Origin: a virus
Direction: 5' to 3' (one strand)
IMG/VR virus record: IMGVR_UViG_3300021139_000007
Coordinates: 5,290 to 69,289 of that record
Length of the DNA stretch: 64,000 bases
A program made the translations under genes and the position numbers. Every line of letters starts with the position of its first letter. Position 1 is the first letter of the stretch. The notes under the pieces were generated by a model. The model was not told the origin of the DNA. It did not search any database and was given only the letters and a program-made list of their open reading frames with translations. Below are positions 1 through 64,000 of this stretch, in pieces.

Positions 1-5
1 ATCAA

Positions 6-494
6 TCATACGTTATCAATTTTAATAGGTATAGGTTCACCAAAAATATTCTTAGGTGAAAGTAATTCAATCTTCTTTTTCATAGCTGCTATTTCAAATT
101 CTTGTGACTTAACTTTTAATCTAAGTACTTTTATTTCTTCTATTGCAGTATCGTACATCTTTCCCATTTGTTCCATTAAATTATCAGGAGATTCATTAAG
201 TTCAAGTGAGTTAAATAAATACGTTAAATCATTCACCGTTTTAACGTCTTGTCTATCAAGATATTTTTTAACATTTTTTATATGATTAAATACTGTTGAA
301 TGGTCTCTCCCACCCATTGACTTACCTAAACTTGCTGCTGAAAACTTATAGTATATATTACCAATGTAGGAAATATAACTCCTTATAATAACCAATTCAT
401 CTTTTCTACATTCACTCTTAATTGATTTAATATCTGCATTTATTAACTCGCATATCTCAATCAATAATGCTTCGGGTGTTGTGATTATTTTCAT
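6..494 (-). CDS. DnaA C-terminal (domain IV) HTH-like protein with coiled-coil tail
   Basis: SLGKSMGGRDHSTVFNH resembles the DnaA domain IV signature IGxxFGGRDHTTVxH; no AAA+ domain. Confidence 0.75.
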   Translation of the reverse strand: MKIITTPEALLIEICELINADIKSIKSECRKDELVIIRSYISYIGNIYYKFSAASLGKSMGGRDHSTVFNHIKNVKKYLDRQDVKTVNDLTYLFNSLELNESPDNLMEQMGKMYDTAIEEIKVLRLKVKSQEFEIAAMKKKIELLSPKNIFGEPIPIKIDNV

Positions 495-1129
495 TTCTCA
501 AAATTTAAGTGATACTTACTTTCTTGTACTCCTTCCTGTCCTTGATATTTATCGTTTGAACCTTCGCCGTATGCCACATTAACATCACCTTCAACACGAT
601 AAAAAATTAATTGACATATTGGGATATTAGGGTAAATTCTTATAGGTTCTTGACAAGTAACTTCAAGCACAATTTTTCCTTTAAATTTCGGGTCTATAAA
701 ACCCGCAGTCTCATGTATCTTAACAAAGTACCTACCTAATGATGATTTGCCATCTACCCTAGCTGCAAGATTGCGACCTATTGTGATAGTCTCATTACAG
801 GCGAATAGATAACCTTTGTTTGGAATAAGTACAAAGCCTTTATCACCTATTGTAAACTCGTTGTATTCTTGGTTAGGGTTCTTGAGGTCTAGGCAGTCGT
901 AATAAAAATAACTATCACTTCTACCGTTTTGGAAATATAACTTTCCATAAACAACCCAATCAGGAAGTAAATTGAAATGCTTTACTATTACTTCCTTTCT
1001 CTTAAACGTCTTACAACTTGCCCCTAATGTCAAATCTACACTAGCAGGATTAACCTTGTAAGTGTTCGGTGTTATTACTATATTCCCTGCCTTCATTTCG
1101 TGCAGGATTGCGCTGTCTGATAGTATCAT
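491..1129 (-). CDS. dcd: dCTP deaminase
   Basis: MILSD start, NPASVDLTLG, GKSSLGR, TAGFIDPxFxG, ICQLIF, KYQGQ motifs. Confidence 0.9.
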   Translation of the reverse strand: MILSDSAILHEMKAGNIVITPNTYKVNPASVDLTLGASCKTFKRKEVIVKHFNLLPDWVVYGKLYFQNGRSDSYFYYDCLDLKNPNQEYNEFTIGDKGFVLIPNKGYLFACNETITIGRNLAARVDGKSSLGRYFVKIHETAGFIDPKFKGKIVLEVTCQEPIRIYPNIPICQLIFYRVEGDVNVAYGEGSNDKYQGQEGVQESKYHLNFEK

Positions 1130-1141
1130 AATCTGTTTTTT

Positions 1142-1516
1142 TTAGCTTTGAAATAAAGGTATTTGAACCAATCCTCCTAAGTTTTTATTGTTGAAAGTAG
1201 GTGCAATAGATGTCTTTTCAACTTTGGATTCAGGTAATGTTATCCCAACTAAAGCCCTATGAACAAAAGCGTTTCTCCCTGATGGAGTTTTTCTTTTTTT
1301 ATTTAATCTTTCTATCAATCCTTCGTTAATCATTTCCAACAACCGTCTTGAAATTTGGTTGTGTTCCATCCCTGCTTTTGAAGCTATTTCAGTATAAATC
1401 CCCTCACCTAAAATATTCAATGCTGCAAGTATCTTTTGAAAGTGTATTACTCTCATTTCTTTAGTCATTTCCCTATTTGCTTCTTTAGATGTTTCGGGGT
1501 TATTTCTCTTTCCCAT
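1142..1516 (-). CDS. winged-helix DNA-binding protein
   Basis: EIASKAGMEHNQISRRLLEM..GLIER..RKTPSGR wHTH pattern. Confidence 0.6.
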   Translation of the reverse strand: MGKRNNPETSKEANREMTKEMRVIHFQKILAALNILGEGIYTEIASKAGMEHNQISRRLLEMINEGLIERLNKKRKTPSGRNAFVHRALVGITLPESKVEKTSIAPTFNNKNLGGLVQIPLFQS

Positions 1517-1527
1517 TTTCTTTAATT

Positions 1528-1749
1528 TTAGTGTTCATAAATTTGCTTCTCTGCATTCAAGTAATAAGGTATATTCCCATTTGTAAAATAAAACTCTTTG
1601 TCTTTTCCTGACCTATCTTTACCTAAGTAAACAAAGGCTTTTTCTGACATCTTTAATCCTTTTGAATTTGTTTCTGTTTCCCTTTTAAAAACTAATTTCT
1701 GTTTGTTGTAAATTATAACTAATGGAGTTATTGTTTTTTCATTTTCCAT
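1528..1749 (-). CDS. hypothetical protein
   Basis: 73-aa ORF in a tightly packed leftward operon. Confidence 0.6.
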   Translation of the reverse strand: MENEKTITPLVIIYNKQKLVFKRETETNSKGLKMSEKAFVYLGKDRSGKDKEFYFTNGNIPYYLNAEKQIYEH

Positions 1750-1768
1750 AAACTTAATTTAAGGCTTA

Positions 1769-1830
1769 AATTTGGAACTTAATACACTAAGTAATACAAA
1801 CACTCATTTTAGGTATTAAGTTCCGAAATT
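1769..1830. repeat. intergenic inverted repeat (hairpin)
   Basis: ggaacttaatac (1774-1785) / gtattaagttcc (1813-1824), perfect 12-bp arms, imperfectly extendable. Confidence 0.6.
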
Positions 1831-1836
1831 CGTTTA

Positions 1837-2148
1837 TCAGAAAGGCAAATCTGAACAATCTAAATCATTTGTGTCTTGCTGACTTAATGGTTCTCCACTA
1901 AAGTTATTTTGATTTGGTTTTATTTTCCCATTACCAAAATACACTTTGCCTTCTGAATCTGATTTTTCTTTTGTGCTATTAAGCTGCAAACTAAAATCTT
2001 TAAAGTCATCTTTGTTGTCATTACACCACCCTGTAAAATTGCAGTATATTTTACCATTACCTGCCTTACTAAAAGCACTATGACCTGCTTTTGCTTCTTT
2101 TAATAAATCGGTCAAACATATCGACCCGTTAATTCTAATTCTCTCCAT
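1837..2148 (-). CDS. putative ssDNA-binding protein
   Basis: small beta-rich protein with acidic tail ending DLPF, located in the replication operon. Confidence 0.55.
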   Translation of the reverse strand: MERIRINGSICLTDLLKEAKAGHSAFSKAGNGKIYCNFTGWCNDNKDDFKDFSLQLNSTKEKSDSEGKVYFGNGKIKPNQNNFSGEPLSQQDTNDLDCSDLPF

Positions 2149-2177
2149 CTTGTTTTATTTGTTTAATTGTTAAAAAA

Positions 2178-2411
2178 CTATTTTTTATTAGGGATATTCT
2201 TTCTTATTTCTTCAATAAAATCATGTGCTTGTAAATCTGAATCAAAAATCCCAATCAAAGCCCAATCATCTTCAATTGTTTTGATTGTTAATGTTTGAAA
2301 GTTTGTTATAATGTAATCTCTTACTTGTTCTATATGAAAACAATTTTGAGTTACTGAATAAAGGGCTACTGACTTACCCCCTATTTCTTTTTTTACAAAT
2401 TCTAAATTCAT
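2178..2411 (-). CDS. hypothetical protein
   Basis: 77-aa ORF, co-oriented with neighbours. Confidence 0.55.
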   Translation of the reverse strand: MNLEFVKKEIGGKSVALYSVTQNCFHIEQVRDYIITNFQTLTIKTIEDDWALIGIFDSDLQAHDFIEEIRKNIPNKK

Positions 2412-2430
2412 TTTTATTTATTTTAAATTA

Positions 2431-4311
2431 TTAAAAAGGGGCTTCTTCGTTATCGTTATACAATTCACTTTGAAATCCTATTTGACTTACATTGGAATGT
2501 TTTTCATTTTTTACATAAGGCAATCCTCCTTCTTTTTCTGAACAAGTTAAATAGTTATATTGTCTTGTCATTGTGTCAAACGTAAAACTTACCCATCCTT
2601 CCTTACCTTGTTCACTAAATCTAATTTTATCAATATAAACATCTACAATTTTCGTTTCTCTATTTCTTATTATAACCCAACCATTATCAGTTTGATTGTA
2701 AAAGTTTGCAGAACCTGATGCGTTGTATAATGTTAATCTTTGTGATGTGTCTGAATTGTTTTTCGATGAACCTCCTTGCGGTTTTGTCGGATGTACTACT
2801 AAAAAAATGTGTAGATTAAATCTCTTAGCAAATGCAGTAAGTTTTGTCATAAAATGGTTTACATAATTAGTTTCTGTAATCCCATGTGGCATTTGGTGTA
2901 ATATCTTGTTATAAGGGTCAATTATAACACCTTTTATACCGTATTTATTAACTAATTCCTCTAACTTTTTTAATATACCATCTAAAGAAATATCTATTTT
3001 ACTTGTATCTAAAAGTTTGAATTTGTCAAATAATTCAATACTACATAAATCTAATAAATGCTTTGGTATTCTATGACTTGCATCCTTCCTAAATCCAAAT
3101 GCTTTACCAATAATTTTTTCAGACAATTTAGCATCGTGTAATTCTGTTGGCTGATTTTCAAAACTCAAAACTCCAAATCTCCAATTTTCTCTTACAGCTA
3201 AACTTGCAGCAACGTAATCCAAAAATTCACTTTTACCACTTGAAGGTGGTGCTGTTATTAGTGTAACTAATCCACCTTGAAAACGAATGTAATTATCAAA
3301 TCCTTGTATTCCACAAGGAGTGCCAGAAGGTATCCCATTTTCATATAAATCAAAAAGCCTGTCTTTACGTTCATTTTCGGAAATTAAACCTTCTATTGGT
3401 ACTTGTGTAGCATTTAATACTATTTCAGCCAATTTTGACGCACCTAATTTAACGAGAACATCATTTGCATCCTTACAATGAGTATCTAAGTTATTGAAAT
3501 CAACAACCCAACACCTATCTACACCAAACCTAAACATTAATTCATCTTTAAGTTTTCTTCCTGCTTCATCGTTATCTGTGGCAATTATTATTTTTTCTTT
3601 ATTTAAAAAATATTCATAACAATTATCAACATACTTCAAATTACTATTTGCACCATTAGGTACGCTTACGCAATTATGAATACCTGCTTCATACATACTA
3701 AGACAATCTATTTCACCTTCTACAATAACACATTCTTTAGTATCTTTTATTGCATCTAAATTATAAAATATTAATTCGGCATCTTTTTCAAGTTTCATAT
3801 CCTTATTTGCACCACGAAACTTTATATTTATTATTTCGCCATCTCTCATGTAATTGAAACATAAAACCTTTATTTCCTTTTTTGATTTTGGCATATACTC
3901 TAAAGATTCAGTTACATTAAATCGAAGTAAAGTGTTGTTAGATATTTTTCTTACATTCTCAAAATTTTCTAAAAAAGGTTTAGATAATTTTTCAAGTCTT
4001 GGAATAGGCATTTTTATTTCCTTTGATTCACCCTCTAATTGAAAATTTGAATATTCAGCAACTTTTTTTACAGCATCAATAAAACCTAAATTTTCAGCAT
4101 AAGCAACAAAGTCTATTGCATCTCCTGATTTTCCACAACCAAAACACTTAAATCTATTTTTACTTGGCTGTAAATGCAATGAATCTGATTTCTCATTATG
4201 AAAAATACAACTTGTAACATAATTTGAACCTTGCTTTTTAAATTTTGTGTATCTATTGGCAATGTCAACAATATTTACTTCACTTTTTAATCTATCTAAA
4301 TTGGTAAACAT
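2431..4311 (-). CDS. bifunctional DNA primase-helicase (CHC2 zinc finger, TOPRIM, DnaB/Twinkle-type helicase)
   Basis: CIFH..CFGC zinc finger; IVEGEIDCLS and DNDEAG TOPRIM motifs; APPSSGKS Walker A; IIDPYN; VVHPTK. Confidence 0.92.
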   Translation of the reverse strand: MFTNLDRLKSEVNIVDIANRYTKFKKQGSNYVTSCIFHNEKSDSLHLQPSKNRFKCFGCGKSGDAIDFVAYAENLGFIDAVKKVAEYSNFQLEGESKEIKMPIPRLEKLSKPFLENFENVRKISNNTLLRFNVTESLEYMPKSKKEIKVLCFNYMRDGEIINIKFRGANKDMKLEKDAELIFYNLDAIKDTKECVIVEGEIDCLSMYEAGIHNCVSVPNGANSNLKYVDNCYEYFLNKEKIIIATDNDEAGRKLKDELMFRFGVDRCWVVDFNNLDTHCKDANDVLVKLGASKLAEIVLNATQVPIEGLISENERKDRLFDLYENGIPSGTPCGIQGFDNYIRFQGGLVTLITAPPSSGKSEFLDYVAASLAVRENWRFGVLSFENQPTELHDAKLSEKIIGKAFGFRKDASHRIPKHLLDLCSIELFDKFKLLDTSKIDISLDGILKKLEELVNKYGIKGVIIDPYNKILHQMPHGITETNYVNHFMTKLTAFAKRFNLHIFLVVHPTKPQGGSSKNNSDTSQRLTLYNASGSANFYNQTDNGWVIIRNRETKIVDVYIDKIRFSEQGKEGWVSFTFDTMTRQYNYLTCSEKEGGLPYVKNEKHSNVSQIGFQSELYNDNEEAPF

Positions 4312-4329
4312 TAAATTAAATTTATTTTT

Positions 4330-5184
4330 TTAATAATCGTCATCTATTTTACCTTCTTGAAGTAGTTTAAAAAATTCTTCTCTAGTTGAAGCTAAATGAC
4401 CATAACGTTCTTGCCAATACTCTTTTACACCTTCTTCGTAAACAACAGGTTTTGTAATTACCTTATTTGTTACTACATTTTTATTTGATGTTATTATTTC
4501 ATCATTAAATGATTTATTATTGAGGTATGTACTAGGGTCTTTTCTATAAATTTTATCAGGTTGTGCAATTTTATAATCAGGTATATGCTTTATAGCTAAC
4601 TCCCTTTCATTATCACTAAGAGACTGCCATTTCTTTTTTAACTTACCCTTTTCACCTACTTTTTTATCATACAAATCCCAAAAAACATCAAAAGATATAT
4701 TTATATCATTATCATTTACAGTAACATTTACATTATCATTTACATTAACAGCGACTGAAGCGATACCATCCGATACGGTGCGATTGTTATTATCACTATC
4801 CGATACTGTGCGACGTTTTTTATCGCTATCCGATACGGAATGATTTCTCTTCCTATCAATTATTATATTATCAGCTTCTTCTATTGTGATTTCGTTTGAA
4901 ATAACTTTATCGTATAAGTCTTTATTCCATCTCTTTAGATTACCTAGCTTACCACCATCTGACTTTTGGTTTAACTTCCCTTCCCAATTTCTTAAATCCC
5001 TTTTAAGTTGCTGTTTAATTGGTTCAAAAGCAACTTTTAATAACCTGTCTTCCATTATAGGATTTAAGTCGTTTACATATTGAAGTATATGCTTTATTAA
5101 TCTACCTGCTTCTTCATCGGTAAGTTCATCAAATGTTGTAATAAAATCACAGTAAAGGACAAACGATTTTTTATCTTTAGCCAT
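4330..5184 (-). CDS. phage replication initiator protein (DUF6291-like N-terminus)
   Basis: KKSFVLYCD..LTDEEAGRLIK N-terminus, NVNVND linker, FDVFWDLYDKKVG..PSTYLN C-domain; lies directly upstream of the primase-helicase. Confidence 0.75.
   Translation of the reverse strand: MAKDKKSFVLYCDFITTFDELTDEEAGRLIKHILQYVNDLNPIMEDRLLKVAFEPIKQQLKRDLRNWEGKLNQKSDGGKLGNLKRWNKDLYDKVISNEITIEEADNIIIDRKRNHSVSDSDKKRRTVSDSDNNNRTVSDGIASVAVNVNDNVNVTVNDNDINISFDVFWDLYDKKVGEKGKLKKKWQSLSDNERELAIKHIPDYKIAQPDKIYRKDPSTYLNNKSFNDEIITSNKNVVTNKVITKPVVYEEGVKEYWQERYGHLASTREEFFKLLQEGKIDDDY
4766..4842. repeat. three 30-bp-period repeats, candidate iterons (replication origin)
   Basis: atccgatac at 4768, 4798 and 4828 inside the initiator gene. 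Confidence 0.55.
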
Positions 5185-5216
5185 TTTGAATACTTCTTAA
5201 AATTATTAATATTGAT

Positions 5217-5408
5217 TTAAAAATCAGTTCCAAGTATTTCGTTAATTTTTGTTCTATTTTTTTCAGAAAGTTCACGTTCTTTACTAAATATCAAGGATAT
5301 ATGACTAGGAGAAAATTCTAACTTATCACATAGCCATTGCCTTTTAATACCTCTTTCTTTTAAATACTCGGATATTAAATCCCTTGTGTCTTTTTTTTCT
5401 TTATCCAT
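5217..5408 (-). CDS. XRE/Cro-like HTH regulator (start revised to MDKEKK)
   Basis: YLKERGIKRQWLCDKLEFSPSHISLI HTH; the upstream ATG at 5438 falls within a promoter box. Confidence 0.75.
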   Translation of the reverse strand: MDKEKKDTRDLISEYLKERGIKRQWLCDKLEFSPSHISLIFSKERELSEKNRTKINEILGTDF

Positions 5409-5431
5409 TTTGTTATTTGTTTTTTGAAATG

Positions 5432-5439
5432 CAAACATA
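5432..5439 (-). promoter_or_regulatory. Bacteroidota -7 promoter element (leftward)
   Basis: TATGTTTG on the minus strand matches TAnnTTTG. Confidence 0.6.
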
Positions 5440-5508
5440 GGGAACTTAATCTTACAAAAGAAATTTATTTTTCTGAAATTATTTTTTCTTTATTTCAAAA
5501 TACTTCCA

Positions 5509-5516
5509 TACATTTG
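5509..5516 (+). promoter_or_regulatory. Bacteroidota -7 promoter element (rightward, divergent)
   Basis: TACATTTG 17 nt before the ATG at 5534. Confidence 0.6.
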
Positions 5517-5533
5517 TGCCAAAATAAAAGAAA

Positions 5534-5812
5534 ATGAAAAAAGATATAAGCGAGTTCAATTATATGTGGACTAAAATTGAAAGTAATTTCGATTGGCATA
5601 AAATAAAGTCAGTTATGTTTATTTTAGCTTGGAGTTATGATGAAAACCCAATTACTATACTTAAATTAAAAGAAAAAGCTAAAGATGTTTTACTAGAAGC
5701 CTTTTTTTTGGGAGAAGGTCAAATATCATCAGGTGGTTTTGTGGGTGAATGTACAGGAGAGGGGTTGCATCTTTCTTTTGTTGTAGAGGAAGTTTTTACA
5801 GGGGATTTTTAA
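5534..5812 (+). CDS. hypothetical protein
   Basis: 92-aa ORF after the promoter. Confidence 0.6.
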   Translation: MKKDISEFNYMWTKIESNFDWHKIKSVMFILAWSYDENPITILKLKEKAKDVLLEAFFLGEGQISSGGFVGECTGEGLHLSFVVEEVFTGDF

Positions 5813-5822
5813 ACTAAAAAAT

Positions 5823-6101
5823 ATGACACAAAAAAAAGCACAAGAAATCCCAATTAATCAATTGGAGAAAGACTTAAACACTTTTAAAGAAAAGTTTTAC
5901 AAAAAAAAGAACATAATGGATTACGGTACTTTTTTAGTTTACCATAGAATCCCTAATGGATTAACGACTCAATTAGTAGAAGAAGCTACTAAGTTAATAC
6001 TTACTTCAAAACTTAATTTAAGAGTAAAAAGTAATCGTGATGAAACAGGGAAGTTTGCAGATACTATCATCATCGAAGAAAATACCACAACAAAATGCTA
6101 A
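5823..6101 (+). CDS. hypothetical protein
   Basis: 92-aa ORF in operon. Confidence 0.55.
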   Translation: MTQKKAQEIPINQLEKDLNTFKEKFYKKKNIMDYGTFLVYHRIPNGLTTQLVEEATKLILTSKLNLRVKSNRDETGKFADTIIIEENTTTKC

Positions 6102-6664
6102 GAAATTCCACCATAGTACCCAAGAAAAAGAAATGCAAGTGTGGATGCGGTAAGGAAGGTTATATTTTTTCTCATGGTATGATTAAAGAATGTTATCAAA
6201 GAAAAAATCCCCCAACACCAATAGCTAAATTCTCAAAGAAAAGAGAAGCAGAAGTATTTGGTGAGGGGGAGTGTTTTCAAAATTTAGTAAACGACCTAGA
6301 TGTCCTTACTTCTAAAATTGTAAGAATAAAAAACGCAAGGATTGATGGTCAAGTTTCTTGTTTTGTTTGTGGCGTAGAAAAGCATTGGAAGAATATGCAC
6401 AACTCCCACTACATAGATAGAAAACATTTAGGACTAAGGTTTAGTACCGATAATTGCAAATGCAGTTGTCCTTCATGCAACTTATTACATAATGATAACA
6501 AAAAGCCTTATACTGACAAGTTAGAAGAAGAAAAAAAAGGTATAACTGAATACCTTATCGAACAATCAAGAATCCCCTACAAGTGGACTATTGGAGAGTT
6601 AAAAGAGTTACGGCAGGAGTATCAAAGTCGATTAGTATTTTTAATGTTGAAGTTTAATAAATAA
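6095..6664 (+). CDS. NinG/Rap-like HNH-fold recombination nuclease
   Basis: VRIK..CFVCG..HNSHYIDRK..LRFSTDNC..CPSCN pattern. Confidence 0.7.
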   Translation: MLRNSTIVPKKKKCKCGCGKEGYIFSHGMIKECYQRKNPPTPIAKFSKKREAEVFGEGECFQNLVNDLDVLTSKIVRIKNARIDGQVSCFVCGVEKHWKNMHNSHYIDRKHLGLRFSTDNCKCSCPSCNLLHNDNKKPYTDKLEEEKKGITEYLIEQSRIPYKWTIGELKELRQEYQSRLVFLMLKFNK

Positions 6665-6703
6665 TGGCAATATAAGTATCAAATTAAGAAATATAAATTA
6701 ACG

Positions 6704-6835
6704 ATGTTTAAAAAAATAATAAATAAGATTTTCGGATTTGGTGGTGATGAATTACCAAAAATATGCCCTAATTGTGGTGAAAGAAATTTCATAAGAGGTC
6801 ATTGTCACTCATGCGGGTATGATACTACTTGGTAA
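6704..6835 (+). CDS. 43-aa zinc-ribbon protein (not in ORF track)
   Basis: manual translation MFKKIINKIFGFGGDELPKICPNCGERNFIRGHCHSCGYDTTW*, two CxxC. Confidence 0.5.
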   Translation: MFKKIINKIFGFGGDELPKICPNCGERNFIRGHCHSCGYDTTW

Positions 6836-6893
6836 AAAAATACTAATAATAGATTTTATAAATTAAAATAGTTGAATATTTGAAAATAATTCC

Positions 6894-7021
6894 TATTTTT
6901 GTCCCGCTTATTGATTTTCGTTATGTATAAAATTATTTACTTTATTAGCCCTCGACTTAGATGCGTTCCCCCCTTCATGGCGAAAACGATAAGCCTTCTA
7001 TGTTCGGGGGTTAGTGTTTTT
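6894..7021 (+). promoter_or_regulatory. promoter plus structured leader/attenuator
   Basis: TATTTTTG at 6894; stem 6944-6955/7004-7015 followed by T-run; 6906-6925 complementary to 6976-6994. Confidence 0.55.
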
Positions 7022-7034
7022 TATACTACTACAC

Positions 7035-7982
7035 ATGAGTAAGCAACGATTACTTTTTATAAAACAAGAATGCCTTAGTTACAGTTCAGTAGCTATGCTA
7101 AAGGCATTTCAAGACGTAGGGTATGATGTTCTTGATTTTGATTGGCAAAAGTGTAGGTTTGAAAATGGTATTGAAAAATTAAACGAGGAAGTAATTAGGT
7201 TATCAAAAGGATTTTCCCCTGACGTTACTTTCGTTCATATTCAGTTGCCTAATGTTTTTACTACTGAAACTTTTAAAGCATTAGCAGAAAATAGTTTCGT
7301 AATTAACTTTACAGAAGATGTAAGAGAAGATACAAGTTGGTACGAAGATGCTGCCCCACACATAGGACTTACTGTTTTTACAAACTTAGATGACGTAGAA
7401 AAGTTTAAGTCAAAAGGAATTGACAACGTTACATTCATGCCAACAAGTTACAATGACTTATGGTATAGACCAATGCCTAAAACTGAAAAGTATTATGGTG
7501 ACATTGTTTTTGTCGGTAACAATTACTTAGGTACTAATCATAATTTCCCCAAGTCAAAAGAAAGGTACGACATGGTACAGTATCTTAAAAAAGAATTTGG
7601 AGAAAGATTTCAAGTGTATGGTTTGAATTGGGGTAAAGAAATAAAAATGCTAAACCCCGCACAATCAATAGAAGCATATAACAACGCTAAGATAGTCATT
7701 ACACAAAACAACTTTGAAAGAAAAGGTTATCAATCAGACAGGGCTTTTAATGCTATTGGGTGTGGTGCTTTTGTAATCGCACAGTACTTTGATGGAATAG
7801 AAGAACAATTTGATGGGAAATTATTTTGGTGGGATAACTTCTACAACTTAGCTGACATCTGTAACAACATACTCGATTCCCCTAAATACATAGAAAATGC
7901 TGCTGAAAAAGAAAATGAAGTAGTTGTTAATAATCATAGGTGGGTAAATAGATTTGATTACTTAAAACAGTTTATTAAATGA
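7035..7982 (+). CDS. CgeB-like (GT-B, Glyco_trans_1_2) glycosyltransferase; likely start MSKQRL
   Basis: DIVFVGN, VYGLNW, YNNAKIVI, SDRAFNAIGCGAF, HRWVNR motifs. Confidence 0.8.
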   Translation: MSKQRLLFIKQECLSYSSVAMLKAFQDVGYDVLDFDWQKCRFENGIEKLNEEVIRLSKGFSPDVTFVHIQLPNVFTTETFKALAENSFVINFTEDVREDTSWYEDAAPHIGLTVFTNLDDVEKFKSKGIDNVTFMPTSYNDLWYRPMPKTEKYYGDIVFVGNNYLGTNHNFPKSKERYDMVQYLKKEFGERFQVYGLNWGKEIKMLNPAQSIEAYNNAKIVITQNNFERKGYQSDRAFNAIGCGAFVIAQYFDGIEEQFDGKLFWWDNFYNLADICNNILDSPKYIENAAEKENEVVVNNHRWVNRFDYLKQFIK

Positions 7983-8176
7983 CAGACAGAACAGCAAATA
8001 GTACACCTTGCTACATGGCACACATGATAGATGGAGAAATACCTTATTTTGGTGATTGTGAAGAATCTAAGAAATATGAAGGGAAAGTTTGTGATTGTGG
8101 TAAACTAAAAGTTATTGTAGAATATTGTGGGTGTCCTAGTTGCCCCGAAAAAACTAAATTTGTAGAGAATGATTAA
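7979..8176 (+). CDS. small Cys-rich protein
   Basis: CDCG and CGCPSC; overlaps both neighbours. Confidence 0.5.
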   Translation: MTDRTANSTPCYMAHMIDGEIPYFGDCEESKKYEGKVCDCGKLKVIVEYCGCPSCPEKTKFVEND

Positions 8177-8978
8177 TGGTAATGAGGAATACGATTTACA
8201 GAACGAAAATTTCGATATTTACGTTTCAAATACTTTATCAGAGATGACAGAGTATGAAAGAAATCTATTGCCTACTAAGTTAATGATGAAAATATGTACT
8301 AAGACAGGTAATTTTAATTCTAAGAAAGGGAGTAAAATGACTTTTCTTGAAAAAATGTACGCTTTATGGAAAGCCAAAGGCAGAAGAGTTTATATAGTAG
8401 TTGAAGATGAAGAAAACGGATTGTCTCATCAAGAATTTCAAGAAATAAGAGAAAATATTACGAAATCTAAGAAATTACAAACGAAAACAGAAGACCCTTT
8501 TGAGAAAGCTAAGACAGAAAACTTTTTCGTACTTGGTACGAAAGAATTGTGCGATACTTTTTCGTATATGAACAAAATAAATTGCTCTAATTTTTTTAAT
8601 TATCTTACGAAAACTAAAAATACTAATCCATCTAATATCGCTAAATTTAAAAATGAAGTAAATAGTATCGTTAGATTTATATGGAGATATGAAGCTATAA
8701 AGAAGAAGATGAATATGTCTTTACAGTTGTCAATGCCTGAATTACTTGTTTTATTGTACCTATATGACGGTCAATTAATGAAAAGTAGTACTATACACAA
8801 TACTGTTTTCAAATATACTTATCAATCAAGTGCTACAAAGATGAAAGTAGCATTTAGTAACTTGCAACAAAAAGGATTAATAGTAAAAAGCGGTGTTTTC
8901 TCTAACGCAAAATTAGCTATAACGGAACTTGGTAAAGAAAAAATAAACGAATTGCTTCCGAAAATATTAAATTTTTAA
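8169..8978 (+). CDS. protein with C-terminal MarR-like winged helix
   Basis: LSMPELLVLLYL..LQQKGLIVK..AITELGKEKI. Confidence 0.55.
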   Translation: MINGNEEYDLQNENFDIYVSNTLSEMTEYERNLLPTKLMMKICTKTGNFNSKKGSKMTFLEKMYALWKAKGRRVYIVVEDEENGLSHQEFQEIRENITKSKKLQTKTEDPFEKAKTENFFVLGTKELCDTFSYMNKINCSNFFNYLTKTKNTNPSNIAKFKNEVNSIVRFIWRYEAIKKKMNMSLQLSMPELLVLLYLYDGQLMKSSTIHNTVFKYTYQSSATKMKVAFSNLQQKGLIVKSGVFSNAKLAITELGKEKINELLPKILNF

Positions 8979-9033
8979 CGAAAAAAATTTAGTACCAATA
9001 AATAATACTATTTTTACAAAAGAAATTGGTTAA

Positions 9034-9696
9034 TTGATGAAATTACTTTACAAATTTGCTTCACGTTCAAGACCCGAAAAGTTTTTTAAATGTTTAGATA
9101 ACATTCAATCACTTTCAAGGCATGATGAATATCTTATACTTTGTTCATTAGATAAAGATGACGTAAGTATGAATACACCCGAAGTAATTTCAAAATTAAC
9201 CACATATAAAAAGGTACTACCTATTTGGGGAGAATCTAAAACAAAAACAGAAGCCATAAATCGTGATATAAACCTAATTAATGATTGGGATATTCTACTC
9301 AATCATTCAGATGACATGGTTTTTACTAAAATAGGTTTTGATTTAGATATTATTGAAGCGTTTAAAGACTTCGATGGATTAGTACATTTCCCTGACCAAG
9401 TAGCCAAAGAAAAACTGATTACATACGCTATGATGTCTAAGGAATATTTTAATCAATTTGGTTATATTTATCACCCTTCTTTTATTTCTGTTTATAGCGA
9501 TAATTATCAACAGTACATAGCAAAAAAAACAAATAAATATAAGTTTGTTGATAAGCAAATATTAAGACACGAACACCCTATTTGGGGCTTTGGTATAGCA
9601 GACGAACTTAATAAAAAGACGGAAGATAAGCGCACATACGAATTAGACCGACTTACATTTGAACGATTAAAAAAAGAATTTGATGAAAAAAATTAA
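9034..9696 (+). CDS. GT-A (family 2-like) glycosyltransferase
   Basis: ASRSRPE, AINRD, LNHSDD (DxD-like), YSDN, HEHP. Confidence 0.75.
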   Translation: MMKLLYKFASRSRPEKFFKCLDNIQSLSRHDEYLILCSLDKDDVSMNTPEVISKLTTYKKVLPIWGESKTKTEAINRDINLINDWDILLNHSDDMVFTKIGFDLDIIEAFKDFDGLVHFPDQVAKEKLITYAMMSKEYFNQFGYIYHPSFISVYSDNYQQYIAKKTNKYKFVDKQILRHEHPIWGFGIADELNKKTEDKRTYELDRLTFERLKKEFDEKN

Positions 9697-10264
9697 ACTA
9701 TCTATACTCATTCCCGTACATAAAATTCACGAATCATTATTCTTTACTTTGTATGAAAATTTAACTAATCAAATACAAAAAGAAAATGCTACTGATGAAG
9801 TAGAAATACTTTATCATATTGACAATGGTGAAATATCAACAGGGTCTAAAAGAAACGGTTTATTAGAACAGTCTAAAGGGGAGTATGTAATATTCCCTGA
9901 TAGTGATGACGAAGTTCCTGATTATTACATTAGCGAACTTCTTAAAGCGTGTGAAAGTGGTGCAGATTGTTTTGGTATGAATGGTAAAATGACAACTGAT
10001 GGGCATAGCGAAATATGTTGGGAACTATCAATGCACAACCCTAATTTAACTGTTACTAAAAATGGTAAACCTTTTTATTTGCGTTCAACAAATCATATTA
10101 GTGGTGCAAAAAGAGAATTAGCATTACAAGCAAAATTCCCCGACTTAAAGTTAGCAGAAGATAAGGGGTATTCACAAAAATTAATACCTCTTCTAAAAAC
10201 TGAATTTAAAATTATACCACCGATGTATCATTACAAATTCACAACAAAAAATAAATTGTATTAA
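9680..10264 (+). CDS. glycosyltransferase family 2
   Basis: LSILIP, GSKRN..SKGEYVIFPDSDD, AED. Confidence 0.85.
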   Translation: MMKKIKLSILIPVHKIHESLFFTLYENLTNQIQKENATDEVEILYHIDNGEISTGSKRNGLLEQSKGEYVIFPDSDDEVPDYYISELLKACESGADCFGMNGKMTTDGHSEICWELSMHNPNLTVTKNGKPFYLRSTNHISGAKRELALQAKFPDLKLAEDKGYSQKLIPLLKTEFKIIPPMYHYKFTTKNKLY

Positions 10265-10266
10265 TT

Positions 10267-10983
10267 ATGGATAAGGAGTATGTAGTAAGTTTTGCTGATG
10301 GGTCAGGACATTATGCCAAAGCAATGATGCGTTTAGAATTATCTTTAAAATCTGTATTTTGGACAAACGAGTTCCACATTTTTAAAGGTATAAATGACTA
10401 TGCTCATATTGGTAGCCCACAACATAAGAACCAACCTGATAGTGTACCTTATGCTTTCAAGGCTTACTCAATAAAAAAAGCAATAGAAGAAGGCGCAAGG
10501 TATATTCTTTGGTGTGATAGTGTTATTTATGCAACTAAGGATATAACTCCTGTATTCAATCATATTAAAGAACATGGGTACTTATTATTTGATAATATAG
10601 GTTATTCTATTGGGGATTACACTTCGGATGATTGTCTAAGAAAACATGGCATGACTAGGAATGATTCATTTAATCATCCTATGATTATGGCTTGTGTTAT
10701 GGGATTCGATGTTCAACACCCAATAGCGAAAGAATTTTTAACCAAATATATTGAAGCAGCATCAGATGGCGTTTCTTATCAAGGTAGTTGGAGTAATGAT
10801 AATTTAGAAGTATCATCTGACATGAGATGTAGAGGTCACAGGCACGACCAAAGCGTTGCATCAATTTTAGGTTACCAATTAGGTATGACTATAAATAATG
10901 CACAAGAAACTTTCTTTGCATATAATGAGCATAAAGGTAAATTAAAAATATCTGATACTGTTTGCCTTTGGAGTGGTCTTTAA
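10267..10983 (+). CDS. putative GT-A nucleotide-sugar transferase (DUF1647/GT34-like)
   Basis: YAFKAY..ILWCDS..HRHDQSVAS. Confidence 0.6.
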   Translation: MDKEYVVSFADGSGHYAKAMMRLELSLKSVFWTNEFHIFKGINDYAHIGSPQHKNQPDSVPYAFKAYSIKKAIEEGARYILWCDSVIYATKDITPVFNHIKEHGYLLFDNIGYSIGDYTSDDCLRKHGMTRNDSFNHPMIMACVMGFDVQHPIAKEFLTKYIEAASDGVSYQGSWSNDNLEVSSDMRCRGHRHDQSVASILGYQLGMTINNAQETFFAYNEHKGKLKISDTVCLWSGL

Positions 10984-10992
10984 AATGATATT

Positions 10993-11664
10993 ATGAAAAG
11001 ATGTATAATAAATGTTTCTATTGGTGACGATGTATTTGTTAAGTTTCAAGACAGACTAATTAGTTATTGTAAAAAATACATACCTGATATAGATGTATTA
11101 ACTTGGACACAAAAAATGCCAATAGGTTCAAAGCCACATAATGAATCAATGTATGGATTCAAAATGTATGCCTTTGAGGAAGCATTTAATATGGGTTATG
11201 ATTCTGTAATTTGGTTAGATGCAGGTACAGTAATAAAAAAATCAATATTTCCATTATTTTCATTATTAGAAAAAGATGAAAATGGTGTTTTTACATTATA
11301 TTCTGATGCTGATTTATCTAATTATGTAAATGATAAAACAGTAAAATATTTTGATGTTTCTAGGGATGATATGGACAATCAAAAATCAAAACTTAATTAT
11401 GGTTTTGTATTTGGGTTTACAAAAGAATCTGTTGCCTATAAAGAAATGATGATTGCAGAAAATTGTGGTCTATTTGGTACTTTTGAAGAAAATCAAAGAG
11501 ATACAGAAATTAATTGCGGTGTTTTATATAATGGTAAATATGTGTCACATAGACATGAAGAAGCTGTATTAAGTACAATTATTCATAAAAGAAAAATACA
11601 AATATTCAATCATAATGATTTTTATCACATGATATGGTTTGATAACGAAAGAAAATTAATTTAG
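10993..11664 (+). CDS. putative GT-A transferase, paralogue of the preceding gene
   Basis: YGFKMY..VIWLDA..HRHEEAVLS parallels the motifs of 10267..10983. Confidence 0.6.
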   Translation: MKRCIINVSIGDDVFVKFQDRLISYCKKYIPDIDVLTWTQKMPIGSKPHNESMYGFKMYAFEEAFNMGYDSVIWLDAGTVIKKSIFPLFSLLEKDENGVFTLYSDADLSNYVNDKTVKYFDVSRDDMDNQKSKLNYGFVFGFTKESVAYKEMMIAENCGLFGTFEENQRDTEINCGVLYNGKYVSHRHEEAVLSTIIHKRKIQIFNHNDFYHMIWFDNERKLI

Positions 11665-11665
11665 T

Positions 11666-12280
11666 ATGTACAGTCAAAATTCAGAAGAAAGAATAGTAGG
11701 TGATTATTTCAATGGTGTAATAGGTACACTTTTGGATATTGGGGCTAATGATGGGAAGACTTTGAGTAATTCATTGTTTTTAATAGAAAAAGGATGGAGT
11801 GCTGTGTTAGTAGAACCATCACCTACAACATTTGGGAAACTTTCTCAACTTCATAAAGGTAACTACAATGTATTTTGTAAACAAGTAGCAATATCTGATT
11901 TTAATGGTGATGCTGATTTTTTTGAAAGTGGGGAACATTTAGGTAATGGAGATACATCTTTACTTTCTTCTTTGGATAGCGAAGAAATAAAAAGGTGGAG
12001 AAATACAACAACATTTGAACCAATAAAAGTAAGTGTTGTTGATTGGAATACCTTCTTAAACAACTCACAAATAAAGAAATTTGATTTTATTTCAATTGAT
12101 GCCGAAGGAGTAGATATAACAATTCTAAAACAAATGAATCTAAAAGAATTAGGTTGCAAATGTTTAATAATAGAGTGGAACAGTATCCCGCTAAACAAAG
12201 ATTACATTGATGCAATAGTAATCATTCAAGGGTACAAGTTAATACATAAAAACGCAGAGAACCTTATATATGCAAAGTAA
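11666..12280 (+). CDS. FkbM-family SAM-dependent methyltransferase
   Basis: YSQNSEE, LDIGANDG, VLVEP, FISIDAEG. Confidence 0.88.
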   Translation: MYSQNSEERIVGDYFNGVIGTLLDIGANDGKTLSNSLFLIEKGWSAVLVEPSPTTFGKLSQLHKGNYNVFCKQVAISDFNGDADFFESGEHLGNGDTSLLSSLDSEEIKRWRNTTTFEPIKVSVVDWNTFLNNSQIKKFDFISIDAEGVDITILKQMNLKELGCKCLIIEWNSIPLNKDYIDAIVIIQGYKLIHKNAENLIYAK

Positions 12281-14267
12281 AAAAATGGAAAAGGACGGTA
12301 ACATAATACTTTTGAATGATGGGTTGTATGAGTACACTCCTCCTATTCCTATGCCTAAAGACGAAAGAGAAATACTTAACTATCAATATCCTAAAAAAGA
12401 ACAAATTTGGCATACTCCTAACTATCCTAAAATAAACCAATTAAAAGAGAAAGAAAAGGTAGAATTTATAACTAAAGAAAGGAATAGGTGGGCTGAAGGG
12501 GTGTGGTGTTTTATAGATGGGGAAGCAAAATACTTGACAGGTTTACATTACGAGCATCTTACTCTCAATCATTTTAATTCAAAGAAATTAGACTATTATG
12601 ATGATGAAAGATATATATTCTATTTTATAGATTTAGTAAAGAAATCTCCACAATGCGAAGGCGGTGTTTTCGTTAAACCTAGACGAGCAAAACTTACTAC
12701 AATAATGTGTTCTCTATCTATTAGAGAGGTTTTATCAGACTTTTCTAATTATGTAACATTGCAAAGTGATACATTAGATAAGGCTCAAAAAAGCTACATG
12801 AATCCTATTATAGATTGCTATGTAAGAAGACCTGAATGGGCTAGAGAAAAGTATTACGCCCCTAATGGTAAAAAGCCAAGAAAGTCATTAGAGTTAAACT
12901 CTAACATGATGCAAGAAGAAGGGGAAGAATGGTTAGGTGGTAAAATAAATGTATTCCCAACTATTGCTAAAGCTGTTGATGGATTGGAAGCAATAATGTC
13001 TGTAATAGATGAATTTTCTAAAATAGAAGGTGTTTCCCCTTATGAACTTTATGAAGTACTAAGAAAGGTTGTACAAAATTTTAGAAAGCAAGGAAAGATT
13101 TGGGCTTTATCTTCAAGTGGAGATAGTAAAGATGCGGTAAAAGCAACTATGGATTGGCATAAACTAATTGCCAATTCTAATCCATTGAAAGTAGATAAAT
13201 TTGGTAAAACAGTTTCGGGGTTATGGAAATACTTTATTAGTGCGATACATTCTCAATATGTACCAAAAGAATTTACGAATAAATTTGGAATAGTTGATAA
13301 AGAAAAAGCAGAGGAATGGATTTGGAATGAAATAAGAAAATATCCAGAAGGTACAAAAGAGTATATTTATGCCCTTTATAAACTTCCATTGAAAGAAGAA
13401 CACGCATTATTATCTTCGGCAGTATCAAATCTTTTCAGTAAAGTAAGAATAAGTAGTAGATTGACTGACTTAGAAGCGATGTTGCCACATGAAAAGCCTT
13501 ATGTAAGGGGTAAATTGGTAGAAGATAGCAATGGTAAGGTTTACTTTGAAAATGATAGTACAGGTTTATGGTTGTGGGCGGTTCATCCTTTTTTTTCGAT
13601 AGAACATGACATTGACACAAGGAATAGATTTAGACTTTATAACCAAGTAATGTTTCCCCCTGCAAACGTAGAAGGGTGTATAGGTTATGACCCTGTAAAC
13701 TATCCTAAAGAGAATATAAAAAGTAGTAATTTTTCACAAGCATCATTGTTTGCAAGAAAGAAATTCGATTACTTTAATGGTGGTCAAGACGATTGCGTTG
13801 TAGCATTGTATTTCGGCAGACCTGATGACCCGCATGACGTAAACAAAGAAGCAATGAAGGCGGCAAAGTACACAGGATTTCCTGTTATGCACGAAAGAAG
13901 CGTATCTCATGTTTACGAGGATTTCAGAGATAGTAATATGTTACCATTTCTAATGAAAGGTACAGATGGGCATTATGGTATAGTTACAAATACTAAAGTA
14001 ATTAATGATGGTGTTGCTATGTTGCAATCAAGGTATTCAGCACCTAAAGATGACAATACAAAAGACCAAATAGATACATACCCTTTCGAGGATGGTCTTA
14101 GAAGTCTTAATAATTTTGACCCTGCCAATACAACTCAATTCGATATTACCATGTCAGAAATAATGTGTGAACATGGTTTAAAACAAATAAGCTATACAAA
14201 TGTAACGGATAACAGTAATTCCCTTAAATTTGCCATTGCTAAAGAAATATTTGCACCAAGAAATTAA
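12270..14267 (+). CDS. terL: terminase large subunit
   Basis: KPRRAKLTT Walker A variant, IDEFSK Walker B, IGYDP nuclease motif; precedes the portal. Confidence 0.85.
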   Translation: MQSKKMEKDGNIILLNDGLYEYTPPIPMPKDEREILNYQYPKKEQIWHTPNYPKINQLKEKEKVEFITKERNRWAEGVWCFIDGEAKYLTGLHYEHLTLNHFNSKKLDYYDDERYIFYFIDLVKKSPQCEGGVFVKPRRAKLTTIMCSLSIREVLSDFSNYVTLQSDTLDKAQKSYMNPIIDCYVRRPEWAREKYYAPNGKKPRKSLELNSNMMQEEGEEWLGGKINVFPTIAKAVDGLEAIMSVIDEFSKIEGVSPYELYEVLRKVVQNFRKQGKIWALSSSGDSKDAVKATMDWHKLIANSNPLKVDKFGKTVSGLWKYFISAIHSQYVPKEFTNKFGIVDKEKAEEWIWNEIRKYPEGTKEYIYALYKLPLKEEHALLSSAVSNLFSKVRISSRLTDLEAMLPHEKPYVRGKLVEDSNGKVYFENDSTGLWLWAVHPFFSIEHDIDTRNRFRLYNQVMFPPANVEGCIGYDPVNYPKENIKSSNFSQASLFARKKFDYFNGGQDDCVVALYFGRPDDPHDVNKEAMKAAKYTGFPVMHERSVSHVYEDFRDSNMLPFLMKGTDGHYGIVTNTKVINDGVAMLQSRYSAPKDDNTKDQIDTYPFEDGLRSLNNFDPANTTQFDITMSEIMCEHGLKQISYTNVTDNSNSLKFAIAKEIFAPRN

Positions 14268-14279
14268 ATAAACAATAAT

Positions 14280-14588
14280 ATGTCAAACGAAAGAAAGTTT
14301 AAGTTGATACCCCAACCTGAAATGGTTATTTTAGAAGAAGTAAAAGTAAAAGAAGTTACCGATGGTGGTATTGTTCTTTCTGATGAAGCTAAAGCAAGTC
14401 AGCAAAGAAAACAAAACAGAGGTACTATCATTTGGGTTGGTTCTAAAGTTGATTGGCTTAAAGAGGGTGATTTTGTTTCTTTCTATAAAAATGCAGCAAC
14501 ACAACTAACCATTGAAGGTGAAGAATTTTCAGAGGTTCACGAAGCCCATGTACTTTGTGTTATGGAAGGTGTTGTTAATAAAAACTAA
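14280..14588 (+). CDS. groES: GroES-like co-chaperonin
   Basis: PQPEMVIL, EVTDGGIVL mobile loop, GTIIWVG, LKEGDFV. Confidence 0.85.
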   Translation: MSNERKFKLIPQPEMVILEEVKVKEVTDGGIVLSDEAKASQQRKQNRGTIIWVGSKVDWLKEGDFVSFYKNAATQLTIEGEEFSEVHEAHVLCVMEGVVNKN

Positions 14589-14591
14589 AAA

Positions 14592-15281
14592 ATGAAAGAC
14601 AAAAAAAAGGCTGCTTTCATCCCACACCCTGATAAGGTACTCATAAAGATTACCAAAGCAAGTATGGATGAAATATTCTACAAGAGAATAGTAAGGGATG
14701 ATGGGAGTGAGGTTTCATTACTAAAAACAGTAGAACACAAAGAAGGGTTCGATTTGAAATTTACTCAAAACGTATCAATAGGTCATGTAGTAGCAATAGG
14801 AACAAGAGTTGATGGAATACATCTTAATGACATTGTTATACTAGATTATTTAGCTTCAAACGATGATGGTAGTCTTATTGGATATATCAATGGTGATAGG
14901 TTTATTTCATTATCAGCTAAAACGACATACCACGAAAAATCCGCAAAGCCCGACATGAATTTCAGAAAGGCTTATGTAAAAGGTGATTTTGATGAAATAT
15001 CAAAGATACTAGGGGTTGTTAGAGGGAAAAAAATAATCGCATTAGACCCTTATGTAGTACTAGCACATGAATCAAATATTATTCAAATGGTATTGCCAAA
15101 CGGAAGAATAGTTGAACGTGCTGAACCAATAGTAAGAAGAGAAGTTGTTTCAGGGGTAGGGTTTAAAGATGGAAGTGTTATTTATGTGAAAGATGAAGAC
15201 CTTTTTGAAAGAAACATAAGCGATAAAGAGTTTTCTTTTGTATTTAATAAAGATGTTCTGTTAGAAAAAGTATCTATCTGA
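14592..15281 (+). CDS. tandem GroES-like domain protein
   Basis: PHPDKVLIK..GHVVAIG..LNDIV, then a second PYVVL..FKDGSVI..KDVL unit. Confidence 0.55.
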   Translation: MKDKKKAAFIPHPDKVLIKITKASMDEIFYKRIVRDDGSEVSLLKTVEHKEGFDLKFTQNVSIGHVVAIGTRVDGIHLNDIVILDYLASNDDGSLIGYINGDRFISLSAKTTYHEKSAKPDMNFRKAYVKGDFDEISKILGVVRGKKIIALDPYVVLAHESNIIQMVLPNGRIVERAEPIVRREVVSGVGFKDGSVIYVKDEDLFERNISDKEFSFVFNKDVLLEKVSI

Positions 15282-15313
15282 AATATTTTGTACTAAAGAC
15301 AAATATTATTTGG

Positions 15314-15321
15314 TACTTTTG
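15314..15321 (+). promoter_or_regulatory. -7 promoter element upstream of portal
   Basis: TACTTTTG, with TTTG at 15287-15290. Confidence 0.55.
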
Positions 15322-15336
15322 TAAAAAATACTTATA

Positions 15337-17898
15337 GTGGCACAGAATTTAACAGTTAAGGATAACCCTAAAGGTAAACCGCATTTTAACGAAAGAAGTA
15401 CCTTTTGGTCAGACTTGCAATATATACCTGTTGAGTATAAAAACGAGTATTGGGCGGCACAAAATTTGTACTTTTTTAAGAAGAATGCAAGGTTATTTTT
15501 AGACCCTGCAAGAGCAAGACAATATCGTTCCACAGATGATTTAAAGTTAGATGATAAAGAATACAAGCAAATGTTCGACCCTATTACCCCAATGGGTAAT
15601 GGTGGGACAGCTAATTATGTTGCGGCAGATTGGAAATCTAATCCTATTTATATTCACCTTAAAAATGTAGTTAAGGCAGAAATACAACGTACTTCAAAAC
15701 AACTAGAGGTAAATCTAACTGACAAATATGCCCTTACAAGAAAGCAAAAGGATAGCCAAAAGATTTTTTATAGTAGATTGATGCGACAAGTAATCAATTC
15801 TGTTAATAAGGAATTGGGGAAGATGCCATTAACTGAAAGCCAAGACCCATTCAAATATATTGCATCCCAAGCAGTAGAATCAAATAAGAAAAAAGGTCAA
15901 GACCCCTCCCAAGAACAACAACCAAGTGAGATAACTTCAAACTTCAATGACATGATAAAAAATGCCATTGAAAGTGACCAAGACCTTGCATTGTATATGG
16001 AGTTGATTTATAAAGGGGATTATGAAATAGCACTTGAAAAAGGTATTGACTATTACATGATGAACCTTAACAAATGGAATGAAAGGTGGAGTGATGAATT
16101 TATTGATGACATAATGCACTTTAATAAGGCTTGTGGGGAATGGTACACCGACTTAGTTACAGGAAGACCCGTAATCGAAAGATTTGTGCCTGAACTTACA
16201 TGGGTAAGTCCTTTCAAAAGAAAAGATGGTGAAGATTTGATGTATTACTTTACTGAATACAGCATAACATTTGCAGACTTCGTAAAGACTATTGGTGCTA
16301 ACTTAGATAAGCAAAAATTAAAAGACGTATTTGAATACAATAAAACGCAAGGTTCTTGTCATGGATTTGATTGGTTAGATATGATAGACCGTCCTAATAG
16401 AATGATGGACAATGCCATGATTAGAGTTGGTAGGGCTGCTTGTCTTACACAGGATTATGATGTAGATATGGATGCAGTAGTTCCTAACTATCCACAAACA
16501 ACAGGTGATGGTACAGGTATTACATGGGAAACAGGTATGGATAAAGAACCTAAAATGCCACAAAGCACAAAGCATTACAATGTTTGGTACAGCTTCTATT
16601 ATATCCCACCTACAACACAAAGCCTAAGTAATGCAGATTACGCATGGCAAGCACAATTCATATTCGATATTAAAAAGAACCAAGACCAATTAAGGACAGG
16701 GGAAGATGGAAGATATTCAAAACCCCCTTTATTCATTTACGACAATGGCAAACAAGCATCATTTACTGATATGGTAATGGCTTATATGCCAAAAATAAAT
16801 TACGCATGGTTTCAATATCAAAACTGTTTGGTAAACGATATTGAAGCTACTGTATTGAGTGATGAACTTATTGGTGGGTTATTGGGCGCAGTTGATGAAT
16901 CAAATAAAATATCAACAGGACTAGATGGAACGCCAACAGGCGGTAATGGGGTTGATGCCTACAAGGAACAATGGAGAATGATACGCCAAAGCGGTACAGG
17001 GTTCTTAAAACTAACAGATAGGCAGGGCAATCAGATATTAGACCCTAATAAGCTATTTTTCCACATAAAAAACGGATTAATAGAAAAGGCTGAAAAGTAC
17101 ATGAGCCAAATGATGTTATTGTACCAACAAATGACACAATCATTAGCTATGACAGATGCAAGGGAAGGTCAAGATACCAAACCTAGAACATCGGTAGCTG
17201 CAATAGAAGAAAGTTTAAAGGCATCAAATAACGCCACATGGTTTATACAAAAGGCTTATGAAGAATTATTAAAGACAGTAGCAGAAAGAATGATTCGCTA
17301 TATGCTTGAAATAATGAGAGAAGCTAAAGAGTATGGGTACACTAAGCGAAGGCAGGAATTTTTCGACATCGTTGGTGAAAGTTATGGGCTTTTGGTTGAA
17401 GGTCTTGAAAATATCCCACCTGAAAGTATCGGTATGAACATAAACTATGTCGATAATACTGCTAAGAAGGATTTGGTATTTTCACTTGCAACAGAGTTGG
17501 TTAAAAATAATCAACTTGATTTCAACTTGCTTTATTTATTAATGGGTGCAGACAATTGGAAGCAGTCAATGTGCCTAATGAGAATGGGAATAAAAAGTAA
17601 AGAGAAAGAAAAAGCACATCAGGAGGAACTTCAACATGAGCGACAAATGCAGCTACAGCAAGAGCAACAAAAATCAGCAATGATGATGTTACAAGCCCAA
17701 ACACAAAGTAAGGTTGCAATTGACACCAATGTTATGAAATTGAAAGAGGAGTTGGAACAAGTCAAAGGTCAAATAAAAACGATGTCCCAATCAATGCTTC
17801 TCGACCAAAGGGGTGGAAATAAAATAAGCGAAGCAGAAGCTAAAGCAAGATTGGAAGAAGCCGCTAAAGAAAAAGCAAAGTTGCCCCCAATGCAATAA
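15337..17898 (+). CDS. portal protein
   Basis: 853 aa, helical, Q/E/K-rich coiled C-terminus, AMTDAREG motif; lies between TerL and scaffold/MCP. Confidence 0.8.
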   Translation: MAQNLTVKDNPKGKPHFNERSTFWSDLQYIPVEYKNEYWAAQNLYFFKKNARLFLDPARARQYRSTDDLKLDDKEYKQMFDPITPMGNGGTANYVAADWKSNPIYIHLKNVVKAEIQRTSKQLEVNLTDKYALTRKQKDSQKIFYSRLMRQVINSVNKELGKMPLTESQDPFKYIASQAVESNKKKGQDPSQEQQPSEITSNFNDMIKNAIESDQDLALYMELIYKGDYEIALEKGIDYYMMNLNKWNERWSDEFIDDIMHFNKACGEWYTDLVTGRPVIERFVPELTWVSPFKRKDGEDLMYYFTEYSITFADFVKTIGANLDKQKLKDVFEYNKTQGSCHGFDWLDMIDRPNRMMDNAMIRVGRAACLTQDYDVDMDAVVPNYPQTTGDGTGITWETGMDKEPKMPQSTKHYNVWYSFYYIPPTTQSLSNADYAWQAQFIFDIKKNQDQLRTGEDGRYSKPPLFIYDNGKQASFTDMVMAYMPKINYAWFQYQNCLVNDIEATVLSDELIGGLLGAVDESNKISTGLDGTPTGGNGVDAYKEQWRMIRQSGTGFLKLTDRQGNQILDPNKLFFHIKNGLIEKAEKYMSQMMLLYQQMTQSLAMTDAREGQDTKPRTSVAAIEESLKASNNATWFIQKAYEELLKTVAERMIRYMLEIMREAKEYGYTKRRQEFFDIVGESYGLLVEGLENIPPESIGMNINYVDNTAKKDLVFSLATELVKNNQLDFNLLYLLMGADNWKQSMCLMRMGIKSKEKEKAHQEELQHERQMQLQQEQQKSAMMMLQAQTQSKVAIDTNVMKLKEELEQVKGQIKTMSQSMLLDQRGGNKISEAEAKARLEEAAKEKAKLPPMQ

Positions 17899-17903
17899 AT
17901 AAC

Positions 17904-18010
17904 TATATTTGCATTGTTAATTAGACGTTGACGGGCGTTTTATTATCAATGAATTTATTTGACCTTAATGGGGGATGCGCCGTCACGCTGAACCTGTTGA
18001 GGTCTTTTTA
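17904..18010 (+). promoter_or_regulatory. promoter plus structured leader/terminator
   Basis: TATATTTG at 17904; stem 17961-17972/17993-18004 plus T-run; loop complementary to 17923-17940. Confidence 0.55.
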
Positions 18011-18015
18011 GTTTT

Positions 18016-18321
18016 ATGGGTAGAAAGCCTAGCCCAAAACACACATTAGACAGAATTGATGTCAATGGGGATTATGAACCTACAAATTGTAGGTGGGCTA
18101 CTCCTTTGGAACAAGGTAGAAATACTAATTATAATATTTGGATAGAATACAAAGGAGTAAAAATGATACAAAGAGAATGGATTGATTTTTTACAGATAAA
18201 CTCTAGTACTCTTTGGCGACTTAAAAAAACAATGACTTTTGGGGAAATAGTAAAAAAGTATTCTGTAATAAAAAATATAGATTATGATAATATTTTATTA
18301 AAAAAACACAAAAATAACTAG
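18016..18321 (+). CDS. HNH endonuclease, possibly N-terminally truncated
   Basis: HTLDRIDVNGDYEPTNCRWAT..Q.RN; the ORF starts almost at the catalytic motif. Confidence 0.7.
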   Translation: MGRKPSPKHTLDRIDVNGDYEPTNCRWATPLEQGRNTNYNIWIEYKGVKMIQREWIDFLQINSSTLWRLKKTMTFGEIVKKYSVIKNIDYDNILLKKHKNN

Positions 18322-18998
18322 CTTTTTTTACTTGGCAAGTAAACGTGCTTTATATAGTCACGCCACGATTCGATATTTATTTTCTTATTTTCATCATTAA
18401 ACATATCAAGCGACTTTTGTGTGAATGAAACTCCGAAGTCACTTTCTGTTTTAGAGTTGGTAGTTAAATAATCTTTTTCTATTTCAGCAATCATTTGTTG
18501 TGCATCTATCATTTGCCTTTTTGCTGAATCCATTGCTTTCCCCCAATTTACAAAAGCCATGCCTTTCTTTTCTTCATCTACATCGGTTAGATTTGGGGAA
18601 GGTTGATTCATAGTCATAGTATAAGAATCTCTTAAACGGGCGGAATGTCGGAAACGCCAATCGCTAAGTCTTTCTAAGAAATTCCCAATACATTCTAAAG
18701 AAGGTTCATGGGATAGGTTGATAAAGTCTTTTATAGTGGAATTTTTTAAGTCAGCCCCCAATCCTATCATTATGTTTTTGTTGTTGGTTATCCCATCTAC
18801 TCTAGTGTCTATCCACTTGCTATCATTATCATAGCCGTATATTATTGCAGCTATTAAAGTATTTTTAATTAAGTCTGATAAGGGGGTTTCTGTTATTTGT
18901 TCAAATACAACATGGAAGTTGTACTCCCTTAATAACTCTGTATTATCAGATTGTATGTTTATACTAATCTTCTTTGCTAACTCTATTGCTTTTCTCAT
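18318..18998 (-). CDS. hypothetical protein (possible packaging-associated/TerS-like)
   Basis: 226 aa helical ORF with its own TATATTTG promoter at 19021-19028; function is a guess. Confidence 0.45.
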   Translation of the reverse strand: MRKAIELAKKISINIQSDNTELLREYNFHVVFEQITETPLSDLIKNTLIAAIIYGYDNDSKWIDTRVDGITNNKNIMIGLGADLKNSTIKDFINLSHEPSLECIGNFLERLSDWRFRHSARLRDSYTMTMNQPSPNLTDVDEEKKGMAFVNWGKAMDSAKRQMIDAQQMIAEIEKDYLTTNSKTESDFGVSFTQKSLDMFNDENKKINIESWRDYIKHVYLPSKKS

Positions 18999-19165
18999 AT
19001 TGAATATTTAAAAATAAGTACAAATATAATATCAATCAAAAACATAAATATTAGCATTATAAAAGTATAAAATACAGATAAAATAAAAGGTACACCCTGA
19101 CGACAAAAGTCACATATTTTATATATAATCAGTAAAATAAAAATCACACATAATGTTATCATAAT

Positions 19166-19450
19166 CTATCTATTTCTTTTAGTTAATATACCTCTAGGTA
19201 TTTCTATTGGTTCGCCATTTACTCTATCATAAGCAATAACGTTAACCCCTTTACATTTATCGCAAGGGCATCCACTTAGTTCTAGTACTTGTCTTGCTGA
19301 AAGACCATGTTCTTCTTTTAGCCTTATAAATTGCTTTTCTTCAAAAGGGCTAACTCTTAAATAGATTCTACCGTATTTCTGTTTACTCATAAAAGTTTTT
19401 GTCACACCTATGTCCGACAATGCAAATATAGACATTTTAATTATATCCAA
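19166..19450 (-). CDS. small putative DNA-binding protein with CxCxxC
   Basis: RIYLRVSPFEEKQF (RHH-like strand-helix) and CPCDKC. Confidence 0.4.
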   Translation of the reverse strand: MDIIKMSIFALSDIGVTKTFMSKQKYGRIYLRVSPFEEKQFIRLKEEHGLSARQVLELSGCPCDKCKGVNVIAYDRVNGEPIEIPRGILTKRNR

Positions 19451-19510
19451 CTTTGTGTTCAGAAAGGTATTTTACCATCACGATGAATTTTCTCTCCCAA
19501 AAGTTTTTTT

Positions 19511-20551
19511 ATGTCAGATACAGCGAATAGTGCAATTGATAGTTTGGTATTAGATGCAGCAGCAAAAAATAACCAAGCAGTAGTTGAACCAATAGTTACG
19601 CCTACACCACCGCAAAACGAACCAACCCCACCTGCACCAAATAATGATGCACCAACGGATGACATTGCGGCTTTGAAAGCAGAATTAGAATTGCTTAAAA
19701 AAGAAAAGTTAGAAAGGGATAGCAACAAAGAGTTGTCACCCGAAGAAAAACAAAAGGAACAGGAACTTTATGAAGCAGAACTAATCAACTATGCTGTAAA
19801 GGAAGGGAAAATGAAATTGGAAGACTTCGATAAATATAAAGAGGTCAGTAAAGCTAACGATGCAGATTTAGTTTTCAACGAATTTAAAAAAGAGTTCAAA
19901 GAAGATAACCCTGATATTGATGATGAAGATTTTGAAGATGAAGCTAGAAGGGAGTTTGAAAACAAAACAGGGCTAAACAGCGACAACGAAAAGGTTAAGG
20001 CAAGGGCAGAAGCGAGGATTAAGAAACAAGCGGAAGAAATTAGAAACCCTTTAAAGATGCCTTATGAAACAACAAAAAAACAATTTGAAGAAGAAAGGGA
20101 TTTAAAAAAGACTTTCCCTGATTTTTCTAAAAAAATAGAAGGTTTATCACAAGAGTTTATCCCTTCAAAATACGAGTTCTTTAAAACGAAAGATGGTGAC
20201 GAAGATGTTTTAGTTGATTTGGATATTACAGATTCCGACAAAAAAGAAATTGCCGATACTGTTTCTAAAGAAATGACAAACCCCGAAATATACTTGTTAT
20301 ACAAGCAAGGTAAATTGGAAGAAATAAGAGATATAGCAAAAAGAAAAGCTGACAATCTTGTTTTTGAAAAATCTAAGGCACAAGGGCTTCAAAAGATAGC
20401 AAGTGTTTTTGAAACAAGAGGGAAAGCAAAGGCTTCAATCGGTGCTAAAAATTCATTCGCTTTAAATCAAAGTAAAAATTCATCAGCAGATAACGCTGTT
20501 GGACAAACAGGAAGAGAAGAGGTTTTAAGAAGTTTTGGAATAACACAATAA
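19511..20551 (+). CDS. capsid scaffolding protein
   Basis: acidic coiled-coil protein with Pro-rich N-terminus, immediately before the MCP. Confidence 0.7.
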   Translation: MSDTANSAIDSLVLDAAAKNNQAVVEPIVTPTPPQNEPTPPAPNNDAPTDDIAALKAELELLKKEKLERDSNKELSPEEKQKEQELYEAELINYAVKEGKMKLEDFDKYKEVSKANDADLVFNEFKKEFKEDNPDIDDEDFEDEARREFENKTGLNSDNEKVKARAEARIKKQAEEIRNPLKMPYETTKKQFEEERDLKKTFPDFSKKIEGLSQEFIPSKYEFFKTKDGDEDVLVDLDITDSDKKEIADTVSKEMTNPEIYLLYKQGKLEEIRDIAKRKADNLVFEKSKAQGLQKIASVFETRGKAKASIGAKNSFALNQSKNSSADNAVGQTGREEVLRSFGITQ

Positions 20552-20568
20552 TTATAAAATAAGAATAT

Positions 20569-22020
20569 ATGGCAAATCTTAATGTCTTTTATAGCGAAGC
20601 GAGTTCATTCTCGATTGACCAACCAATAGCAGGTCAAACACCCTTAGCTATGTACGATAGTTTGAAACAGGCTGCTTTGCTTCCTGAAATCAGACAGACA
20701 AGAAGCGGTGGTGGAGCACAAGTTATCATGCCTTACGATGAAAAAACTCCCGAAGCGTTGTTTTCTCAAATGCAAGCTGCATTTGGCACAGAAACAAGAA
20801 CTGCTAAATCAAGAGAATTTTATTGGTTAGAGTATGACAACTATGATTCATTGACTTTCGTAGTAGGTCAAGTAGCAGGTGGTGTTCCAGCAGCAGGTGT
20901 TCCTGTTACAGCTACAATTGCACCTTTAAGCCGTAGCCAATCAGGTAACTACACAAAACCAATCGAAGGTTTTTACGCATGGATTAAAGAGTTGAACAGA
21001 CAACAAGTAATCATTAGTGCTGTAAGCCCTTCATCCGACCAAGTAACACTAACTCCAATTAACGGTGAGGTTTTGAACCTTACTCAATATGGTCAATACA
21101 CAATCATCATTGACCCATTACGTCATTATACATTGGGTGATACAAACAACATTGCTACTGATGGTTTGGTTCTTAACCCACCTACAATGTATAAGGCTTA
21201 CGCCCAAAAGTTTGAAAAGGGTATTGCAGTAAACCAAGATGAAATTGACAACTACGTTTACACAAGGGAGTTCAAGGTTATCAAGGGTTTGAATACTCGT
21301 GGTGAAGCAGTTGATTACTTCTATGTACCTGCAATTCATGGTCAATTGGAAGCATTGATTCGTGATAACAAGAACTTGCAAACATTGTTCGGACGTAGGG
21401 ATAATGGAAACCAAAAAGGATTTGATGGTGTTGTTCCAACCGCAGAAAAATACGGTATGTTCAACGCAGGTTACGATATTTTCACAAACGTTTCATTGAA
21501 ACAAATTTTGTGGGGTATGATTAAAACCCTTCGCAGAGTGAACGGTTGTAACTCATACACATTAATGCACGATTTCTTGTTTTGGATGGATTGGAGTGAA
21601 AGCATTGGTGAATTGGTACAAGCATCTAAGCAATCATACAAGTATGCTTTGTTTGGAGAAGGTGGTACAGGTGCTAGAGATTTCAGCTACTTCTCTTTCA
21701 GTAAATTTGAAGCATTTGGATATGAGTTTATCCCTTATATGATTGATGCTTTTGACCACAGACGTTACGGTAACATTCTTGAATATTTTGCATTGTTAAT
21801 GCCTAATGCCAAGTTTAAAGACCAAAAGGGCGATACAGTACCGTTCCTTACTTATGTTCACCTTGAAGGTGCTGAACCTGCCAAAGTGGATAATATGTGG
21901 AACTATGACTTTAGAAAACAAGGTGGTAGAACGTTAGACTTCTACGTTTCAACAACATACGGAATTGAAATCCACGCACCTACAAGATTAGGTATCTTAA
22001 AGAAAACATCTACTCAATAG
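20569..22020 (+). CDS. major capsid protein
   Basis: 483 aa, position after scaffold, EFYWLE motif, LFG..GFDGVV pattern, codon usage suggesting high expression. Confidence 0.8.
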   Translation: MANLNVFYSEASSFSIDQPIAGQTPLAMYDSLKQAALLPEIRQTRSGGGAQVIMPYDEKTPEALFSQMQAAFGTETRTAKSREFYWLEYDNYDSLTFVVGQVAGGVPAAGVPVTATIAPLSRSQSGNYTKPIEGFYAWIKELNRQQVIISAVSPSSDQVTLTPINGEVLNLTQYGQYTIIIDPLRHYTLGDTNNIATDGLVLNPPTMYKAYAQKFEKGIAVNQDEIDNYVYTREFKVIKGLNTRGEAVDYFYVPAIHGQLEALIRDNKNLQTLFGRRDNGNQKGFDGVVPTAEKYGMFNAGYDIFTNVSLKQILWGMIKTLRRVNGCNSYTLMHDFLFWMDWSESIGELVQASKQSYKYALFGEGGTGARDFSYFSFSKFEAFGYEFIPYMIDAFDHRRYGNILEYFALLMPNAKFKDQKGDTVPFLTYVHLEGAEPAKVDNMWNYDFRKQGGRTLDFYVSTTYGIEIHAPTRLGILKKTSTQ

Positions 22021-22077
22021 TAGATGTTTTCTTCCGAAAGTTTTTTTTGATGAATTTTTTAATATAAAACGAAGTTT

Positions 22078-23106
22078 ATGTCAGGATATGTAATCCATGC
22101 AGGTAATTACACCCCAGAGAAAGTATTAATAAGCCATGTTGATAAAAGAACAGGTGAGCCAACAGGGGTAGATAGGTTTGAAGCCTATATCACAAATGGG
22201 GCGCAGTTAATACTCAATAGCTATATAGCATGGGGTAGAAGAATAAGGAACGATGAAAGGGATACAAAAACAGGCAAAGTAAAGAATGAAGCCTTTGAAA
22301 GAAGCCCAATTGAAATCACAGATGGTAAGTATCAAGGTGATATTGAGTTCTTAGAGTATGGTGACGTAAAAGGTCAATCTATTCATTGCAGGTATTTAAC
22401 CCAAAGCCGTTCATTGGATTACGAGTATCAGACAAACGTTCAAAAAGTAAGGGTTGACCCCGAAGGAAAGGACGGAACTTCTTTTATAGAGTTGAGGACA
22501 GGAGAAAACAAGTATGATTATAAGAAGCAAGGTCTTTTGATAACTTACTTGAAAAATCATCCTCAAAACAGAGATGCCAAATCAAAGAATCCTGACCCTA
22601 TTGTAAAAGGTCATGTATTTTGGGAAATGACAGACGAAATGGTTGATAAGACTTCAATAGATAAGATGGAAGCTGCCTTAGATGCAGGTTATTTTATCAA
22701 AAACTTATCAAACGATACGCAAGGGATAAGAAACCTATTTGAAATAGTAGGGCAAAGAGAAGAGTTTGGAGAAACAAATAATTTGTCAAACGATTCTGAA
22801 ATTTACAAAGTTCTTTTAAAATTCGCACAAGAAAAACCTAATGAATTTAATTCTTTAGTGGATGTGTTCAAACACAATTTTTCTGATGCAATTGAAATAG
22901 CTAAGTCTTTCAATGCTTTAGACCTTACAAAAGATGGAGTGATAGGATTCCTTCTTGAAGGTAAAAAGGTAATTGCATTTGAAGGAATTGAGGGTAAAGG
23001 AAACGCAATGGTTGAATATGTTTTCAATAATTACGCAACTGAAAAGGTTTACCCTAAAATAAAAGCCTTTATCACAATGACAAACAAGTTAAAAAGTACA
23101 AAATAA
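22078..23106 (+). CDS. hypothetical protein following the MCP
   Basis: 342 aa, YLKNHPQN motif; synteny with crAss-like head modules. Confidence 0.55.
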   Translation: MSGYVIHAGNYTPEKVLISHVDKRTGEPTGVDRFEAYITNGAQLILNSYIAWGRRIRNDERDTKTGKVKNEAFERSPIEITDGKYQGDIEFLEYGDVKGQSIHCRYLTQSRSLDYEYQTNVQKVRVDPEGKDGTSFIELRTGENKYDYKKQGLLITYLKNHPQNRDAKSKNPDPIVKGHVFWEMTDEMVDKTSIDKMEAALDAGYFIKNLSNDTQGIRNLFEIVGQREEFGETNNLSNDSEIYKVLLKFAQEKPNEFNSLVDVFKHNFSDAIEIAKSFNALDLTKDGVIGFLLEGKKVIAFEGIEGKGNAMVEYVFNNYATEKVYPKIKAFITMTNKLKSTK

Positions 23107-23117
23107 AAGTATAAATT

Positions 23118-23669
23118 ATGGCTACAACATTTATGATTCCTGCGTACGCTATTTATAAAGATACGCATTTAATCAACCTTGAAGAAATAGGGATAAACGT
23201 TAGTAAGATTCAAGGGTACTCCCCTAGAGTTTGTTGGGTTAAACGCTACGTTGTAGCAGGTCAAAACCAAGTACAGGCGTTATTGACTTTTGAAGTTACA
23301 TCAGCAGAGCAATTAGATTCTAACACGCTTCAAGGTCTATACCTAGAAATAGGTGACAAGGGTGTTGTTATTGATTGTATCAGTATTGACAACTTCTTGA
23401 ATGCAGCCGATGGGATAAGTAATATTACCCCTAGATACTACGGAAATGGCGGTATCCCTGCATTTACAGCCCCTACACCAACTTGTTACACAATTACAAG
23501 ATTGGATGATGCAAGTGCTTTTGCTCATGGTGTTGTATCGACTGATTATGTTAGTCAATATTTCGGAAACGTTAGTATGTACAGCCATATCACAGGTACT
23601 TCAATCTATAAGGTACAATCTTACACACCAATTGTTCCAATTGGAGGTGACGTAATTGGTACTTGCTAG
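23118..23669 (+). CDS. putative virion structural/decoration protein
   Basis: 183 aa beta-rich; last gene before a strong terminator. Confidence 0.5.
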   Translation: MATTFMIPAYAIYKDTHLINLEEIGINVSKIQGYSPRVCWVKRYVVAGQNQVQALLTFEVTSAEQLDSNTLQGLYLEIGDKGVVIDCISIDNFLNAADGISNITPRYYGNGGIPAFTAPTPTCYTITRLDDASAFAHGVVSTDYVSQYFGNVSMYSHITGTSIYKVQSYTPIVPIGGDVIGTC

Positions 23670-23705
23670 TAGGTAACGAACAATACAAATAATTCCCCAA
23701 GTGAT

Positions 23706-23736
23706 AAAGGGTATCTCAATTGGGATACCCTTTTTT
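23706..23736 (+). terminator. intrinsic terminator
   Basis: aaagggtatc-tcaattgg-gataccc-tttttt. Confidence 0.8.
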
Positions 23737-23753
23737 ATTAAAATTAATTTTTT

Positions 23754-24662
23754 ATGCCAAGTTTGCAGATTAACTCGACAAACATAAATACATTCAATTT
23801 TACAGCTTCATTTGACATAAAGAATAAGCAGGTAATATTTAATGCAAGCGGAACAACTTATAATGGTGCTAGTGGGTCGGGTGACTTATATGTACAAGGT
23901 ATTGCATTTTCTTTGATAGACCAAGATAATACACCTTTGGCGGTTATAGATTGGACTAACCCTCAATTGCCTACCCCTGCTACTAATGCTATTTATACAC
24001 TTGACTTATCAAATGTAAACCTTGCTTATCTATTTCAAACTTATAGGATTGTAGGTGCGATAAAAGACCAAGACGGTACTGTTTACTCTACATTGCCTGT
24101 ATTCAAGAAGGTAGTTCAACCTGACGGTATAATTGATGATGGAAGTATTGGTGGTATATTTCAACTCATTCCTGATTGTGTAAATGGTAATATCACATTA
24201 AAAGACTTAACCCCCTATTATTACAATTATTTTTTGCCTACAACTATAACAAAGAATGGTTCTTTATTTTATCCAACAGGTACAATAGCTTCCGTTCCGT
24301 TTACTTATACCCCTTTTGTAAACAATTACGTTATTTCAGGAGAGTATAGGGTAAATAATACAAGTATAGCTACTTATGATTTCGGTGATGGGGTTTATGT
24401 TATTCTTACCTATATAACAAGTTCCCCTTATCAAGTTGTTTGCAATCAATTAATGTCAACTATTCTTTGTTGCATTACAGATGTGCAAAATCAAATGAAT
24501 AAGAATTGTGGCAATGCAATAGGGATGGCTGCTAAAGATAAATTAACAGCAGTAGTTGTACCTTTGATAGCAGGTTTTATTGCAGAACAAAGTGGAGTTG
24601 ATGCTTCATATCAAGTCGTTCAGATAAAGAAGATTTTAGGGTGTGATTGTGGGTGTCAATAA
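23754..24662 (+). CDS. virion structural protein with Cys-rich C-terminus
   Basis: beta-rich T/N/Y composition, ends GCDCGCQ. Confidence 0.55.
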   Translation: MPSLQINSTNINTFNFTASFDIKNKQVIFNASGTTYNGASGSGDLYVQGIAFSLIDQDNTPLAVIDWTNPQLPTPATNAIYTLDLSNVNLAYLFQTYRIVGAIKDQDGTVYSTLPVFKKVVQPDGIIDDGSIGGIFQLIPDCVNGNITLKDLTPYYYNYFLPTTITKNGSLFYPTGTIASVPFTYTPFVNNYVISGEYRVNNTSIATYDFGDGVYVILTYITSSPYQVVCNQLMSTILCCITDVQNQMNKNCGNAIGMAAKDKLTAVVVPLIAGFIAEQSGVDASYQVVQIKKILGCDCGCQ

Positions 24663-24681
24663 TAAGATTAAAAATTAAAAA

Positions 24682-25419
24682 ATGGCTACAAGTAGGTGTT
24701 CATTAAATAATATGCTTCAAAGTATTCTTTCGGTTGCCAATGCCGAACAGAATATGGCTTTCCCTCCTCTAGTCTATCAAAACATTTACAATGCTGCATC
24801 TTCAATGCTTTTATCAAAATTGATAAATGAGTTCCCTACTTCGGCACAAAATGTTGATTTATTGCAACCTTTTATGGTTACAAGTAAAATACACGCAACA
24901 AATGGGTTTATACAATTACCTGACGATTACAGGAACTTATTAGGTAACCCAAGTGTAAACCTAAGACCTGATGGTAGTGATTGCGATGGAAGCGGTGGTG
25001 AAATAAAAACAGATGCACAATTTAGTAATGAAATATTAAAGGCAGGGTGCAAGTCAAGACCTTTGGTTATAGTAAATCAAAGCGAATGGGATTTGAAAAC
25101 AACTTCAACGTATCGTTTCCCAACAATAGACAACCCTATTGGTGCAATGTTTGGTCAAAATAAAATAAAGGTTTGTCCTTATGATTTACCAAGTGTAGAA
25201 GTAAGGTATGCACAACAAGAAACAGAGTATATCTATGGTTATTTAATGCAGCCTGACGATACTTATATTTTCGACCCAACAACAACAGTTGATAGTATTT
25301 GGGGTTCTAATGCCTTTGATAAATTATTCCCAATGATAGTATTTCTTTACAGCGAATATACAAGGGATAATTCATTAAGAGATTTTACAACACTATTAGC
25401 ACAGAGAGGATTTGTTTAG
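24682..25419 (+). CDS. putative head-tail adaptor/tail ring protein
   Basis: size and position; FIQLPDDY..PTIDNPI..VRY pattern of tail tubular proteins. Confidence 0.6.
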   Translation: MATSRCSLNNMLQSILSVANAEQNMAFPPLVYQNIYNAASSMLLSKLINEFPTSAQNVDLLQPFMVTSKIHATNGFIQLPDDYRNLLGNPSVNLRPDGSDCDGSGGEIKTDAQFSNEILKAGCKSRPLVIVNQSEWDLKTTSTYRFPTIDNPIGAMFGQNKIKVCPYDLPSVEVRYAQQETEYIYGYLMQPDDTYIFDPTTTVDSIWGSNAFDKLFPMIVFLYSEYTRDNSLRDFTTLLAQRGFV

Positions 25420-25431
25420 TAACTTTGCTGA

Positions 25432-25749
25432 ATGAATACGTTCTTTATATTGATTAGCTTTTTGATATTCGTTATACTTCAATCATTTTTTATCAATGGG
25501 GTTAAGTACTCTATGGGTAAAGGGATGATTTTAGAGGGATTATCTAATTGGTTAAGAATTAAGTTAGGTGACTATTGGTTCAAGCCTTTTGGCGGGTGTG
25601 TAGCTTGTATGGCTAGTGTCTATGGTACTATTTCCTATTGGGCTGCAATATTACCTATCTTTGGGGCTAACGTTTATGAAATTGAAATTTGGATATTTGA
25701 TATTTTTATTTTAGTTTCTATTAATTTTATTATCTACAAACAATTATAA
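25432..25749 (+). CDS. small membrane protein with CxxC (DUF1360-like)
   Basis: hydrophobic segments, KPFGGCVACMASVYG; TAACTTTG at 25420-25427. Confidence 0.55.
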   Translation: MNTFFILISFLIFVILQSFFINGVKYSMGKGMILEGLSNWLRIKLGDYWFKPFGGCVACMASVYGTISYWAAILPIFGANVYEIEIWIFDIFILVSINFIIYKQL

Positions 25750-26412
25750 ATGTATATAAAACAATTATCGGAAGTACTTTTCACATTTTATAATAATGGG
25801 AAAAACGAAGCCACTAATCAGGCTTTGAAGCAAGAAGATATTGACCAATATACAAAGGTTGCCTTTGGAAACATAATGAGAAGGCTTTATTATACCGAAA
25901 AGAAAAACCAACGGATTAATGAAAACTTCTTTGTTTCTACGATACTTTCTTCAATAACTTTCCCACTTTCAGATGCTACATCTAATGGGATGAGAAGGGC
26001 TGATATGAGTAAATTTGATTTGTATAGGCTTCCTGAAAACGCTCATATAGTAAATGTGTACCCTTTAGGTTGTGGGAACGAACAAGGTAAATCTTTATCA
26101 CAAATTGCAGCAGGGGAAGAATATTTTTATTTAGGTGCAGAATATCGTTTCTTTAAATTCTTTACAATAAAAGGTAGAGGTATTAACACTTATAATATAG
26201 AAAGTTGTGTCAAGGAAGTTGAAGTTGAAGCAACATTCGACATTGCAGATGTAGATGTTAGTTTTGATATTTGTTACGATGTAGCTACAGAAGTATTAGG
26301 TGTCGCATTAAGATTGCCTGACTACCAAAAACAAGTTGATAATAGTTATAGTGAACCTCAAAAAGTGTTACGCCAAAAACTAGGCGCACCACAACAACCT
26401 AACTTAGAATAA
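25750..26412 (+). CDS. putative tail ring protein
   Basis: 220 aa, position within the tail module. Confidence 0.5.
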   Translation: MYIKQLSEVLFTFYNNGKNEATNQALKQEDIDQYTKVAFGNIMRRLYYTEKKNQRINENFFVSTILSSITFPLSDATSNGMRRADMSKFDLYRLPENAHIVNVYPLGCGNEQGKSLSQIAAGEEYFYLGAEYRFFKFFTIKGRGINTYNIESCVKEVEVEATFDIADVDVSFDICYDVATEVLGVALRLPDYQKQVDNSYSEPQKVLRQKLGAPQQPNLE

Positions 26413-27560
26413 TGGCAAAATTAATACCGATAGAAACAGTTGTTGATAAACTTTGTCAACGTAATGAAGATACATTAAGGCGTAAAAAAGGTCTTTATCT
26501 ATCCTTATGCGAGGAAGTGTGGAATGACTTGAATGAAGGGGTTTTAAGGATGGCAGAAAGAGTAAAAATACCAATAAGAGAAGTCTATCACATAAACAAA
26601 AGAACTAACTCAATTGATTTGCCTTGCAATGCACTTAGGGTTTGTTCTGTAAACGTAATAGACCATCATGGGAACTTTCATCCGATATACAGGAATGAAA
26701 GACTTACAGATGACTTGGTAGATGTAGGTAATACTAGCATTTGCGAACATGGTTGTAGTCATAAACTTTGCAATACTATAAAGGGATATGAAGCAGTTAC
26801 TTCTATAAAATCTGACTTTTTACCTGACGGTAGCCCTATATCTTTTAATTGTACTGACAGAAAAGGTCTTTTAGATGGTTATTTTTATTCTGAAACACAA
26901 TTCCCATTAAGAGTTTACATGAGTGGTGTTTGGACTGATACCATAAAGCAAACAGAATTAGTAAAACATTGTAAGTTAGAACTAGACGAAAAAGGGTGTA
27001 TTAAAGATTCCCCTGAAAACATAGAAAACGTTTGCAATACTTGTGGCATAAAAAGTGATAACTATATCCCTTATGGTGGTTCTGCAAGTTGCCCACCTAA
27101 AGGTAGTCATGCAGAAGAATGGATTTACTATTGTAACAACAATATGGATTGGTTTAATACACAATGTGGGGGTTATCCAAGAGGTAGAAGAAATGAATTT
27201 AAGAACATATACAACATTAGTGAATTAGGCAATAGGCTTATTTTCCCACATGATTTTGGATGGGATAAGGTCATGGTTAGGTTTTATTCAGACATTAGTT
27301 TACAAGACCTACAAATACCTTATTTCGCAATGGAATGTTTTATGGCAGGACTACAATACTTCGCCACAACAAACAATGACAATAAGCAACAATTGGCAAA
27401 GATGTATGAAGCAAACTACTCTAAAAGAAAGAAAGGTTTATTCTTATATTTAAACCAATACAGAATCGCAGAATTAGCCGAAATAGTATCACCTCATGTA
27501 TATGTACCATCATATAATCAAGGTAACAGAGGTGTGTTTGGTGACTTTTATGGAATATAA
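26412..27560 (+). CDS. putative tail ring protein with Cys-rich insertion
   Basis: SIDLPCN..VCSV N-part and LQIP..helical C-part flank a Cys-rich middle (16 Cys total). Confidence 0.5.
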   Translation: MAKLIPIETVVDKLCQRNEDTLRRKKGLYLSLCEEVWNDLNEGVLRMAERVKIPIREVYHINKRTNSIDLPCNALRVCSVNVIDHHGNFHPIYRNERLTDDLVDVGNTSICEHGCSHKLCNTIKGYEAVTSIKSDFLPDGSPISFNCTDRKGLLDGYFYSETQFPLRVYMSGVWTDTIKQTELVKHCKLELDEKGCIKDSPENIENVCNTCGIKSDNYIPYGGSASCPPKGSHAEEWIYYCNNNMDWFNTQCGGYPRGRRNEFKNIYNISELGNRLIFPHDFGWDKVMVRFYSDISLQDLQIPYFAMECFMAGLQYFATTNNDNKQQLAKMYEANYSKRKKGLFLYLNQYRIAELAEIVSPHVYVPSYNQGNRGVFGDFYGI

Positions 27561-27569
27561 AAAAATTAT

Positions 27570-30500
27570 TTGATGCCCCAACAACAAGATAGCGTAAAGC
27601 CTTTATTTTTAAATTTAGATTCTTCTTTTGAAACAATGCAAAAGAACGAATCCCCATTTATAAAAGATTGGACATGGCAAATCAATGGGAATGCTAACCT
27701 CCCAACAGGTACAGGTAACCCATCAGGAGAAGGACAAAATGAATTTGCACTTACACCTTCAAGGGGTAATCAACAATTAACTTCACCTGCACTACCATCA
27801 GGCTTCAATAAGTGTGTAGGTTCTTTTGAAAGCACACTAACAAAAGAAAATTATTATTTTAATTATAACGATAATGGTAATCATGGGATTTATGTAATAA
27901 GCGGTGATGACTTATCTATTCAAAAAGTAGTTGTTGATTCAAACCTAAATTTTACAGAAGACCAAGAAAGCTACTTTTCAGAACATAGAGTTACGTTAAG
28001 AGTAAGGTATGACGAAAACAAAAACATAATTGAAAAATATCTTATCGCAACAAATGGGAATAGATGGCAATTATGGATTGATGTTTTAGCTGCAATAGCA
28101 ACAGATGGGTATAATACTTCTTATTATACTTTACAGCCACCTTTATTTGATAGAAGGGAATTATTGGAATATCCTGTAAGACCACCTATGCAAGAAATTA
28201 CGGCTGTGTCTTCATTTAATTCAGGATTAAATACTATTAACAATGTAGTTGATACTGCTTTTGAATTTTGTTATCAATTTGTATTAACTGATGGCAGGGA
28301 AAGTGTGGTTGCCCCTTTTTCTGTACCTTATATAATTCAAACAGAATCATTTTCTTCCAATAGTTCAATACTACCTAACGAGTGGATTCTTAAACTTTAT
28401 GCAGGTAGTTGTTTAGTTGAAAAGATAAATATATTTTACCGATATACAAAAAAACAACAAGACGTAAATAGTTTTGTAACATGGAGTGATTGGTATTTAT
28501 ACGATACTATTTTTAAGTTTGGAACAAACATACCTAATCAATATTGGACAAGAACAAATGAGTGGGCTATACCAAACTATAACCCAGAAGTAACAGGATA
28601 CGATTCGACTAATAATATCCTTTCGTATGTATTTGATAATACTAAGTTGGGTCAAATAACAGACCAATCATTATTTGCATTGGTTCAATCAGGAATGCCA
28701 ATTAAAAGCGTTGGATTAAGCGATTTAGGCGATTCTATACTATTAGGTAATAACCAATACGGTTATGATAATATCCCTACTGAAATAACTAATAAAATAA
28801 ATGTTTCAGTTCAAGAGGGCGGCTCTAATGCTTGTGTAATACCTACAAAGAAAGTAAGACTATACGGAGTAGTAGTTGGAGGTGTAAGAGGTGTCGCAAA
28901 CGATTATTTCCAAGTAGGTTATTATAATAGTGCGGATAGTATAGGGATGCGTATTGGTGGAGTTTTCCATGATGGTTCTATAGAATTAGACCAATCAGCA
29001 GATTTTAAAATGACATTTGGGTCTAATGGAGAAAATAACGCTTATGTGTGTTATTTTAAAGGAACTCCATATTACTCGGTAGGAAAATGGTATCAAGTAA
29101 ATTCAGATTACTCTTTAGTACCAATATTGTCAAATTTAGATTATAGTAATGCAGGTACAAAGCCTTACATAAACAGCGTAATATCTAATGGTGGTTTTTT
29201 TGTTTGTGTATTTGATTTTGAAGTTCCATCTGGCATATACATGGCTTGTATAGGTAGGCATAATGTTAGCCTAAATAATGACTTTAGAGGGCAAAGTAGT
29301 TATGTATTAGGTCTTACCACATCTACTTTAGTCAAAAGTAATGGTCATAATCCAAATACATTTTCAAAAGAAATGTATGTAGATTGCACAAGTACAGGTA
29401 ATTATGACCAATGGGGGAACACAAACGATTGTTTCCTTTTATTCACCCCTTTTACAATGGATTCTCCATTCCACTTTACAGAGGGTTATGTTAATGATGA
29501 TAGGACACATAATTCACCTTATGAATTATTGGCTACAGGAGTAGATGCAGGTTTTTTAAGAGGGGGAAGGATTACAGATAAAAATGGTTTTTATTGGAAT
29601 CTTTGTGCAGGTAGTGGGGCAAATTCAAATACCCATTTATATGGGTGTTTCACTTGTGGTACACCTTCAACTATATCAATTACAGGAACTTGTGGTGGCG
29701 ATGGGTGGTGCGTTCAATCGTTAGTTTATGTACAGGATATAGTTGGAATTTCTTACAATATAAACGTTAATACATTTTTATATACAATCAAAATAACTGA
29801 TAGTACAGGTCTTATTCCATATTCTAATATAAGTGTGACATTAAGCGATGGTTCTACTAAAGCAACAGATGTAACAGGTAATGCTACATTTGTTTTTCAT
29901 AATCCAAGTAGCAATTCAGCAAGAGGAAGTATAGGCAATGTAATGGTTTCCCAAAATTACATCATCATTAATGGTGCGAGTAATTTTGTTGTCACAGAAA
30001 TAGGTTGCGGATATATCTCTGGCGTAACATTACCTTCTTTAACTTGTTCTACTACTCAACAAACGATAGAGTATCCTACTTACCCACTTGCAGTAAACAT
30101 AGTATTCAATCAATATACAAGTTTAAAGCAACAAGGTTCTTATTCAATAGGTGCTGTATTGGCTGACTTAGCAGGTAGGGTTACTTCTGTTCAAAAGATT
30201 ACAGATATTGGAGTGCCATCATTTGTAAGTAGGCAAGATACTAAACCAACTTATTTTCAATGGACTTTGAGTAGTGGGCTAAACCTTAATACTTATCCAA
30301 CAACAAAAGATGCTGCTTATTTAGGTTTATTTGTAACAAAAGCAATAAACTATAAAAAGTATATTCAATGGGTAGGTGATAGTATCGTTTACTATAACGC
30401 TTCGGGTAATGTTGTTACTGATACAGCTTTAGCTACTTATTGTGCAATATCAATGATGTCTTTATTAGATGCGAACATAAAGAACAATCTAAATCTTTTA

Positions 30501-32309
30501 GCTACTTATCAGTTTCAACAAAACGATAGGTTAAGGGTTTATGACAATGGTAGTGGACAATTATTGAGTGCGGTAATAGATGTCCCAATTACAGGAACAA
30601 ATTACAACCAAGCAGCAATAAATTCACAACTTATTGCACCCCCAACAAATACGGTTTTGCCTTCAACAACACCTACTGCAAGTAATGTAAATATTTTTGT
30701 TGAATACGATTCAAGATTTGACCAATTAAAGGGTAAAACAGGATTTTGGATTGAAATATATTCCCCTTCTGAAACAACAGAATTAACTCCTTTTTATCAA
30801 GCTGAAAGTCTAATTGGAATACCGACTAATACTCCAACTAAAACATTAGGGGTATCATGGATTCCTATTATAGATGGGGAACTTGCAATAGTAGATAATG
30901 GCACTACATACAATCCAACAACAGGTTCTTTGAATTATTGGGATACTTATTTATTCCCAAGAAACATCGCTATACCCAATGCAGGTGTTCAATTTTTTAA
31001 TCATCCTTTTGAAAGCCCTAATGTGACCGATACATGGGGGGTAAATGCTGCAAGTGGTGGACAACCAAATATCGTAAACCCTTATGCAAAACAAATGTTC
31101 TACTTAGATGATACAATCAAGTCGGACGATTATATTAGTCAAGGGTTAAAGAATGGATTAGCTACATTCAGGGGAGAAAACAAAAAGACATTCAAAGGAT
31201 ACGGACGTGGGGGGATAGTCGCAATAAAAACCCACTACCAAGTAGTTTTCTTCCTTTGTGAAAATGATTGGTTTGTAACAGACTTTAACTTTAACTATGT
31301 TTATGCTAATGCACAAGGAGTACAAATAGCTAACTTAGACAATGCAATGGGAACACCTCACCAAAAAATAGGTGACAATTACGGTTGTTCTTATGGAGAT
31401 ACAAGTAGTATTGTTTTCAATGACAAGTATGCTATTTGGCATGACAAAAGAAACGAAGGATTTATGATTTGTAACTTTAGTCAAGCATCGGATATTACGG
31501 ACATACAAAGCGAAGGTAGGAGTTATGGCATAAAGTCATACTACTGCAAAAAATCCCTATTTGTAAGTTCATTCAATGAGACACATAACACTTCAAATAA
31601 GATAGACGTACTTACAGGAATAGATATTGACTTGAATTTATTGTATGTGACATTCAGACCAAGAAGGAACAATAGCAATGACTTAATGACATTTGTAAAC
31701 AATAGGAGAAACTTGCAGATAAACTACCAAGAAACATTTGTATATAATATCAATGTTAAAAGGTGGGTTAGATTGGTAGGGTTTACTCCAGAAGGATACG
31801 GAACATTAAGGGGTAACAGTTCGGGTAGATTGATGCTTTCTTTTGCAGGTGGAGTACCTTATTTTCATGGTAACATTCAAAATTCATCCTTTTGTAATTT
31901 CTATGGTAAAAATGTTGCACCTGTTTTGTCAGTAATAATAAACCCACATCCCGAATCAGAAAAGACATTGCAAAACATTTCATTGGATATAAACAATCAG
32001 CCTCTATGGGTTGACATGATTTACTCTAACTTGTTGAATAACTTTTCATACATACCCATAAACTACATGAAAGAAAAAGAAGGTCAATATTATGCACCTT
32101 TGCTATCAAACATGAACAGTTACTCTAACCCAAATACAAGGGATAATGACTTTAGGTCTATGCTTATTGATGGTGGGAAAATAAGGGGGGTATGGTTCTT
32201 GGTTAGGTTTGTTGCAGATTTGGCAAACATTGTAAACGGTACAAATGTTTATTCAGAATTGAATGACATATTTTATAAATATACTGTAACAGGAAATCAA
32301 CATAAATAA
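27570..32309 (+). CDS. tail stabilisation/nozzle (muzzle) protein
   Basis: 1579 aa beta-rich; LNLD N-terminus and KIRGVWF C-terminus as in podovirus tail tubular B-like proteins. Confidence 0.7.
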   Translation: MMPQQQDSVKPLFLNLDSSFETMQKNESPFIKDWTWQINGNANLPTGTGNPSGEGQNEFALTPSRGNQQLTSPALPSGFNKCVGSFESTLTKENYYFNYNDNGNHGIYVISGDDLSIQKVVVDSNLNFTEDQESYFSEHRVTLRVRYDENKNIIEKYLIATNGNRWQLWIDVLAAIATDGYNTSYYTLQPPLFDRRELLEYPVRPPMQEITAVSSFNSGLNTINNVVDTAFEFCYQFVLTDGRESVVAPFSVPYIIQTESFSSNSSILPNEWILKLYAGSCLVEKINIFYRYTKKQQDVNSFVTWSDWYLYDTIFKFGTNIPNQYWTRTNEWAIPNYNPEVTGYDSTNNILSYVFDNTKLGQITDQSLFALVQSGMPIKSVGLSDLGDSILLGNNQYGYDNIPTEITNKINVSVQEGGSNACVIPTKKVRLYGVVVGGVRGVANDYFQVGYYNSADSIGMRIGGVFHDGSIELDQSADFKMTFGSNGENNAYVCYFKGTPYYSVGKWYQVNSDYSLVPILSNLDYSNAGTKPYINSVISNGGFFVCVFDFEVPSGIYMACIGRHNVSLNNDFRGQSSYVLGLTTSTLVKSNGHNPNTFSKEMYVDCTSTGNYDQWGNTNDCFLLFTPFTMDSPFHFTEGYVNDDRTHNSPYELLATGVDAGFLRGGRITDKNGFYWNLCAGSGANSNTHLYGCFTCGTPSTISITGTCGGDGWCVQSLVYVQDIVGISYNINVNTFLYTIKITDSTGLIPYSNISVTLSDGSTKATDVTGNATFVFHNPSSNSARGSIGNVMVSQNYIIINGASNFVVTEIGCGYISGVTLPSLTCSTTQQTIEYPTYPLAVNIVFNQYTSLKQQGSYSIGAVLADLAGRVTSVQKITDIGVPSFVSRQDTKPTYFQWTLSSGLNLNTYPTTKDAAYLGLFVTKAINYKKYIQWVGDSIVYYNASGNVVTDTALATYCAISMMSLLDANIKNNLNLLATYQFQQNDRLRVYDNGSGQLLSAVIDVPITGTNYNQAAINSQLIAPPTNTVLPSTTPTASNVNIFVEYDSRFDQLKGKTGFWIEIYSPSETTELTPFYQAESLIGIPTNTPTKTLGVSWIPIIDGELAIVDNGTTYNPTTGSLNYWDTYLFPRNIAIPNAGVQFFNHPFESPNVTDTWGVNAASGGQPNIVNPYAKQMFYLDDTIKSDDYISQGLKNGLATFRGENKKTFKGYGRGGIVAIKTHYQVVFFLCENDWFVTDFNFNYVYANAQGVQIANLDNAMGTPHQKIGDNYGCSYGDTSSIVFNDKYAIWHDKRNEGFMICNFSQASDITDIQSEGRSYGIKSYYCKKSLFVSSFNETHNTSNKIDVLTGIDIDLNLLYVTFRPRRNNSNDLMTFVNNRRNLQINYQETFVYNINVKRWVRLVGFTPEGYGTLRGNSSGRLMLSFAGGVPYFHGNIQNSSFCNFYGKNVAPVLSVIINPHPESEKTLQNISLDINNQPLWVDMIYSNLLNNFSYIPINYMKEKEGQYYAPLLSNMNSYSNPNTRDNDFRSMLIDGGKIRGVWFLVRFVADLANIVNGTNVYSELNDIFYKYTVTGNQHK

Positions 32310-32683
32310 TGAGTTACATAATTGAATATTGCCCACCTTTTGAGTTGTTTAGAATAGTACAGGCAGTTGTCATAGACAATAGGGCAACATTATTCCCCCC
32401 ACCTGCCCCACCATTGCCCCCAACAAGGTACAATGCAACAACAATACAAAACTACATAAATGAACAAGTGGCATTGGTTACTGACATGGTAGTAATGTAT
32501 AAGATACTTACTTTACAAGGTAATTTGGTAGGGTATTTTAGCTTAGAATTTATTGCATCATACAGCGTAACCAAACTACAACAACAAATAAGACCACAAT
32601 GGCAAAATGATTTGGCAACAATTAACGAATTAATCACTACTTTTGTAGCAAGTTATGAATGGCAGAATGACTTTTTGTTTTAG
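32309..32683 (+). CDS. hypothetical protein
   Basis: 124-aa ORF coupled to the nozzle gene. Confidence 0.5.
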   Translation: MSYIIEYCPPFELFRIVQAVVIDNRATLFPPPAPPLPPTRYNATTIQNYINEQVALVTDMVVMYKILTLQGNLVGYFSLEFIASYSVTKLQQQIRPQWQNDLATINELITTFVASYEWQNDFLF

Positions 32684-32690
32684 AAAATAG

Positions 32691-33194
32691 TTGTTTATGG
32701 ATGAAGTTTTAAATGTTGATTATGTAAAAAGGGATTCTGATAATAAACTCGATGCAATAGAAGTAGAAATGTTAGCGGTTGGGCAGCCGATAAATTGCCC
32801 TGTTGAACATAAGTTTATCGGTGGTTTATACATTAGGACTATCTTTATGCCAAAAGACTTTTTTTGCACTTCATTGATACATAACACAAATCATCCTTAC
32901 TTCATTATGAAAGGTGATGTTTCGGTAATGAGTGAGGTAGGGGGGATAGAAAGGGTAATTGCCCCTTATATTGGGGAAACAAAAAAAGGCACTAGAAGAT
33001 TTTTAAAAGTTAATGAAGATACTATTTGGGCTACTGTACATAAAACAGAAGTAGTACCTTTTGATGATTCAGAAAAAGAGATACTTTTGGCGGTAGATAA
33101 AGTGGCAGATGAAATTTTGGAAAGGCACGAAAACGTATATCTCTCACAAGAGATTAGAAACAATAAATTATTTACACACTCTTTAATAGATTAA
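32691..33194 (+). CDS. cupin-like protein
   Basis: HKFIGGLYIRTIFMP..IHNTNH..MKGDVSV..GTRR..WATVH. Confidence 0.6.
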   Translation: MFMDEVLNVDYVKRDSDNKLDAIEVEMLAVGQPINCPVEHKFIGGLYIRTIFMPKDFFCTSLIHNTNHPYFIMKGDVSVMSEVGGIERVIAPYIGETKKGTRRFLKVNEDTIWATVHKTEVVPFDDSEKEILLAVDKVADEILERHENVYLSQEIRNNKLFTHSLID

Positions 33195-33197
33195 ACT

Positions 33198-33998
33198 ATG
33201 AGTTGGGTAGCAGTCGGTGTAGCAGGGGTTTCAGCAGCAACAGGTATAGCCAAATCTATTCATGGTGCTAATGAAAAGAAAAAGGCAGAGCAAGAACAAG
33301 CCAACCTAAAACCTGCATTTTATAAAATACAGCAAGAATATCAACAAAATAGAGATATTGCAGCACAACAGGCAGAACAAGGTATGCCATCCGCACAAAG
33401 GGATTACCAAACACAAGAATCACAACGTGGTTTAGGTGCAGGTATCGGGGCTACATTACAAGGCGGTGGTGATGTAAATAACATAGCAAGACTTTTACAA
33501 GGTTATAACCAACAAGTAGGTGCAACAGCAGCAAGTGATGCACAAATGCACTTGGAAAACATTAATCGTTTCTTTGAAAGGAATAAGGATTTGGCAGGTC
33601 AAAAAACAATGCAATGGAGTTTGAACGAATACCAACCTTATGAAAGAAAATTAAACGAATTAAAGCAAAGGATGGCAGTAGGGGAACAAAACGAATGGGG
33701 AGGTATTAGTGATGCCACAAGTGCAGCCGCAGCAGGTGTAGCAGGTTATCAAAATGCTAACCTAATGAGGACACCTAGAAGTGGTGATGTTTCGGAGGGC
33801 GATTATACGGGTGCAGCAAGACAAGGTAATCAATATGTCATACCTAATTCTTTAGGTAAAGTAACCCCATTAACAAAAGAAGCCCCACAACAACTCCCTT
33901 TACCTGTTGTAGCTAATTCTATGGGGAATATTGGTGGGATTAATTATGGTGGTGGTGGTGCAGGTTCTTTATATGACTACACACAAAAGCCACAATAA
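33198..33998 (+). CDS. internal virion/ejection protein
   Basis: MSWVAVGVAGVSAA hydrophobic N-terminus, G/A/Q-rich. Confidence 0.65.
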   Translation: MSWVAVGVAGVSAATGIAKSIHGANEKKKAEQEQANLKPAFYKIQQEYQQNRDIAAQQAEQGMPSAQRDYQTQESQRGLGAGIGATLQGGGDVNNIARLLQGYNQQVGATAASDAQMHLENINRFFERNKDLAGQKTMQWSLNEYQPYERKLNELKQRMAVGEQNEWGGISDATSAAAAGVAGYQNANLMRTPRSGDVSEGDYTGAARQGNQYVIPNSLGKVTPLTKEAPQQLPLPVVANSMGNIGGINYGGGGAGSLYDYTQKPQ

Positions 33999-34021
33999 AA
34001 TAATTTGAATAAATAGTAATA

Positions 34022-35680
34022 ATGGCAAGTTCTGAACCATCTTTAAGTGAGATTTCAAATTTTGATAAAGACGCTAACCTAGTAAAAGGTAGTGCAGCCG
34101 TACCTATTGATTTAAGTAGTGGCTTAAAAGGAGTATGGGATTTAGCACATGAAAAAGCACAATACGATTGGGCTAAATATCAGAATCATTTAAAGCAAGT
34201 ATCTGATTATGCAGCAGGTCATCAACTTGACTATGCAGGGGTACGTTCTACTGATATTCCCCTAATATCAAAAATGGCAAATGAATACTATCAAGATATT
34301 GCAAGAGACCCTAAAAAACTTTCACAAATTGGTAATGACCCTAAATGGAATGAAATACAAGCTAAAGTAGGTCAAAGTAAACAACTTAATTCTTATGCCG
34401 ATAAACAAAGGGAGTTTTTAGATAAGAACCCTCATTTATGGACTGATGAAAATAAAAGAAGGTATCAATCATTTATGGAAGGTAGCATTGACCAAAAACC
34501 TTCTGACTTCCAATTGGATATGCCTAAGACAATTGATATGCAAGGATTAGCAAGCAAAGTTCTTACAACAGTAGAACGTGGAGGAATCGGGAAAGCTAAA
34601 CAATATGACCCTATGGGAGAAAGAGTAATGGAAGAAGTGACATTACCTAGTGGACAAAAAGAATCCATTTATAGTGGTCTTATTCGTTCAAAAAAAGGGG
34701 GTATAGAATTTGGTAAAGATGATTACATGAATATTGGGAATGCTTTATATTCAAGTGGTCAGCCAACGGGTCAAGGTTCTAAAGATTCTATACCCGAAGC
34801 CGCAACGTATATGTATAGCCAATTGAAAGACGAAGAGAAACAATCCTATATTAAAAAAGACCCTAAGAATCCCCAAAAGGCTTATTTCATGGATGAATGG
34901 GAAAAGATGTACAGAAAAGAGGGTGGTAAAGAAGATATTAAGGATGAAGTTGACCAATCTTACAAAAGAGACACGGAATTAATGTTGGCTGATAAAAGGC
35001 AAAGGCAAGCAGTTTACTTAAAGAACCTTGAATTTGGGCATTCGGATAAAGAAAAAAATGAAGCGGCTAAAGGGTTGATTAACATTGCAAAAGATGTATT
35101 GACGAATGTTGATAAAAACTCTAACCCTATTTCAGTCGAAGGTGGTGAAGCAGAACCCGTTTTGTCTGTAACTAAAGCAATGAATAAGTTTTTCTTGAAA
35201 ACAATAGAAGAAAAAGTTAAGGATAAAACAGATAAAGTAAGTGTAATTAAGACTACGATAGAACCTGATAAATATACAAGGACTAAAAATGGAGAAATAA
35301 GACCTTTGTATTTTAGTAGATATACACAAGACGATTTAGACGAATGGGGGAAGAATAATCCCGATAAAGGTGAAGCCCCATTTAAGGTCGGGGATGTTAA
35401 AAAGCAAGGTAATACTAAACTATTTACTTCGGGAGAACCTGTTACAACAAGTGACTTGATGACTAATATAGTAAAGGAAACAGGGAACGGGTCTAGTAAA
35501 AACAATTTGGACGTATTGAAGCAAGCACAAGATATTTTAAATAAAGAGGGCGGTATTAATAAAGTAATAACTAAGAAGGTTATAAACAGAAGTGATATAC
35601 CTGCTAAAGCTAAAGCCGCAAATTATTCTGTTAAAGAATACGAAGCATTATTAAAGAAAAACGGGGTTGAAATAAATTAA
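34022..35680 (+). CDS. internal virion/ejection protein
   Basis: 552 aa, charged, Cys-free; lies between ejection genes. Confidence 0.55.
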   Translation: MASSEPSLSEISNFDKDANLVKGSAAVPIDLSSGLKGVWDLAHEKAQYDWAKYQNHLKQVSDYAAGHQLDYAGVRSTDIPLISKMANEYYQDIARDPKKLSQIGNDPKWNEIQAKVGQSKQLNSYADKQREFLDKNPHLWTDENKRRYQSFMEGSIDQKPSDFQLDMPKTIDMQGLASKVLTTVERGGIGKAKQYDPMGERVMEEVTLPSGQKESIYSGLIRSKKGGIEFGKDDYMNIGNALYSSGQPTGQGSKDSIPEAATYMYSQLKDEEKQSYIKKDPKNPQKAYFMDEWEKMYRKEGGKEDIKDEVDQSYKRDTELMLADKRQRQAVYLKNLEFGHSDKEKNEAAKGLINIAKDVLTNVDKNSNPISVEGGEAEPVLSVTKAMNKFFLKTIEEKVKDKTDKVSVIKTTIEPDKYTRTKNGEIRPLYFSRYTQDDLDEWGKNNPDKGEAPFKVGDVKKQGNTKLFTSGEPVTTSDLMTNIVKETGNGSSKNNLDVLKQAQDILNKEGGINKVITKKVINRSDIPAKAKAANYSVKEYEALLKKNGVEIN

Positions 35681-35685
35681 TAAAT

Positions 35686-38600
35686 ATGCCACAACAATTA
35701 GATGAATATGGTATCCCAATAAGGGGTAGTGAACAATCTCAACAAAAAGAAAGTTTTGATGAGTATGGGATTCCTATAAAAAAAAAAGCATCTACTACAC
35801 AATCTACTTCTTTGGATGGTACAAAGCCTTCAAGCAATGGTGGTACGCAAACACCCCAATTAGCATCTCAATCAAAATCTACATTAGGAGGGGAAAGTAA
35901 GGATGTAGATTATAAACCTTCGACTTCATTTTCAGATAGATTCCCTATTGCTAAAGATAAGTTAGGTCAAAATATAACCACAAACGGAATTTCAAAAGAA
36001 AGTACCGTAATGACAACCCCTGCTTCTGAAATAGAGAAACAATCTAAATTAGAAGAAAAATCACTTAATAAGCAAAAGGTTACAGATGCTTTCGCCACAG
36101 CACAGAAAAGAGTTAATACTTTTTATGGTGTTTTAAGTGGGAAATTGCCATATACGGATATTACTAAGACCGATTTCATTAGTGGTTCAAAAGACCCGTC
36201 TAAGATACATGACATAACCGATAGGGCTTATGAAGGAAATCTTACATTAGAAGATTTGAATACAATGAACATAGCTAATAAAGCTATGTTGGCAGAACCT
36301 CAAAAAACAGTAGATGCTTTGAATAGTATGGCTAAAAACATACGAAAGATAACTCAATTAGCTACAACAGAAACATCAATGCCATCTTTGATACAACTTA
36401 ATGGGATTGAACAAAATATAGAACGTCTACAAAATGAACGTTCACGATTAGAATTAGAATCGCAAACAAAGCAAGGCAACTATCCTAAAATGTTGGCTGA
36501 TATAGATGCACAAATAAAGCCTTTAAGGGAAAAAGAAGCATTTATAAAACATAGCCAACAAGCTATTTACAATACAAAATATGAGACTGAATACAAGCCT
36601 AACATCTTAAAAAATATTGGTGACTTAGACGAATTTGCCGAAATTTACATTGACCCAAAAACAAATCAAATTGACGTATTGGGTCAAGAAAGACTAAGGT
36701 CTATTACGGAACAAACCATGAAAAAAGGTGGTTCTGATTTTACTTCTTTAGTACATGAAATGGGTACAGGTATATTGGATAGTAAAAATAATGTATCCCA
36801 AACAGGAGATATAAATGTACAATTTAATGAAACGTCAAACAAACTGATTTCAGACTTAAATACAATGTTGCCAATAAAAATGGCAACAAAAAAATACAAA
36901 TCAGATTACTCAAATAAATATCCTGAATTAAGTGGTTATTTAGATAGTTATGATAAAACTCATAATGCTATAAATTCTAAAGAGAAAGATGCGGCAAAAG
37001 AATTTGCTAAAACTAGCGTTCATGCGGATGTACTTGCTTTGCAAGATAAATTCGACAATCAATTGCATCAAAACCCAAAAGCGAAAGAAATTTATTCTAA
37101 ATGGGATGGGCAAGTAAAGTCTGGAATGGTTACCCAAGAAATAGCACAAAAAAACATTGAACGTGACTTAGAAAACGACAAGGATATATCAGTATTGCTA
37201 AAAGGAAGAAAAGAACAAGTTGATGCTATAAACAGGAAATATGCAGGGGCTTATCAAGACTACATCACAAGTGTTCTAAAGTCTAACAACCCAAATATAA
37301 ACATATATCCTGATGGAACTATTGGTATAAAAGGAAAATCAAAAGAAGAGAGTAATAAGATAGTTGGTGATTACTACAAAGGACTGAATGACATATCTAA
37401 CAAGACATTGCAAGACATTGGTAAAAAGAAAGGTGAAAATGCCGAAGAAATAGCTAATAGGCATGGATTGTTTTATACAGGATTGCATCAATCTACATTA
37501 AATATATTAAATGGTACTTTTCAAGGGATGTTTAATGCTGTTGGGATAGGGGGTGATTATTCGAAATCTTTACAATCGGAAATGAGTGTAAATGATATTT
37601 CACCTTCAAAAACAATACAAGAATTATCTAAACAAAAAGGTGTTACAGCATGGCTTAATCCTGACTATTTATCTTATCAAGCAGGTCTTAATACTCCTTT
37701 GATGCTTGGTGCTGCTGCTACAGGTTTTGCTACAGGTGGATTGGGCTTAATCCCTTCTACAATCGCAGGTGCTACATTTATGACAGGAGTTAATTTGGCT
37801 AACAGAGTATCTGAATTAAGTAATACAAAAGACGATTTTGGTAATAATATACCAACAGGGGAAGCCGTTCATATTGCAAATGTAGAAGCACAAACTCAAT
37901 TCGCTACTAACTTGTCTATGATGCTTTTGCACTCTAAGTTAGCAACTGGCGATGCAATAGCAAAACAAACTATTGGTAAATCATTGGCTACATTTGGTAA
38001 AGAACAAATACCAAATGCCTTAATGATGGGGGCGCAAGGTTATTTAGGTGAAAAGGCGATGGCTAAGGCGAAAGGCGAAGATTATAACAAAAACTTTGCA
38101 GAATATATGCTATCAGATGAAGGGTTGGCAGGTTTGTCAAGCATGACACCTTTCTTGATAATGGATGCTGCTAAAGTTATGAATAGTCATATAGGGGGAA
38201 TAAAAACATGGAAAGAATTTTTAAAATCAACAGACGAAAGTTTTTTAAAGAACCAACAATATAATCAATCATTAAGACAATTACATACAGGTAACATTGA
38301 ATCATGGATTGATGCACAACAAATAAGGTTGTTTAATGGAGACTATTCAAATGAAGCAGAAAAAAACGAGTTGCAAAACAGTCTAAATTATAGCAAATCA
38401 ATTTACAAAAACTTAAAAGCTGCAAACTTATCAAATACTAATGTTAACGGTCTTTATGCCGCACACAATTTGGCTTTAGGGGATATTCATACAGAATATG
38501 CAAAGCAAAAAGGCGAAGAAAATAACACTACATTACAAAAGTATCACGAAGACGAAGCTAAAAAGTACAGAGAAGAAGCCTTTAAAACATTAAGTGGTGA

Positions 38601-41600
38601 AGGAAATTTCCATTACATGGTTGATGCAACTGATAATCCTGTTTTCATAAGCGATAAGACATTGAAAACACTTACTGATAATGGTGAATTATCAGATTGG
38701 ATGAAAAGAAATGTAGTAAAAGATGTAGTAAAAAGTGATGACAAGCAATTTTCAACTAAATTCAAAGAACAATTAGCTGCAAAAGAAGCAGAACAAAAAG
38801 CATCACAACAAGAGAAAAAGACTACTACAACAGAAAAGCCAACAGAAGAACAAATACTAAAAGACATAAATGAAGGTAATTTAGTTACGTTTACATATAA
38901 GTCAAAAGATGAAGTACCTGATGTTTTTAAGGATAAAATATCAAGCGAAGGTAATGTCAATGGTGAGCAAGTAGTAAGGGTAACAGTACCTAAATCTTTA
39001 GCTGACTATGAATTATCTAAAGGCACTAAAGATGGGACTATCCCAACAGAAAAGAAAACAGACAAGTATATAACTAAACCCGAAGATAACTTAGAAGGTA
39101 AGAAAATATATTCTGATTTTGATGGAACTATTATTGATAACGAAACAGGCAAATTACTGCCATTTGGTGAAGAAGTAAAGCAAAGGATAGCTAATGGCGA
39201 AGATGTGACGATTTTGACCCACAGCAAAGACGAAGAAGGAGAAGCAAAAGGTAGCAATCTTCAACGTATAGCTACTGCATTAGAAATCCCAATAGAAAAA
39301 GCAAAAGAAATAGTAAAGGAAGATGTAAGCCCAACTGAAAAGATAGGATTAGCAAAAGATGGTGTTTTAATTGACAATAGTACAAGTGTATTAAACCAAG
39401 CAAAAGAAGCAGGTATAGAACATCACGATGCAGACAAATTTAATGGTAGAAAAAAAGAAGCGACAGAAGTAGCACAACCCGAAGGAGAAAAGGTAGTACC
39501 TAGTGAAACAGAAGTAGAAAAGACTACCCCAATAAAAGCAAAAAGTAAACTATCTAAATTTAAAGAAAAATTTGTTGATGCTAAAGTAGAAGAACCTAAA
39601 GTAGAAGAAAAAGTAGTTGATGAAAGAAAATCTAAGCAATTAGAATTAATAAATAAGACTAATCCTGCACCAAATGATTATAATACTTGGGTTAGGTCAG
39701 TAGATGATATAAAAACAGCAAAGGAAGTTTGGGATAATGTACCAGAAGGTGATGAAATGTACCCTGATTTTAAAAAAGATGCAATGAATAATGCACTTGA
39801 GAGTGGTGAAATTGAAGTCTATTCAAGCTATCCAATAGAAGATGGTACTTTTATTACCCCATCAAAGGATGGTGCAGAAGATTATGCAGGTGGGAAAGGT
39901 AAACAGATATACTATAAAAAAGTAAAATTAGAAGATGTTGCTTGGCTAGATGAAAGTCAAGGGCAATTCGCACCAATAAAAACAGAAACAACCAAAACAG
40001 AAAAAGTAGAACCTACTACTACCAAAACGGAAACAACTACTACTGCATTAAAAGATGTCGAGAGTGAAATAACAGAAAAGGAATATAAAAAAGAATATCA
40101 ATCTTTAATTGATAAGAAAAAGTTATTAGATGAAAAAAGGGCTGAACTATTAAGAAGAAAGAAAAATATAACTCCAAGTGAATTTAAAACTATTTCTGAT
40201 GAAATAGCAAAAGAAAGTGAAAGTTACGTTAATCAAATGAAAGAGCTTTCTTCTAAAAAAATAATTAAAAGCAACCAACCGCAAATTGAAAAAGTAGAAC
40301 CTACTGTATCTAAGGAAGAAACACCTAAAGAAGAACCATTAAAAGAAACATACGATACAGGAAATAAACTTACTGATACTAAAGATTTAAAAGTAGGTGA
40401 TTATGCAGCTATTAAACACCCTAATGGAGTTACTTATGAAGGTAAAGTAACAAGCGTAGGTAGTAAGAATATTAAAATAGAAACAGAAAGTAAACAATAC
40501 GGTAAACAAGAAATACAATTACCTAAAAATGATGTTATTGGTTTCTTTAAGCCTAAATTTCAAATAGAAACCCCCGAAACAGAACCTATATCAGAAATGA
40601 GAGATATAGTAAAGGACTATGTAGATGAAGGTATAACTAGCTTAGAAAAAATAAAAGACTTAGTTGCAGAAGAATTAGGTACAGATAAATATGCTGATAC
40701 AGTAGAAAAGGCTTTTAATGAGTACACTAAAAAAGAAACAAGAAAAGATATTTCAGAAGCAGTAATAGAAAGAGTAGGTGTTGCTTTAAATAAAATGTTT
40801 AAAGGTGGTACAGTAGAAACTTTAGGTACAAAAGAAATTAAGGCAAAGGCAAAAGAATTATCAAAAGGGAAACCAATTAAATATCAACTTGAAGATGGTA
40901 CTAAGATTGAAGGTAATACTATGCCCGAAATAGTAAATGGGTTTTATTCCCCACTTGAAAAAACTATTAGTGAAACTAAATTCGATAAACTCCCTGCAAA
41001 ACAATGGATAGAAAAATTTGCTAAAGGAGAAGAAGCAAAATGGACAGGATTAACAGATTGGTTAGGTAAACAAGAAGGGAGTGTATCTAAAGCAGATATT
41101 CAAAAATATCTTAAAGATAATAGAATAGAAGTAGTAGAGGTTGATAATAGCACAAAAGGGTCTAATAGATTTGTTTTATTAGATAATGAAGGATATAGTG
41201 TACATGGTGAATCTGTTGAAGTAAATGGTAGTCCTAATAATTTTTTTGCAGACTATAATGATAATGAGATAAATGATTTTGTTTTTAAAGATGGGAGATA
41301 TGTAAGCGAAAGTACTGGATTTGAATTAGAGCCATCAGATGACAATAACGATGGGTTGAAATATGGAGAAATCCAATTAGGTGGTAAATCAGATAATTAC
41401 AAAGAAATACTTATAACTTTACCTAAAACTTATGAAAATTATAAAAAATTAACGACAGAAGGAAAACAATTCAATTCAACTCACTTTGAAGAACCAAATA
41501 TAATCGCACACCTAAGAATGAATACTAGAACCGATGCAGAAGGTAATAAGGTATTATTCTTAGAGGAGTTGCAAAGTGATTGGGGTCAACAAGGTAAAAA

Positions 41601-44600
41601 AGAAGGGTTTAAAGAAATACCTAATGCCCCTTTTGTTACTGATACTAACAATTGGACAAAACTAGCACTAAAAACGGCTTTAAAAGAAGCAATAAAGCAA
41701 GGTTCTGATAAAATTTCTTGGACAACAGGTGAGCAACAAAATGAAAGATACGATTTATCTAAAAAAGTAGATGAATTAAACTATTATAAAACAGAAAGTG
41801 GTAATTATCATATAACAGGAGATAAAGGAGGAGTATCTGTTTCAAGTGGTATTTATAAAGAAAATGAATTAGAGGGGATATTAGGTAAAGAAGTTGCTAA
41901 AAAAATAATAAACAACGAAGGTGAAAACAAATCTAAGTATAATTCTGTTTTCGGTTATAATGATTATGGAGGTAATCAAGAATATAAATCGTTAACAGGT
42001 TCTGATTTGCAAGTAGGTGGTAAAGGTATGAAAGGGTTTTATGGTTCTCCAAAAGAAGGGAGTTTAGGTATAGTAGGTAATGTAGCTAAATCATTATTTA
42101 AACAAGAACCTAAGACGATAGAAATTAACAAATCAGATGTAGATGTTTCTAAAAGTAAGTTATATGATTTTATTGATAAGATGAACTCAAAATATAATTT
42201 ACCTGAAAATGGTAGATTTAAGGTTTTAATTGAAAAAAATGGTACAGAACAAGAGATAGAAACTTACAAAAATTTGAGGAAAGAGTACCAAGATTCAAGT
42301 GAAAGACAAGTTGAATTAGGTAAACCTACAATCCAACACTCAATAGACATAACCCCCGAATTAAAAAAACAAGTACAAGAACAAGGGCAGCCTTTATTTA
42401 TGAAAGATGCCGAAGGTAAGATATTAGGATTCACACATGATGGTAAAATTTATCTAAACAAAGATGAAATAAACCCTAATACCCCTATCCACGAAGCAGG
42501 ACATATATGGGTAGAACACGCAAAAATAAACAGACCCGACATATACGAAAAAGGTATTGAACTTGTAAGCAAGGAAGGTAACCCATATTTAAAAGAAGTA
42601 AAAGAAAATGACTTTTATAAAAAAGAATCAGACAAACTAAAAACACAAGCAGAAAGAGATGAATACTTTCAACATGAAGCACTAGCAGCAGCAATAGGGG
42701 ATAAAGGCGCACAATTCGTTACCGAAGCTAAAAAAGCATCTTTTAAAGATTGGTTAAATAACTTATGGGAATCAGTTAAAAAAGCAGTAGGGTTTGAAGG
42801 TATTTCAGCAAAAGACTTACAGAATTTATCTTTTGAAGACTTTGCAAAAAGAGCAGCAAAAGAAATTTTAGACGATACTACCAATTTTGGTAAGGAAACA
42901 AAAACAAAGACAGATGAAGAAAAAAGTAAAGAAGCCGATGCCAAAACCGAAGGCAAAGGGAATGTAACTGAAAAAGAGGTGACAGTGGGGGGTATTGAAA
43001 CTCCCCCACCACCGATTACGCCAATTTTAGGTTTTGAAAACGTAGGTGGTGAAAGTGAAAAATATACTCAAATAAATAAAGCAACTCAATTACAAGAGGT
43101 TGCTGATTTAAAAGCAAGGTATGATGCACAAGGGGTAAAGGGATGGAGTGAAAGTTTACAGAATGGTCTAAATAGAGTAAAGTCAGAACATCCACATTTA
43201 GACCTTTATGAAGGTGCAAAGAAAGAGTTATATAAGCACCTATCAGACATAGGTAATGGCAGGGTTAGAATGGATGATGAAGACTTAGCTGTAATGTCAT
43301 ATCTAAAGAGAGAAACAGAACTAAGGATGGCAGCCGTTTCTGATTTAAGATTTAATGAAAATGAGTTAGTTTCTATTGCGGCAGAAAAAGATTACAATAT
43401 TTTAAAAGACCAATTTGAGAATACTGTTTTAGCTATAAAAGAAGGTGGAACTACATTAGGTCGTTCATTGGTTTTCTTACAATCAATGTTAGGTTATAAT
43501 TCAGATACGGGATTAATTCTAAAAAGAGGTGAATTAAGAAAGGCGGCAGGTAGAGATTTGACTGAATCTGAATTAGAATATACTGCGAAAGATTGGGTAG
43601 AAGAAAGGGCTAGTCTAATAAAATCACAAGAAATAGAATTAGAAAAGACCAAGAAAGAATTTGAGAACAAGCTACAAAAAGAAATTTCTGAATTAAAGGC
43701 AGAAAAAGATAAAGAATCTAAGAAACAAGTTGTTAATGGAGGGAAAGTAAGCATATCTAAGCCAATTAGAGAAAAGGCTGCATCGGCATTAGAAGCTATT
43801 GCTAAAACATTAGATGAAAAGTTATCTGCTAAATTCCCCGAAGATTCTGATATTAAAAAATCAGGGGTTTCTTTTCAAAAATCTTTTTCAGATAGTATAA
43901 AAGAAATAGCTAAAGACCTTCGTAATAGTGATTTATCAGTAGCAGATATTATTTCTAAGGTAGTAAGAAAATTTGGTGGTGAAGAAAAAGAAAAGTTAAG
44001 TTCAGATATTAAGGATGAATTAAAGAAGTCAGGGATAGAACCTGATTTAGTAGATGAAAAACCGACAATAGAAAAGGCTTTTGATGCAATAAAAGATTTT
44101 TCTACAAATCATGGTGTTAATGATATAACAAATGATATGGTAGGTAAAAAACTCATTGACAATTATATTAAAGCACATATTGATTTATTTGATGCAAAAG
44201 ACATTTTGCCTAACGCATTGAATGAGTTAAAATCAGTATTGCCTAATATTGATGAAAATAAATTGAGGAGGGCTTATTTAAAGAAAGATGAATTTGCTAT
44301 TAAGACTGAATCTAAAATGAAGTCTGAAAAATCAAAAAAAATAATAGAATTAAATAATATAACTAAACTAGAAAACGACTTGAATGACATTAAGCAATTA
44401 AAAGCTATAAAGTCAACACAATTCGCATCCGATAGAGAACGTAGTGATTATGAGAAAGGATTAATAGCAGAGAAGGATGCGTTACTTAAAGAAAAGAAAG
44501 ATAAAGCTGCACAAGCTAAAAAAGAGTATCGTGAACTTGAAACAGAACGTAATAGGCAAATAAGAAAAGTAGAAGAGTTAAAAGAAAAGAAATATAAATT

Positions 44601-47316
44601 AGAACAAGGATTAAGAGAAAAGAAAAATATTTCTCCTAAAATTGATACCCCAGAAATAGAATCGTTAAAAAAGCAAGTAGAAAAGGCAGACAAAGATTTG
44701 CGTGAGCAAGAAAATGCGACTAAAAAAGCAATAAGAGACGTTGAAAATAAAGCTAAAAAAATAGCACAATACGACAAAGACATTAAAGATATTTCAGAAA
44801 GAGGAGAATATCTAAAAAGAAACATTGGGAAAAAAGTTCAGCAGATAGATAAAGACATTCAAAAGAAGCAAAAAGAGGTAGAAGATGCTTTAGCTGCTAA
44901 AGGATTAAAAATTAGCAGAGATGATAAAAGCACAAAATCTTCTTATGAAAGTAGAGCTTCTATTCATAACAGTAGAGTAGATTCGGTTGTTAATGATTTC
45001 CAAAATAAAATAGATGCCCTACAAAACAGTACTGATAAGGAATCTTTGAAGTATAAATCTATGCTTGAAAGAGTAAAAGAAAAATTATTGAAGTCGAAAA
45101 TAGATTACAATACGGATGATAAGTTAGACCAAAGCAAAAAATTTGAAACAGCAGAAAAAGCAATGAAGTCTGCCTATGATGCTATTGATGACATAACTAA
45201 GTATGAAGATAAGTTAGCTATTAGAAAAATAATAGATTCTTATTCTAAGGATAAAGAAAAAGATGAACTAGCTATTAAATTAGAAAAGACAAAGAGAAAG
45301 TATCGTTCTGACATAAAAGAACTTGATAGAAAAATATCATCAAAAGAATTTGATGAACCTAAAAAAGCAGAACCTTTTACAAAATACGATGCTGAATTGA
45401 TTAGGTTAGATAATGAGAGAAGGTTGAAGCAACAATTATTTCAGCAAGCTAAAATGAAAGCAGAATACAATAATAAAAGCAAGTTAAAAACAGCAGCGGA
45501 AGTCATAAGGGGTCTAAATGTATTAGGATTAATATGTAGATTTGGGACTTTAGGGAAAGTAGCCGTTTCAGCGACATTAAAACCACAGTTAAACTATTTA
45601 ACCAAATATACATTAGGGAGGGCTTTTGACAATTTGCCATTTGAAACAACAAAGGCTATATCTAAAAGGGCTAAATTGGGTGGTGAAAGCAATTCTATTG
45701 AAACATTGAAGAAGTTACAAGAAGTAGTATTTAGGCAATATGGCGAAAGTGGATTAGCTGACATTGCATCAAAATCAAGAGATAAATTCGATTTAGCAGA
45801 AAGCAAGTATTTAGAAGCTAAAAAAGAATTAGATGATATTATTAATAAGTCCTCTAAAGAATATAAAGAAAAAGAGATTCAAGTTAATGAATTAAAAAAG
45901 AAACACGATAAAGCATTAGTAGAAGATTTGGGTAATAATGTTTATGATTTTATTGCAGGTTCATCTATCAAGGAATTTATGGAAGTAATACTCCATAGAG
46001 TAAATAAAATAGAACGTGAATTTGGGCAGATAACACAAGACGAAATGGGGTTGGATGAAAATAAATTATCATTGCAATCAGCAATGTACTTAATTGGGCT
46101 AGTTGGTAGAACTCACTCCGCTTTAAAGAATTTTTCTGCACGTTCTGAATTTGCCGCAGGTTTTATAGCAAGACTAGAAGGTCATATAGAAGCAGGTACT
46201 CCAATAGATGCGAATAAAATACTAGAAATAGCTAATGAAAGTTACTTAGATTGGGAAAGGGGGAAATATTCCGAAAAAAACAAAGTTACGGAAGCATGGA
46301 ACGATATAAATAAAATGATAGCGAAAGATTATCCTGCCGTAGCTTACGCATTACAATTTGATGTAGCTATTACTCGTATTCCTAACAATATGCTAAAAGA
46401 AGTTGTAGTAGAATATACAGCAGGTGCTTTTGTTTCAGCATATAAAATGATAAAAGCCTATAAGAATGCCAAGAATGAAGCATTTGAACTAGGTTATACC
46501 GATAAAAAATCAGAAGAATTTAAAGAAGTATTAAGAGAAAGGCTAAATGAAATCCCCACTAAAGAAGCTGCTACAATAGCTAGATGTTTTAGAAAAGGTG
46601 GATTTGGATTAGGTATGTTTGCTTTGGCAGCAATAGGTGGAGTTTATTTTAATAAAGCTGCTTTCGGTGGTTTCCCGCATTTAGGTCAAAAAGAAGAAGA
46701 CAAGAAAAAAGAAAGGATAGAAAAAATAACAGGGGATAATGATGTAAAAACAGGTCAAATAAGTATAGGAGATTTGACATTGCCAGAGTATGCTTCTAAG
46801 TTAATAGAACATACACCTGCTTTTTACCCTGCTTTATTGGCATTGGATATGCACGAAGTGTATAGAGATAAAATAAGAAGTGGGGAAATGAAACCAACCG
46901 CAGCTAAAGATGCAATAGTTTCAAATGTAGAACATTTATTAGAGAGTTCACCACAGATACAATTAGGTATGACTATATTAGCCCCATTAAAAGAAAGGTA
47001 TCTACCTGCTAATTACAAAATAGATGATACAGATGAACATGGAGAGCCAATGAAAAGAGTAATTCTTGAACCTAAAGATTATATAAAGGTGTTAAGTAAC
47101 AAAAAGGATATACTTAGTGATTTTTGGTTCAAAAAAGCATCTTCTATTATAAGTAATAGTAAGAAAGAAAAAGCATCAATAGAAATCAATAAAAAACTTT
47201 CTGATGAACAAAAATCAGAAAAGAAAAAAGAAATAGACGTTCATGCAGATAAAATGATAGATAAAATATACGAAATGAACAAAAAGAACCCTAGTGGTAA
47301 AATGGGTGATAATTAA
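35686..47316 (+). CDS. giant polyvalent internal virion protein (HAD-like, ART-like, SH3-like and zincin metallopeptidase domains, coiled coils)
   Basis: 3876 aa; YSDFDGT; EVYSSY..FITPS..VAWLD; FYSPL..HF.EPN..LEELQSDW; PIHEAGH..HEALA; glycine-rich hydrophobic segments. Confidence 0.75.
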   Translation: MPQQLDEYGIPIRGSEQSQQKESFDEYGIPIKKKASTTQSTSLDGTKPSSNGGTQTPQLASQSKSTLGGESKDVDYKPSTSFSDRFPIAKDKLGQNITTNGISKESTVMTTPASEIEKQSKLEEKSLNKQKVTDAFATAQKRVNTFYGVLSGKLPYTDITKTDFISGSKDPSKIHDITDRAYEGNLTLEDLNTMNIANKAMLAEPQKTVDALNSMAKNIRKITQLATTETSMPSLIQLNGIEQNIERLQNERSRLELESQTKQGNYPKMLADIDAQIKPLREKEAFIKHSQQAIYNTKYETEYKPNILKNIGDLDEFAEIYIDPKTNQIDVLGQERLRSITEQTMKKGGSDFTSLVHEMGTGILDSKNNVSQTGDINVQFNETSNKLISDLNTMLPIKMATKKYKSDYSNKYPELSGYLDSYDKTHNAINSKEKDAAKEFAKTSVHADVLALQDKFDNQLHQNPKAKEIYSKWDGQVKSGMVTQEIAQKNIERDLENDKDISVLLKGRKEQVDAINRKYAGAYQDYITSVLKSNNPNINIYPDGTIGIKGKSKEESNKIVGDYYKGLNDISNKTLQDIGKKKGENAEEIANRHGLFYTGLHQSTLNILNGTFQGMFNAVGIGGDYSKSLQSEMSVNDISPSKTIQELSKQKGVTAWLNPDYLSYQAGLNTPLMLGAAATGFATGGLGLIPSTIAGATFMTGVNLANRVSELSNTKDDFGNNIPTGEAVHIANVEAQTQFATNLSMMLLHSKLATGDAIAKQTIGKSLATFGKEQIPNALMMGAQGYLGEKAMAKAKGEDYNKNFAEYMLSDEGLAGLSSMTPFLIMDAAKVMNSHIGGIKTWKEFLKSTDESFLKNQQYNQSLRQLHTGNIESWIDAQQIRLFNGDYSNEAEKNELQNSLNYSKSIYKNLKAANLSNTNVNGLYAAHNLALGDIHTEYAKQKGEENNTTLQKYHEDEAKKYREEAFKTLSGEGNFHYMVDATDNPVFISDKTLKTLTDNGELSDWMKRNVVKDVVKSDDKQFSTKFKEQLAAKEAEQKASQQEKKTTTTEKPTEEQILKDINEGNLVTFTYKSKDEVPDVFKDKISSEGNVNGEQVVRVTVPKSLADYELSKGTKDGTIPTEKKTDKYITKPEDNLEGKKIYSDFDGTIIDNETGKLLPFGEEVKQRIANGEDVTILTHSKDEEGEAKGSNLQRIATALEIPIEKAKEIVKEDVSPTEKIGLAKDGVLIDNSTSVLNQAKEAGIEHHDADKFNGRKKEATEVAQPEGEKVVPSETEVEKTTPIKAKSKLSKFKEKFVDAKVEEPKVEEKVVDERKSKQLELINKTNPAPNDYNTWVRSVDDIKTAKEVWDNVPEGDEMYPDFKKDAMNNALESGEIEVYSSYPIEDGTFITPSKDGAEDYAGGKGKQIYYKKVKLEDVAWLDESQGQFAPIKTETTKTEKVEPTTTKTETTTTALKDVESEITEKEYKKEYQSLIDKKKLLDEKRAELLRRKKNITPSEFKTISDEIAKESESYVNQMKELSSKKIIKSNQPQIEKVEPTVSKEETPKEEPLKETYDTGNKLTDTKDLKVGDYAAIKHPNGVTYEGKVTSVGSKNIKIETESKQYGKQEIQLPKNDVIGFFKPKFQIETPETEPISEMRDIVKDYVDEGITSLEKIKDLVAEELGTDKYADTVEKAFNEYTKKETRKDISEAVIERVGVALNKMFKGGTVETLGTKEIKAKAKELSKGKPIKYQLEDGTKIEGNTMPEIVNGFYSPLEKTISETKFDKLPAKQWIEKFAKGEEAKWTGLTDWLGKQEGSVSKADIQKYLKDNRIEVVEVDNSTKGSNRFVLLDNEGYSVHGESVEVNGSPNNFFADYNDNEINDFVFKDGRYVSESTGFELEPSDDNNDGLKYGEIQLGGKSDNYKEILITLPKTYENYKKLTTEGKQFNSTHFEEPNIIAHLRMNTRTDAEGNKVLFLEELQSDWGQQGKKEGFKEIPNAPFVTDTNNWTKLALKTALKEAIKQGSDKISWTTGEQQNERYDLSKKVDELNYYKTESGNYHITGDKGGVSVSSGIYKENELEGILGKEVAKKIINNEGENKSKYNSVFGYNDYGGNQEYKSLTGSDLQVGGKGMKGFYGSPKEGSLGIVGNVAKSLFKQEPKTIEINKSDVDVSKSKLYDFIDKMNSKYNLPENGRFKVLIEKNGTEQEIETYKNLRKEYQDSSERQVELGKPTIQHSIDITPELKKQVQEQGQPLFMKDAEGKILGFTHDGKIYLNKDEINPNTPIHEAGHIWVEHAKINRPDIYEKGIELVSKEGNPYLKEVKENDFYKKESDKLKTQAERDEYFQHEALAAAIGDKGAQFVTEAKKASFKDWLNNLWESVKKAVGFEGISAKDLQNLSFEDFAKRAAKEILDDTTNFGKETKTKTDEEKSKEADAKTEGKGNVTEKEVTVGGIETPPPPITPILGFENVGGESEKYTQINKATQLQEVADLKARYDAQGVKGWSESLQNGLNRVKSEHPHLDLYEGAKKELYKHLSDIGNGRVRMDDEDLAVMSYLKRETELRMAAVSDLRFNENELVSIAAEKDYNILKDQFENTVLAIKEGGTTLGRSLVFLQSMLGYNSDTGLILKRGELRKAAGRDLTESELEYTAKDWVEERASLIKSQEIELEKTKKEFENKLQKEISELKAEKDKESKKQVVNGGKVSISKPIREKAASALEAIAKTLDEKLSAKFPEDSDIKKSGVSFQKSFSDSIKEIAKDLRNSDLSVADIISKVVRKFGGEEKEKLSSDIKDELKKSGIEPDLVDEKPTIEKAFDAIKDFSTNHGVNDITNDMVGKKLIDNYIKAHIDLFDAKDILPNALNELKSVLPNIDENKLRRAYLKKDEFAIKTESKMKSEKSKKIIELNNITKLENDLNDIKQLKAIKSTQFASDRERSDYEKGLIAEKDALLKEKKDKAAQAKKEYRELETERNRQIRKVEELKEKKYKLEQGLREKKNISPKIDTPEIESLKKQVEKADKDLREQENATKKAIRDVENKAKKIAQYDKDIKDISERGEYLKRNIGKKVQQIDKDIQKKQKEVEDALAAKGLKISRDDKSTKSSYESRASIHNSRVDSVVNDFQNKIDALQNSTDKESLKYKSMLERVKEKLLKSKIDYNTDDKLDQSKKFETAEKAMKSAYDAIDDITKYEDKLAIRKIIDSYSKDKEKDELAIKLEKTKRKYRSDIKELDRKISSKEFDEPKKAEPFTKYDAELIRLDNERRLKQQLFQQAKMKAEYNNKSKLKTAAEVIRGLNVLGLICRFGTLGKVAVSATLKPQLNYLTKYTLGRAFDNLPFETTKAISKRAKLGGESNSIETLKKLQEVVFRQYGESGLADIASKSRDKFDLAESKYLEAKKELDDIINKSSKEYKEKEIQVNELKKKHDKALVEDLGNNVYDFIAGSSIKEFMEVILHRVNKIEREFGQITQDEMGLDENKLSLQSAMYLIGLVGRTHSALKNFSARSEFAAGFIARLEGHIEAGTPIDANKILEIANESYLDWERGKYSEKNKVTEAWNDINKMIAKDYPAVAYALQFDVAITRIPNNMLKEVVVEYTAGAFVSAYKMIKAYKNAKNEAFELGYTDKKSEEFKEVLRERLNEIPTKEAATIARCFRKGGFGLGMFALAAIGGVYFNKAAFGGFPHLGQKEEDKKKERIEKITGDNDVKTGQISIGDLTLPEYASKLIEHTPAFYPALLALDMHEVYRDKIRSGEMKPTAAKDAIVSNVEHLLESSPQIQLGMTILAPLKERYLPANYKIDDTDEHGEPMKRVILEPKDYIKVLSNKKDILSDFWFKKASSIISNSKKEKASIEINKKLSDEQKSEKKKEIDVHADKMIDKIYEMNKKNPSGKMGDN

Positions 47317-47319
47317 GAT

Positions 47320-47327
47320 TATATTTG
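47320..47327 (+). promoter_or_regulatory. -7 promoter element
   Basis: TATATTTG directly after the giant gene's stop codon. Confidence 0.55.
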
Positions 47328-47349
47328 TACTTTAAATAGAAGAAAGAAC

Positions 47350-47742
47350 ATGGCATTAGAAATACACATAAAGTCGGTAGATAGAAGTAAGATAAGAAAC
47401 AACGATGTTGGAGATTATTTCTATGATGCTAATGGTGTTTTAAATATCTTAGTTGCAGAATTAGGAGATAAAAATAAAGAATCCCTTATTGCTATGCACG
47501 AATTATGGGAGGTGCTAACTTGCGAAGCAAATGGTATAACGGAGAAAGAAATAACAAATTGGGATGCCTATTGTGAAAAAGCTAAAGAAATAGGCACAAT
47601 GAATGATGATATTGAAAATGGCTTTAGGCATGATGCACCTTATCGAAAATTCCATACTCAAAGTACAGGGGTAGAATTACTTTTGGCAGCAGAGTTGGGT
47701 ATTGATTGGGTTGAATACTCTAAATTAGTAGAATCACTATAA
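47350..47742 (+). CDS. small putative metallo-hydrolase (HExxE)
   Basis: VGDY..AMHELWE..APYRKFH..E; minimal zincin-like layout. Confidence 0.5.
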   Translation: MALEIHIKSVDRSKIRNNDVGDYFYDANGVLNILVAELGDKNKESLIAMHELWEVLTCEANGITEKEITNWDAYCEKAKEIGTMNDDIENGFRHDAPYRKFHTQSTGVELLLAAELGIDWVEYSKLVESL

Positions 47743-47751
47743 ATATAAATA

Positions 47752-49020
47752 ATGGATAAATATAATTTAAAAGACCGTACAATACTTATTGAAGATTATG
47801 GCGGTTTTACATATTTAGTAGAAGTTTTTGCAAAGTACTTTGGTACAGTATTGTATTATTCCCCTTATGAAAGTGAATTTGCAAGAAGCCAACCATTTAT
47901 AGTAGGTACAGGAATCCCGAATGTAACTAGAATAGATAATGTTGATGACTATGAAGATAATGTAGATTTATTCTTCTTTACAGACCTTCATAAAGGGGCA
48001 AGGCAAAATAGATTAAGAAGCGCAGGGAAGGCTGTATTTGGGTCAGGTAAAGTTCAAGATATAGAATTGTATAGAACAAAGTTAAAAACCTTGTTAAAGG
48101 ACTTAGAATTGCCTGTAAATAAATATGAGGTTTCACATGGCTTTTCTGATTTAAAAAAGAAATTAAAAGGCAAAAAAGATGTTTGGGTAAAGTCTGACTT
48201 TTTCAGAGGAGATTCCGAAACGTTTAGGTATGAGGATGATGAATGTGGGATAGATGCCTTGATGGATTTAGAAAGAGATTTAGGTATCAATAAAGAAAAT
48301 GAAGATTTTATAATAGAAGAACCTATAAAGGATGCAGTTGAGTATGGGTATGATGGGTTCGTTACAACGAGTGGTTTCCCGTCAAAAACTATTTTTGGAG
48401 TTGAGGTAAAAGACAGTAGTTATGCAGCAGTATTTACTGATTACGATAGATTGCCTAAAACAACTAGAGAAGCAAACGAAAAATTGTTACCTATATTCAT
48501 TTCTGAAAATTATAATGGGTGGTATAGTAGCGAAGAAAGGTGTACTAAAAAAGATTTCAGTTATTACTTAGATATTACAGCAAGGTTGGGAGAACCACCA
48601 ACATCTTTAGCTTGTGAAATGTTTAAGGACTATCCTGTTTATTGTTGGGAGGTAGCCAATGGCATAGTCCCTAATATTGAATCAAAAGCAAAGTATGGAG
48701 TTCAGCTTATCATAAAATCAGATAGGGCTATTGACCATCCACAAAGGATATTTTTCCCTAAAAAGTACAAGGATTTTGTAAAGGTAAAAAGCCTACACAT
48801 TGATGAAGAAGGTAATTCAGTATTTGTACCCCAAAATACAGGAATGACTGAAATCGGTGCTATTGTTTATTATGGGAATACTTTAAAAGAAGCTAAAGAA
48901 GGTGTAATAAAGATAGCTAAAGAAGTAAGAGGATACGGTTTAAAGATAAACCTATCTGCCTTAGATGAAGCGGACTCGGTAGTTGCTAATTTAAAAAAAT
49001 ACGGGATAAATATTTTTTGA
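47752..49020 (+). CDS. PurD-like ATP-grasp ligase
   Basis: GKAVFGS..ELYR..K..LELP, VWVKS, FIIEEPI, LDITARLGEP (compare PurD LEFNARFGDP). Confidence 0.7.
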   Translation: MDKYNLKDRTILIEDYGGFTYLVEVFAKYFGTVLYYSPYESEFARSQPFIVGTGIPNVTRIDNVDDYEDNVDLFFFTDLHKGARQNRLRSAGKAVFGSGKVQDIELYRTKLKTLLKDLELPVNKYEVSHGFSDLKKKLKGKKDVWVKSDFFRGDSETFRYEDDECGIDALMDLERDLGINKENEDFIIEEPIKDAVEYGYDGFVTTSGFPSKTIFGVEVKDSSYAAVFTDYDRLPKTTREANEKLLPIFISENYNGWYSSEERCTKKDFSYYLDITARLGEPPTSLACEMFKDYPVYCWEVANGIVPNIESKAKYGVQLIIKSDRAIDHPQRIFFPKKYKDFVKVKSLHIDEEGNSVFVPQNTGMTEIGAIVYYGNTLKEAKEGVIKIAKEVRGYGLKINLSALDEADSVVANLKKYGINIF

Positions 49021-49021
49021 T

Positions 49022-49561
49022 ATGAATAAAGTTATTTGGAAATCAGTTTTAGGATTTGAAGGTATATATGAAGTGTCTAATATGGGGCAAGTTAGATTGA
49101 TTATAGATAGAAGTAAAAAGAAAAAATATGACATACTGAAAAGTACCGTAAATACTCATAATTACTACAGGATAAATCTATATAAAAAAGGTGTAAGGTA
49201 CAGCAAGCTAATACATAGATTGGTAGCAGAATCTTTCCTAATAAACGAATTTAACAAAAGAACGGTAAATCACAAAGATGGCAATCCTTCCAACAATGAA
49301 TTAAGCAATTTAGAATGGGCAACAGATTCCGAAAACGTAAAACACTCTTTTGACTTTTTAAATAGAAGACCTACTTGTTTAGGTGTACATGGTAAAGAAC
49401 ACCCTCGTTCTAAAAAAGTAGTATGTGTTACTCTTGGTAAATCATTCGACAATGCTAGAGAAGCTGCAATACAAACAAATAGTTGTTATAAAAAAATATC
49501 ACAAGTTTGCAACGGACAAAGGAACACTACAAACAATTTAATATTCAGATTTGATATATAA
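49022..49561 (+). CDS. NUMOD4-HNH-NUMOD1 homing endonuclease
   Basis: WKSVLGFEGIYEVSNMG, HRLVAESF, VNHKDGNPSNNELSNLEW. Confidence 0.9.
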   Translation: MNKVIWKSVLGFEGIYEVSNMGQVRLIIDRSKKKKYDILKSTVNTHNYYRINLYKKGVRYSKLIHRLVAESFLINEFNKRTVNHKDGNPSNNELSNLEWATDSENVKHSFDFLNRRPTCLGVHGKEHPRSKKVVCVTLGKSFDNAREAAIQTNSCYKKISQVCNGQRNTTNNLIFRFDI

Positions 49562-49657
49562 TAGGTAAAAGTTTAATTATACTTAACATGGGGACGTGAT
49601 TTTAATCACATAAAATTTGCATAAAAACAAAAAGCCCCAATATACAAGAAAATATAT

Positions 49658-49665
49658 TACTTTTG
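49658..49665 (+). promoter_or_regulatory. -7 promoter element
   Basis: TACTTTTG 16 nt upstream of the ATG at 49682. Confidence 0.5.
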
Positions 49666-49681
49666 ATTAAATTTTTGGAAA

Positions 49682-50221
49682 ATGACAATGCTTTCGGAAA
49701 GGTGCGTAGTGATAGCAAGAGAATACTTAGAAGATAAGAACATAAATGACAGTAGGGAAATACAAGAGCCTATTTTCAATTCAAAACTTAGTTCTTTTAA
49801 TTGGTCACCTGCTTTTGGTGCTGCTTCTGTTTTTTGTGAAATGGTTTGGAAGAAAACATTAGGCAGAGAAAATTCAGGAGAGTGGAGACAGTTGGATAGG
49901 ATATTTTCCCCTTCACCTATTGCTACTCATGCTAACTTTAGAGGGTGTAGAGATTATAAGTCAGGAAATATACCCGAAGTAGGTGCTTTAGCAATTTGGA
50001 GACGTGGGAATAGTTGGCAAGGGTCAATAGGTATAGTTTCAGAAGTTTCAGAAGATAAAGAAACGTTTTCAATAATAGAGGGCAGGGCTTTTGTAGGTAG
50101 CGAAAAGGAAGGGCTGATACAAGTATTAGAAAGCAAAGGGAAAAAGATAAATTTGCCCTTTAGAAACGACAAAGGAAACCTATTAGGGTTTATTTACATG
50201 AAGTACGAAGAAATTAGGTAA
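49682..50221 (+). CDS. CHAP-fold protein, catalytic residues apparently substituted
   Basis: PEVGALAIW..WQGSIGIV..IIEG..LLGFI framework; WCA and GH motifs replaced. Confidence 0.65.
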   Translation: MTMLSERCVVIAREYLEDKNINDSREIQEPIFNSKLSSFNWSPAFGAASVFCEMVWKKTLGRENSGEWRQLDRIFSPSPIATHANFRGCRDYKSGNIPEVGALAIWRRGNSWQGSIGIVSEVSEDKETFSIIEGRAFVGSEKEGLIQVLESKGKKINLPFRNDKGNLLGFIYMKYEEIR

Positions 50222-50232
50222 CAAAAATAAAA

Positions 50233-50550
50233 ATGGGATTTGTAAGAATAATAGCAAAAACAGTTAATGGTAACATTTTAGAGTTCCCACAAACATTTGA
50301 ACTAAATTGTTCTATACTAAAACCATTAGGTACAGGGGTAGTAAGGCAGTATGATGGTAAGGAATGTATTGTTGCAGTAAAGGTATTTTATATTCAAGCA
50401 GGAAATCAACTTTTAGGAACGCAGCAATTCCATACAATGAATGATTACATTAACTATGTAAACGCTAATTGTATTGCAAAAGAAACTTGTTACCTATCCT
50501 TAAATGGATGCTTTTTAAATCTAAACGGATGTTTAGTTAAATATAATTAA
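50233..50550 (+). CDS. putative structural protein
   Basis: C-terminal LNGCFLNLNGCL repeat; start of the fibre operon. Confidence 0.45.
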   Translation: MGFVRIIAKTVNGNILEFPQTFELNCSILKPLGTGVVRQYDGKECIVAVKVFYIQAGNQLLGTQQFHTMNDYINYVNANCIAKETCYLSLNGCFLNLNGCLVKYN

Positions 50551-50552
50551 TT

Positions 50553-51086
50553 ATGCCTTGTTCAGTAGAACTTAATGATACATCTAAGATACCCATACTT
50601 ACAGGGTGTCCTTCCGATAACGAATACTTTTTGGTTATCGGTGCTGCTAATGGTGCAGGTCAAGGTGGTTATGGTGTTAGAAGTTGGTTAGCATTACAAC
50701 AATGTTTAGCAAGTGCAATTTCTTTCCCTGAAATAGATACAATAGTAGGTCAAGGCAATCCTGTAATTTTGCCAACAGGATGTACTTCTTATACAATAAA
50801 TGCAAAGGTTCTACCAAAATCAGTAAAGTGTTTTGTAGATGGTCAAAGAATATTTCCCGTTGTATCAGACCAATTGTACATAGATATTCAATATTCTACT
50901 ACCTTTGTCACGATTTCATTCTTTAATTACTCAATAGATGATGAAACAGTAAATCTAGGGCTACAATATGGACAAAAAGTAATTATTGAATTTGCAGTAT
51001 CAGGAAGTACACCATTAGGGATAAATTTAACAACAGAAGATGGTTTTGACATAACAACAGAGGACGGACAAAACATAACAATTTAA
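50553..51086 (+). CDS. putative tail-fibre adaptor
   Basis: C-terminal LTTEDGFDITTEDGQNITI repeat of the kind I recall preceding fibre genes; no signal peptide. Confidence 0.5.
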   Translation: MPCSVELNDTSKIPILTGCPSDNEYFLVIGAANGAGQGGYGVRSWLALQQCLASAISFPEIDTIVGQGNPVILPTGCTSYTINAKVLPKSVKCFVDGQRIFPVVSDQLYIDIQYSTTFVTISFFNYSIDDETVNLGLQYGQKVIIEFAVSGSTPLGINLTTEDGFDITTEDGQNITI

Positions 51087-51094
51087 AATAAATT

Positions 51095-52504
51095 ATGAAG
51101 AAGATATTTTTAGCGTTTTTAATTCTAATTTCTGGTAGGGGTATTTCCCAAGTATCAATTTCCCAACTACCAACTTATACAGGAAGCCCTGTAGGGACAT
51201 TTGTACCCTTAGTACAAGGTGGTTCTACTAAAAAAATAGACGGTTCTAAATTAGGACAAGTTTCTGATTCAACTAAAATACCATACTTAGCAAAGAATAA
51301 TAACTTTACAGGTAATGATACTTTCCCTTCAATAGTTTGGGCTTCTAATGGTAGCGATACTTTAGCTACTCAAAGTTATGTAAGAAGTGTAGGTGGAGGA
51401 GGTGGAGGTTCTAATATTGATACTACTAGAATACCATTCCTTGCTAAAAACAACACTTTTACAGGGGATAATAGTTTTACAACATTAGAACTTAATTCTC
51501 TTACAGCAAGTTCAGTTATTAACTTAGGAGGATATGGGATTAATTCATTTTCTAATGATACATCTTTGTCTAGTTCACCACAATACAGTTTGCCAACTCA
51601 AAATGCAGTAACAGGGTATGTAGGGAATCATGCTCAATTAAAATCAAACCTATCTAATGATGGGACAATGGCAGCTAACTCAACAACTCTTTATCCAACT
51701 CAACAAGCTACTAGGACTTATGCAGCAGGATTAGTAGTAGGGTTATTAAATGATAGAGGTAGTTATAATGCAAGTAGTAATGTATATCCATCAACAGGGG
51801 GGAGTGGTACAGCAGGGGCAATTCTAAAAGGTGACATTTGGTATATTAATACAGCGGGAACTTTAGGTGGCACATCTGTTTCAGTAGGTGCAAGTGTGAG
51901 GGCTTTAGCCAATAGCCCTGCACAAACATCATCAAATTGGGATATTCTTAATGTAGGATTAGGGTATGTTCCTGAAAATGTGGCAAATAAATCTACTAGC
52001 GTTTCTAGTGATAGTGGGAGTACTACAAAATATCCGACAACACAATCGGTTGCAAGATATTCACAATCACTTAGTAATTTAGCTACTACTATTACGCCTT
52101 CTGATTCAAGTAGTAATACTCTTTATCCTTCTGTAAATGCAGTAAAAAGATATGTAGATTCAAATAGTGGTGTATTACCTTATAAAGTGTATAATGCGAT
52201 TATTAGTGTTGATGGTAGCGGTGTTACAGTTAATTCATCTTATAATACATTTAATGGCATTACTTTTAATTGGTATTTAGTAGGTAACGGGAGAATTGAG
52301 TTAACTTCAAGTTCATCTATTTTCACCACAAATAAGACATACTATTTTGGTCAAAGTTTAAATAATGGGGGTGTAATGTATTTAACTAGCCCTGAATTAA
52401 ATTTTAATAATCGTATATTTATAGATATTATAAAAGCTATTGATAATAGCCAAACATCTACACCAAGTGTAACATTCCCAATAGAAATCAGAGTTTACCC
52501 ATAA
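51095..52504 (+). CDS. tail-fibre-like protein with Sec signal peptide
   Basis: MKKIFLAFLILISGRGIS|Q; SISQLP; 2x IPxLAKNNxFTG; 4x PT/Sxx(A/S)(V/T)xxY repeats; ENVANK. Confidence 0.7.
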   Translation: MKKIFLAFLILISGRGISQVSISQLPTYTGSPVGTFVPLVQGGSTKKIDGSKLGQVSDSTKIPYLAKNNNFTGNDTFPSIVWASNGSDTLATQSYVRSVGGGGGGSNIDTTRIPFLAKNNTFTGDNSFTTLELNSLTASSVINLGGYGINSFSNDTSLSSSPQYSLPTQNAVTGYVGNHAQLKSNLSNDGTMAANSTTLYPTQQATRTYAAGLVVGLLNDRGSYNASSNVYPSTGGSGTAGAILKGDIWYINTAGTLGGTSVSVGASVRALANSPAQTSSNWDILNVGLGYVPENVANKSTSVSSDSGSTTKYPTTQSVARYSQSLSNLATTITPSDSSSNTLYPSVNAVKRYVDSNSGVLPYKVYNAIISVDGSGVTVNSSYNTFNGITFNWYLVGNGRIELTSSSSIFTTNKTYYFGQSLNNGGVMYLTSPELNFNNRIFIDIIKAIDNSQTSTPSVTFPIEIRVYP

Positions 52505-52523
52505 TAAATATACAAACAAGCAA

Positions 52524-53738
52524 ATGAAGATACTATTAACTATATTATTAAGTTTACTTTTGATAGTGGGGTTTTCTCAACAAATCCCTAATGGTAATCC
52601 TATCACTAATGCCCCTAACTCATGGGTATCTTATGGTTATACTAGAGATAGTGGTAAGATATTTATAGTAAGAGATACCTTTAATGCACGTTATCCAACA
52701 GTAGTAATGAGACCTGATGGGATTCTTTGGAAAACATTAGGTAATGGTGCTTATTGGTACATGGTAGGTAGTTCAGCAATAGATACACTTCACTCTTTAG
52801 TTACTCATACAGCTTTAAATGACAGCCTTTTAAGATATTTAAAAGATACGGTATTTTGTCATTATGATACTGTTTTTTGGGAAAGGGGCGGTAGTACTTA
52901 TTACATAAGAGTAGATACCTTTTCTTCTAATCCAACATTATATGGGGCTAACTTTGGTAAGTATGTTGCAGGTAATACCCCGAATTGGAAGGGACTTTCT
53001 TCAAGAGAAGCAATTATAGATGCCATAACACAATGTAACCATCCAAATTATATTTCACCAACTGTAACCATCAATAGTAGTACTTCATTTGGTAGTTATG
53101 AATATGGAACAAATTTAGGTTCTATAACACTAAGTAATACATTTGTGCCTAATAATGGGGGTAGTGATACTGCTAATGTTTATTATCAAAACAGTAGTGC
53201 TTTAGGAGGTAATACCACCACTATATCATCATTGACATCAACTCAATATTTTTATGTAAATTCAGCATATCAACAAGGGGCTTGTATAGCTAACAATTGT
53301 GGCACAATAGATTGTTACGGAAGAATAAATGCAGGGAATGTAAATAGTGGGACGAGTTCTTATTCTGTAGGTTATAGGCGTTATTATGGGTGGATAAGCG
53401 ATACTACGGGGATAACTACAGGAGGACAAGATGCGGCAATAAGGGCTGTTATAGATAGTACGCAATTTAGTGTATCTGCTTCTTTTGGAAGCTCGTTATC
53501 ACCTATTAATACGGGGAATCCTCCTAGTGGGTCTGCTTATTATATTTTTGGGTATGTAAGTACAAGCCCAACAATGAGTGATATTGTAATAAATGGTACT
53601 CCATTAGGCATTAATGCCTTCAATGTAAATACTAGGTCAACATTTACTAATTCACAAGGAGTTACATTGCCTATAAGAGTGTATTACAATAAAAACAAAC
53701 AATACGGTTCTTTTTCAGTTTATACAACATCTAATTAA
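52524..53738 (+). CDS. fibre/appendage-like protein with Sec signal peptide
   Basis: MKILLTILLSLLLIVGFS|Q; S/T/N/G/Y-rich beta structure. Confidence 0.6.
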   Translation: MKILLTILLSLLLIVGFSQQIPNGNPITNAPNSWVSYGYTRDSGKIFIVRDTFNARYPTVVMRPDGILWKTLGNGAYWYMVGSSAIDTLHSLVTHTALNDSLLRYLKDTVFCHYDTVFWERGGSTYYIRVDTFSSNPTLYGANFGKYVAGNTPNWKGLSSREAIIDAITQCNHPNYISPTVTINSSTSFGSYEYGTNLGSITLSNTFVPNNGGSDTANVYYQNSSALGGNTTTISSLTSTQYFYVNSAYQQGACIANNCGTIDCYGRINAGNVNSGTSSYSVGYRRYYGWISDTTGITTGGQDAAIRAVIDSTQFSVSASFGSSLSPINTGNPPSGSAYYIFGYVSTSPTMSDIVINGTPLGINAFNVNTRSTFTNSQGVTLPIRVYYNKNKQYGSFSVYTTSN

Positions 53739-55667
53739 ATGAAGAAACTAATATTTATATTATCATTATTTTTATCATTATTTGCTAAAGGACAAGTAGT
53801 GTATAATGGATTAGGTGGATATGTTCCTAATGGTAACTACGCAGGTTATTATGCCCCTTATATGCAAGGTGCAACAAAAATAGCTTACGACACAACAGCA
53901 AGAAACGCCATCCCGTCTTATTATAGGGATACGTTAACTTTCATGTGTTATACAGTAGTAGATAGCTCTTTTTGGATATTGAGAGGAGGTATAGCTAATT
54001 CCAATTACAGCAAAATATCTACTTTCAGCAAAAGTTTTATTCCTTATAATGCAATATTACAAAATGGGAATAAATTTGGCGCAACAGAAATAATAGGAAC
54101 TAACGACTATTATAACGTTCAAATTAATAGAGGTGGGACACAGGCATTACTGATTGATACATTTGGATTGACCAATACAGCAGGTAACTTTAGGATAAAT
54201 ACGGGGTCGGGCAATGCTACCTTTTACGATTTCGGTGCTAGTCACACAATGCAGTTACCTAGTGATACCCCTTCAATTGCACCACCAATATTATACACAA
54301 ACTTATTAGCTTATAAAAATGGGACTTTATATGTGAAAGACACGGCTACATCTCACTCATGGAATTATGGCAGGTTAGCTTATTACAGAGATTTAACGGG
54401 TTACGGGAACACCTACTCCCAAGGCGTAACACCATCAAGTTCAAAAGTGTCAATCCCATTCTATAATGGCACGCATTCAATAAGTTATACTAATAACGCT
54501 GTAATGGATAGTGTCACGGGGGCTATATATGTCAATAATAAGAGGTTGGCGGATACAACAGATTTGGCTACAAGGTTAAAATATACTGATACAAGTGGGA
54601 TGTTATTGGCTTATGGTACGGCTATTAATGGAAAACAAGCTACTTTGGTTTCAGGTACAAATATAAAAACCGTTAATGGAACAAGTGTTTTGGGTAGTGG
54701 CGATATTGCCGTTAGTGGAGGGCTTACAGGTGCAGGAACGGTATCGAGTACAGTAGTGCCATTGACAGTATGGAGTGCAACTAACAGCAAGGTAAGTAGT
54801 ACAGGAACATACGCAAGTTGGGATACTGTAAACCATAGACTAGGAATAAATAATACATCCCCTTCCTATAATTTAGATGTCACAGGAGATACTAGAATAT
54901 TATCTACTAGCGGAAGTAATCAAGTTTTATTTCATGCGGGAGTAAGTGCAGCACCGTATATCAATTTATCCTATTCGGGGGTAGTTAATTTATTTTTAGC
55001 GGGAATCGGTAACGGTACAAATGCAGGATTAGGGTTATATAACAGTAGTAATCTTACTCAATATTGCTCATTAAGTGCAGCGGATATATTAGGGAACAGT
55101 GGAATATTACAAATACAAGGCAATAGTTCAGATGCGTATGGTTCGTTTGGGTCGAGTAACGGGAAATCATCATATGTACGATTTACAGAATCGGGGGTGG
55201 GGTATAGAGGTTTAATAGGTTTTGCTGGCGGGTCGGGTAATCTTCAATTTAGGTTAGGGGCTAGCAATATGACTAGCGGCACTCAAACAATGACACTAGC
55301 ATCTTCAACAGGTGCATTGTTATTAGGAACGGCTACTGATGACGCAGTTAATCTATTGCAAATTAATGGAAGTGCAAAAGCAACTTCATTTAATTCAAAC
55401 GCAACACAAACAACGGTAAGCGCATCAACAAGTGGAACGGTAATATTTAGTGAGCCTTTTGCAGGGAGTAGCTATAAAAAAGTTGTTATCTATTGTAATG
55501 GTGCAACAGGGACTGCTAGTTATACTTTCCCTACTGCATTAACTTATACGCCTACAGTAGTTTCGACAAGCGGACTTGCAACAAGTTTAGTTACTTCAAT
55601 AAGTACAACGGCGGTGACTGTTACGGGCGCAGCTTCAACAGGATTTTTAATTTTAGAAGGATATTAA
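53739..55667 (+). CDS. tail fibre protein with Sec signal peptide
   Basis: [18 protein letters not shown]|Q; [25 protein letters not shown] and [16 protein letters not shown] fibre motifs. Confidence 0.75.
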
Positions 55668-55669
55668 TT

Positions 55670-56050
55670 ATGAAAAAGTTATTTATTAGTTTGCTACTTA
55701 TCGCAAGTTTAGGGGTTAAAGCCCAATATGTGCCAACAATAGACACATCATTTCACCCTGTTATTGATACTACCTTGCAAGGCATTACAGCGTGTCATAT
55801 TTCGCCTATAAAGTCAGCGTTTAGCAATGATTCAGCTACTTTAATTTCAGTAGTTAGTGTAAGCGACAATTTAGAGAGTTTGGCGAATTTGAATTTTAGT
55901 TTTTTAAATGCGAATCAATCTGTAATAAAATCATTCACGTTTACTATTCAAGGTCAAAACTATGTGGATTGGAATAGTAACGTGTATTTATTCAAATTGT
56001 TTGCAACGTATCTAAATAATCAATACGGAGTAAAATTAACATTCAAATAA
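55670..56050 (+). CDS. small secreted protein, possible fibre assembly chaperone
   Basis: MKKLFISLLLIASLGVKA|Q; directly follows the fibre gene. Confidence 0.55.
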   Translation: MKKLFISLLLIASLGVKAQYVPTIDTSFHPVIDTTLQGITACHISPIKSAFSNDSATLISVVSVSDNLESLANLNFSFLNANQSVIKSFTFTIQGQNYVDWNSNVYLFKLFATYLNNQYGVKLTFK

Positions 56051-56063
56051 ACAATAGTAAATT

Positions 56064-56300
56064 ATGACATGGCAGGAAATGGCAGCAATTAGTACGGTAG
56101 GAGTTGCAGGGGTAACTATTATAGGCTTTATTTTGGCGAATCACTCGAACATTCAAGTAAGACTTAAAGCTCTTGAAATTGAAGTTACGGGGTTAAAAGA
56201 AGCGCAAGAAAAGACTGATAGTAAGTTTGATAGGATAATGGATAAGCTCGAAAGTATATCAATAGCACTTAGTAATAAAGTGGACAAACATAACGGATAA
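56064..56300 (+). CDS. holin/antiholin-like membrane protein
   Basis: one N-terminal TM segment plus coiled coil. Confidence 0.5.
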   Translation: MTWQEMAAISTVGVAGVTIIGFILANHSNIQVRLKALEIEVTGLKEAQEKTDSKFDRIMDKLESISIALSNKVDKHNG

Positions 56301-56345
56301 AAACAAGGGCGAAAGTAGAAACCTTCGCCCGTAATTATTAAGATT

Positions 56346-56663
56346 ATGATGTGGCAAATATATATCATAATAGTTAAAGTGGCTTACATTATATTTGCGA
56401 TGTGGTTAGGGTTTCAAATTATAAATAATAAATTTATGCAAAGCAAAATTTTCACAGTAGGAGTTACCGATTTTTTACATGGCTTATTTATTGCCATTGT
56501 AGGTGCAGTCTTAACAGTTGTAAGCACTTCATTGAGTGCAGGGTCATTGACTTTTGATTACAAGGCGATTGGCACAACGGCAGCAATTGCAGGATTAAGC
56601 TATGTTAGTAAGAAGTTCCTAAGTAACAATCAAGGGGCTATTTTAACGCCTGATTCAAAGTAA
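56346..56663 (+). CDS. putative holin (alternative start MQSKIF at 56436)
   Basis: DFLHGLFIAIVGAVL..FDYKAIG..AGLSYVSKKFL, 2-3 TM segments. Confidence 0.65.
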   Translation: MMWQIYIIIVKVAYIIFAMWLGFQIINNKFMQSKIFTVGVTDFLHGLFIAIVGAVLTVVSTSLSAGSLTFDYKAIGTTAAIAGLSYVSKKFLSNNQGAILTPDSK

Positions 56664-56709
56664 TTAAGGACACTCAAAATACAGTCCTGATTCAAGATTG
56701 TAGTTCTTA

Positions 56710-56751
56710 ATCCCTCTACTCTTTGGAATTTGAGTAGGGGGTAATTTTTTT
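56710..56751 (+). terminator. probable intrinsic terminator
   Basis: ccctctactc / gagtaggggg stem followed by a T-run. Confidence 0.55.
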
Positions 56752-56755
56752 AAAA

Positions 56756-57067
56756 ATGAAAGTATTTATTAGCGGTAAAATTAGCGGACTATCTCAAAAA
56801 GAATACGAAAGTAATTTTTATGAAGCTGAATACTTTTTAAAAATTAGAGGTTATGAAGTAGTTAATCCCCTTGAAATATGCAAAGACATTCATATAGATG
56901 ACTATGCAAAGCAATTAGGGCGTTGTATTGAGAAGCTAATTATTTGTGATGCTATTTATATGTTATCAGATTGGAAAGACAGTAAAGGGGCTATGATTGA
57001 GAATTATACGGCGGTAACGTTGGGCAAAGAAATAATGTTTGAAAGTGATGGATATAAAATGCAATAA
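56756..57067 (+). CDS. DUF4406 / nucleoside 2-deoxyribosyltransferase-like protein
   Basis: VFISGKISG, VVNP, CDAIYMLSDWKDSKGAMIE. Confidence 0.8.
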   Translation: MKVFISGKISGLSQKEYESNFYEAEYFLKIRGYEVVNPLEICKDIHIDDYAKQLGRCIEKLIICDAIYMLSDWKDSKGAMIENYTAVTLGKEIMFESDGYKMQ

Positions 57068-57323
57068 AAAATACATATACACCACTCCCGAAAGTGTTAT
57101 AAATATAATGCAAAAGTTTGGCTCAAAAGGTTTCAATAATACGCCTAATGGGCTATTCTATACAAATGATGAGCAAATGTTAGTTTTCAAAAAAGGTGAG
57201 GAGGTAACCTATGAAAAATTAGGTAGGTCAGCAAGTTTTGAAACATTGAAAAATTTACAGGGATTGAGTGAGATGCCTAAATTACCAAACGTAATTCCGC
57301 ATAAACTACCTTTTAAAATATAG
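57039..57323 (+). CDS. hypothetical protein
   Basis: 94-aa ORF in operon. Confidence 0.45.
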   Translation: MKVMDIKCNKKYIYTTPESVINIMQKFGSKGFNNTPNGLFYTNDEQMLVFKKGEEVTYEKLGRSASFETLKNLQGLSEMPKLPNVIPHKLPFKI

Positions 57324-57325
57324 AT

Positions 57326-57835
57326 ATGAATAAAAATAAAGATTACAAATATTGGCTATTAGCACTTTTACTATTTGCTCTAATCGGCTGCATGACAGAC
57401 CGCACCGCAATAATGAAAGTACTAACAAACCCTACTTCATTCGATAGCGTTGGGCGTGTTTATGAACACTTACACCCTTGTAGTAATGACACTATCATAA
57501 AGGGGAGTGATACGGCTTATTTACACGATACTACGGTTCAATCATTTTCGTTTGTTGATACAATCCATCATACTAAGCACGATACAACTATTATACGACT
57601 TAGCACACTTGCCACAATTCACGACACAATCGAGATAAGAGACAATCAGATATTAGACGATAACGTTAATCTAAGGTCAGCAAATAGCACGTTACAGGCT
57701 TTAAATTCAAGCAATAGTTTAGTGTTGAAGGAATGCACAACGGCAAAAGATAAATGGCAATTTTGGGCTATATTATTAGGCGTGGTTGCGTTATTGTTAT
57801 TAGTTGCGTTAATATTTAAAATTATAGTGCCATGA
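57326..57835 (+). CDS. unimolecular spanin
   Basis: lipobox LIG|C, beta-rich DT-repeat periplasmic region, C-terminal TM helix; lysis region. Confidence 0.75.
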   Translation: MNKNKDYKYWLLALLLFALIGCMTDRTAIMKVLTNPTSFDSVGRVYEHLHPCSNDTIIKGSDTAYLHDTTVQSFSFVDTIHHTKHDTTIIRLSTLATIHDTIEIRDNQILDDNVNLRSANSTLQALNSSNSLVLKECTTAKDKWQFWAILLGVVALLLLVALIFKIIVP

Positions 57836-58071
57836 GAATAGTATTGCCAATTTTGTACAATGATTCAGGAGATATTTTACTTGAAAGTTTAGGTATTACA
57901 GTTGATACAGAATTAGTAAATAAGCCTACTAAAAACTGCTATTTCTACAATATTGATTGTGTTCTGCCTTACGATAACGAAGGTAAAGAATATAGCGAAG
58001 TAGTTAGCGGTGGTAAGCATTTGATTTGTGCTTTATCACCTATTGAAGTAGATAAATTAATAAGTAAATAA
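57832..58071 (+). CDS. hypothetical protein
   Basis: 79-aa ORF overlapping the spanin stop. Confidence 0.5.
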   Translation: MRIVLPILYNDSGDILLESLGITVDTELVNKPTKNCYFYNIDCVLPYDNEGKEYSEVVSGGKHLICALSPIEVDKLISK

Positions 58072-58277
58072 TATGGAAGAAATAGTATAGTATATCAAAT
58101 TTTCAAACAAGTAATAAAATATACTGTAATTGAAACTATTATAGGTATTGGATTAATTTATTTAATTTATGAATTATGTCAAAAACTAAATTAACAACAA
58201 AAGAACTTATTGCAATAGCTTACTTTAATAGGATTATTAAAAACTATAAAAGAATACTTTTATTAAAAAAAATGTAA

Positions 58278-58350
58278 TAAATTTGTATGGTACAATAAAT
58301 CAATAGTATTTAGTTGCCATACAGTATTACGAGTATTGTATGGCTTTTTT
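58278..58350 (+). promoter_or_regulatory. promoter followed closely by a terminator hairpin
   Basis: TAAATTTG at 58278; gccatacagta/tattgtatggc stem 58316-58344 plus T6. Confidence 0.55.
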
Positions 58351-58361
58351 ATTTATATATT

Positions 58362-58508
58362 ATGAGTTCTGTAAAAATATGTCATTGCGAACAATGTAAA
58401 GGCGTAAAAAGCAAACGGCACAAAGCAAGGCGTAAAATCAAAAGAATGTTATCAAAGAAAAGAAGGACATTAAAGGAAGGTGAAGTATTTAATTTTTATT
58501 ATGCGTAA
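58362..58508 (+). CDS. small basic CxCxxC protein (start revised to MSSVK)
   Basis: CHCEQC followed by a K/R-rich stretch. Confidence 0.45.
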   Translation: MSSVKICHCEQCKGVKSKRHKARRKIKRMLSKKRRTLKEGEVFNFYYA

Positions 58509-58511
58509 ATT

Positions 58512-59042
58512 ATGACAAGGAACAGTTACCCCGAAAAGCCTGTAGTTGCGTTTGTTTCAGCAGCTATTGACAAGCAAAAAATAATAGACATACTAAAATT
58601 ATCTGATTGTAGCGCAGAGATTAAACGGTCAGCATTCATAATAATGCGTAACGAAACAGGAAACTTCCACAGCGTAATCAATGGCGTAAATACAAGCGGA
58701 GTACAGGCAGATAGTGGTAGATGGTCACAATTTTGGGATTCTCATATCGTTGCTACTTGCTTGAAAAATGAGGGGATGACAGGAAAAGAAAGGCGTTTTG
58801 TAGTGTTTGATAAGTTGGAAACGGGTATAAACTTTCTTATTAATAGGATTCAAGCGAAAGGATTGTTTATAGGGGAAAAAGTAGATACCGATTACTTTAA
58901 AGGAGATGTTACAACGGTTGAACAATTGGCGGTTGCCTATGCTAAGGAATGGGTTTATGGCAGCGAAACTATTAAGCCTGATTCACAGTTCATTAAGGAT
59001 TTTATAAGTATGTATAATCAATCAAAAATGTTATTCTCATGA
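58512..59042 (+). CDS. putative endolysin (lysozyme-like/GH73 glucosaminidase-like)
   Basis: MRNETG catalytic-Glu helix, NTSGVQ, FVVFDKLETG, YAKEW. Confidence 0.55.
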   Translation: MTRNSYPEKPVVAFVSAAIDKQKIIDILKLSDCSAEIKRSAFIIMRNETGNFHSVINGVNTSGVQADSGRWSQFWDSHIVATCLKNEGMTGKERRFVVFDKLETGINFLINRIQAKGLFIGEKVDTDYFKGDVTTVEQLAVAYAKEWVYGSETIKPDSQFIKDFISMYNQSKMLFS

Positions 59043-59563
59043 GTGAAATATGGTTACCAATTAAAGGTTATGAATGTTTATATGAAATATCTAATTTTGG
59101 TAGAATAAAAATATTACCAAAAAAAGTTAATTGTTTAATTGGGAAAAGTAGAATTAATAAAGAAAGAATATCTTTAGGTAGTTTAGATAAAGAAGGATAT
59201 AGGCAATTTTCTTTAATTAGCAAAGGCATTGAAAAAAAGGTAAAAGTTCATAGATTAGTAGCTTCCCATTTTATTAATAGTGGTAATGATAATTTAGAAG
59301 TAAACCATATAGATTTTAATAGGTCTAATAATAATTATTATAACTTAGAATGGTCTACTAGAAAAGAAAACCAAACACATACAGTTACAAATAATAGAAA
59401 TGTTAAAGGCGTTAAAGTTTGGAGTTCAAGAATAACAATAGATTGTAATACAGGAATATTTTATGACACATTAAAGCAGGCTTGTATTGCTAAATGTATA
59501 TCGTATGTTAATGCTAAAAAAAGTATTTGTAAAGGTATTTATAAAGGGCTTCAATATGCTTAA
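59039..59563 (+). CDS. NUMOD4-HNH homing endonuclease
   Basis: WLPIKGYECLYEISNFGR, VHRLVA, VNHIDFNRSNNNYYNLEW. Confidence 0.9.
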   Translation: MSEIWLPIKGYECLYEISNFGRIKILPKKVNCLIGKSRINKERISLGSLDKEGYRQFSLISKGIEKKVKVHRLVASHFINSGNDNLEVNHIDFNRSNNNYYNLEWSTRKENQTHTVTNNRNVKGVKVWSSRITIDCNTGIFYDTLKQACIAKCISYVNAKKSICKGIYKGLQYA

Positions 59564-59575
59564 AATTATTTTTAT

Positions 59576-59610
59576 GTATGTACAATCAAGCGAAATTATT
59601 GTTCTCATAA
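59576..59610 (+). pseudogene. displaced duplicate of the endolysin 3' end
   Basis: 28/35 identity to 59008-59042; encodes MYNQAKLLFS* versus MYNQSKMLFS*. Confidence 0.7.
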
Positions 59611-59684
59611 AGTTAAAACCATTTTCCTAATGTCGGGAACATGGTACATAATAAGCAGTTTCAAACCTTCTTAAATATATAAAA

Positions 59685-60290
59685 ATGAAAAAATACTTAC
59701 TTATCATATTGTTGATGTCAACAATATGGTCACAGGCACAAAAGATTGATACTATTATCAAGATGCCTAATTACACATCGTATTATAGTTATCAATTACA
59801 CAACCCTATATTTGTCATTTATAGCCTATTTAAAGGCGGTGGAAGTTGCAGCAGGGATAAGGATAGGTTTATTACGGCAAACCTACCTAATAGTGCTACA
59901 TCTAAGGATTATGAAGGTAATGGTTATGATGAAGGTCATCAAGCACCTGCACAAGACTTTGCCTATGACTGTAAACTCCAGGAACAAACATTCAGATTTT
60001 TTAATTGTGTACCACAAACACCTCGATTAAACAGAGGTATATGGAAGCAATGGGAAACAACAATTCGCAAAGAATCACAACACGACACAATACAAGTAAT
60101 ATGCGGTAATGTTTACGGAACTAAAACAATAGGCAACAAAGTAGCAGTACCTTCTTATTGTTGGAAGATAACCAAAGTTAAAGGTAAAGTTACCCATTGC
60201 CTACTATTCCCTAATGATAACAGCGATAGTTATAGTTGTGTAAGTGCTGATAGTTTGAGGGGGTTGTATAAGGGGATTGCGGTGTTTTAA
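59685..60290 (+). CDS. secreted DNA/RNA non-specific endonuclease (NucA type)
   Basis: signal peptide ..WSQA|Q; GYDEGHQAPA, NCVPQ..LNRGIWKQWE, VAVPSYCWK. Confidence 0.88.
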   Translation: MKKYLLIILLMSTIWSQAQKIDTIIKMPNYTSYYSYQLHNPIFVIYSLFKGGGSCSRDKDRFITANLPNSATSKDYEGNGYDEGHQAPAQDFAYDCKLQEQTFRFFNCVPQTPRLNRGIWKQWETTIRKESQHDTIQVICGNVYGTKTIGNKVAVPSYCWKITKVKGKVTHCLLFPNDNSDSYSCVSADSLRGLYKGIAVF

Positions 60291-61150
60291 AATACTTCGC
60301 AACTTTCGGAACAGCCATAATTCACATCAAACATAGACAATTGCTTTAATTCTGCTTGAGATAATTTCATCATCATTCTAATGTCTTCTACTCCTTTATT
60401 TTGCCTGTAAAAGTTAAATGGAGGGTTTAAATCAACATTTCTAGGATTGTAATCTCCGTATTTATCAATCATGTTTTGCCACCAATTAAACGTTTTTGGT
60501 TTACGTTCCATAATTCGTACTAATTGTGGAAAACCTTTTTTCCAACAAGCATCGCAATTGCCATCGTCAGGATGTATATTCAAATCAAAACTTTGCTTAT
60601 CCCACCACTCCTTAACTTGTCTTTTAGTTGTTGGATTGATGTGTGCCAAAGGATAGATAACATTATTCTCTTTATAATTGTCATTTATTCTCAATGGTTC
60701 ATCAAATCTTATACCTATTGCGGTGGTATAATCTTTCCAACTAATACTATTACAATAACTTTCAATTGCTTTACGTTTTAGTTGGTAACTACAAAAAGGG
60801 GCTTCTGTTGATGGTATACCAAGAATTGAAATCATCTCTTCAAAAGGTTCTCCATTTCGGCTACAGTCCTCATAAGTAACAACTCTATGGTTAACTTTCC
60901 AACCTTTAAATGAATAAGGTATACCATCATCGTCAATACATTTTGCTTCAATCCAAATGATAGGAATGTTAAATTCGTGCGAAAATTCATCAATAAAAAA
61001 CAATGTACCTTCAACCTCTTTTCCCGTATTCGCAAATACAACCACCACGTCATATAAGCCGATGTCCGACCACTTATTCAACAACCACCACGTCATATAA
61101 GCCGATGTCCGACCACCACTAAAAGATATTAATAACTTTTTTTTATTCAT
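60287..61150 (-). CDS. PAPS-reductase-like PP-loop protein with Cys motifs
   Basis: SFSGGRTS, FANTGKE, CSYQLK, IGIRFDE, GNCDACWKK, CSESC. Confidence 0.8.
   Translation of the reverse strand: MNKKKLLISFSGGRTSAYMTWWLLNKWSDIGLYDVVVVFANTGKEVEGTLFFIDEFSHEFNIPIIWIEAKCIDDDGIPYSFKGWKVNHRVVTYEDCSRNGEPFEEMISILGIPSTEAPFCSYQLKRKAIESYCNSISWKDYTTAIGIRFDEPLRINDNYKENNVIYPLAHINPTTKRQVKEWWDKQSFDLNIHPDDGNCDACWKKGFPQLVRIMERKPKTFNWWQNMIDKYGDYNPRNVDLNPPFNFYRQNKGVEDIRMMMKLSQAELKQLSMFDVNYGCSESCEVF
61038..61116. repeat. perfect 36-bp direct repeat, 7-bp spacer
   Basis: acaaccaccacgtcatataagccgatgtccgaccac at 61038-61073 and 61081-61116. Confidence 0.9.
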
Positions 61151-61239
61151 AATATTGTATTTGTAATTTTAATCTTTCAACTTAGAAGCACGATACACGA
61201 TAAAGCTCCCTATCAATAATATAATAAGATTGTAGTGTT

Positions 61240-61509
61240 TTAAATACAATCATACTCAATTTCTTTCTGTATAAGATTGTGCTTTTCAGACTTACTTGCA
61301 CGCCTTAAATTTTCAATGCCTGATTTTACGCAATATTGTTTTGAGCTTCTAAATGTTTCGTACCCGTTCCAATAATGCAATAAATCATAAAAGTTATGAT
61401 TCATAAAATCGGAATCTTTGTATCTTCCTATAATTTGCGTGTTACTACCATAATCTATGTAGTAAATTCTACCTTGCACTAATTCTTCTGTTTCTAATAT
61501 TTTACTCAT
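61240..61509 (-). CDS. hypothetical protein
   Basis: 89-aa ORF in the packed leftward arm. Confidence 0.55.
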   Translation of the reverse strand: MSKILETEELVQGRIYYIDYGSNTQIIGRYKDSDFMNHNFYDLLHYWNGYETFRSSKQYCVKSGIENLRRASKSEKHNLIQKEIEYDCI

Positions 61510-61511
61510 AT

Positions 61512-61718
61512 TTAATAAATTTTACCGCTTAAATGAAAACAATAATCTTTGCCTGTTGCCCAATGTTTGCCTCTAACAACACGCAATAATCTAGCTTTTA
61601 ACCACAAATGTTTTATTTGAGTAGCGCAGTTATTTAGCTGCATTGCACGTTTAAAATGCTTGTCTTTATACCCTTTAATTTCTCGATTTAATGAACGTGG
61701 GTCGATGTAATTACTCAT
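61512..61718 (-). CDS. hypothetical protein
   Basis: 68-aa ORF coupled to neighbours. Confidence 0.45.
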   Translation of the reverse strand: MSNYIDPRSLNREIKGYKDKHFKRAMQLNNCATQIKHLWLKARLLRVVRGKHWATGKDYCFHLSGKIY

Positions 61719-62119
61719 AATTCAACGTTTAATTCTTCGTTTGTTAAAGCATAATATAGGTTTTGAAGTTGATGTAAGTACTGCACTTTTTTGCGTGTAA
61801 AAATGCAAGTATCTTCCATATCAATTTCGTAAATAGACAATCTATTACTAAATAAATTAAAAGATATTGCAAACATTTCAATAGCTTCTTTATTGTCAGT
61901 ATAATAAAACATATTAAACCATTTATCAACACCTTCAACAAACCCACATTTCAACAGTATTTCTTCTGTTAGTGTGATGGGGTAAATATTTTCAATAAAG
62001 CAACCATTAACCCACTTCCTGTAAAATCCTAAAGTTTCACTAATTGTTTTTATTTTATACGGGATTCCTTTATGATCATTTACATAATTACCCCTCCTAA
62101 AATCTTCGCTTTTTATCAT
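61715..62119 (-). CDS. Bacteroidota-phage-type hypothetical protein
   Basis: FRRGNYV..PITLTEEILLKCGF..YLHQLQNLYYALTNEEL pattern. Confidence 0.65.
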   Translation of the reverse strand: MIKSEDFRRGNYVNDHKGIPYKIKTISETLGFYRKWVNGCFIENIYPITLTEEILLKCGFVEGVDKWFNMFYYTDNKEAIEMFAISFNLFSNRLSIYEIDMEDTCIFTRKKVQYLHQLQNLYYALTNEELNVEL

Positions 62120-62122
62120 ATT

Positions 62123-62302
62123 TCACTTTTTACTGATTTCTCTAATTTTTGAAATTGCTTTTGCAGTCAATTCTGTTTGTCTTTCACAGGCTTCTTTTAA
62201 AGCGCAAACATACTTCCAATTTTCTTTGCCTTCTTTCGTTTTATCCTTACGCATTCTATCCTCAATAGTGTACACGTCAATAGATTTTACTTCGATACTC
62301 AT
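62123..62302 (-). CDS. 59-aa hypothetical protein (not in ORF track)
   Basis: manual translation MSIEVKSIDV..KIREISKK*; fills the gap between neighbours. Confidence 0.5.
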   Translation of the reverse strand: MSIEVKSIDVYTIEDRMRKDKTKEGKENWKYVCALKEACERQTELTAKAISKIREISKK

Positions 62303-62532
62303 ATTTCACTTTTTAATTGTTCAAGAATATTAACAGCATTCTTTACACTAATAATTTGACCTTTCTTATTTGCTTTAATCAACTCAATAGCTTTACCAAG
62401 AACTTCAATAGTCTGCTGCTTTTCAATCCATAAACAATCCCTTTTTAACAAGTTATAAAAACTAAAAGTTTCTATACTCATGTTGTGTTCTAAGTTTTCG
62501 CAAAATATTTGTAACGCTGTTTTATTTGTCAT
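62299..62532 (-). CDS. hypothetical protein
   Basis: 77 aa, KTALQ..IEKQQ pattern. Confidence 0.55.
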   Translation of the reverse strand: MTNKTALQIFCENLEHNMSIETFSFYNLLKRDCLWIEKQQTIEVLGKAIELIKANKKGQIISVKNAVNILEQLKSEI

Positions 62533-63019
62533 AATTCGCTTTTAAAGTTTCCCACAAATAATTTGTTCCATCGAAATCAACCTCTATTGAAGTGGGGTAG
62601 ATTGAGGGGGTTAATGATGTTATAATGTCATCAACATTAAAAATCATATCGCCTACGGAATGATACCCTCTGAGACTACATTGATAAGCAAAATCTTCCA
62701 ATTGTTCCCTTGTCAAATGAAATTCACCTACTACACTTTTGCGACCTTCGATAAAGCCGTCTCTTTGTGCAGCAAATAAATAGCGGTCATTACCATACCT
62801 TTCAATCGCCAATTCCTCATCAGTCTTTGGTTTGCGGATTAGGGTAGATGGTAAGTGATATATTTCTTCATAGTATTTACTACCGATATTACAATCACTA
62901 ATATTTGTACTACCAATTGCTGACATATACCCATCACCTTCTTTTATAAACTCTAATAGCCTTAATACGCCATTATCTATTTCAATCGTGCCATCTTCTT
63001 GACTAAATACTTTTTTCAT
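62522..63019 (-). CDS. hypothetical protein
   Basis: 165-aa ORF in operon. Confidence 0.55.
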   Translation of the reverse strand: MKKVFSQEDGTIEIDNGVLRLLEFIKEGDGYMSAIGSTNISDCNIGSKYYEEIYHLPSTLIRKPKTDEELAIERYGNDRYLFAAQRDGFIEGRKSVVGEFHLTREQLEDFAYQCSLRGYHSVGDMIFNVDDIITSLTPSIYPTSIEVDFDGTNYLWETLKANYDK

Positions 63020-63023
63020 AATT

Positions 63024-63500
63024 TTATAAATAAGGGTTAACTAATTCTGTACGAGGGTCGATTGATTCTATCTCATCAGGGAATATGTTTATTCGCATTT
63101 TGAGTAGGAGTTGGAATAGGGAGAGTTGATTTGAAATTGCAATACAATCCCCATTTATTGCCAAAATAAATGACATATCTTTTGAATCAAAACCGAATCT
63201 AAAATCTCTAAAAGATAATTCTATACAATCGTCAATAAAGAAGAAATTAAATAATTCATTATTTGCTTCAATATATTTAATACAATCTACTCCAAGTGAT
63301 AACTTGTATAATTCCACCAAAGGCACAACCATTCTCCCATCGTAAGGGATTGATTCTGTTAGGCAGGATAAGGGGTAAAGGTAGGGAGTACATAAATCAC
63401 TACAACAATAAGCAACATTACCCAAATATAAATCAAACGTTCTTTTTTTATCTTTCACCTTCACCCCTTCATTAAGGTAGTGTACTAATTTACTGTTCAT
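63024..63500 (-). CDS. hypothetical protein
   Basis: 158 aa, PYLYPLSCLT..VPLVEL pattern. Confidence 0.55.
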   Translation of the reverse strand: MNSKLVHYLNEGVKVKDKKRTFDLYLGNVAYCCSDLCTPYLYPLSCLTESIPYDGRMVVPLVELYKLSLGVDCIKYIEANNELFNFFFIDDCIELSFRDFRFGFDSKDMSFILAINGDCIAISNQLSLFQLLLKMRINIFPDEIESIDPRTELVNPYL

Positions 63501-63912
63501 TTTGTATAAATTTTATTGCGTTATAAATAGCCGTGAAGGCTTGTTCTTTTGTGCCAAATGCTAATAACGTTACTATTGGGTCGTACAAAATTGTATTTTT
63601 AAAGTTTTCATCTAATTTCACCTTCTCCCATACTTCGTGAATCCAATCCCATGTATTAAAATCAGGGTCTATGAGATAATAACCATTTTGAATTGCTTTG
63701 TTGAACCATTCATTTTTTATATAATATTGGTCACTATCAGGGTAACTATCTATTTCAATAGGTATTTTAGCAAATACCTTAACTCTGTCATATATCCCAC
63801 CACAATCAGAGTTATCTACATCTGCTATTGCTGAATATTTATACCCCATATACTTAGCCACAACCTCACTCATTGAGGTTATTTGTTCTTGTGTTAATTT
63901 AGTTTCTTGCAT
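63490..63912 (-). CDS. hypothetical protein
   Basis: 140 aa, VAKYMG..WDWIHEVWEK..YNAI pattern. Confidence 0.55.
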   Translation of the reverse strand: MQETKLTQEQITSMSEVVAKYMGYKYSAIADVDNSDCGGIYDRVKVFAKIPIEIDSYPDSDQYYIKNEWFNKAIQNGYYLIDPDFNTWDWIHEVWEKVKLDENFKNTILYDPIVTLLAFGTKEQAFTAIYNAIKFIQNEQ

Positions 63913-64000
63913 ATTGCTTTATTTTAATTTTTGATACCATATAATCATTCCTATCAATAGGCTTCAATCCATCCCATTTGCTGCCTTTATTTAAGTAATC

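Follow-up and report, generated by a model that had tools for sequence, protein, structure and literature searches.

By the textbook account, the assembly of tailed phages is wholly cytoplasmic. The T7 fibre gp17, for example, docks on the gp11/gp12 tail, and in the known cases of such docking both partners are cytoplasmic proteins. Phage proteins that use the Sec pathway include spanins, SAR endolysins and lipoprotein exclusion factors such as Llp of phage T5. In Bacteroidota, an N-terminal Gln is normally cyclised to pyroglutamate. Gln at position +1 of signal peptidase I (SPI) substrates of this phylum, the Q-rule, is described in PMC5837995 and PMC10653852, and the account of Porphyromonas gingivalis prophages in PMC10367356 treats genes with SPI leaders that expose Gln as an adaptation to Bacteroidota secretion. 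Bdellovibrio bacteriovorus carries MAT fibres, which are described in PMC10769870 as tail-fibre-like trimeric adhesins in which a conserved N-terminal domain comes after a signal peptide; on that description, fibres of this kind are able to fold once exported by Sec. The GenBank entry of Cellulophaga phage phi18:3 (KC821620) lists gp085, gp086 and gp087 as structural “based on experimental MS/MS proteomics analysis”; all three begin with a leader and then Gln, and are located just upstream of the lysis genes. A literature search found no paper describing export leaders on the fibre proteins of tailed phages.

The window analysed here is a stretch of 64,000 nucleotides from the record of an uncultured virus (IMGVR_UViG_3300021139_000007), and contains four consecutive ORFs, A to D, with leaders of this kind (Table 1). 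The initial annotation stated that all four begin with MK(K), a hydrophobic core, a small residue and Gln of the Bacteroidota SPI type, and this was found in each case, with Gln at residue 19. The N-termini of A, B and D are MKKIFLAFLILISGRGIS↓Q, MKILLTILLSLLLIVGFS↓Q and MKKLFISLLLIASLGVKA↓Q, where the arrow marks the predicted cut; in C, as in the other three, the heuristic places the cut between residues 18 and 19, with Gln next. The h-regions are 9–15 residues long (mean Kyte-Doolittle 2.7–3.6), and the -3/-1 sites are G-x-S in A and B, A-x-G in C and V-x-A in D. Leaders were called with a crude heuristic of our own, which requires a positive n-region, a hydrophobic h-region free of charges and small -3/-1 residues, and by reading of the sequences, rather than with SignalP. 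The Sec/SPI-type leaders on A–D are real, conserved and follow the Q-rule.

Table 1. Coordinates of the cassette, its upstream adaptor candidate and downstream genes. In the text, ORFs without a letter are named by their first coordinate.
Feature	Coordinates	Strand	Basis
Leaderless adaptor-like protein 50553, 177 aa	50553..51086	+	leader heuristic, homology, complex model
Fibre protein A (51095), 469 aa	51095..52504	+	leader residues 1-18
Protein B (52524), 404 aa	52524..53738	+	leader residues 1-18
Protein C (53739), 642 aa	53739..55667	+	leader residues 1-18
Protein D (55670), 126 aa	55670..56050	+	leader residues 1-18
Two small membrane proteins, 78 aa and 105 aa	56064..56663	+	position, hydrophobic segments
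Lipobox (LIGC) protein with C-terminal membrane segment	57326..57835	+	leader heuristic
Exported-type DNA/RNA non-specific nuclease (predicted)	59685..60290	+	Pfam, PHROGs, leader heuristic

Across the 79 non-nested ORFs of at least 60 aa in the 69,289-bp genome, the heuristic loosely flags 11, and only five, A–D and 59685, have Gln at +1 together with a strong h-region and a -3/-1 site. By exhaustive count, a run of at least four among five such ORFs occurs in 5625 of 22,537,515 arrangements (chance 2.5e-4). The fifth ORF, 59685, matches Pfam Endonuclease_NS (E 6.6e-29, 101.6 bits) and the nuclease family phrog_14168, and, having the same leader type with Gln at +1, provides a control for the export signal within the genome itself. 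No ORF in the head, tail and ejection region (19511-47316) is flagged, nor is 50553, which bears out the earlier statement that the head and tail proteins and the upstream ORF lack signal peptides. There is no conserved alternative start codon just past the leaders of A–D, and codons 2–32 of 51095 include no ATG, GTG or TTG, so A cannot be made without its leader. The four leaders contain no lipobox, and thus no Cys at +1 as in lipoproteins of the T5 Llp/Cor type; a sixth ORF, 57326, is alone in having one. Export of the four proteins is well supported, and the leaders are presumably cleaved.

In a survey of related phages, suggested in the initial annotation, leaders are conserved while the protein sequences drift (B family, C relatives, and the related loci L001–L004). 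A leader is present in 32 of 35 relatives of B by the heuristic, or 34 by eye, and all 32 sequences that were aligned have Gln19. Among relatives of C, seven close ones (P0002, P0003, P0005, P0006, P0007, P0010 and P0026) have a leader and then Gln, while the distant relatives P0008, P0009 and P0047 are leaderless. Domain shuffling, typical of receptor-binding fibres, is seen in both families. The cassette of the window recurs on three other phage backbones. Runs of 4–5 leader proteins are found between the structural and lysis genes of L001/L002 and L004, and a single leader fibre lies within the virion gene module of the Pachyviridae-like L003. Orthologues of fibre A bear leaders in L001, L003 and L004; in L005 the orthologue is leaderless and its neighbours carry leaders. 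Within the wider fibre family, leaders occur in only 12 of the best 150 relatives (9 of the 12 with Gln at +1), indicating that the leader is a lineage-specific addition. It is a prefix added before canonical fibre N-termini, and directly precedes N-terminal domains that begin at residue 2–6 in leaderless relatives. The junction in P0157 is GKS↓QLTDAQL, compared to M(S/A)Q(L/R/K)TD at the start of 11 leaderless relatives, and that of A is GIS↓QVSISQLP, compared to MSTIKISQLP at the start of leaderless P0089.

Judged by sequence, the cores of A–D are fibre-like, and for B the modelled fold suggests the same. The phage fibre motifs quoted in the initial annotation are present in the cores, with ISQLP located 3 residues past the predicted cut of A; Pfam and PHROGs gave no matches for any of the four proteins. 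In A, the leader is followed by a predicted docking domain of the ISxLP type and a central fibre domain (~180-335) that is widespread, being common to 2631 relatives (E<=1e-3). The monomer model of A has a pLDDT of 58 and is poor outside residues 220-290, and the closest solved structure is a weak match (Z 3.5); within the complex model described below, the trimer of residues 19-130 reaches pLDDT 76-79. Protein B has a leader, a low-confidence linker, an Ig/FN3-like domain (~176-283) and a C-terminal beta-sandwich, and its model has a pLDDT of 80 (>90 from residue 170 on). The fold gives 45 BFVD matches (E<=1e-3), which include predicted proteins of Tenacibaculum and crAss-like phages and some proteins annotated as tail protein or tail fiber, while the best PDB match (Z 8.2) is to Ig-like carbohydrate-associated modules. 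Protein C has a GTNIKT(V/I)NG fibre repeat and an LGINNT motif, and its C-terminal ~90 aa, ending in EGY, make up a conserved domain that is also found in relatives with variable bodies. Its repeat (residues 276-328) is 54% identical to an annotated “tail fiber protein” of Pseudomonas phage Rollin, a match covering 8% of the query (E 5e-6). Protein D, the last in the cassette, is small and beta-rich after its leader, has homologues at the cassette ends of L001 (118 aa) and L004 (125 aa, 62% identity) and, in the Atlas, has matches solely among viral clusters without names; within the same compartment as the fibres it may assist them, as a partner or as a chaperone. We infer roles for B, C and D in a fibre and receptor-binding cassette.

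The upstream ORF 50553, previously described as adaptor-like, does behave as a leaderless adaptor, both in its co-variation with the fibre and in a complex model. It belongs to a small family (5 matches). In L001 and L004, the ORF that precedes the cassette is 265 aa long and has 61% identity to the body of 50553 (residues 58-150). The tails of these proteins differ (TTEDG..ITI in 50553 vs DTFDNTFDNTFS in the L001/L004 ORF), and the tail swaps together with the fibre N-domain, which is of the ISxLP type in the window and QLTDAQL in L001/L004. The same two pairings recur in L003 and L005. The pair in L005 (adaptor tail and fibre N-domain) is that of L001, and since fibre A of L005 is leaderless, the docking module also works without export. 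A model of three copies of A(19-130) with 50553, a complex proposed earlier for modelling, gave an ipSAE of 0.66 in 3/3 runs, while the best of 3 controls reached 0.01; the mark passed is reached by 58/80 solved complexes and 2/110 mismatched pairs, a calibration that is only rough because the alignments were small ones of our own and the stoichiometry was 3+1. Agreement of contacts is 89% or more, and the partner pLDDT is 73 or more. In the modelled pose, the C-terminal tail of 50553 (residues 156-177, a TTEDG..TTEDG repeat and the predicted docking peptide) lies inside the trimer of mature A N-termini, in contact with residues 19-25 and 38-45 in each of the three copies; residues 19-25 adjoin the predicted leader cut. 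Docking of A on 50553 is supported by this model only, and among the four proteins it is A alone that has a predicted N-terminal domain for docking on an adaptor.

The general O-glycosylation motif of Bacteroidota is D-(S/T)-(A/I/L/V/M/T), and sequons were counted in this form. A–D contain 18, compared to 5.4 expected (Poisson P 1.5e-5), and the remaining 75 ORFs together have 52 (51.1 expected). Downstream, 57326 is sequon-rich (7 vs 1.2), and 59685 has 3 vs 0.56 expected. The leader-bearing B family has 120 vs 37.4 expected and the leader-bearing C relatives 64 vs 15.5, while leaderless C relatives have 286 vs 328.9; such family counts are not independent events because relatives inherit common sequons. 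Similar excesses are found in the cassettes of L001 (21 vs 8.0) and L004 (18 vs 5.0) and in the L003 fibre (7 vs 2.7), with the leaderless neighbours in these three at 0.76-0.95 times expectation. Enrichment is not universal among leader-bearing proteins: eight more distant relatives of A have 32 vs 30.1 expected, L012 has 2 vs 4.5, and the leader proteins of Cellulophaga phages phi46:3 (3 vs 15.6) and phi18:3 (3 vs 9.7) are depleted. Together with the leader on the nuclease, the enrichment is indirect evidence for true export; glycans may be attached at these sites.

Of the genes that follow the cassette, the two small membrane proteins are probably holin-like, judging from position and hydrophobic segments; a family search with both returned no matches, and relatives of 56346 follow the cassette in both L004 and L005. 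ORF 57326 is a spanin-like candidate, with a relative after the L001 cassette. A–D may not be the sole receptor-binding candidates: elsewhere in the window, ORF 32691-33194, which is leaderless, has matches to PHROGs under the name short tail fibre. The host is likely to belong to the Bacteroidota, as suggested by the Q-rule, the matches to the B fold and a weak similarity of the window's TerL to that of Cellulophaga phages phi18:3/phi46:3 (E 2e-7).

The host-recognition parts of this phage probably mature outside the cytoplasm. We propose that the phage is lytic, of the short-tailed type and infects Bacteroidota, that A–D are its fibre and receptor-binding cassette, and that all four proteins are made with a host-type Sec/SPI leader. 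Cleavage after residue 18 would leave an N-terminal Gln, to be converted to pyroglutamate. With export and cleavage, folding would take place in the periplasm, probably along with trimerisation and O-glycosylation at the sequons, while capsid, tail and the leaderless adaptor 50553 would be made in the cytoplasm. The mature N-termini of fibre A would then dock around the C-terminal TTEDG tail of 50553, a step that would become possible only once the holin-like proteins had breached the inner membrane, or after lysis. Virion attachment of the leader-bearing fibres is plausible, and if they are present on virions, docking would come late, after the holin acts. For the proposal as a whole, from exported cassette through periplasmic maturation to late docking on cytoplasm-built particles, we see about an even chance. 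Its extension to a broad set of Bacteroidota phages, with Sec export of the entire receptor-binding apparatus, pyroglutamate ends, host O-glycans, periplasmic assembly and, in the short time between holin triggering and outer-membrane rupture, docking on fibreless particles from the cytoplasm via a C-terminal peptide of the adaptor, is more tentative and falls somewhat short of even. If true, it would give tailed phages a two-compartment assembly pathway, with host glycans on the fibres.

The four proteins could instead be exported without joining the virion, and mask or destroy receptors (excluding superinfecting phage, or keeping progeny from sticking to debris), act as adhesins or help lysis. 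Llp of phage T5 and the Cor proteins are examples of exported exclusion proteins encoded beside receptor-binding genes. Leaders and sequons do indicate an envelope location, the genes of A–D adjoin the lysis cassette and a nuclease with an export leader, fibre A of L005 is leaderless beside leader-bearing neighbours, and the Q-rule leader genes of P. gingivalis phages are read, in the account of PMC10367356, as possible outer-membrane modifiers. Such a role is nevertheless unlikely, given the canonical docking domain of fibre A and its co-varying, model-supported partner, the position of the L003 leader fibre among virion genes, the MS/MS structural annotation of phi18:3 proteins with like leaders, domain shuffling as in receptor-binding fibres, and the lack of lipoboxes. 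The superinfection-exclusion and adhesin alternatives raised in the initial annotation are weakened in this way for A, by its predicted docking to 50553, and stand as they were for B, C and D.

It is also conceivable that full export does not occur: the N-terminus might remain uncleaved and tether the protein to the cytoplasmic face of the membrane, or be bypassed with Sec saturated or shut down late in infection, and the fibres would join particles in the cytoplasm. This would agree with the established cytoplasmic assembly of tailed phages, with a docking partner that has no leader, and with the L005 orthologue, whose docking module works in the cytoplasm. A mere tether, however, needs neither a -3/-1 site nor an invariant Gln at +1, and this complete SPI design is kept across divergent relatives. 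Furthermore, sequon enrichment tracks the leader, being absent in leaderless neighbours and relatives, and the predicted docking is via residues 19-25, right at the cut. We consider this explanation quite improbable. The chance that the proteins continue beyond Sec to the surface or medium, for example by type IX secretion or on vesicles, and are acquired by virions outside or act there, is slight: C and its relatives do have a layout like type IX cargo, in that a C-terminal domain of ~90 aa is shared by variable bodies, but the C-termini of A, B and D are unrelated, and type IX C-terminal domain models (types A and B) of Pfam and NCBIfam gave no matches to A–D at E<=0.1, a result that leaves room for a sorting domain of a new type.

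If the fibres are exported, the completion of particles would be coupled to lysis. Fibres could bear host-made glycans and pyroglutamate ends, with effects on antigenicity, stability and resistance to proteases; in metagenomes, leader-bearing fibre genes would mark Bacteroidota hosts; and for Bacteroidota phages, engineering or heterologous production of fibres would need a periplasmic route. The predicted peptide-in-trimer docking of 50553 and A, with modules that swap together, offers a simple rule for the movement of cassettes between backbones. The idea can be tested in cultured Cellulophaga phages, whose leader proteins already carry annotations as parts of the virion.

The closest likeness is to those phages: phi18:3 (KC821620, Pachyviridae) gp085-gp087 and phi46:3 (KC821622) gp079-gp083 are consecutive leader-plus-Gln proteins encoded before lysis genes, in Bacteroidota phages with genomes of ~70 kb, comparable to that of the window. 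These proteins are large, carry RefSeq names such as pectate lyase, virion structural protein and tail fiber protein, and differ from A–D in being sequon-depleted. No paper commenting on their leaders was encountered. Sequence comparison detected no similarity between them and A–D, so the MS/MS precedent applies by analogy, and envelope contaminants in virion preparations can also be detected by such analyses. The P. gingivalis prophage genes are left without an assigned function in the account of PMC10367356, which proposes outer-membrane modification and, in its treatment of them, makes no link to fibres or virions. MAT fibres, as presented in PMC10769870, are bacterial, displayed by the predator cell rather than parts of a phage particle, and many have an S74 chaperone-protease domain. 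Pfam Peptidase_S74 is absent from A–D. Like spanins, SAR endolysins and Llp, A–D have host-type export signals, which in phages are often found beside receptor-binding or lysis genes; however, those proteins are small, act on the envelope and lack a virion-docking N-domain, whereas A–D are fibre-like and free of lipoboxes. The predicted placement of the 50553 tail within the trimer of A resembles the docking of T7 gp17, a trimeric fibre N-domain on a tail adaptor, with the difference that here one of the two partners, A, bears an export signal.

The window genome is a single contig of 69,289 bp with a G+C content of about 32%, in which no tRNA genes were found. A Bacteroidota-type promoter pattern occurs six times against 2.5 expected, a number reached in 5 of 100 shuffles. 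The + strand holds a long, mostly unrecognisable structural block, with, among others, ORFs 1579 and 3876 aa long, and a lysis-like region. Searches of Pfam, PHROGs and NCBIfam left most head and tail ORFs without a match, and gave family names only to the large terminase (TerL; phrog_6681, E 6.4e-39), a nuclease, an HNH endonuclease and a 167-aa ORF. The similarity of TerL to the ORF in the TerL position of Pachyviridae of Cellulophaga is weak (23% over 312 aa, E 2e-7). By eye, the succession of 1579-aa, Gly-rich 266-aa, 552-aa and 3876-aa ORFs resembles gp114, gp120, gp121 and gp123 of Cellulophaga phage phi18:3; most ORFs of this set and TerL taken together have no family match.

Five + strand ORFs lie close together at positions 50553-56050, separated by 0-20 nt: a leaderless, adaptor-like ORF (50553) followed by four fibre-like ORFs with leaders (A to D). 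The HNH homing-endonuclease-like ORF (phrog_59, E 4.2e-38) splits the late region just upstream of this cassette, and an ORF beside the lysis genes has, by eye, a similar N-terminal sequence. Downstream, the lipobox protein looks like a single-component spanin, and a relative of it follows the cassette in the related phage locus L001. The nuclease, which is DNA/RNA non-specific and adjoins the lysis region, has the same type of leader as A-D with Gln at +1, and is a predicted exported phage nuclease.

Positions of the features discussed, in the window unless a related locus is named
Feature	Locus	Position	Strand	Length	Remark
TerL	window	12270-14267	+		
Ordered structural ORFs	window	27570-47316	+		
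Short-tail-fibre-like ORF	window	32691-33194	+	167 aa	leaderless, in structural block
HNH endonuclease-like ORF	window	49022-49561	+		
Leaderless ORF 50553	window	50553	+	177 aa	directly upstream of A
A	window	51095	+	469 aa	leader
B	window	52524	+	404 aa	leader
C	window	53739	+	642 aa	leader
D	window	55670	+	126 aa	leader
Two small membrane proteins	window	56064, 56346			downstream of D
Lipobox (LIGC) protein	window	57326-57835	+		C-terminal membrane segment; follows the small membrane proteins, further small ORFs after it
ORF beside lysis genes	window	59039-59563	+		
Nuclease	window	59685-60290	+		leader; Pfam Endonuclease_NS, E 6.6e-29
ORF preceding A orthologue	L005	5485-5994			
A orthologue	L005	6001-7395			leaderless
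phi46:3 leader proteins	L007 (KC821622)	30343-38945			
phi18:3 leader proteins	L011 (KC821620)	5892-11584			
Two large leader proteins	L012	5607-10617			

At the N-terminus of A, B, C and D alike, MK(K) precedes a hydrophobic stretch free of charged residues, with small residues at -3 and -1 and Gln at position 19. Leaders were called with a crude heuristic of our own and by reading N-termini by eye; applied loosely, the heuristic picked out 11 of the 79 non-nested ORFs. A strong hydrophobic core combined with a -3/-1 site and Gln at +1 was present in only five of the 79, namely A-D and the nuclease, and by exhaustive count a run of at least four among five such ORFs arises in 5625 of 22,537,515 arrangements (2.5e-4). 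The heuristic flagged neither 50553 nor any ORF of the head, tail and ejection block. At the level of this heuristic, the initial annotation was correct in describing four consecutive fibre-region ORFs with a Sec-type leader and Gln, next to a leaderless 50553 and leaderless head and tail ORFs. Dual translation starts that would yield a cytoplasmic isoform were rejected, as A-D have no conserved start codon just behind their leaders; in A, codons 2-32 include no start codon at all, so that an internal start cannot bypass the leader.

The clearest single result, as far as alignments can tell, is where the leader ends relative to the N-termini of leaderless fibres. At E<=1e-3 a full HMMER scan for relatives of A gave 2631, with a common central domain at approximately residues 180-335; a leader is present in only 12 of the best 150 (counting the query), nine of them with Gln at +1. 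In one of the relatives, P0157, the leader ends in GKS↓QLTDAQL (arrow, predicted cut), and the same column is the start, M(S/A)Q(L/R/K)TD.., of 11 leaderless relatives. The corresponding pair for A of the window is GIS↓QVSISQLP, with the SISQLP motif of the initial annotation close behind the predicted cut, and MSTIKISQLP, the start of leaderless P0089. Since the leader boundary aligns with leaderless starts, the predicted cleavage would restore almost exactly the N-terminus of a leaderless fibre, and the leader is, judged from these alignments, an add-on to ordinary fibre proteins. An N-domain common to B and C was rejected (BLASTP B vs C, E 0.1; B vs the C relative P0003, E 3.5; neither significant).

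Across relatives, the pattern of leaders indicates that they are under selection. They were flagged by the heuristic in 32 of 35 relatives of B, and are leader-like by eye in 34; their sequences diverge widely, yet Gln nearly always comes next, and when 32 B relatives are aligned, Gln19 is among the six columns that do not vary. All of the close C relatives P0002, P0003, P0005, P0006, P0007, P0010 and P0026 have a leader and then Gln, a further close relative (P0004) has only a short leader-like stretch ahead of Gln, and three distant ones (P0008, P0009, P0047) are leaderless. The cassette itself recurs: L001/L002 have five consecutive leader proteins and L004 four, with the A-B-C-(x)-D order kept, structural genes on one side and a lipobox protein on the other. 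In L003, which is Pachyviridae-like (a 1174-aa ORF matches phrog_14478, E 7.7e-57), an A orthologue with a leader sits within the virion module. A host-derived or prophage origin was rejected: of the pattern matches in species-representative genomes, none of 11 was a relative of B, and for C there was one of 35, located on a phage-like contig from a Methylococcaceae-labelled MAG. That contig (L012, GC 40%), which is probably mis-binned phage DNA, encodes two large proteins with a leader and then Gln, one of them ending in the ..IEGY C-terminal domain seen in C, and upstream a 382-aa leaderless ORF with an ILQLP motif at its start.

Sequons for Bacteroidota O-glycosylation, D-(S/T)-(A/I/L/V/M/T), were counted against composition-preserving shuffles. 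There are 18 in A-D against 5.4 expected (Poisson P 1.5e-5), and 52 against 51.1 in the other 75 ORFs of the window genome. Nowhere in this genome are sequons denser than in the lipobox protein (7, with 1.2 expected), and the nuclease has 3 against 0.56. In the families, where totals are not independent events because sites are inherited among homologues, leader-bearing B relatives have 120 against 37.4 expected and leader-bearing C relatives 64 against 15.5; leaderless C relatives have 286 against 328.9. Leader proteins of L001, L004, L003 and two of L005 are enriched 2.6-3.6-fold (16 against 5.6 expected for the two of L005), with values of 0.76-0.95 for leaderless neighbours. As a motif count, this enrichment is an independent sign of an extracytoplasmic location; against such a reading, eight more distant leader-bearing A relatives show none (32 against 30.1 expected). 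The leader proteins of L012 likewise lack enrichment (2 against 4.5), and the depletion in cultured Cellulophaga phages, given below, also counts against it.

In its body (residues 58-150), 50553 shares 61% identity with a 265-aa ORF directly upstream of the L001/L004 cassette. None of eight pattern matches in viral contigs was a close relative of 50553. The C-terminal tails of 50553-type ORFs vary jointly with the N-domain of the next fibre: a tail of the form TTEDG..TTEDG..ITI is paired with an ISxLP N-domain in the window and in L003, and a tail with DTFDNTFDNTFS or FDETFDYTFN is paired with a QLTD(A/D)QL N-domain in L001/L004 and L005. The complex of 50553 and A singled out by the initial annotation was modelled with three copies of A residues 19-130 and one 50553, using small alignments of our own. 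All three runs gave an ipSAE of 0.66, and the best of three controls 0.01; as a rough calibration only, given the small alignments and the 3+1 composition, 58 of 80 solved complexes reach this value, as do 2 of 110 mismatched pairs. Contact agreement between runs was at least 89% and partner pLDDT at least 73. In the modelled interface, the 50553 tail (residues 156-177) contacts each of the three A chains at residues 19-25 and 38-45. The model supports docking of A on this tail, with the leader-bearing protein predicted to attach through its first mature residues to a leaderless partner. In L005 the A orthologue is leaderless (start MSQLTDDQL), the preceding ORF ends in FDETFDYTFN, and two proteins downstream have leaders; as this orthologue keeps the same pairing of tail and N-domain, the docking module does not require export.

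None of A-D matched a family in Pfam, PHROGs or NCBIfam. A repeat in C matches the annotated tail fibre of Pseudomonas phage Rollin, and tblastn against cultured phages gave two short motif matches for C, one weak match for A and none for B. The model of B has a pLDDT above 90 from residue 170, and 45 BFVD entries match it at E<=1e-3, some titled tail protein or tail fiber, and including proteins of Tenacibaculum and crAss-like phages. Comparison with solved structures shows B as an Ig/FN3-like module, the best match having a Z of 8.2 with an rmsd of 3.1 over 87 residues; Foldseek against the PDB listed only Fab-like Ig entries, none of them at E<=1e-3. The A monomer model folds poorly (pLDDT 58) and its best Z in the VIA wide search, 3.5, is too weak to inform; sequence searches of the PDB with the A profile and with C found nothing at E<=1. 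The Atlas gave leads only: for B, viral clusters carrying Mtd_N (at 0.90), and for D, clusters without a name. Elsewhere, the leaderless 167-aa ORF matches the PHROGs short tail fiber protein (E 4.2e-22) and tail fiber adhesin (E 1.3e-20), and may be a second receptor-binding candidate.

The initial annotation held that the four fibre proteins are exported, fold in the periplasm and dock on virions after holin action; the leaders and sequons speak for the export, and the modelled A-50553 complex for the docking. On the likeliest reading, A-D would leave the cytoplasm through Sec, lose their leaders to signal peptidase I, mature and probably acquire glycans in the periplasm, and join particles via the 50553 tail only once the inner membrane opens or the cell lyses. 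Export appears very probable and virion association likely, while the chances of the full chain of export, periplasmic maturation and late docking via 50553 are about even. The leaderless A orthologue of L005 and the leaderless short-tail-fibre match count against this mechanism. Set beside the docking model, it is unlikely that A-D are exported and are not virion parts; set beside the leaders kept among B relatives, it is slightly less likely again that the leader goes unused for export during infection. Passage onward to the cell surface is very improbable, with no type IX sorting domain matched in A-D in Pfam or NCBIfam.

The rule of Gln at +1 of mature Bacteroidota signal peptidase I substrates is already published (PMC5837995, PMC10653852), PMC10367356 notes P. 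gingivalis prophage genes of unknown function with such leaders, and PMC10769870 describes fibre-like trimers with signal peptides in Bdellovibrio. We found no description of Sec leaders on tailed-phage fibres, or of a periplasmic assembly step, in the open-access full-text library searched. New here are the exact mapping of the leader onto canonical fibre N-termini, a four-gene cassette common to three backbones, and a putative adaptor-tail docking backed by co-variation and a passing model.

The nearest cultured precedent is in Cellulophaga phages. In phi46:3, gp079-gp083 have a leader and then Gln, and their RefSeq titles are pectate lyase, virion structural protein and tail fiber protein. 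Sequons are depleted in these leader proteins (3 against 15.6 expected, P 1.3e-4) and in those of phi18:3 (3 against 9.7), the opposite of the uncultured cassettes, and no sequence similarity to A-D is detectable, so that the precedent is one of analogy. As with the window cassette, the Cellulophaga leader genes lie just upstream of lysis genes. In phi18:3, where the heuristic wrongly flagged gp120 (Gly/Ala-rich, not leader-like) and missed gp086 (a leader by eye), the products gp085, gp086 and gp087 all have a leader and then Gln (..FGYS↓QV, ..VSA↓QT, ..LNA↓QT), a combination absent from the other nine MS-supported proteins, and all three are annotated 'structural protein; annotation based on experimental MS/MS proteomics analysis'.
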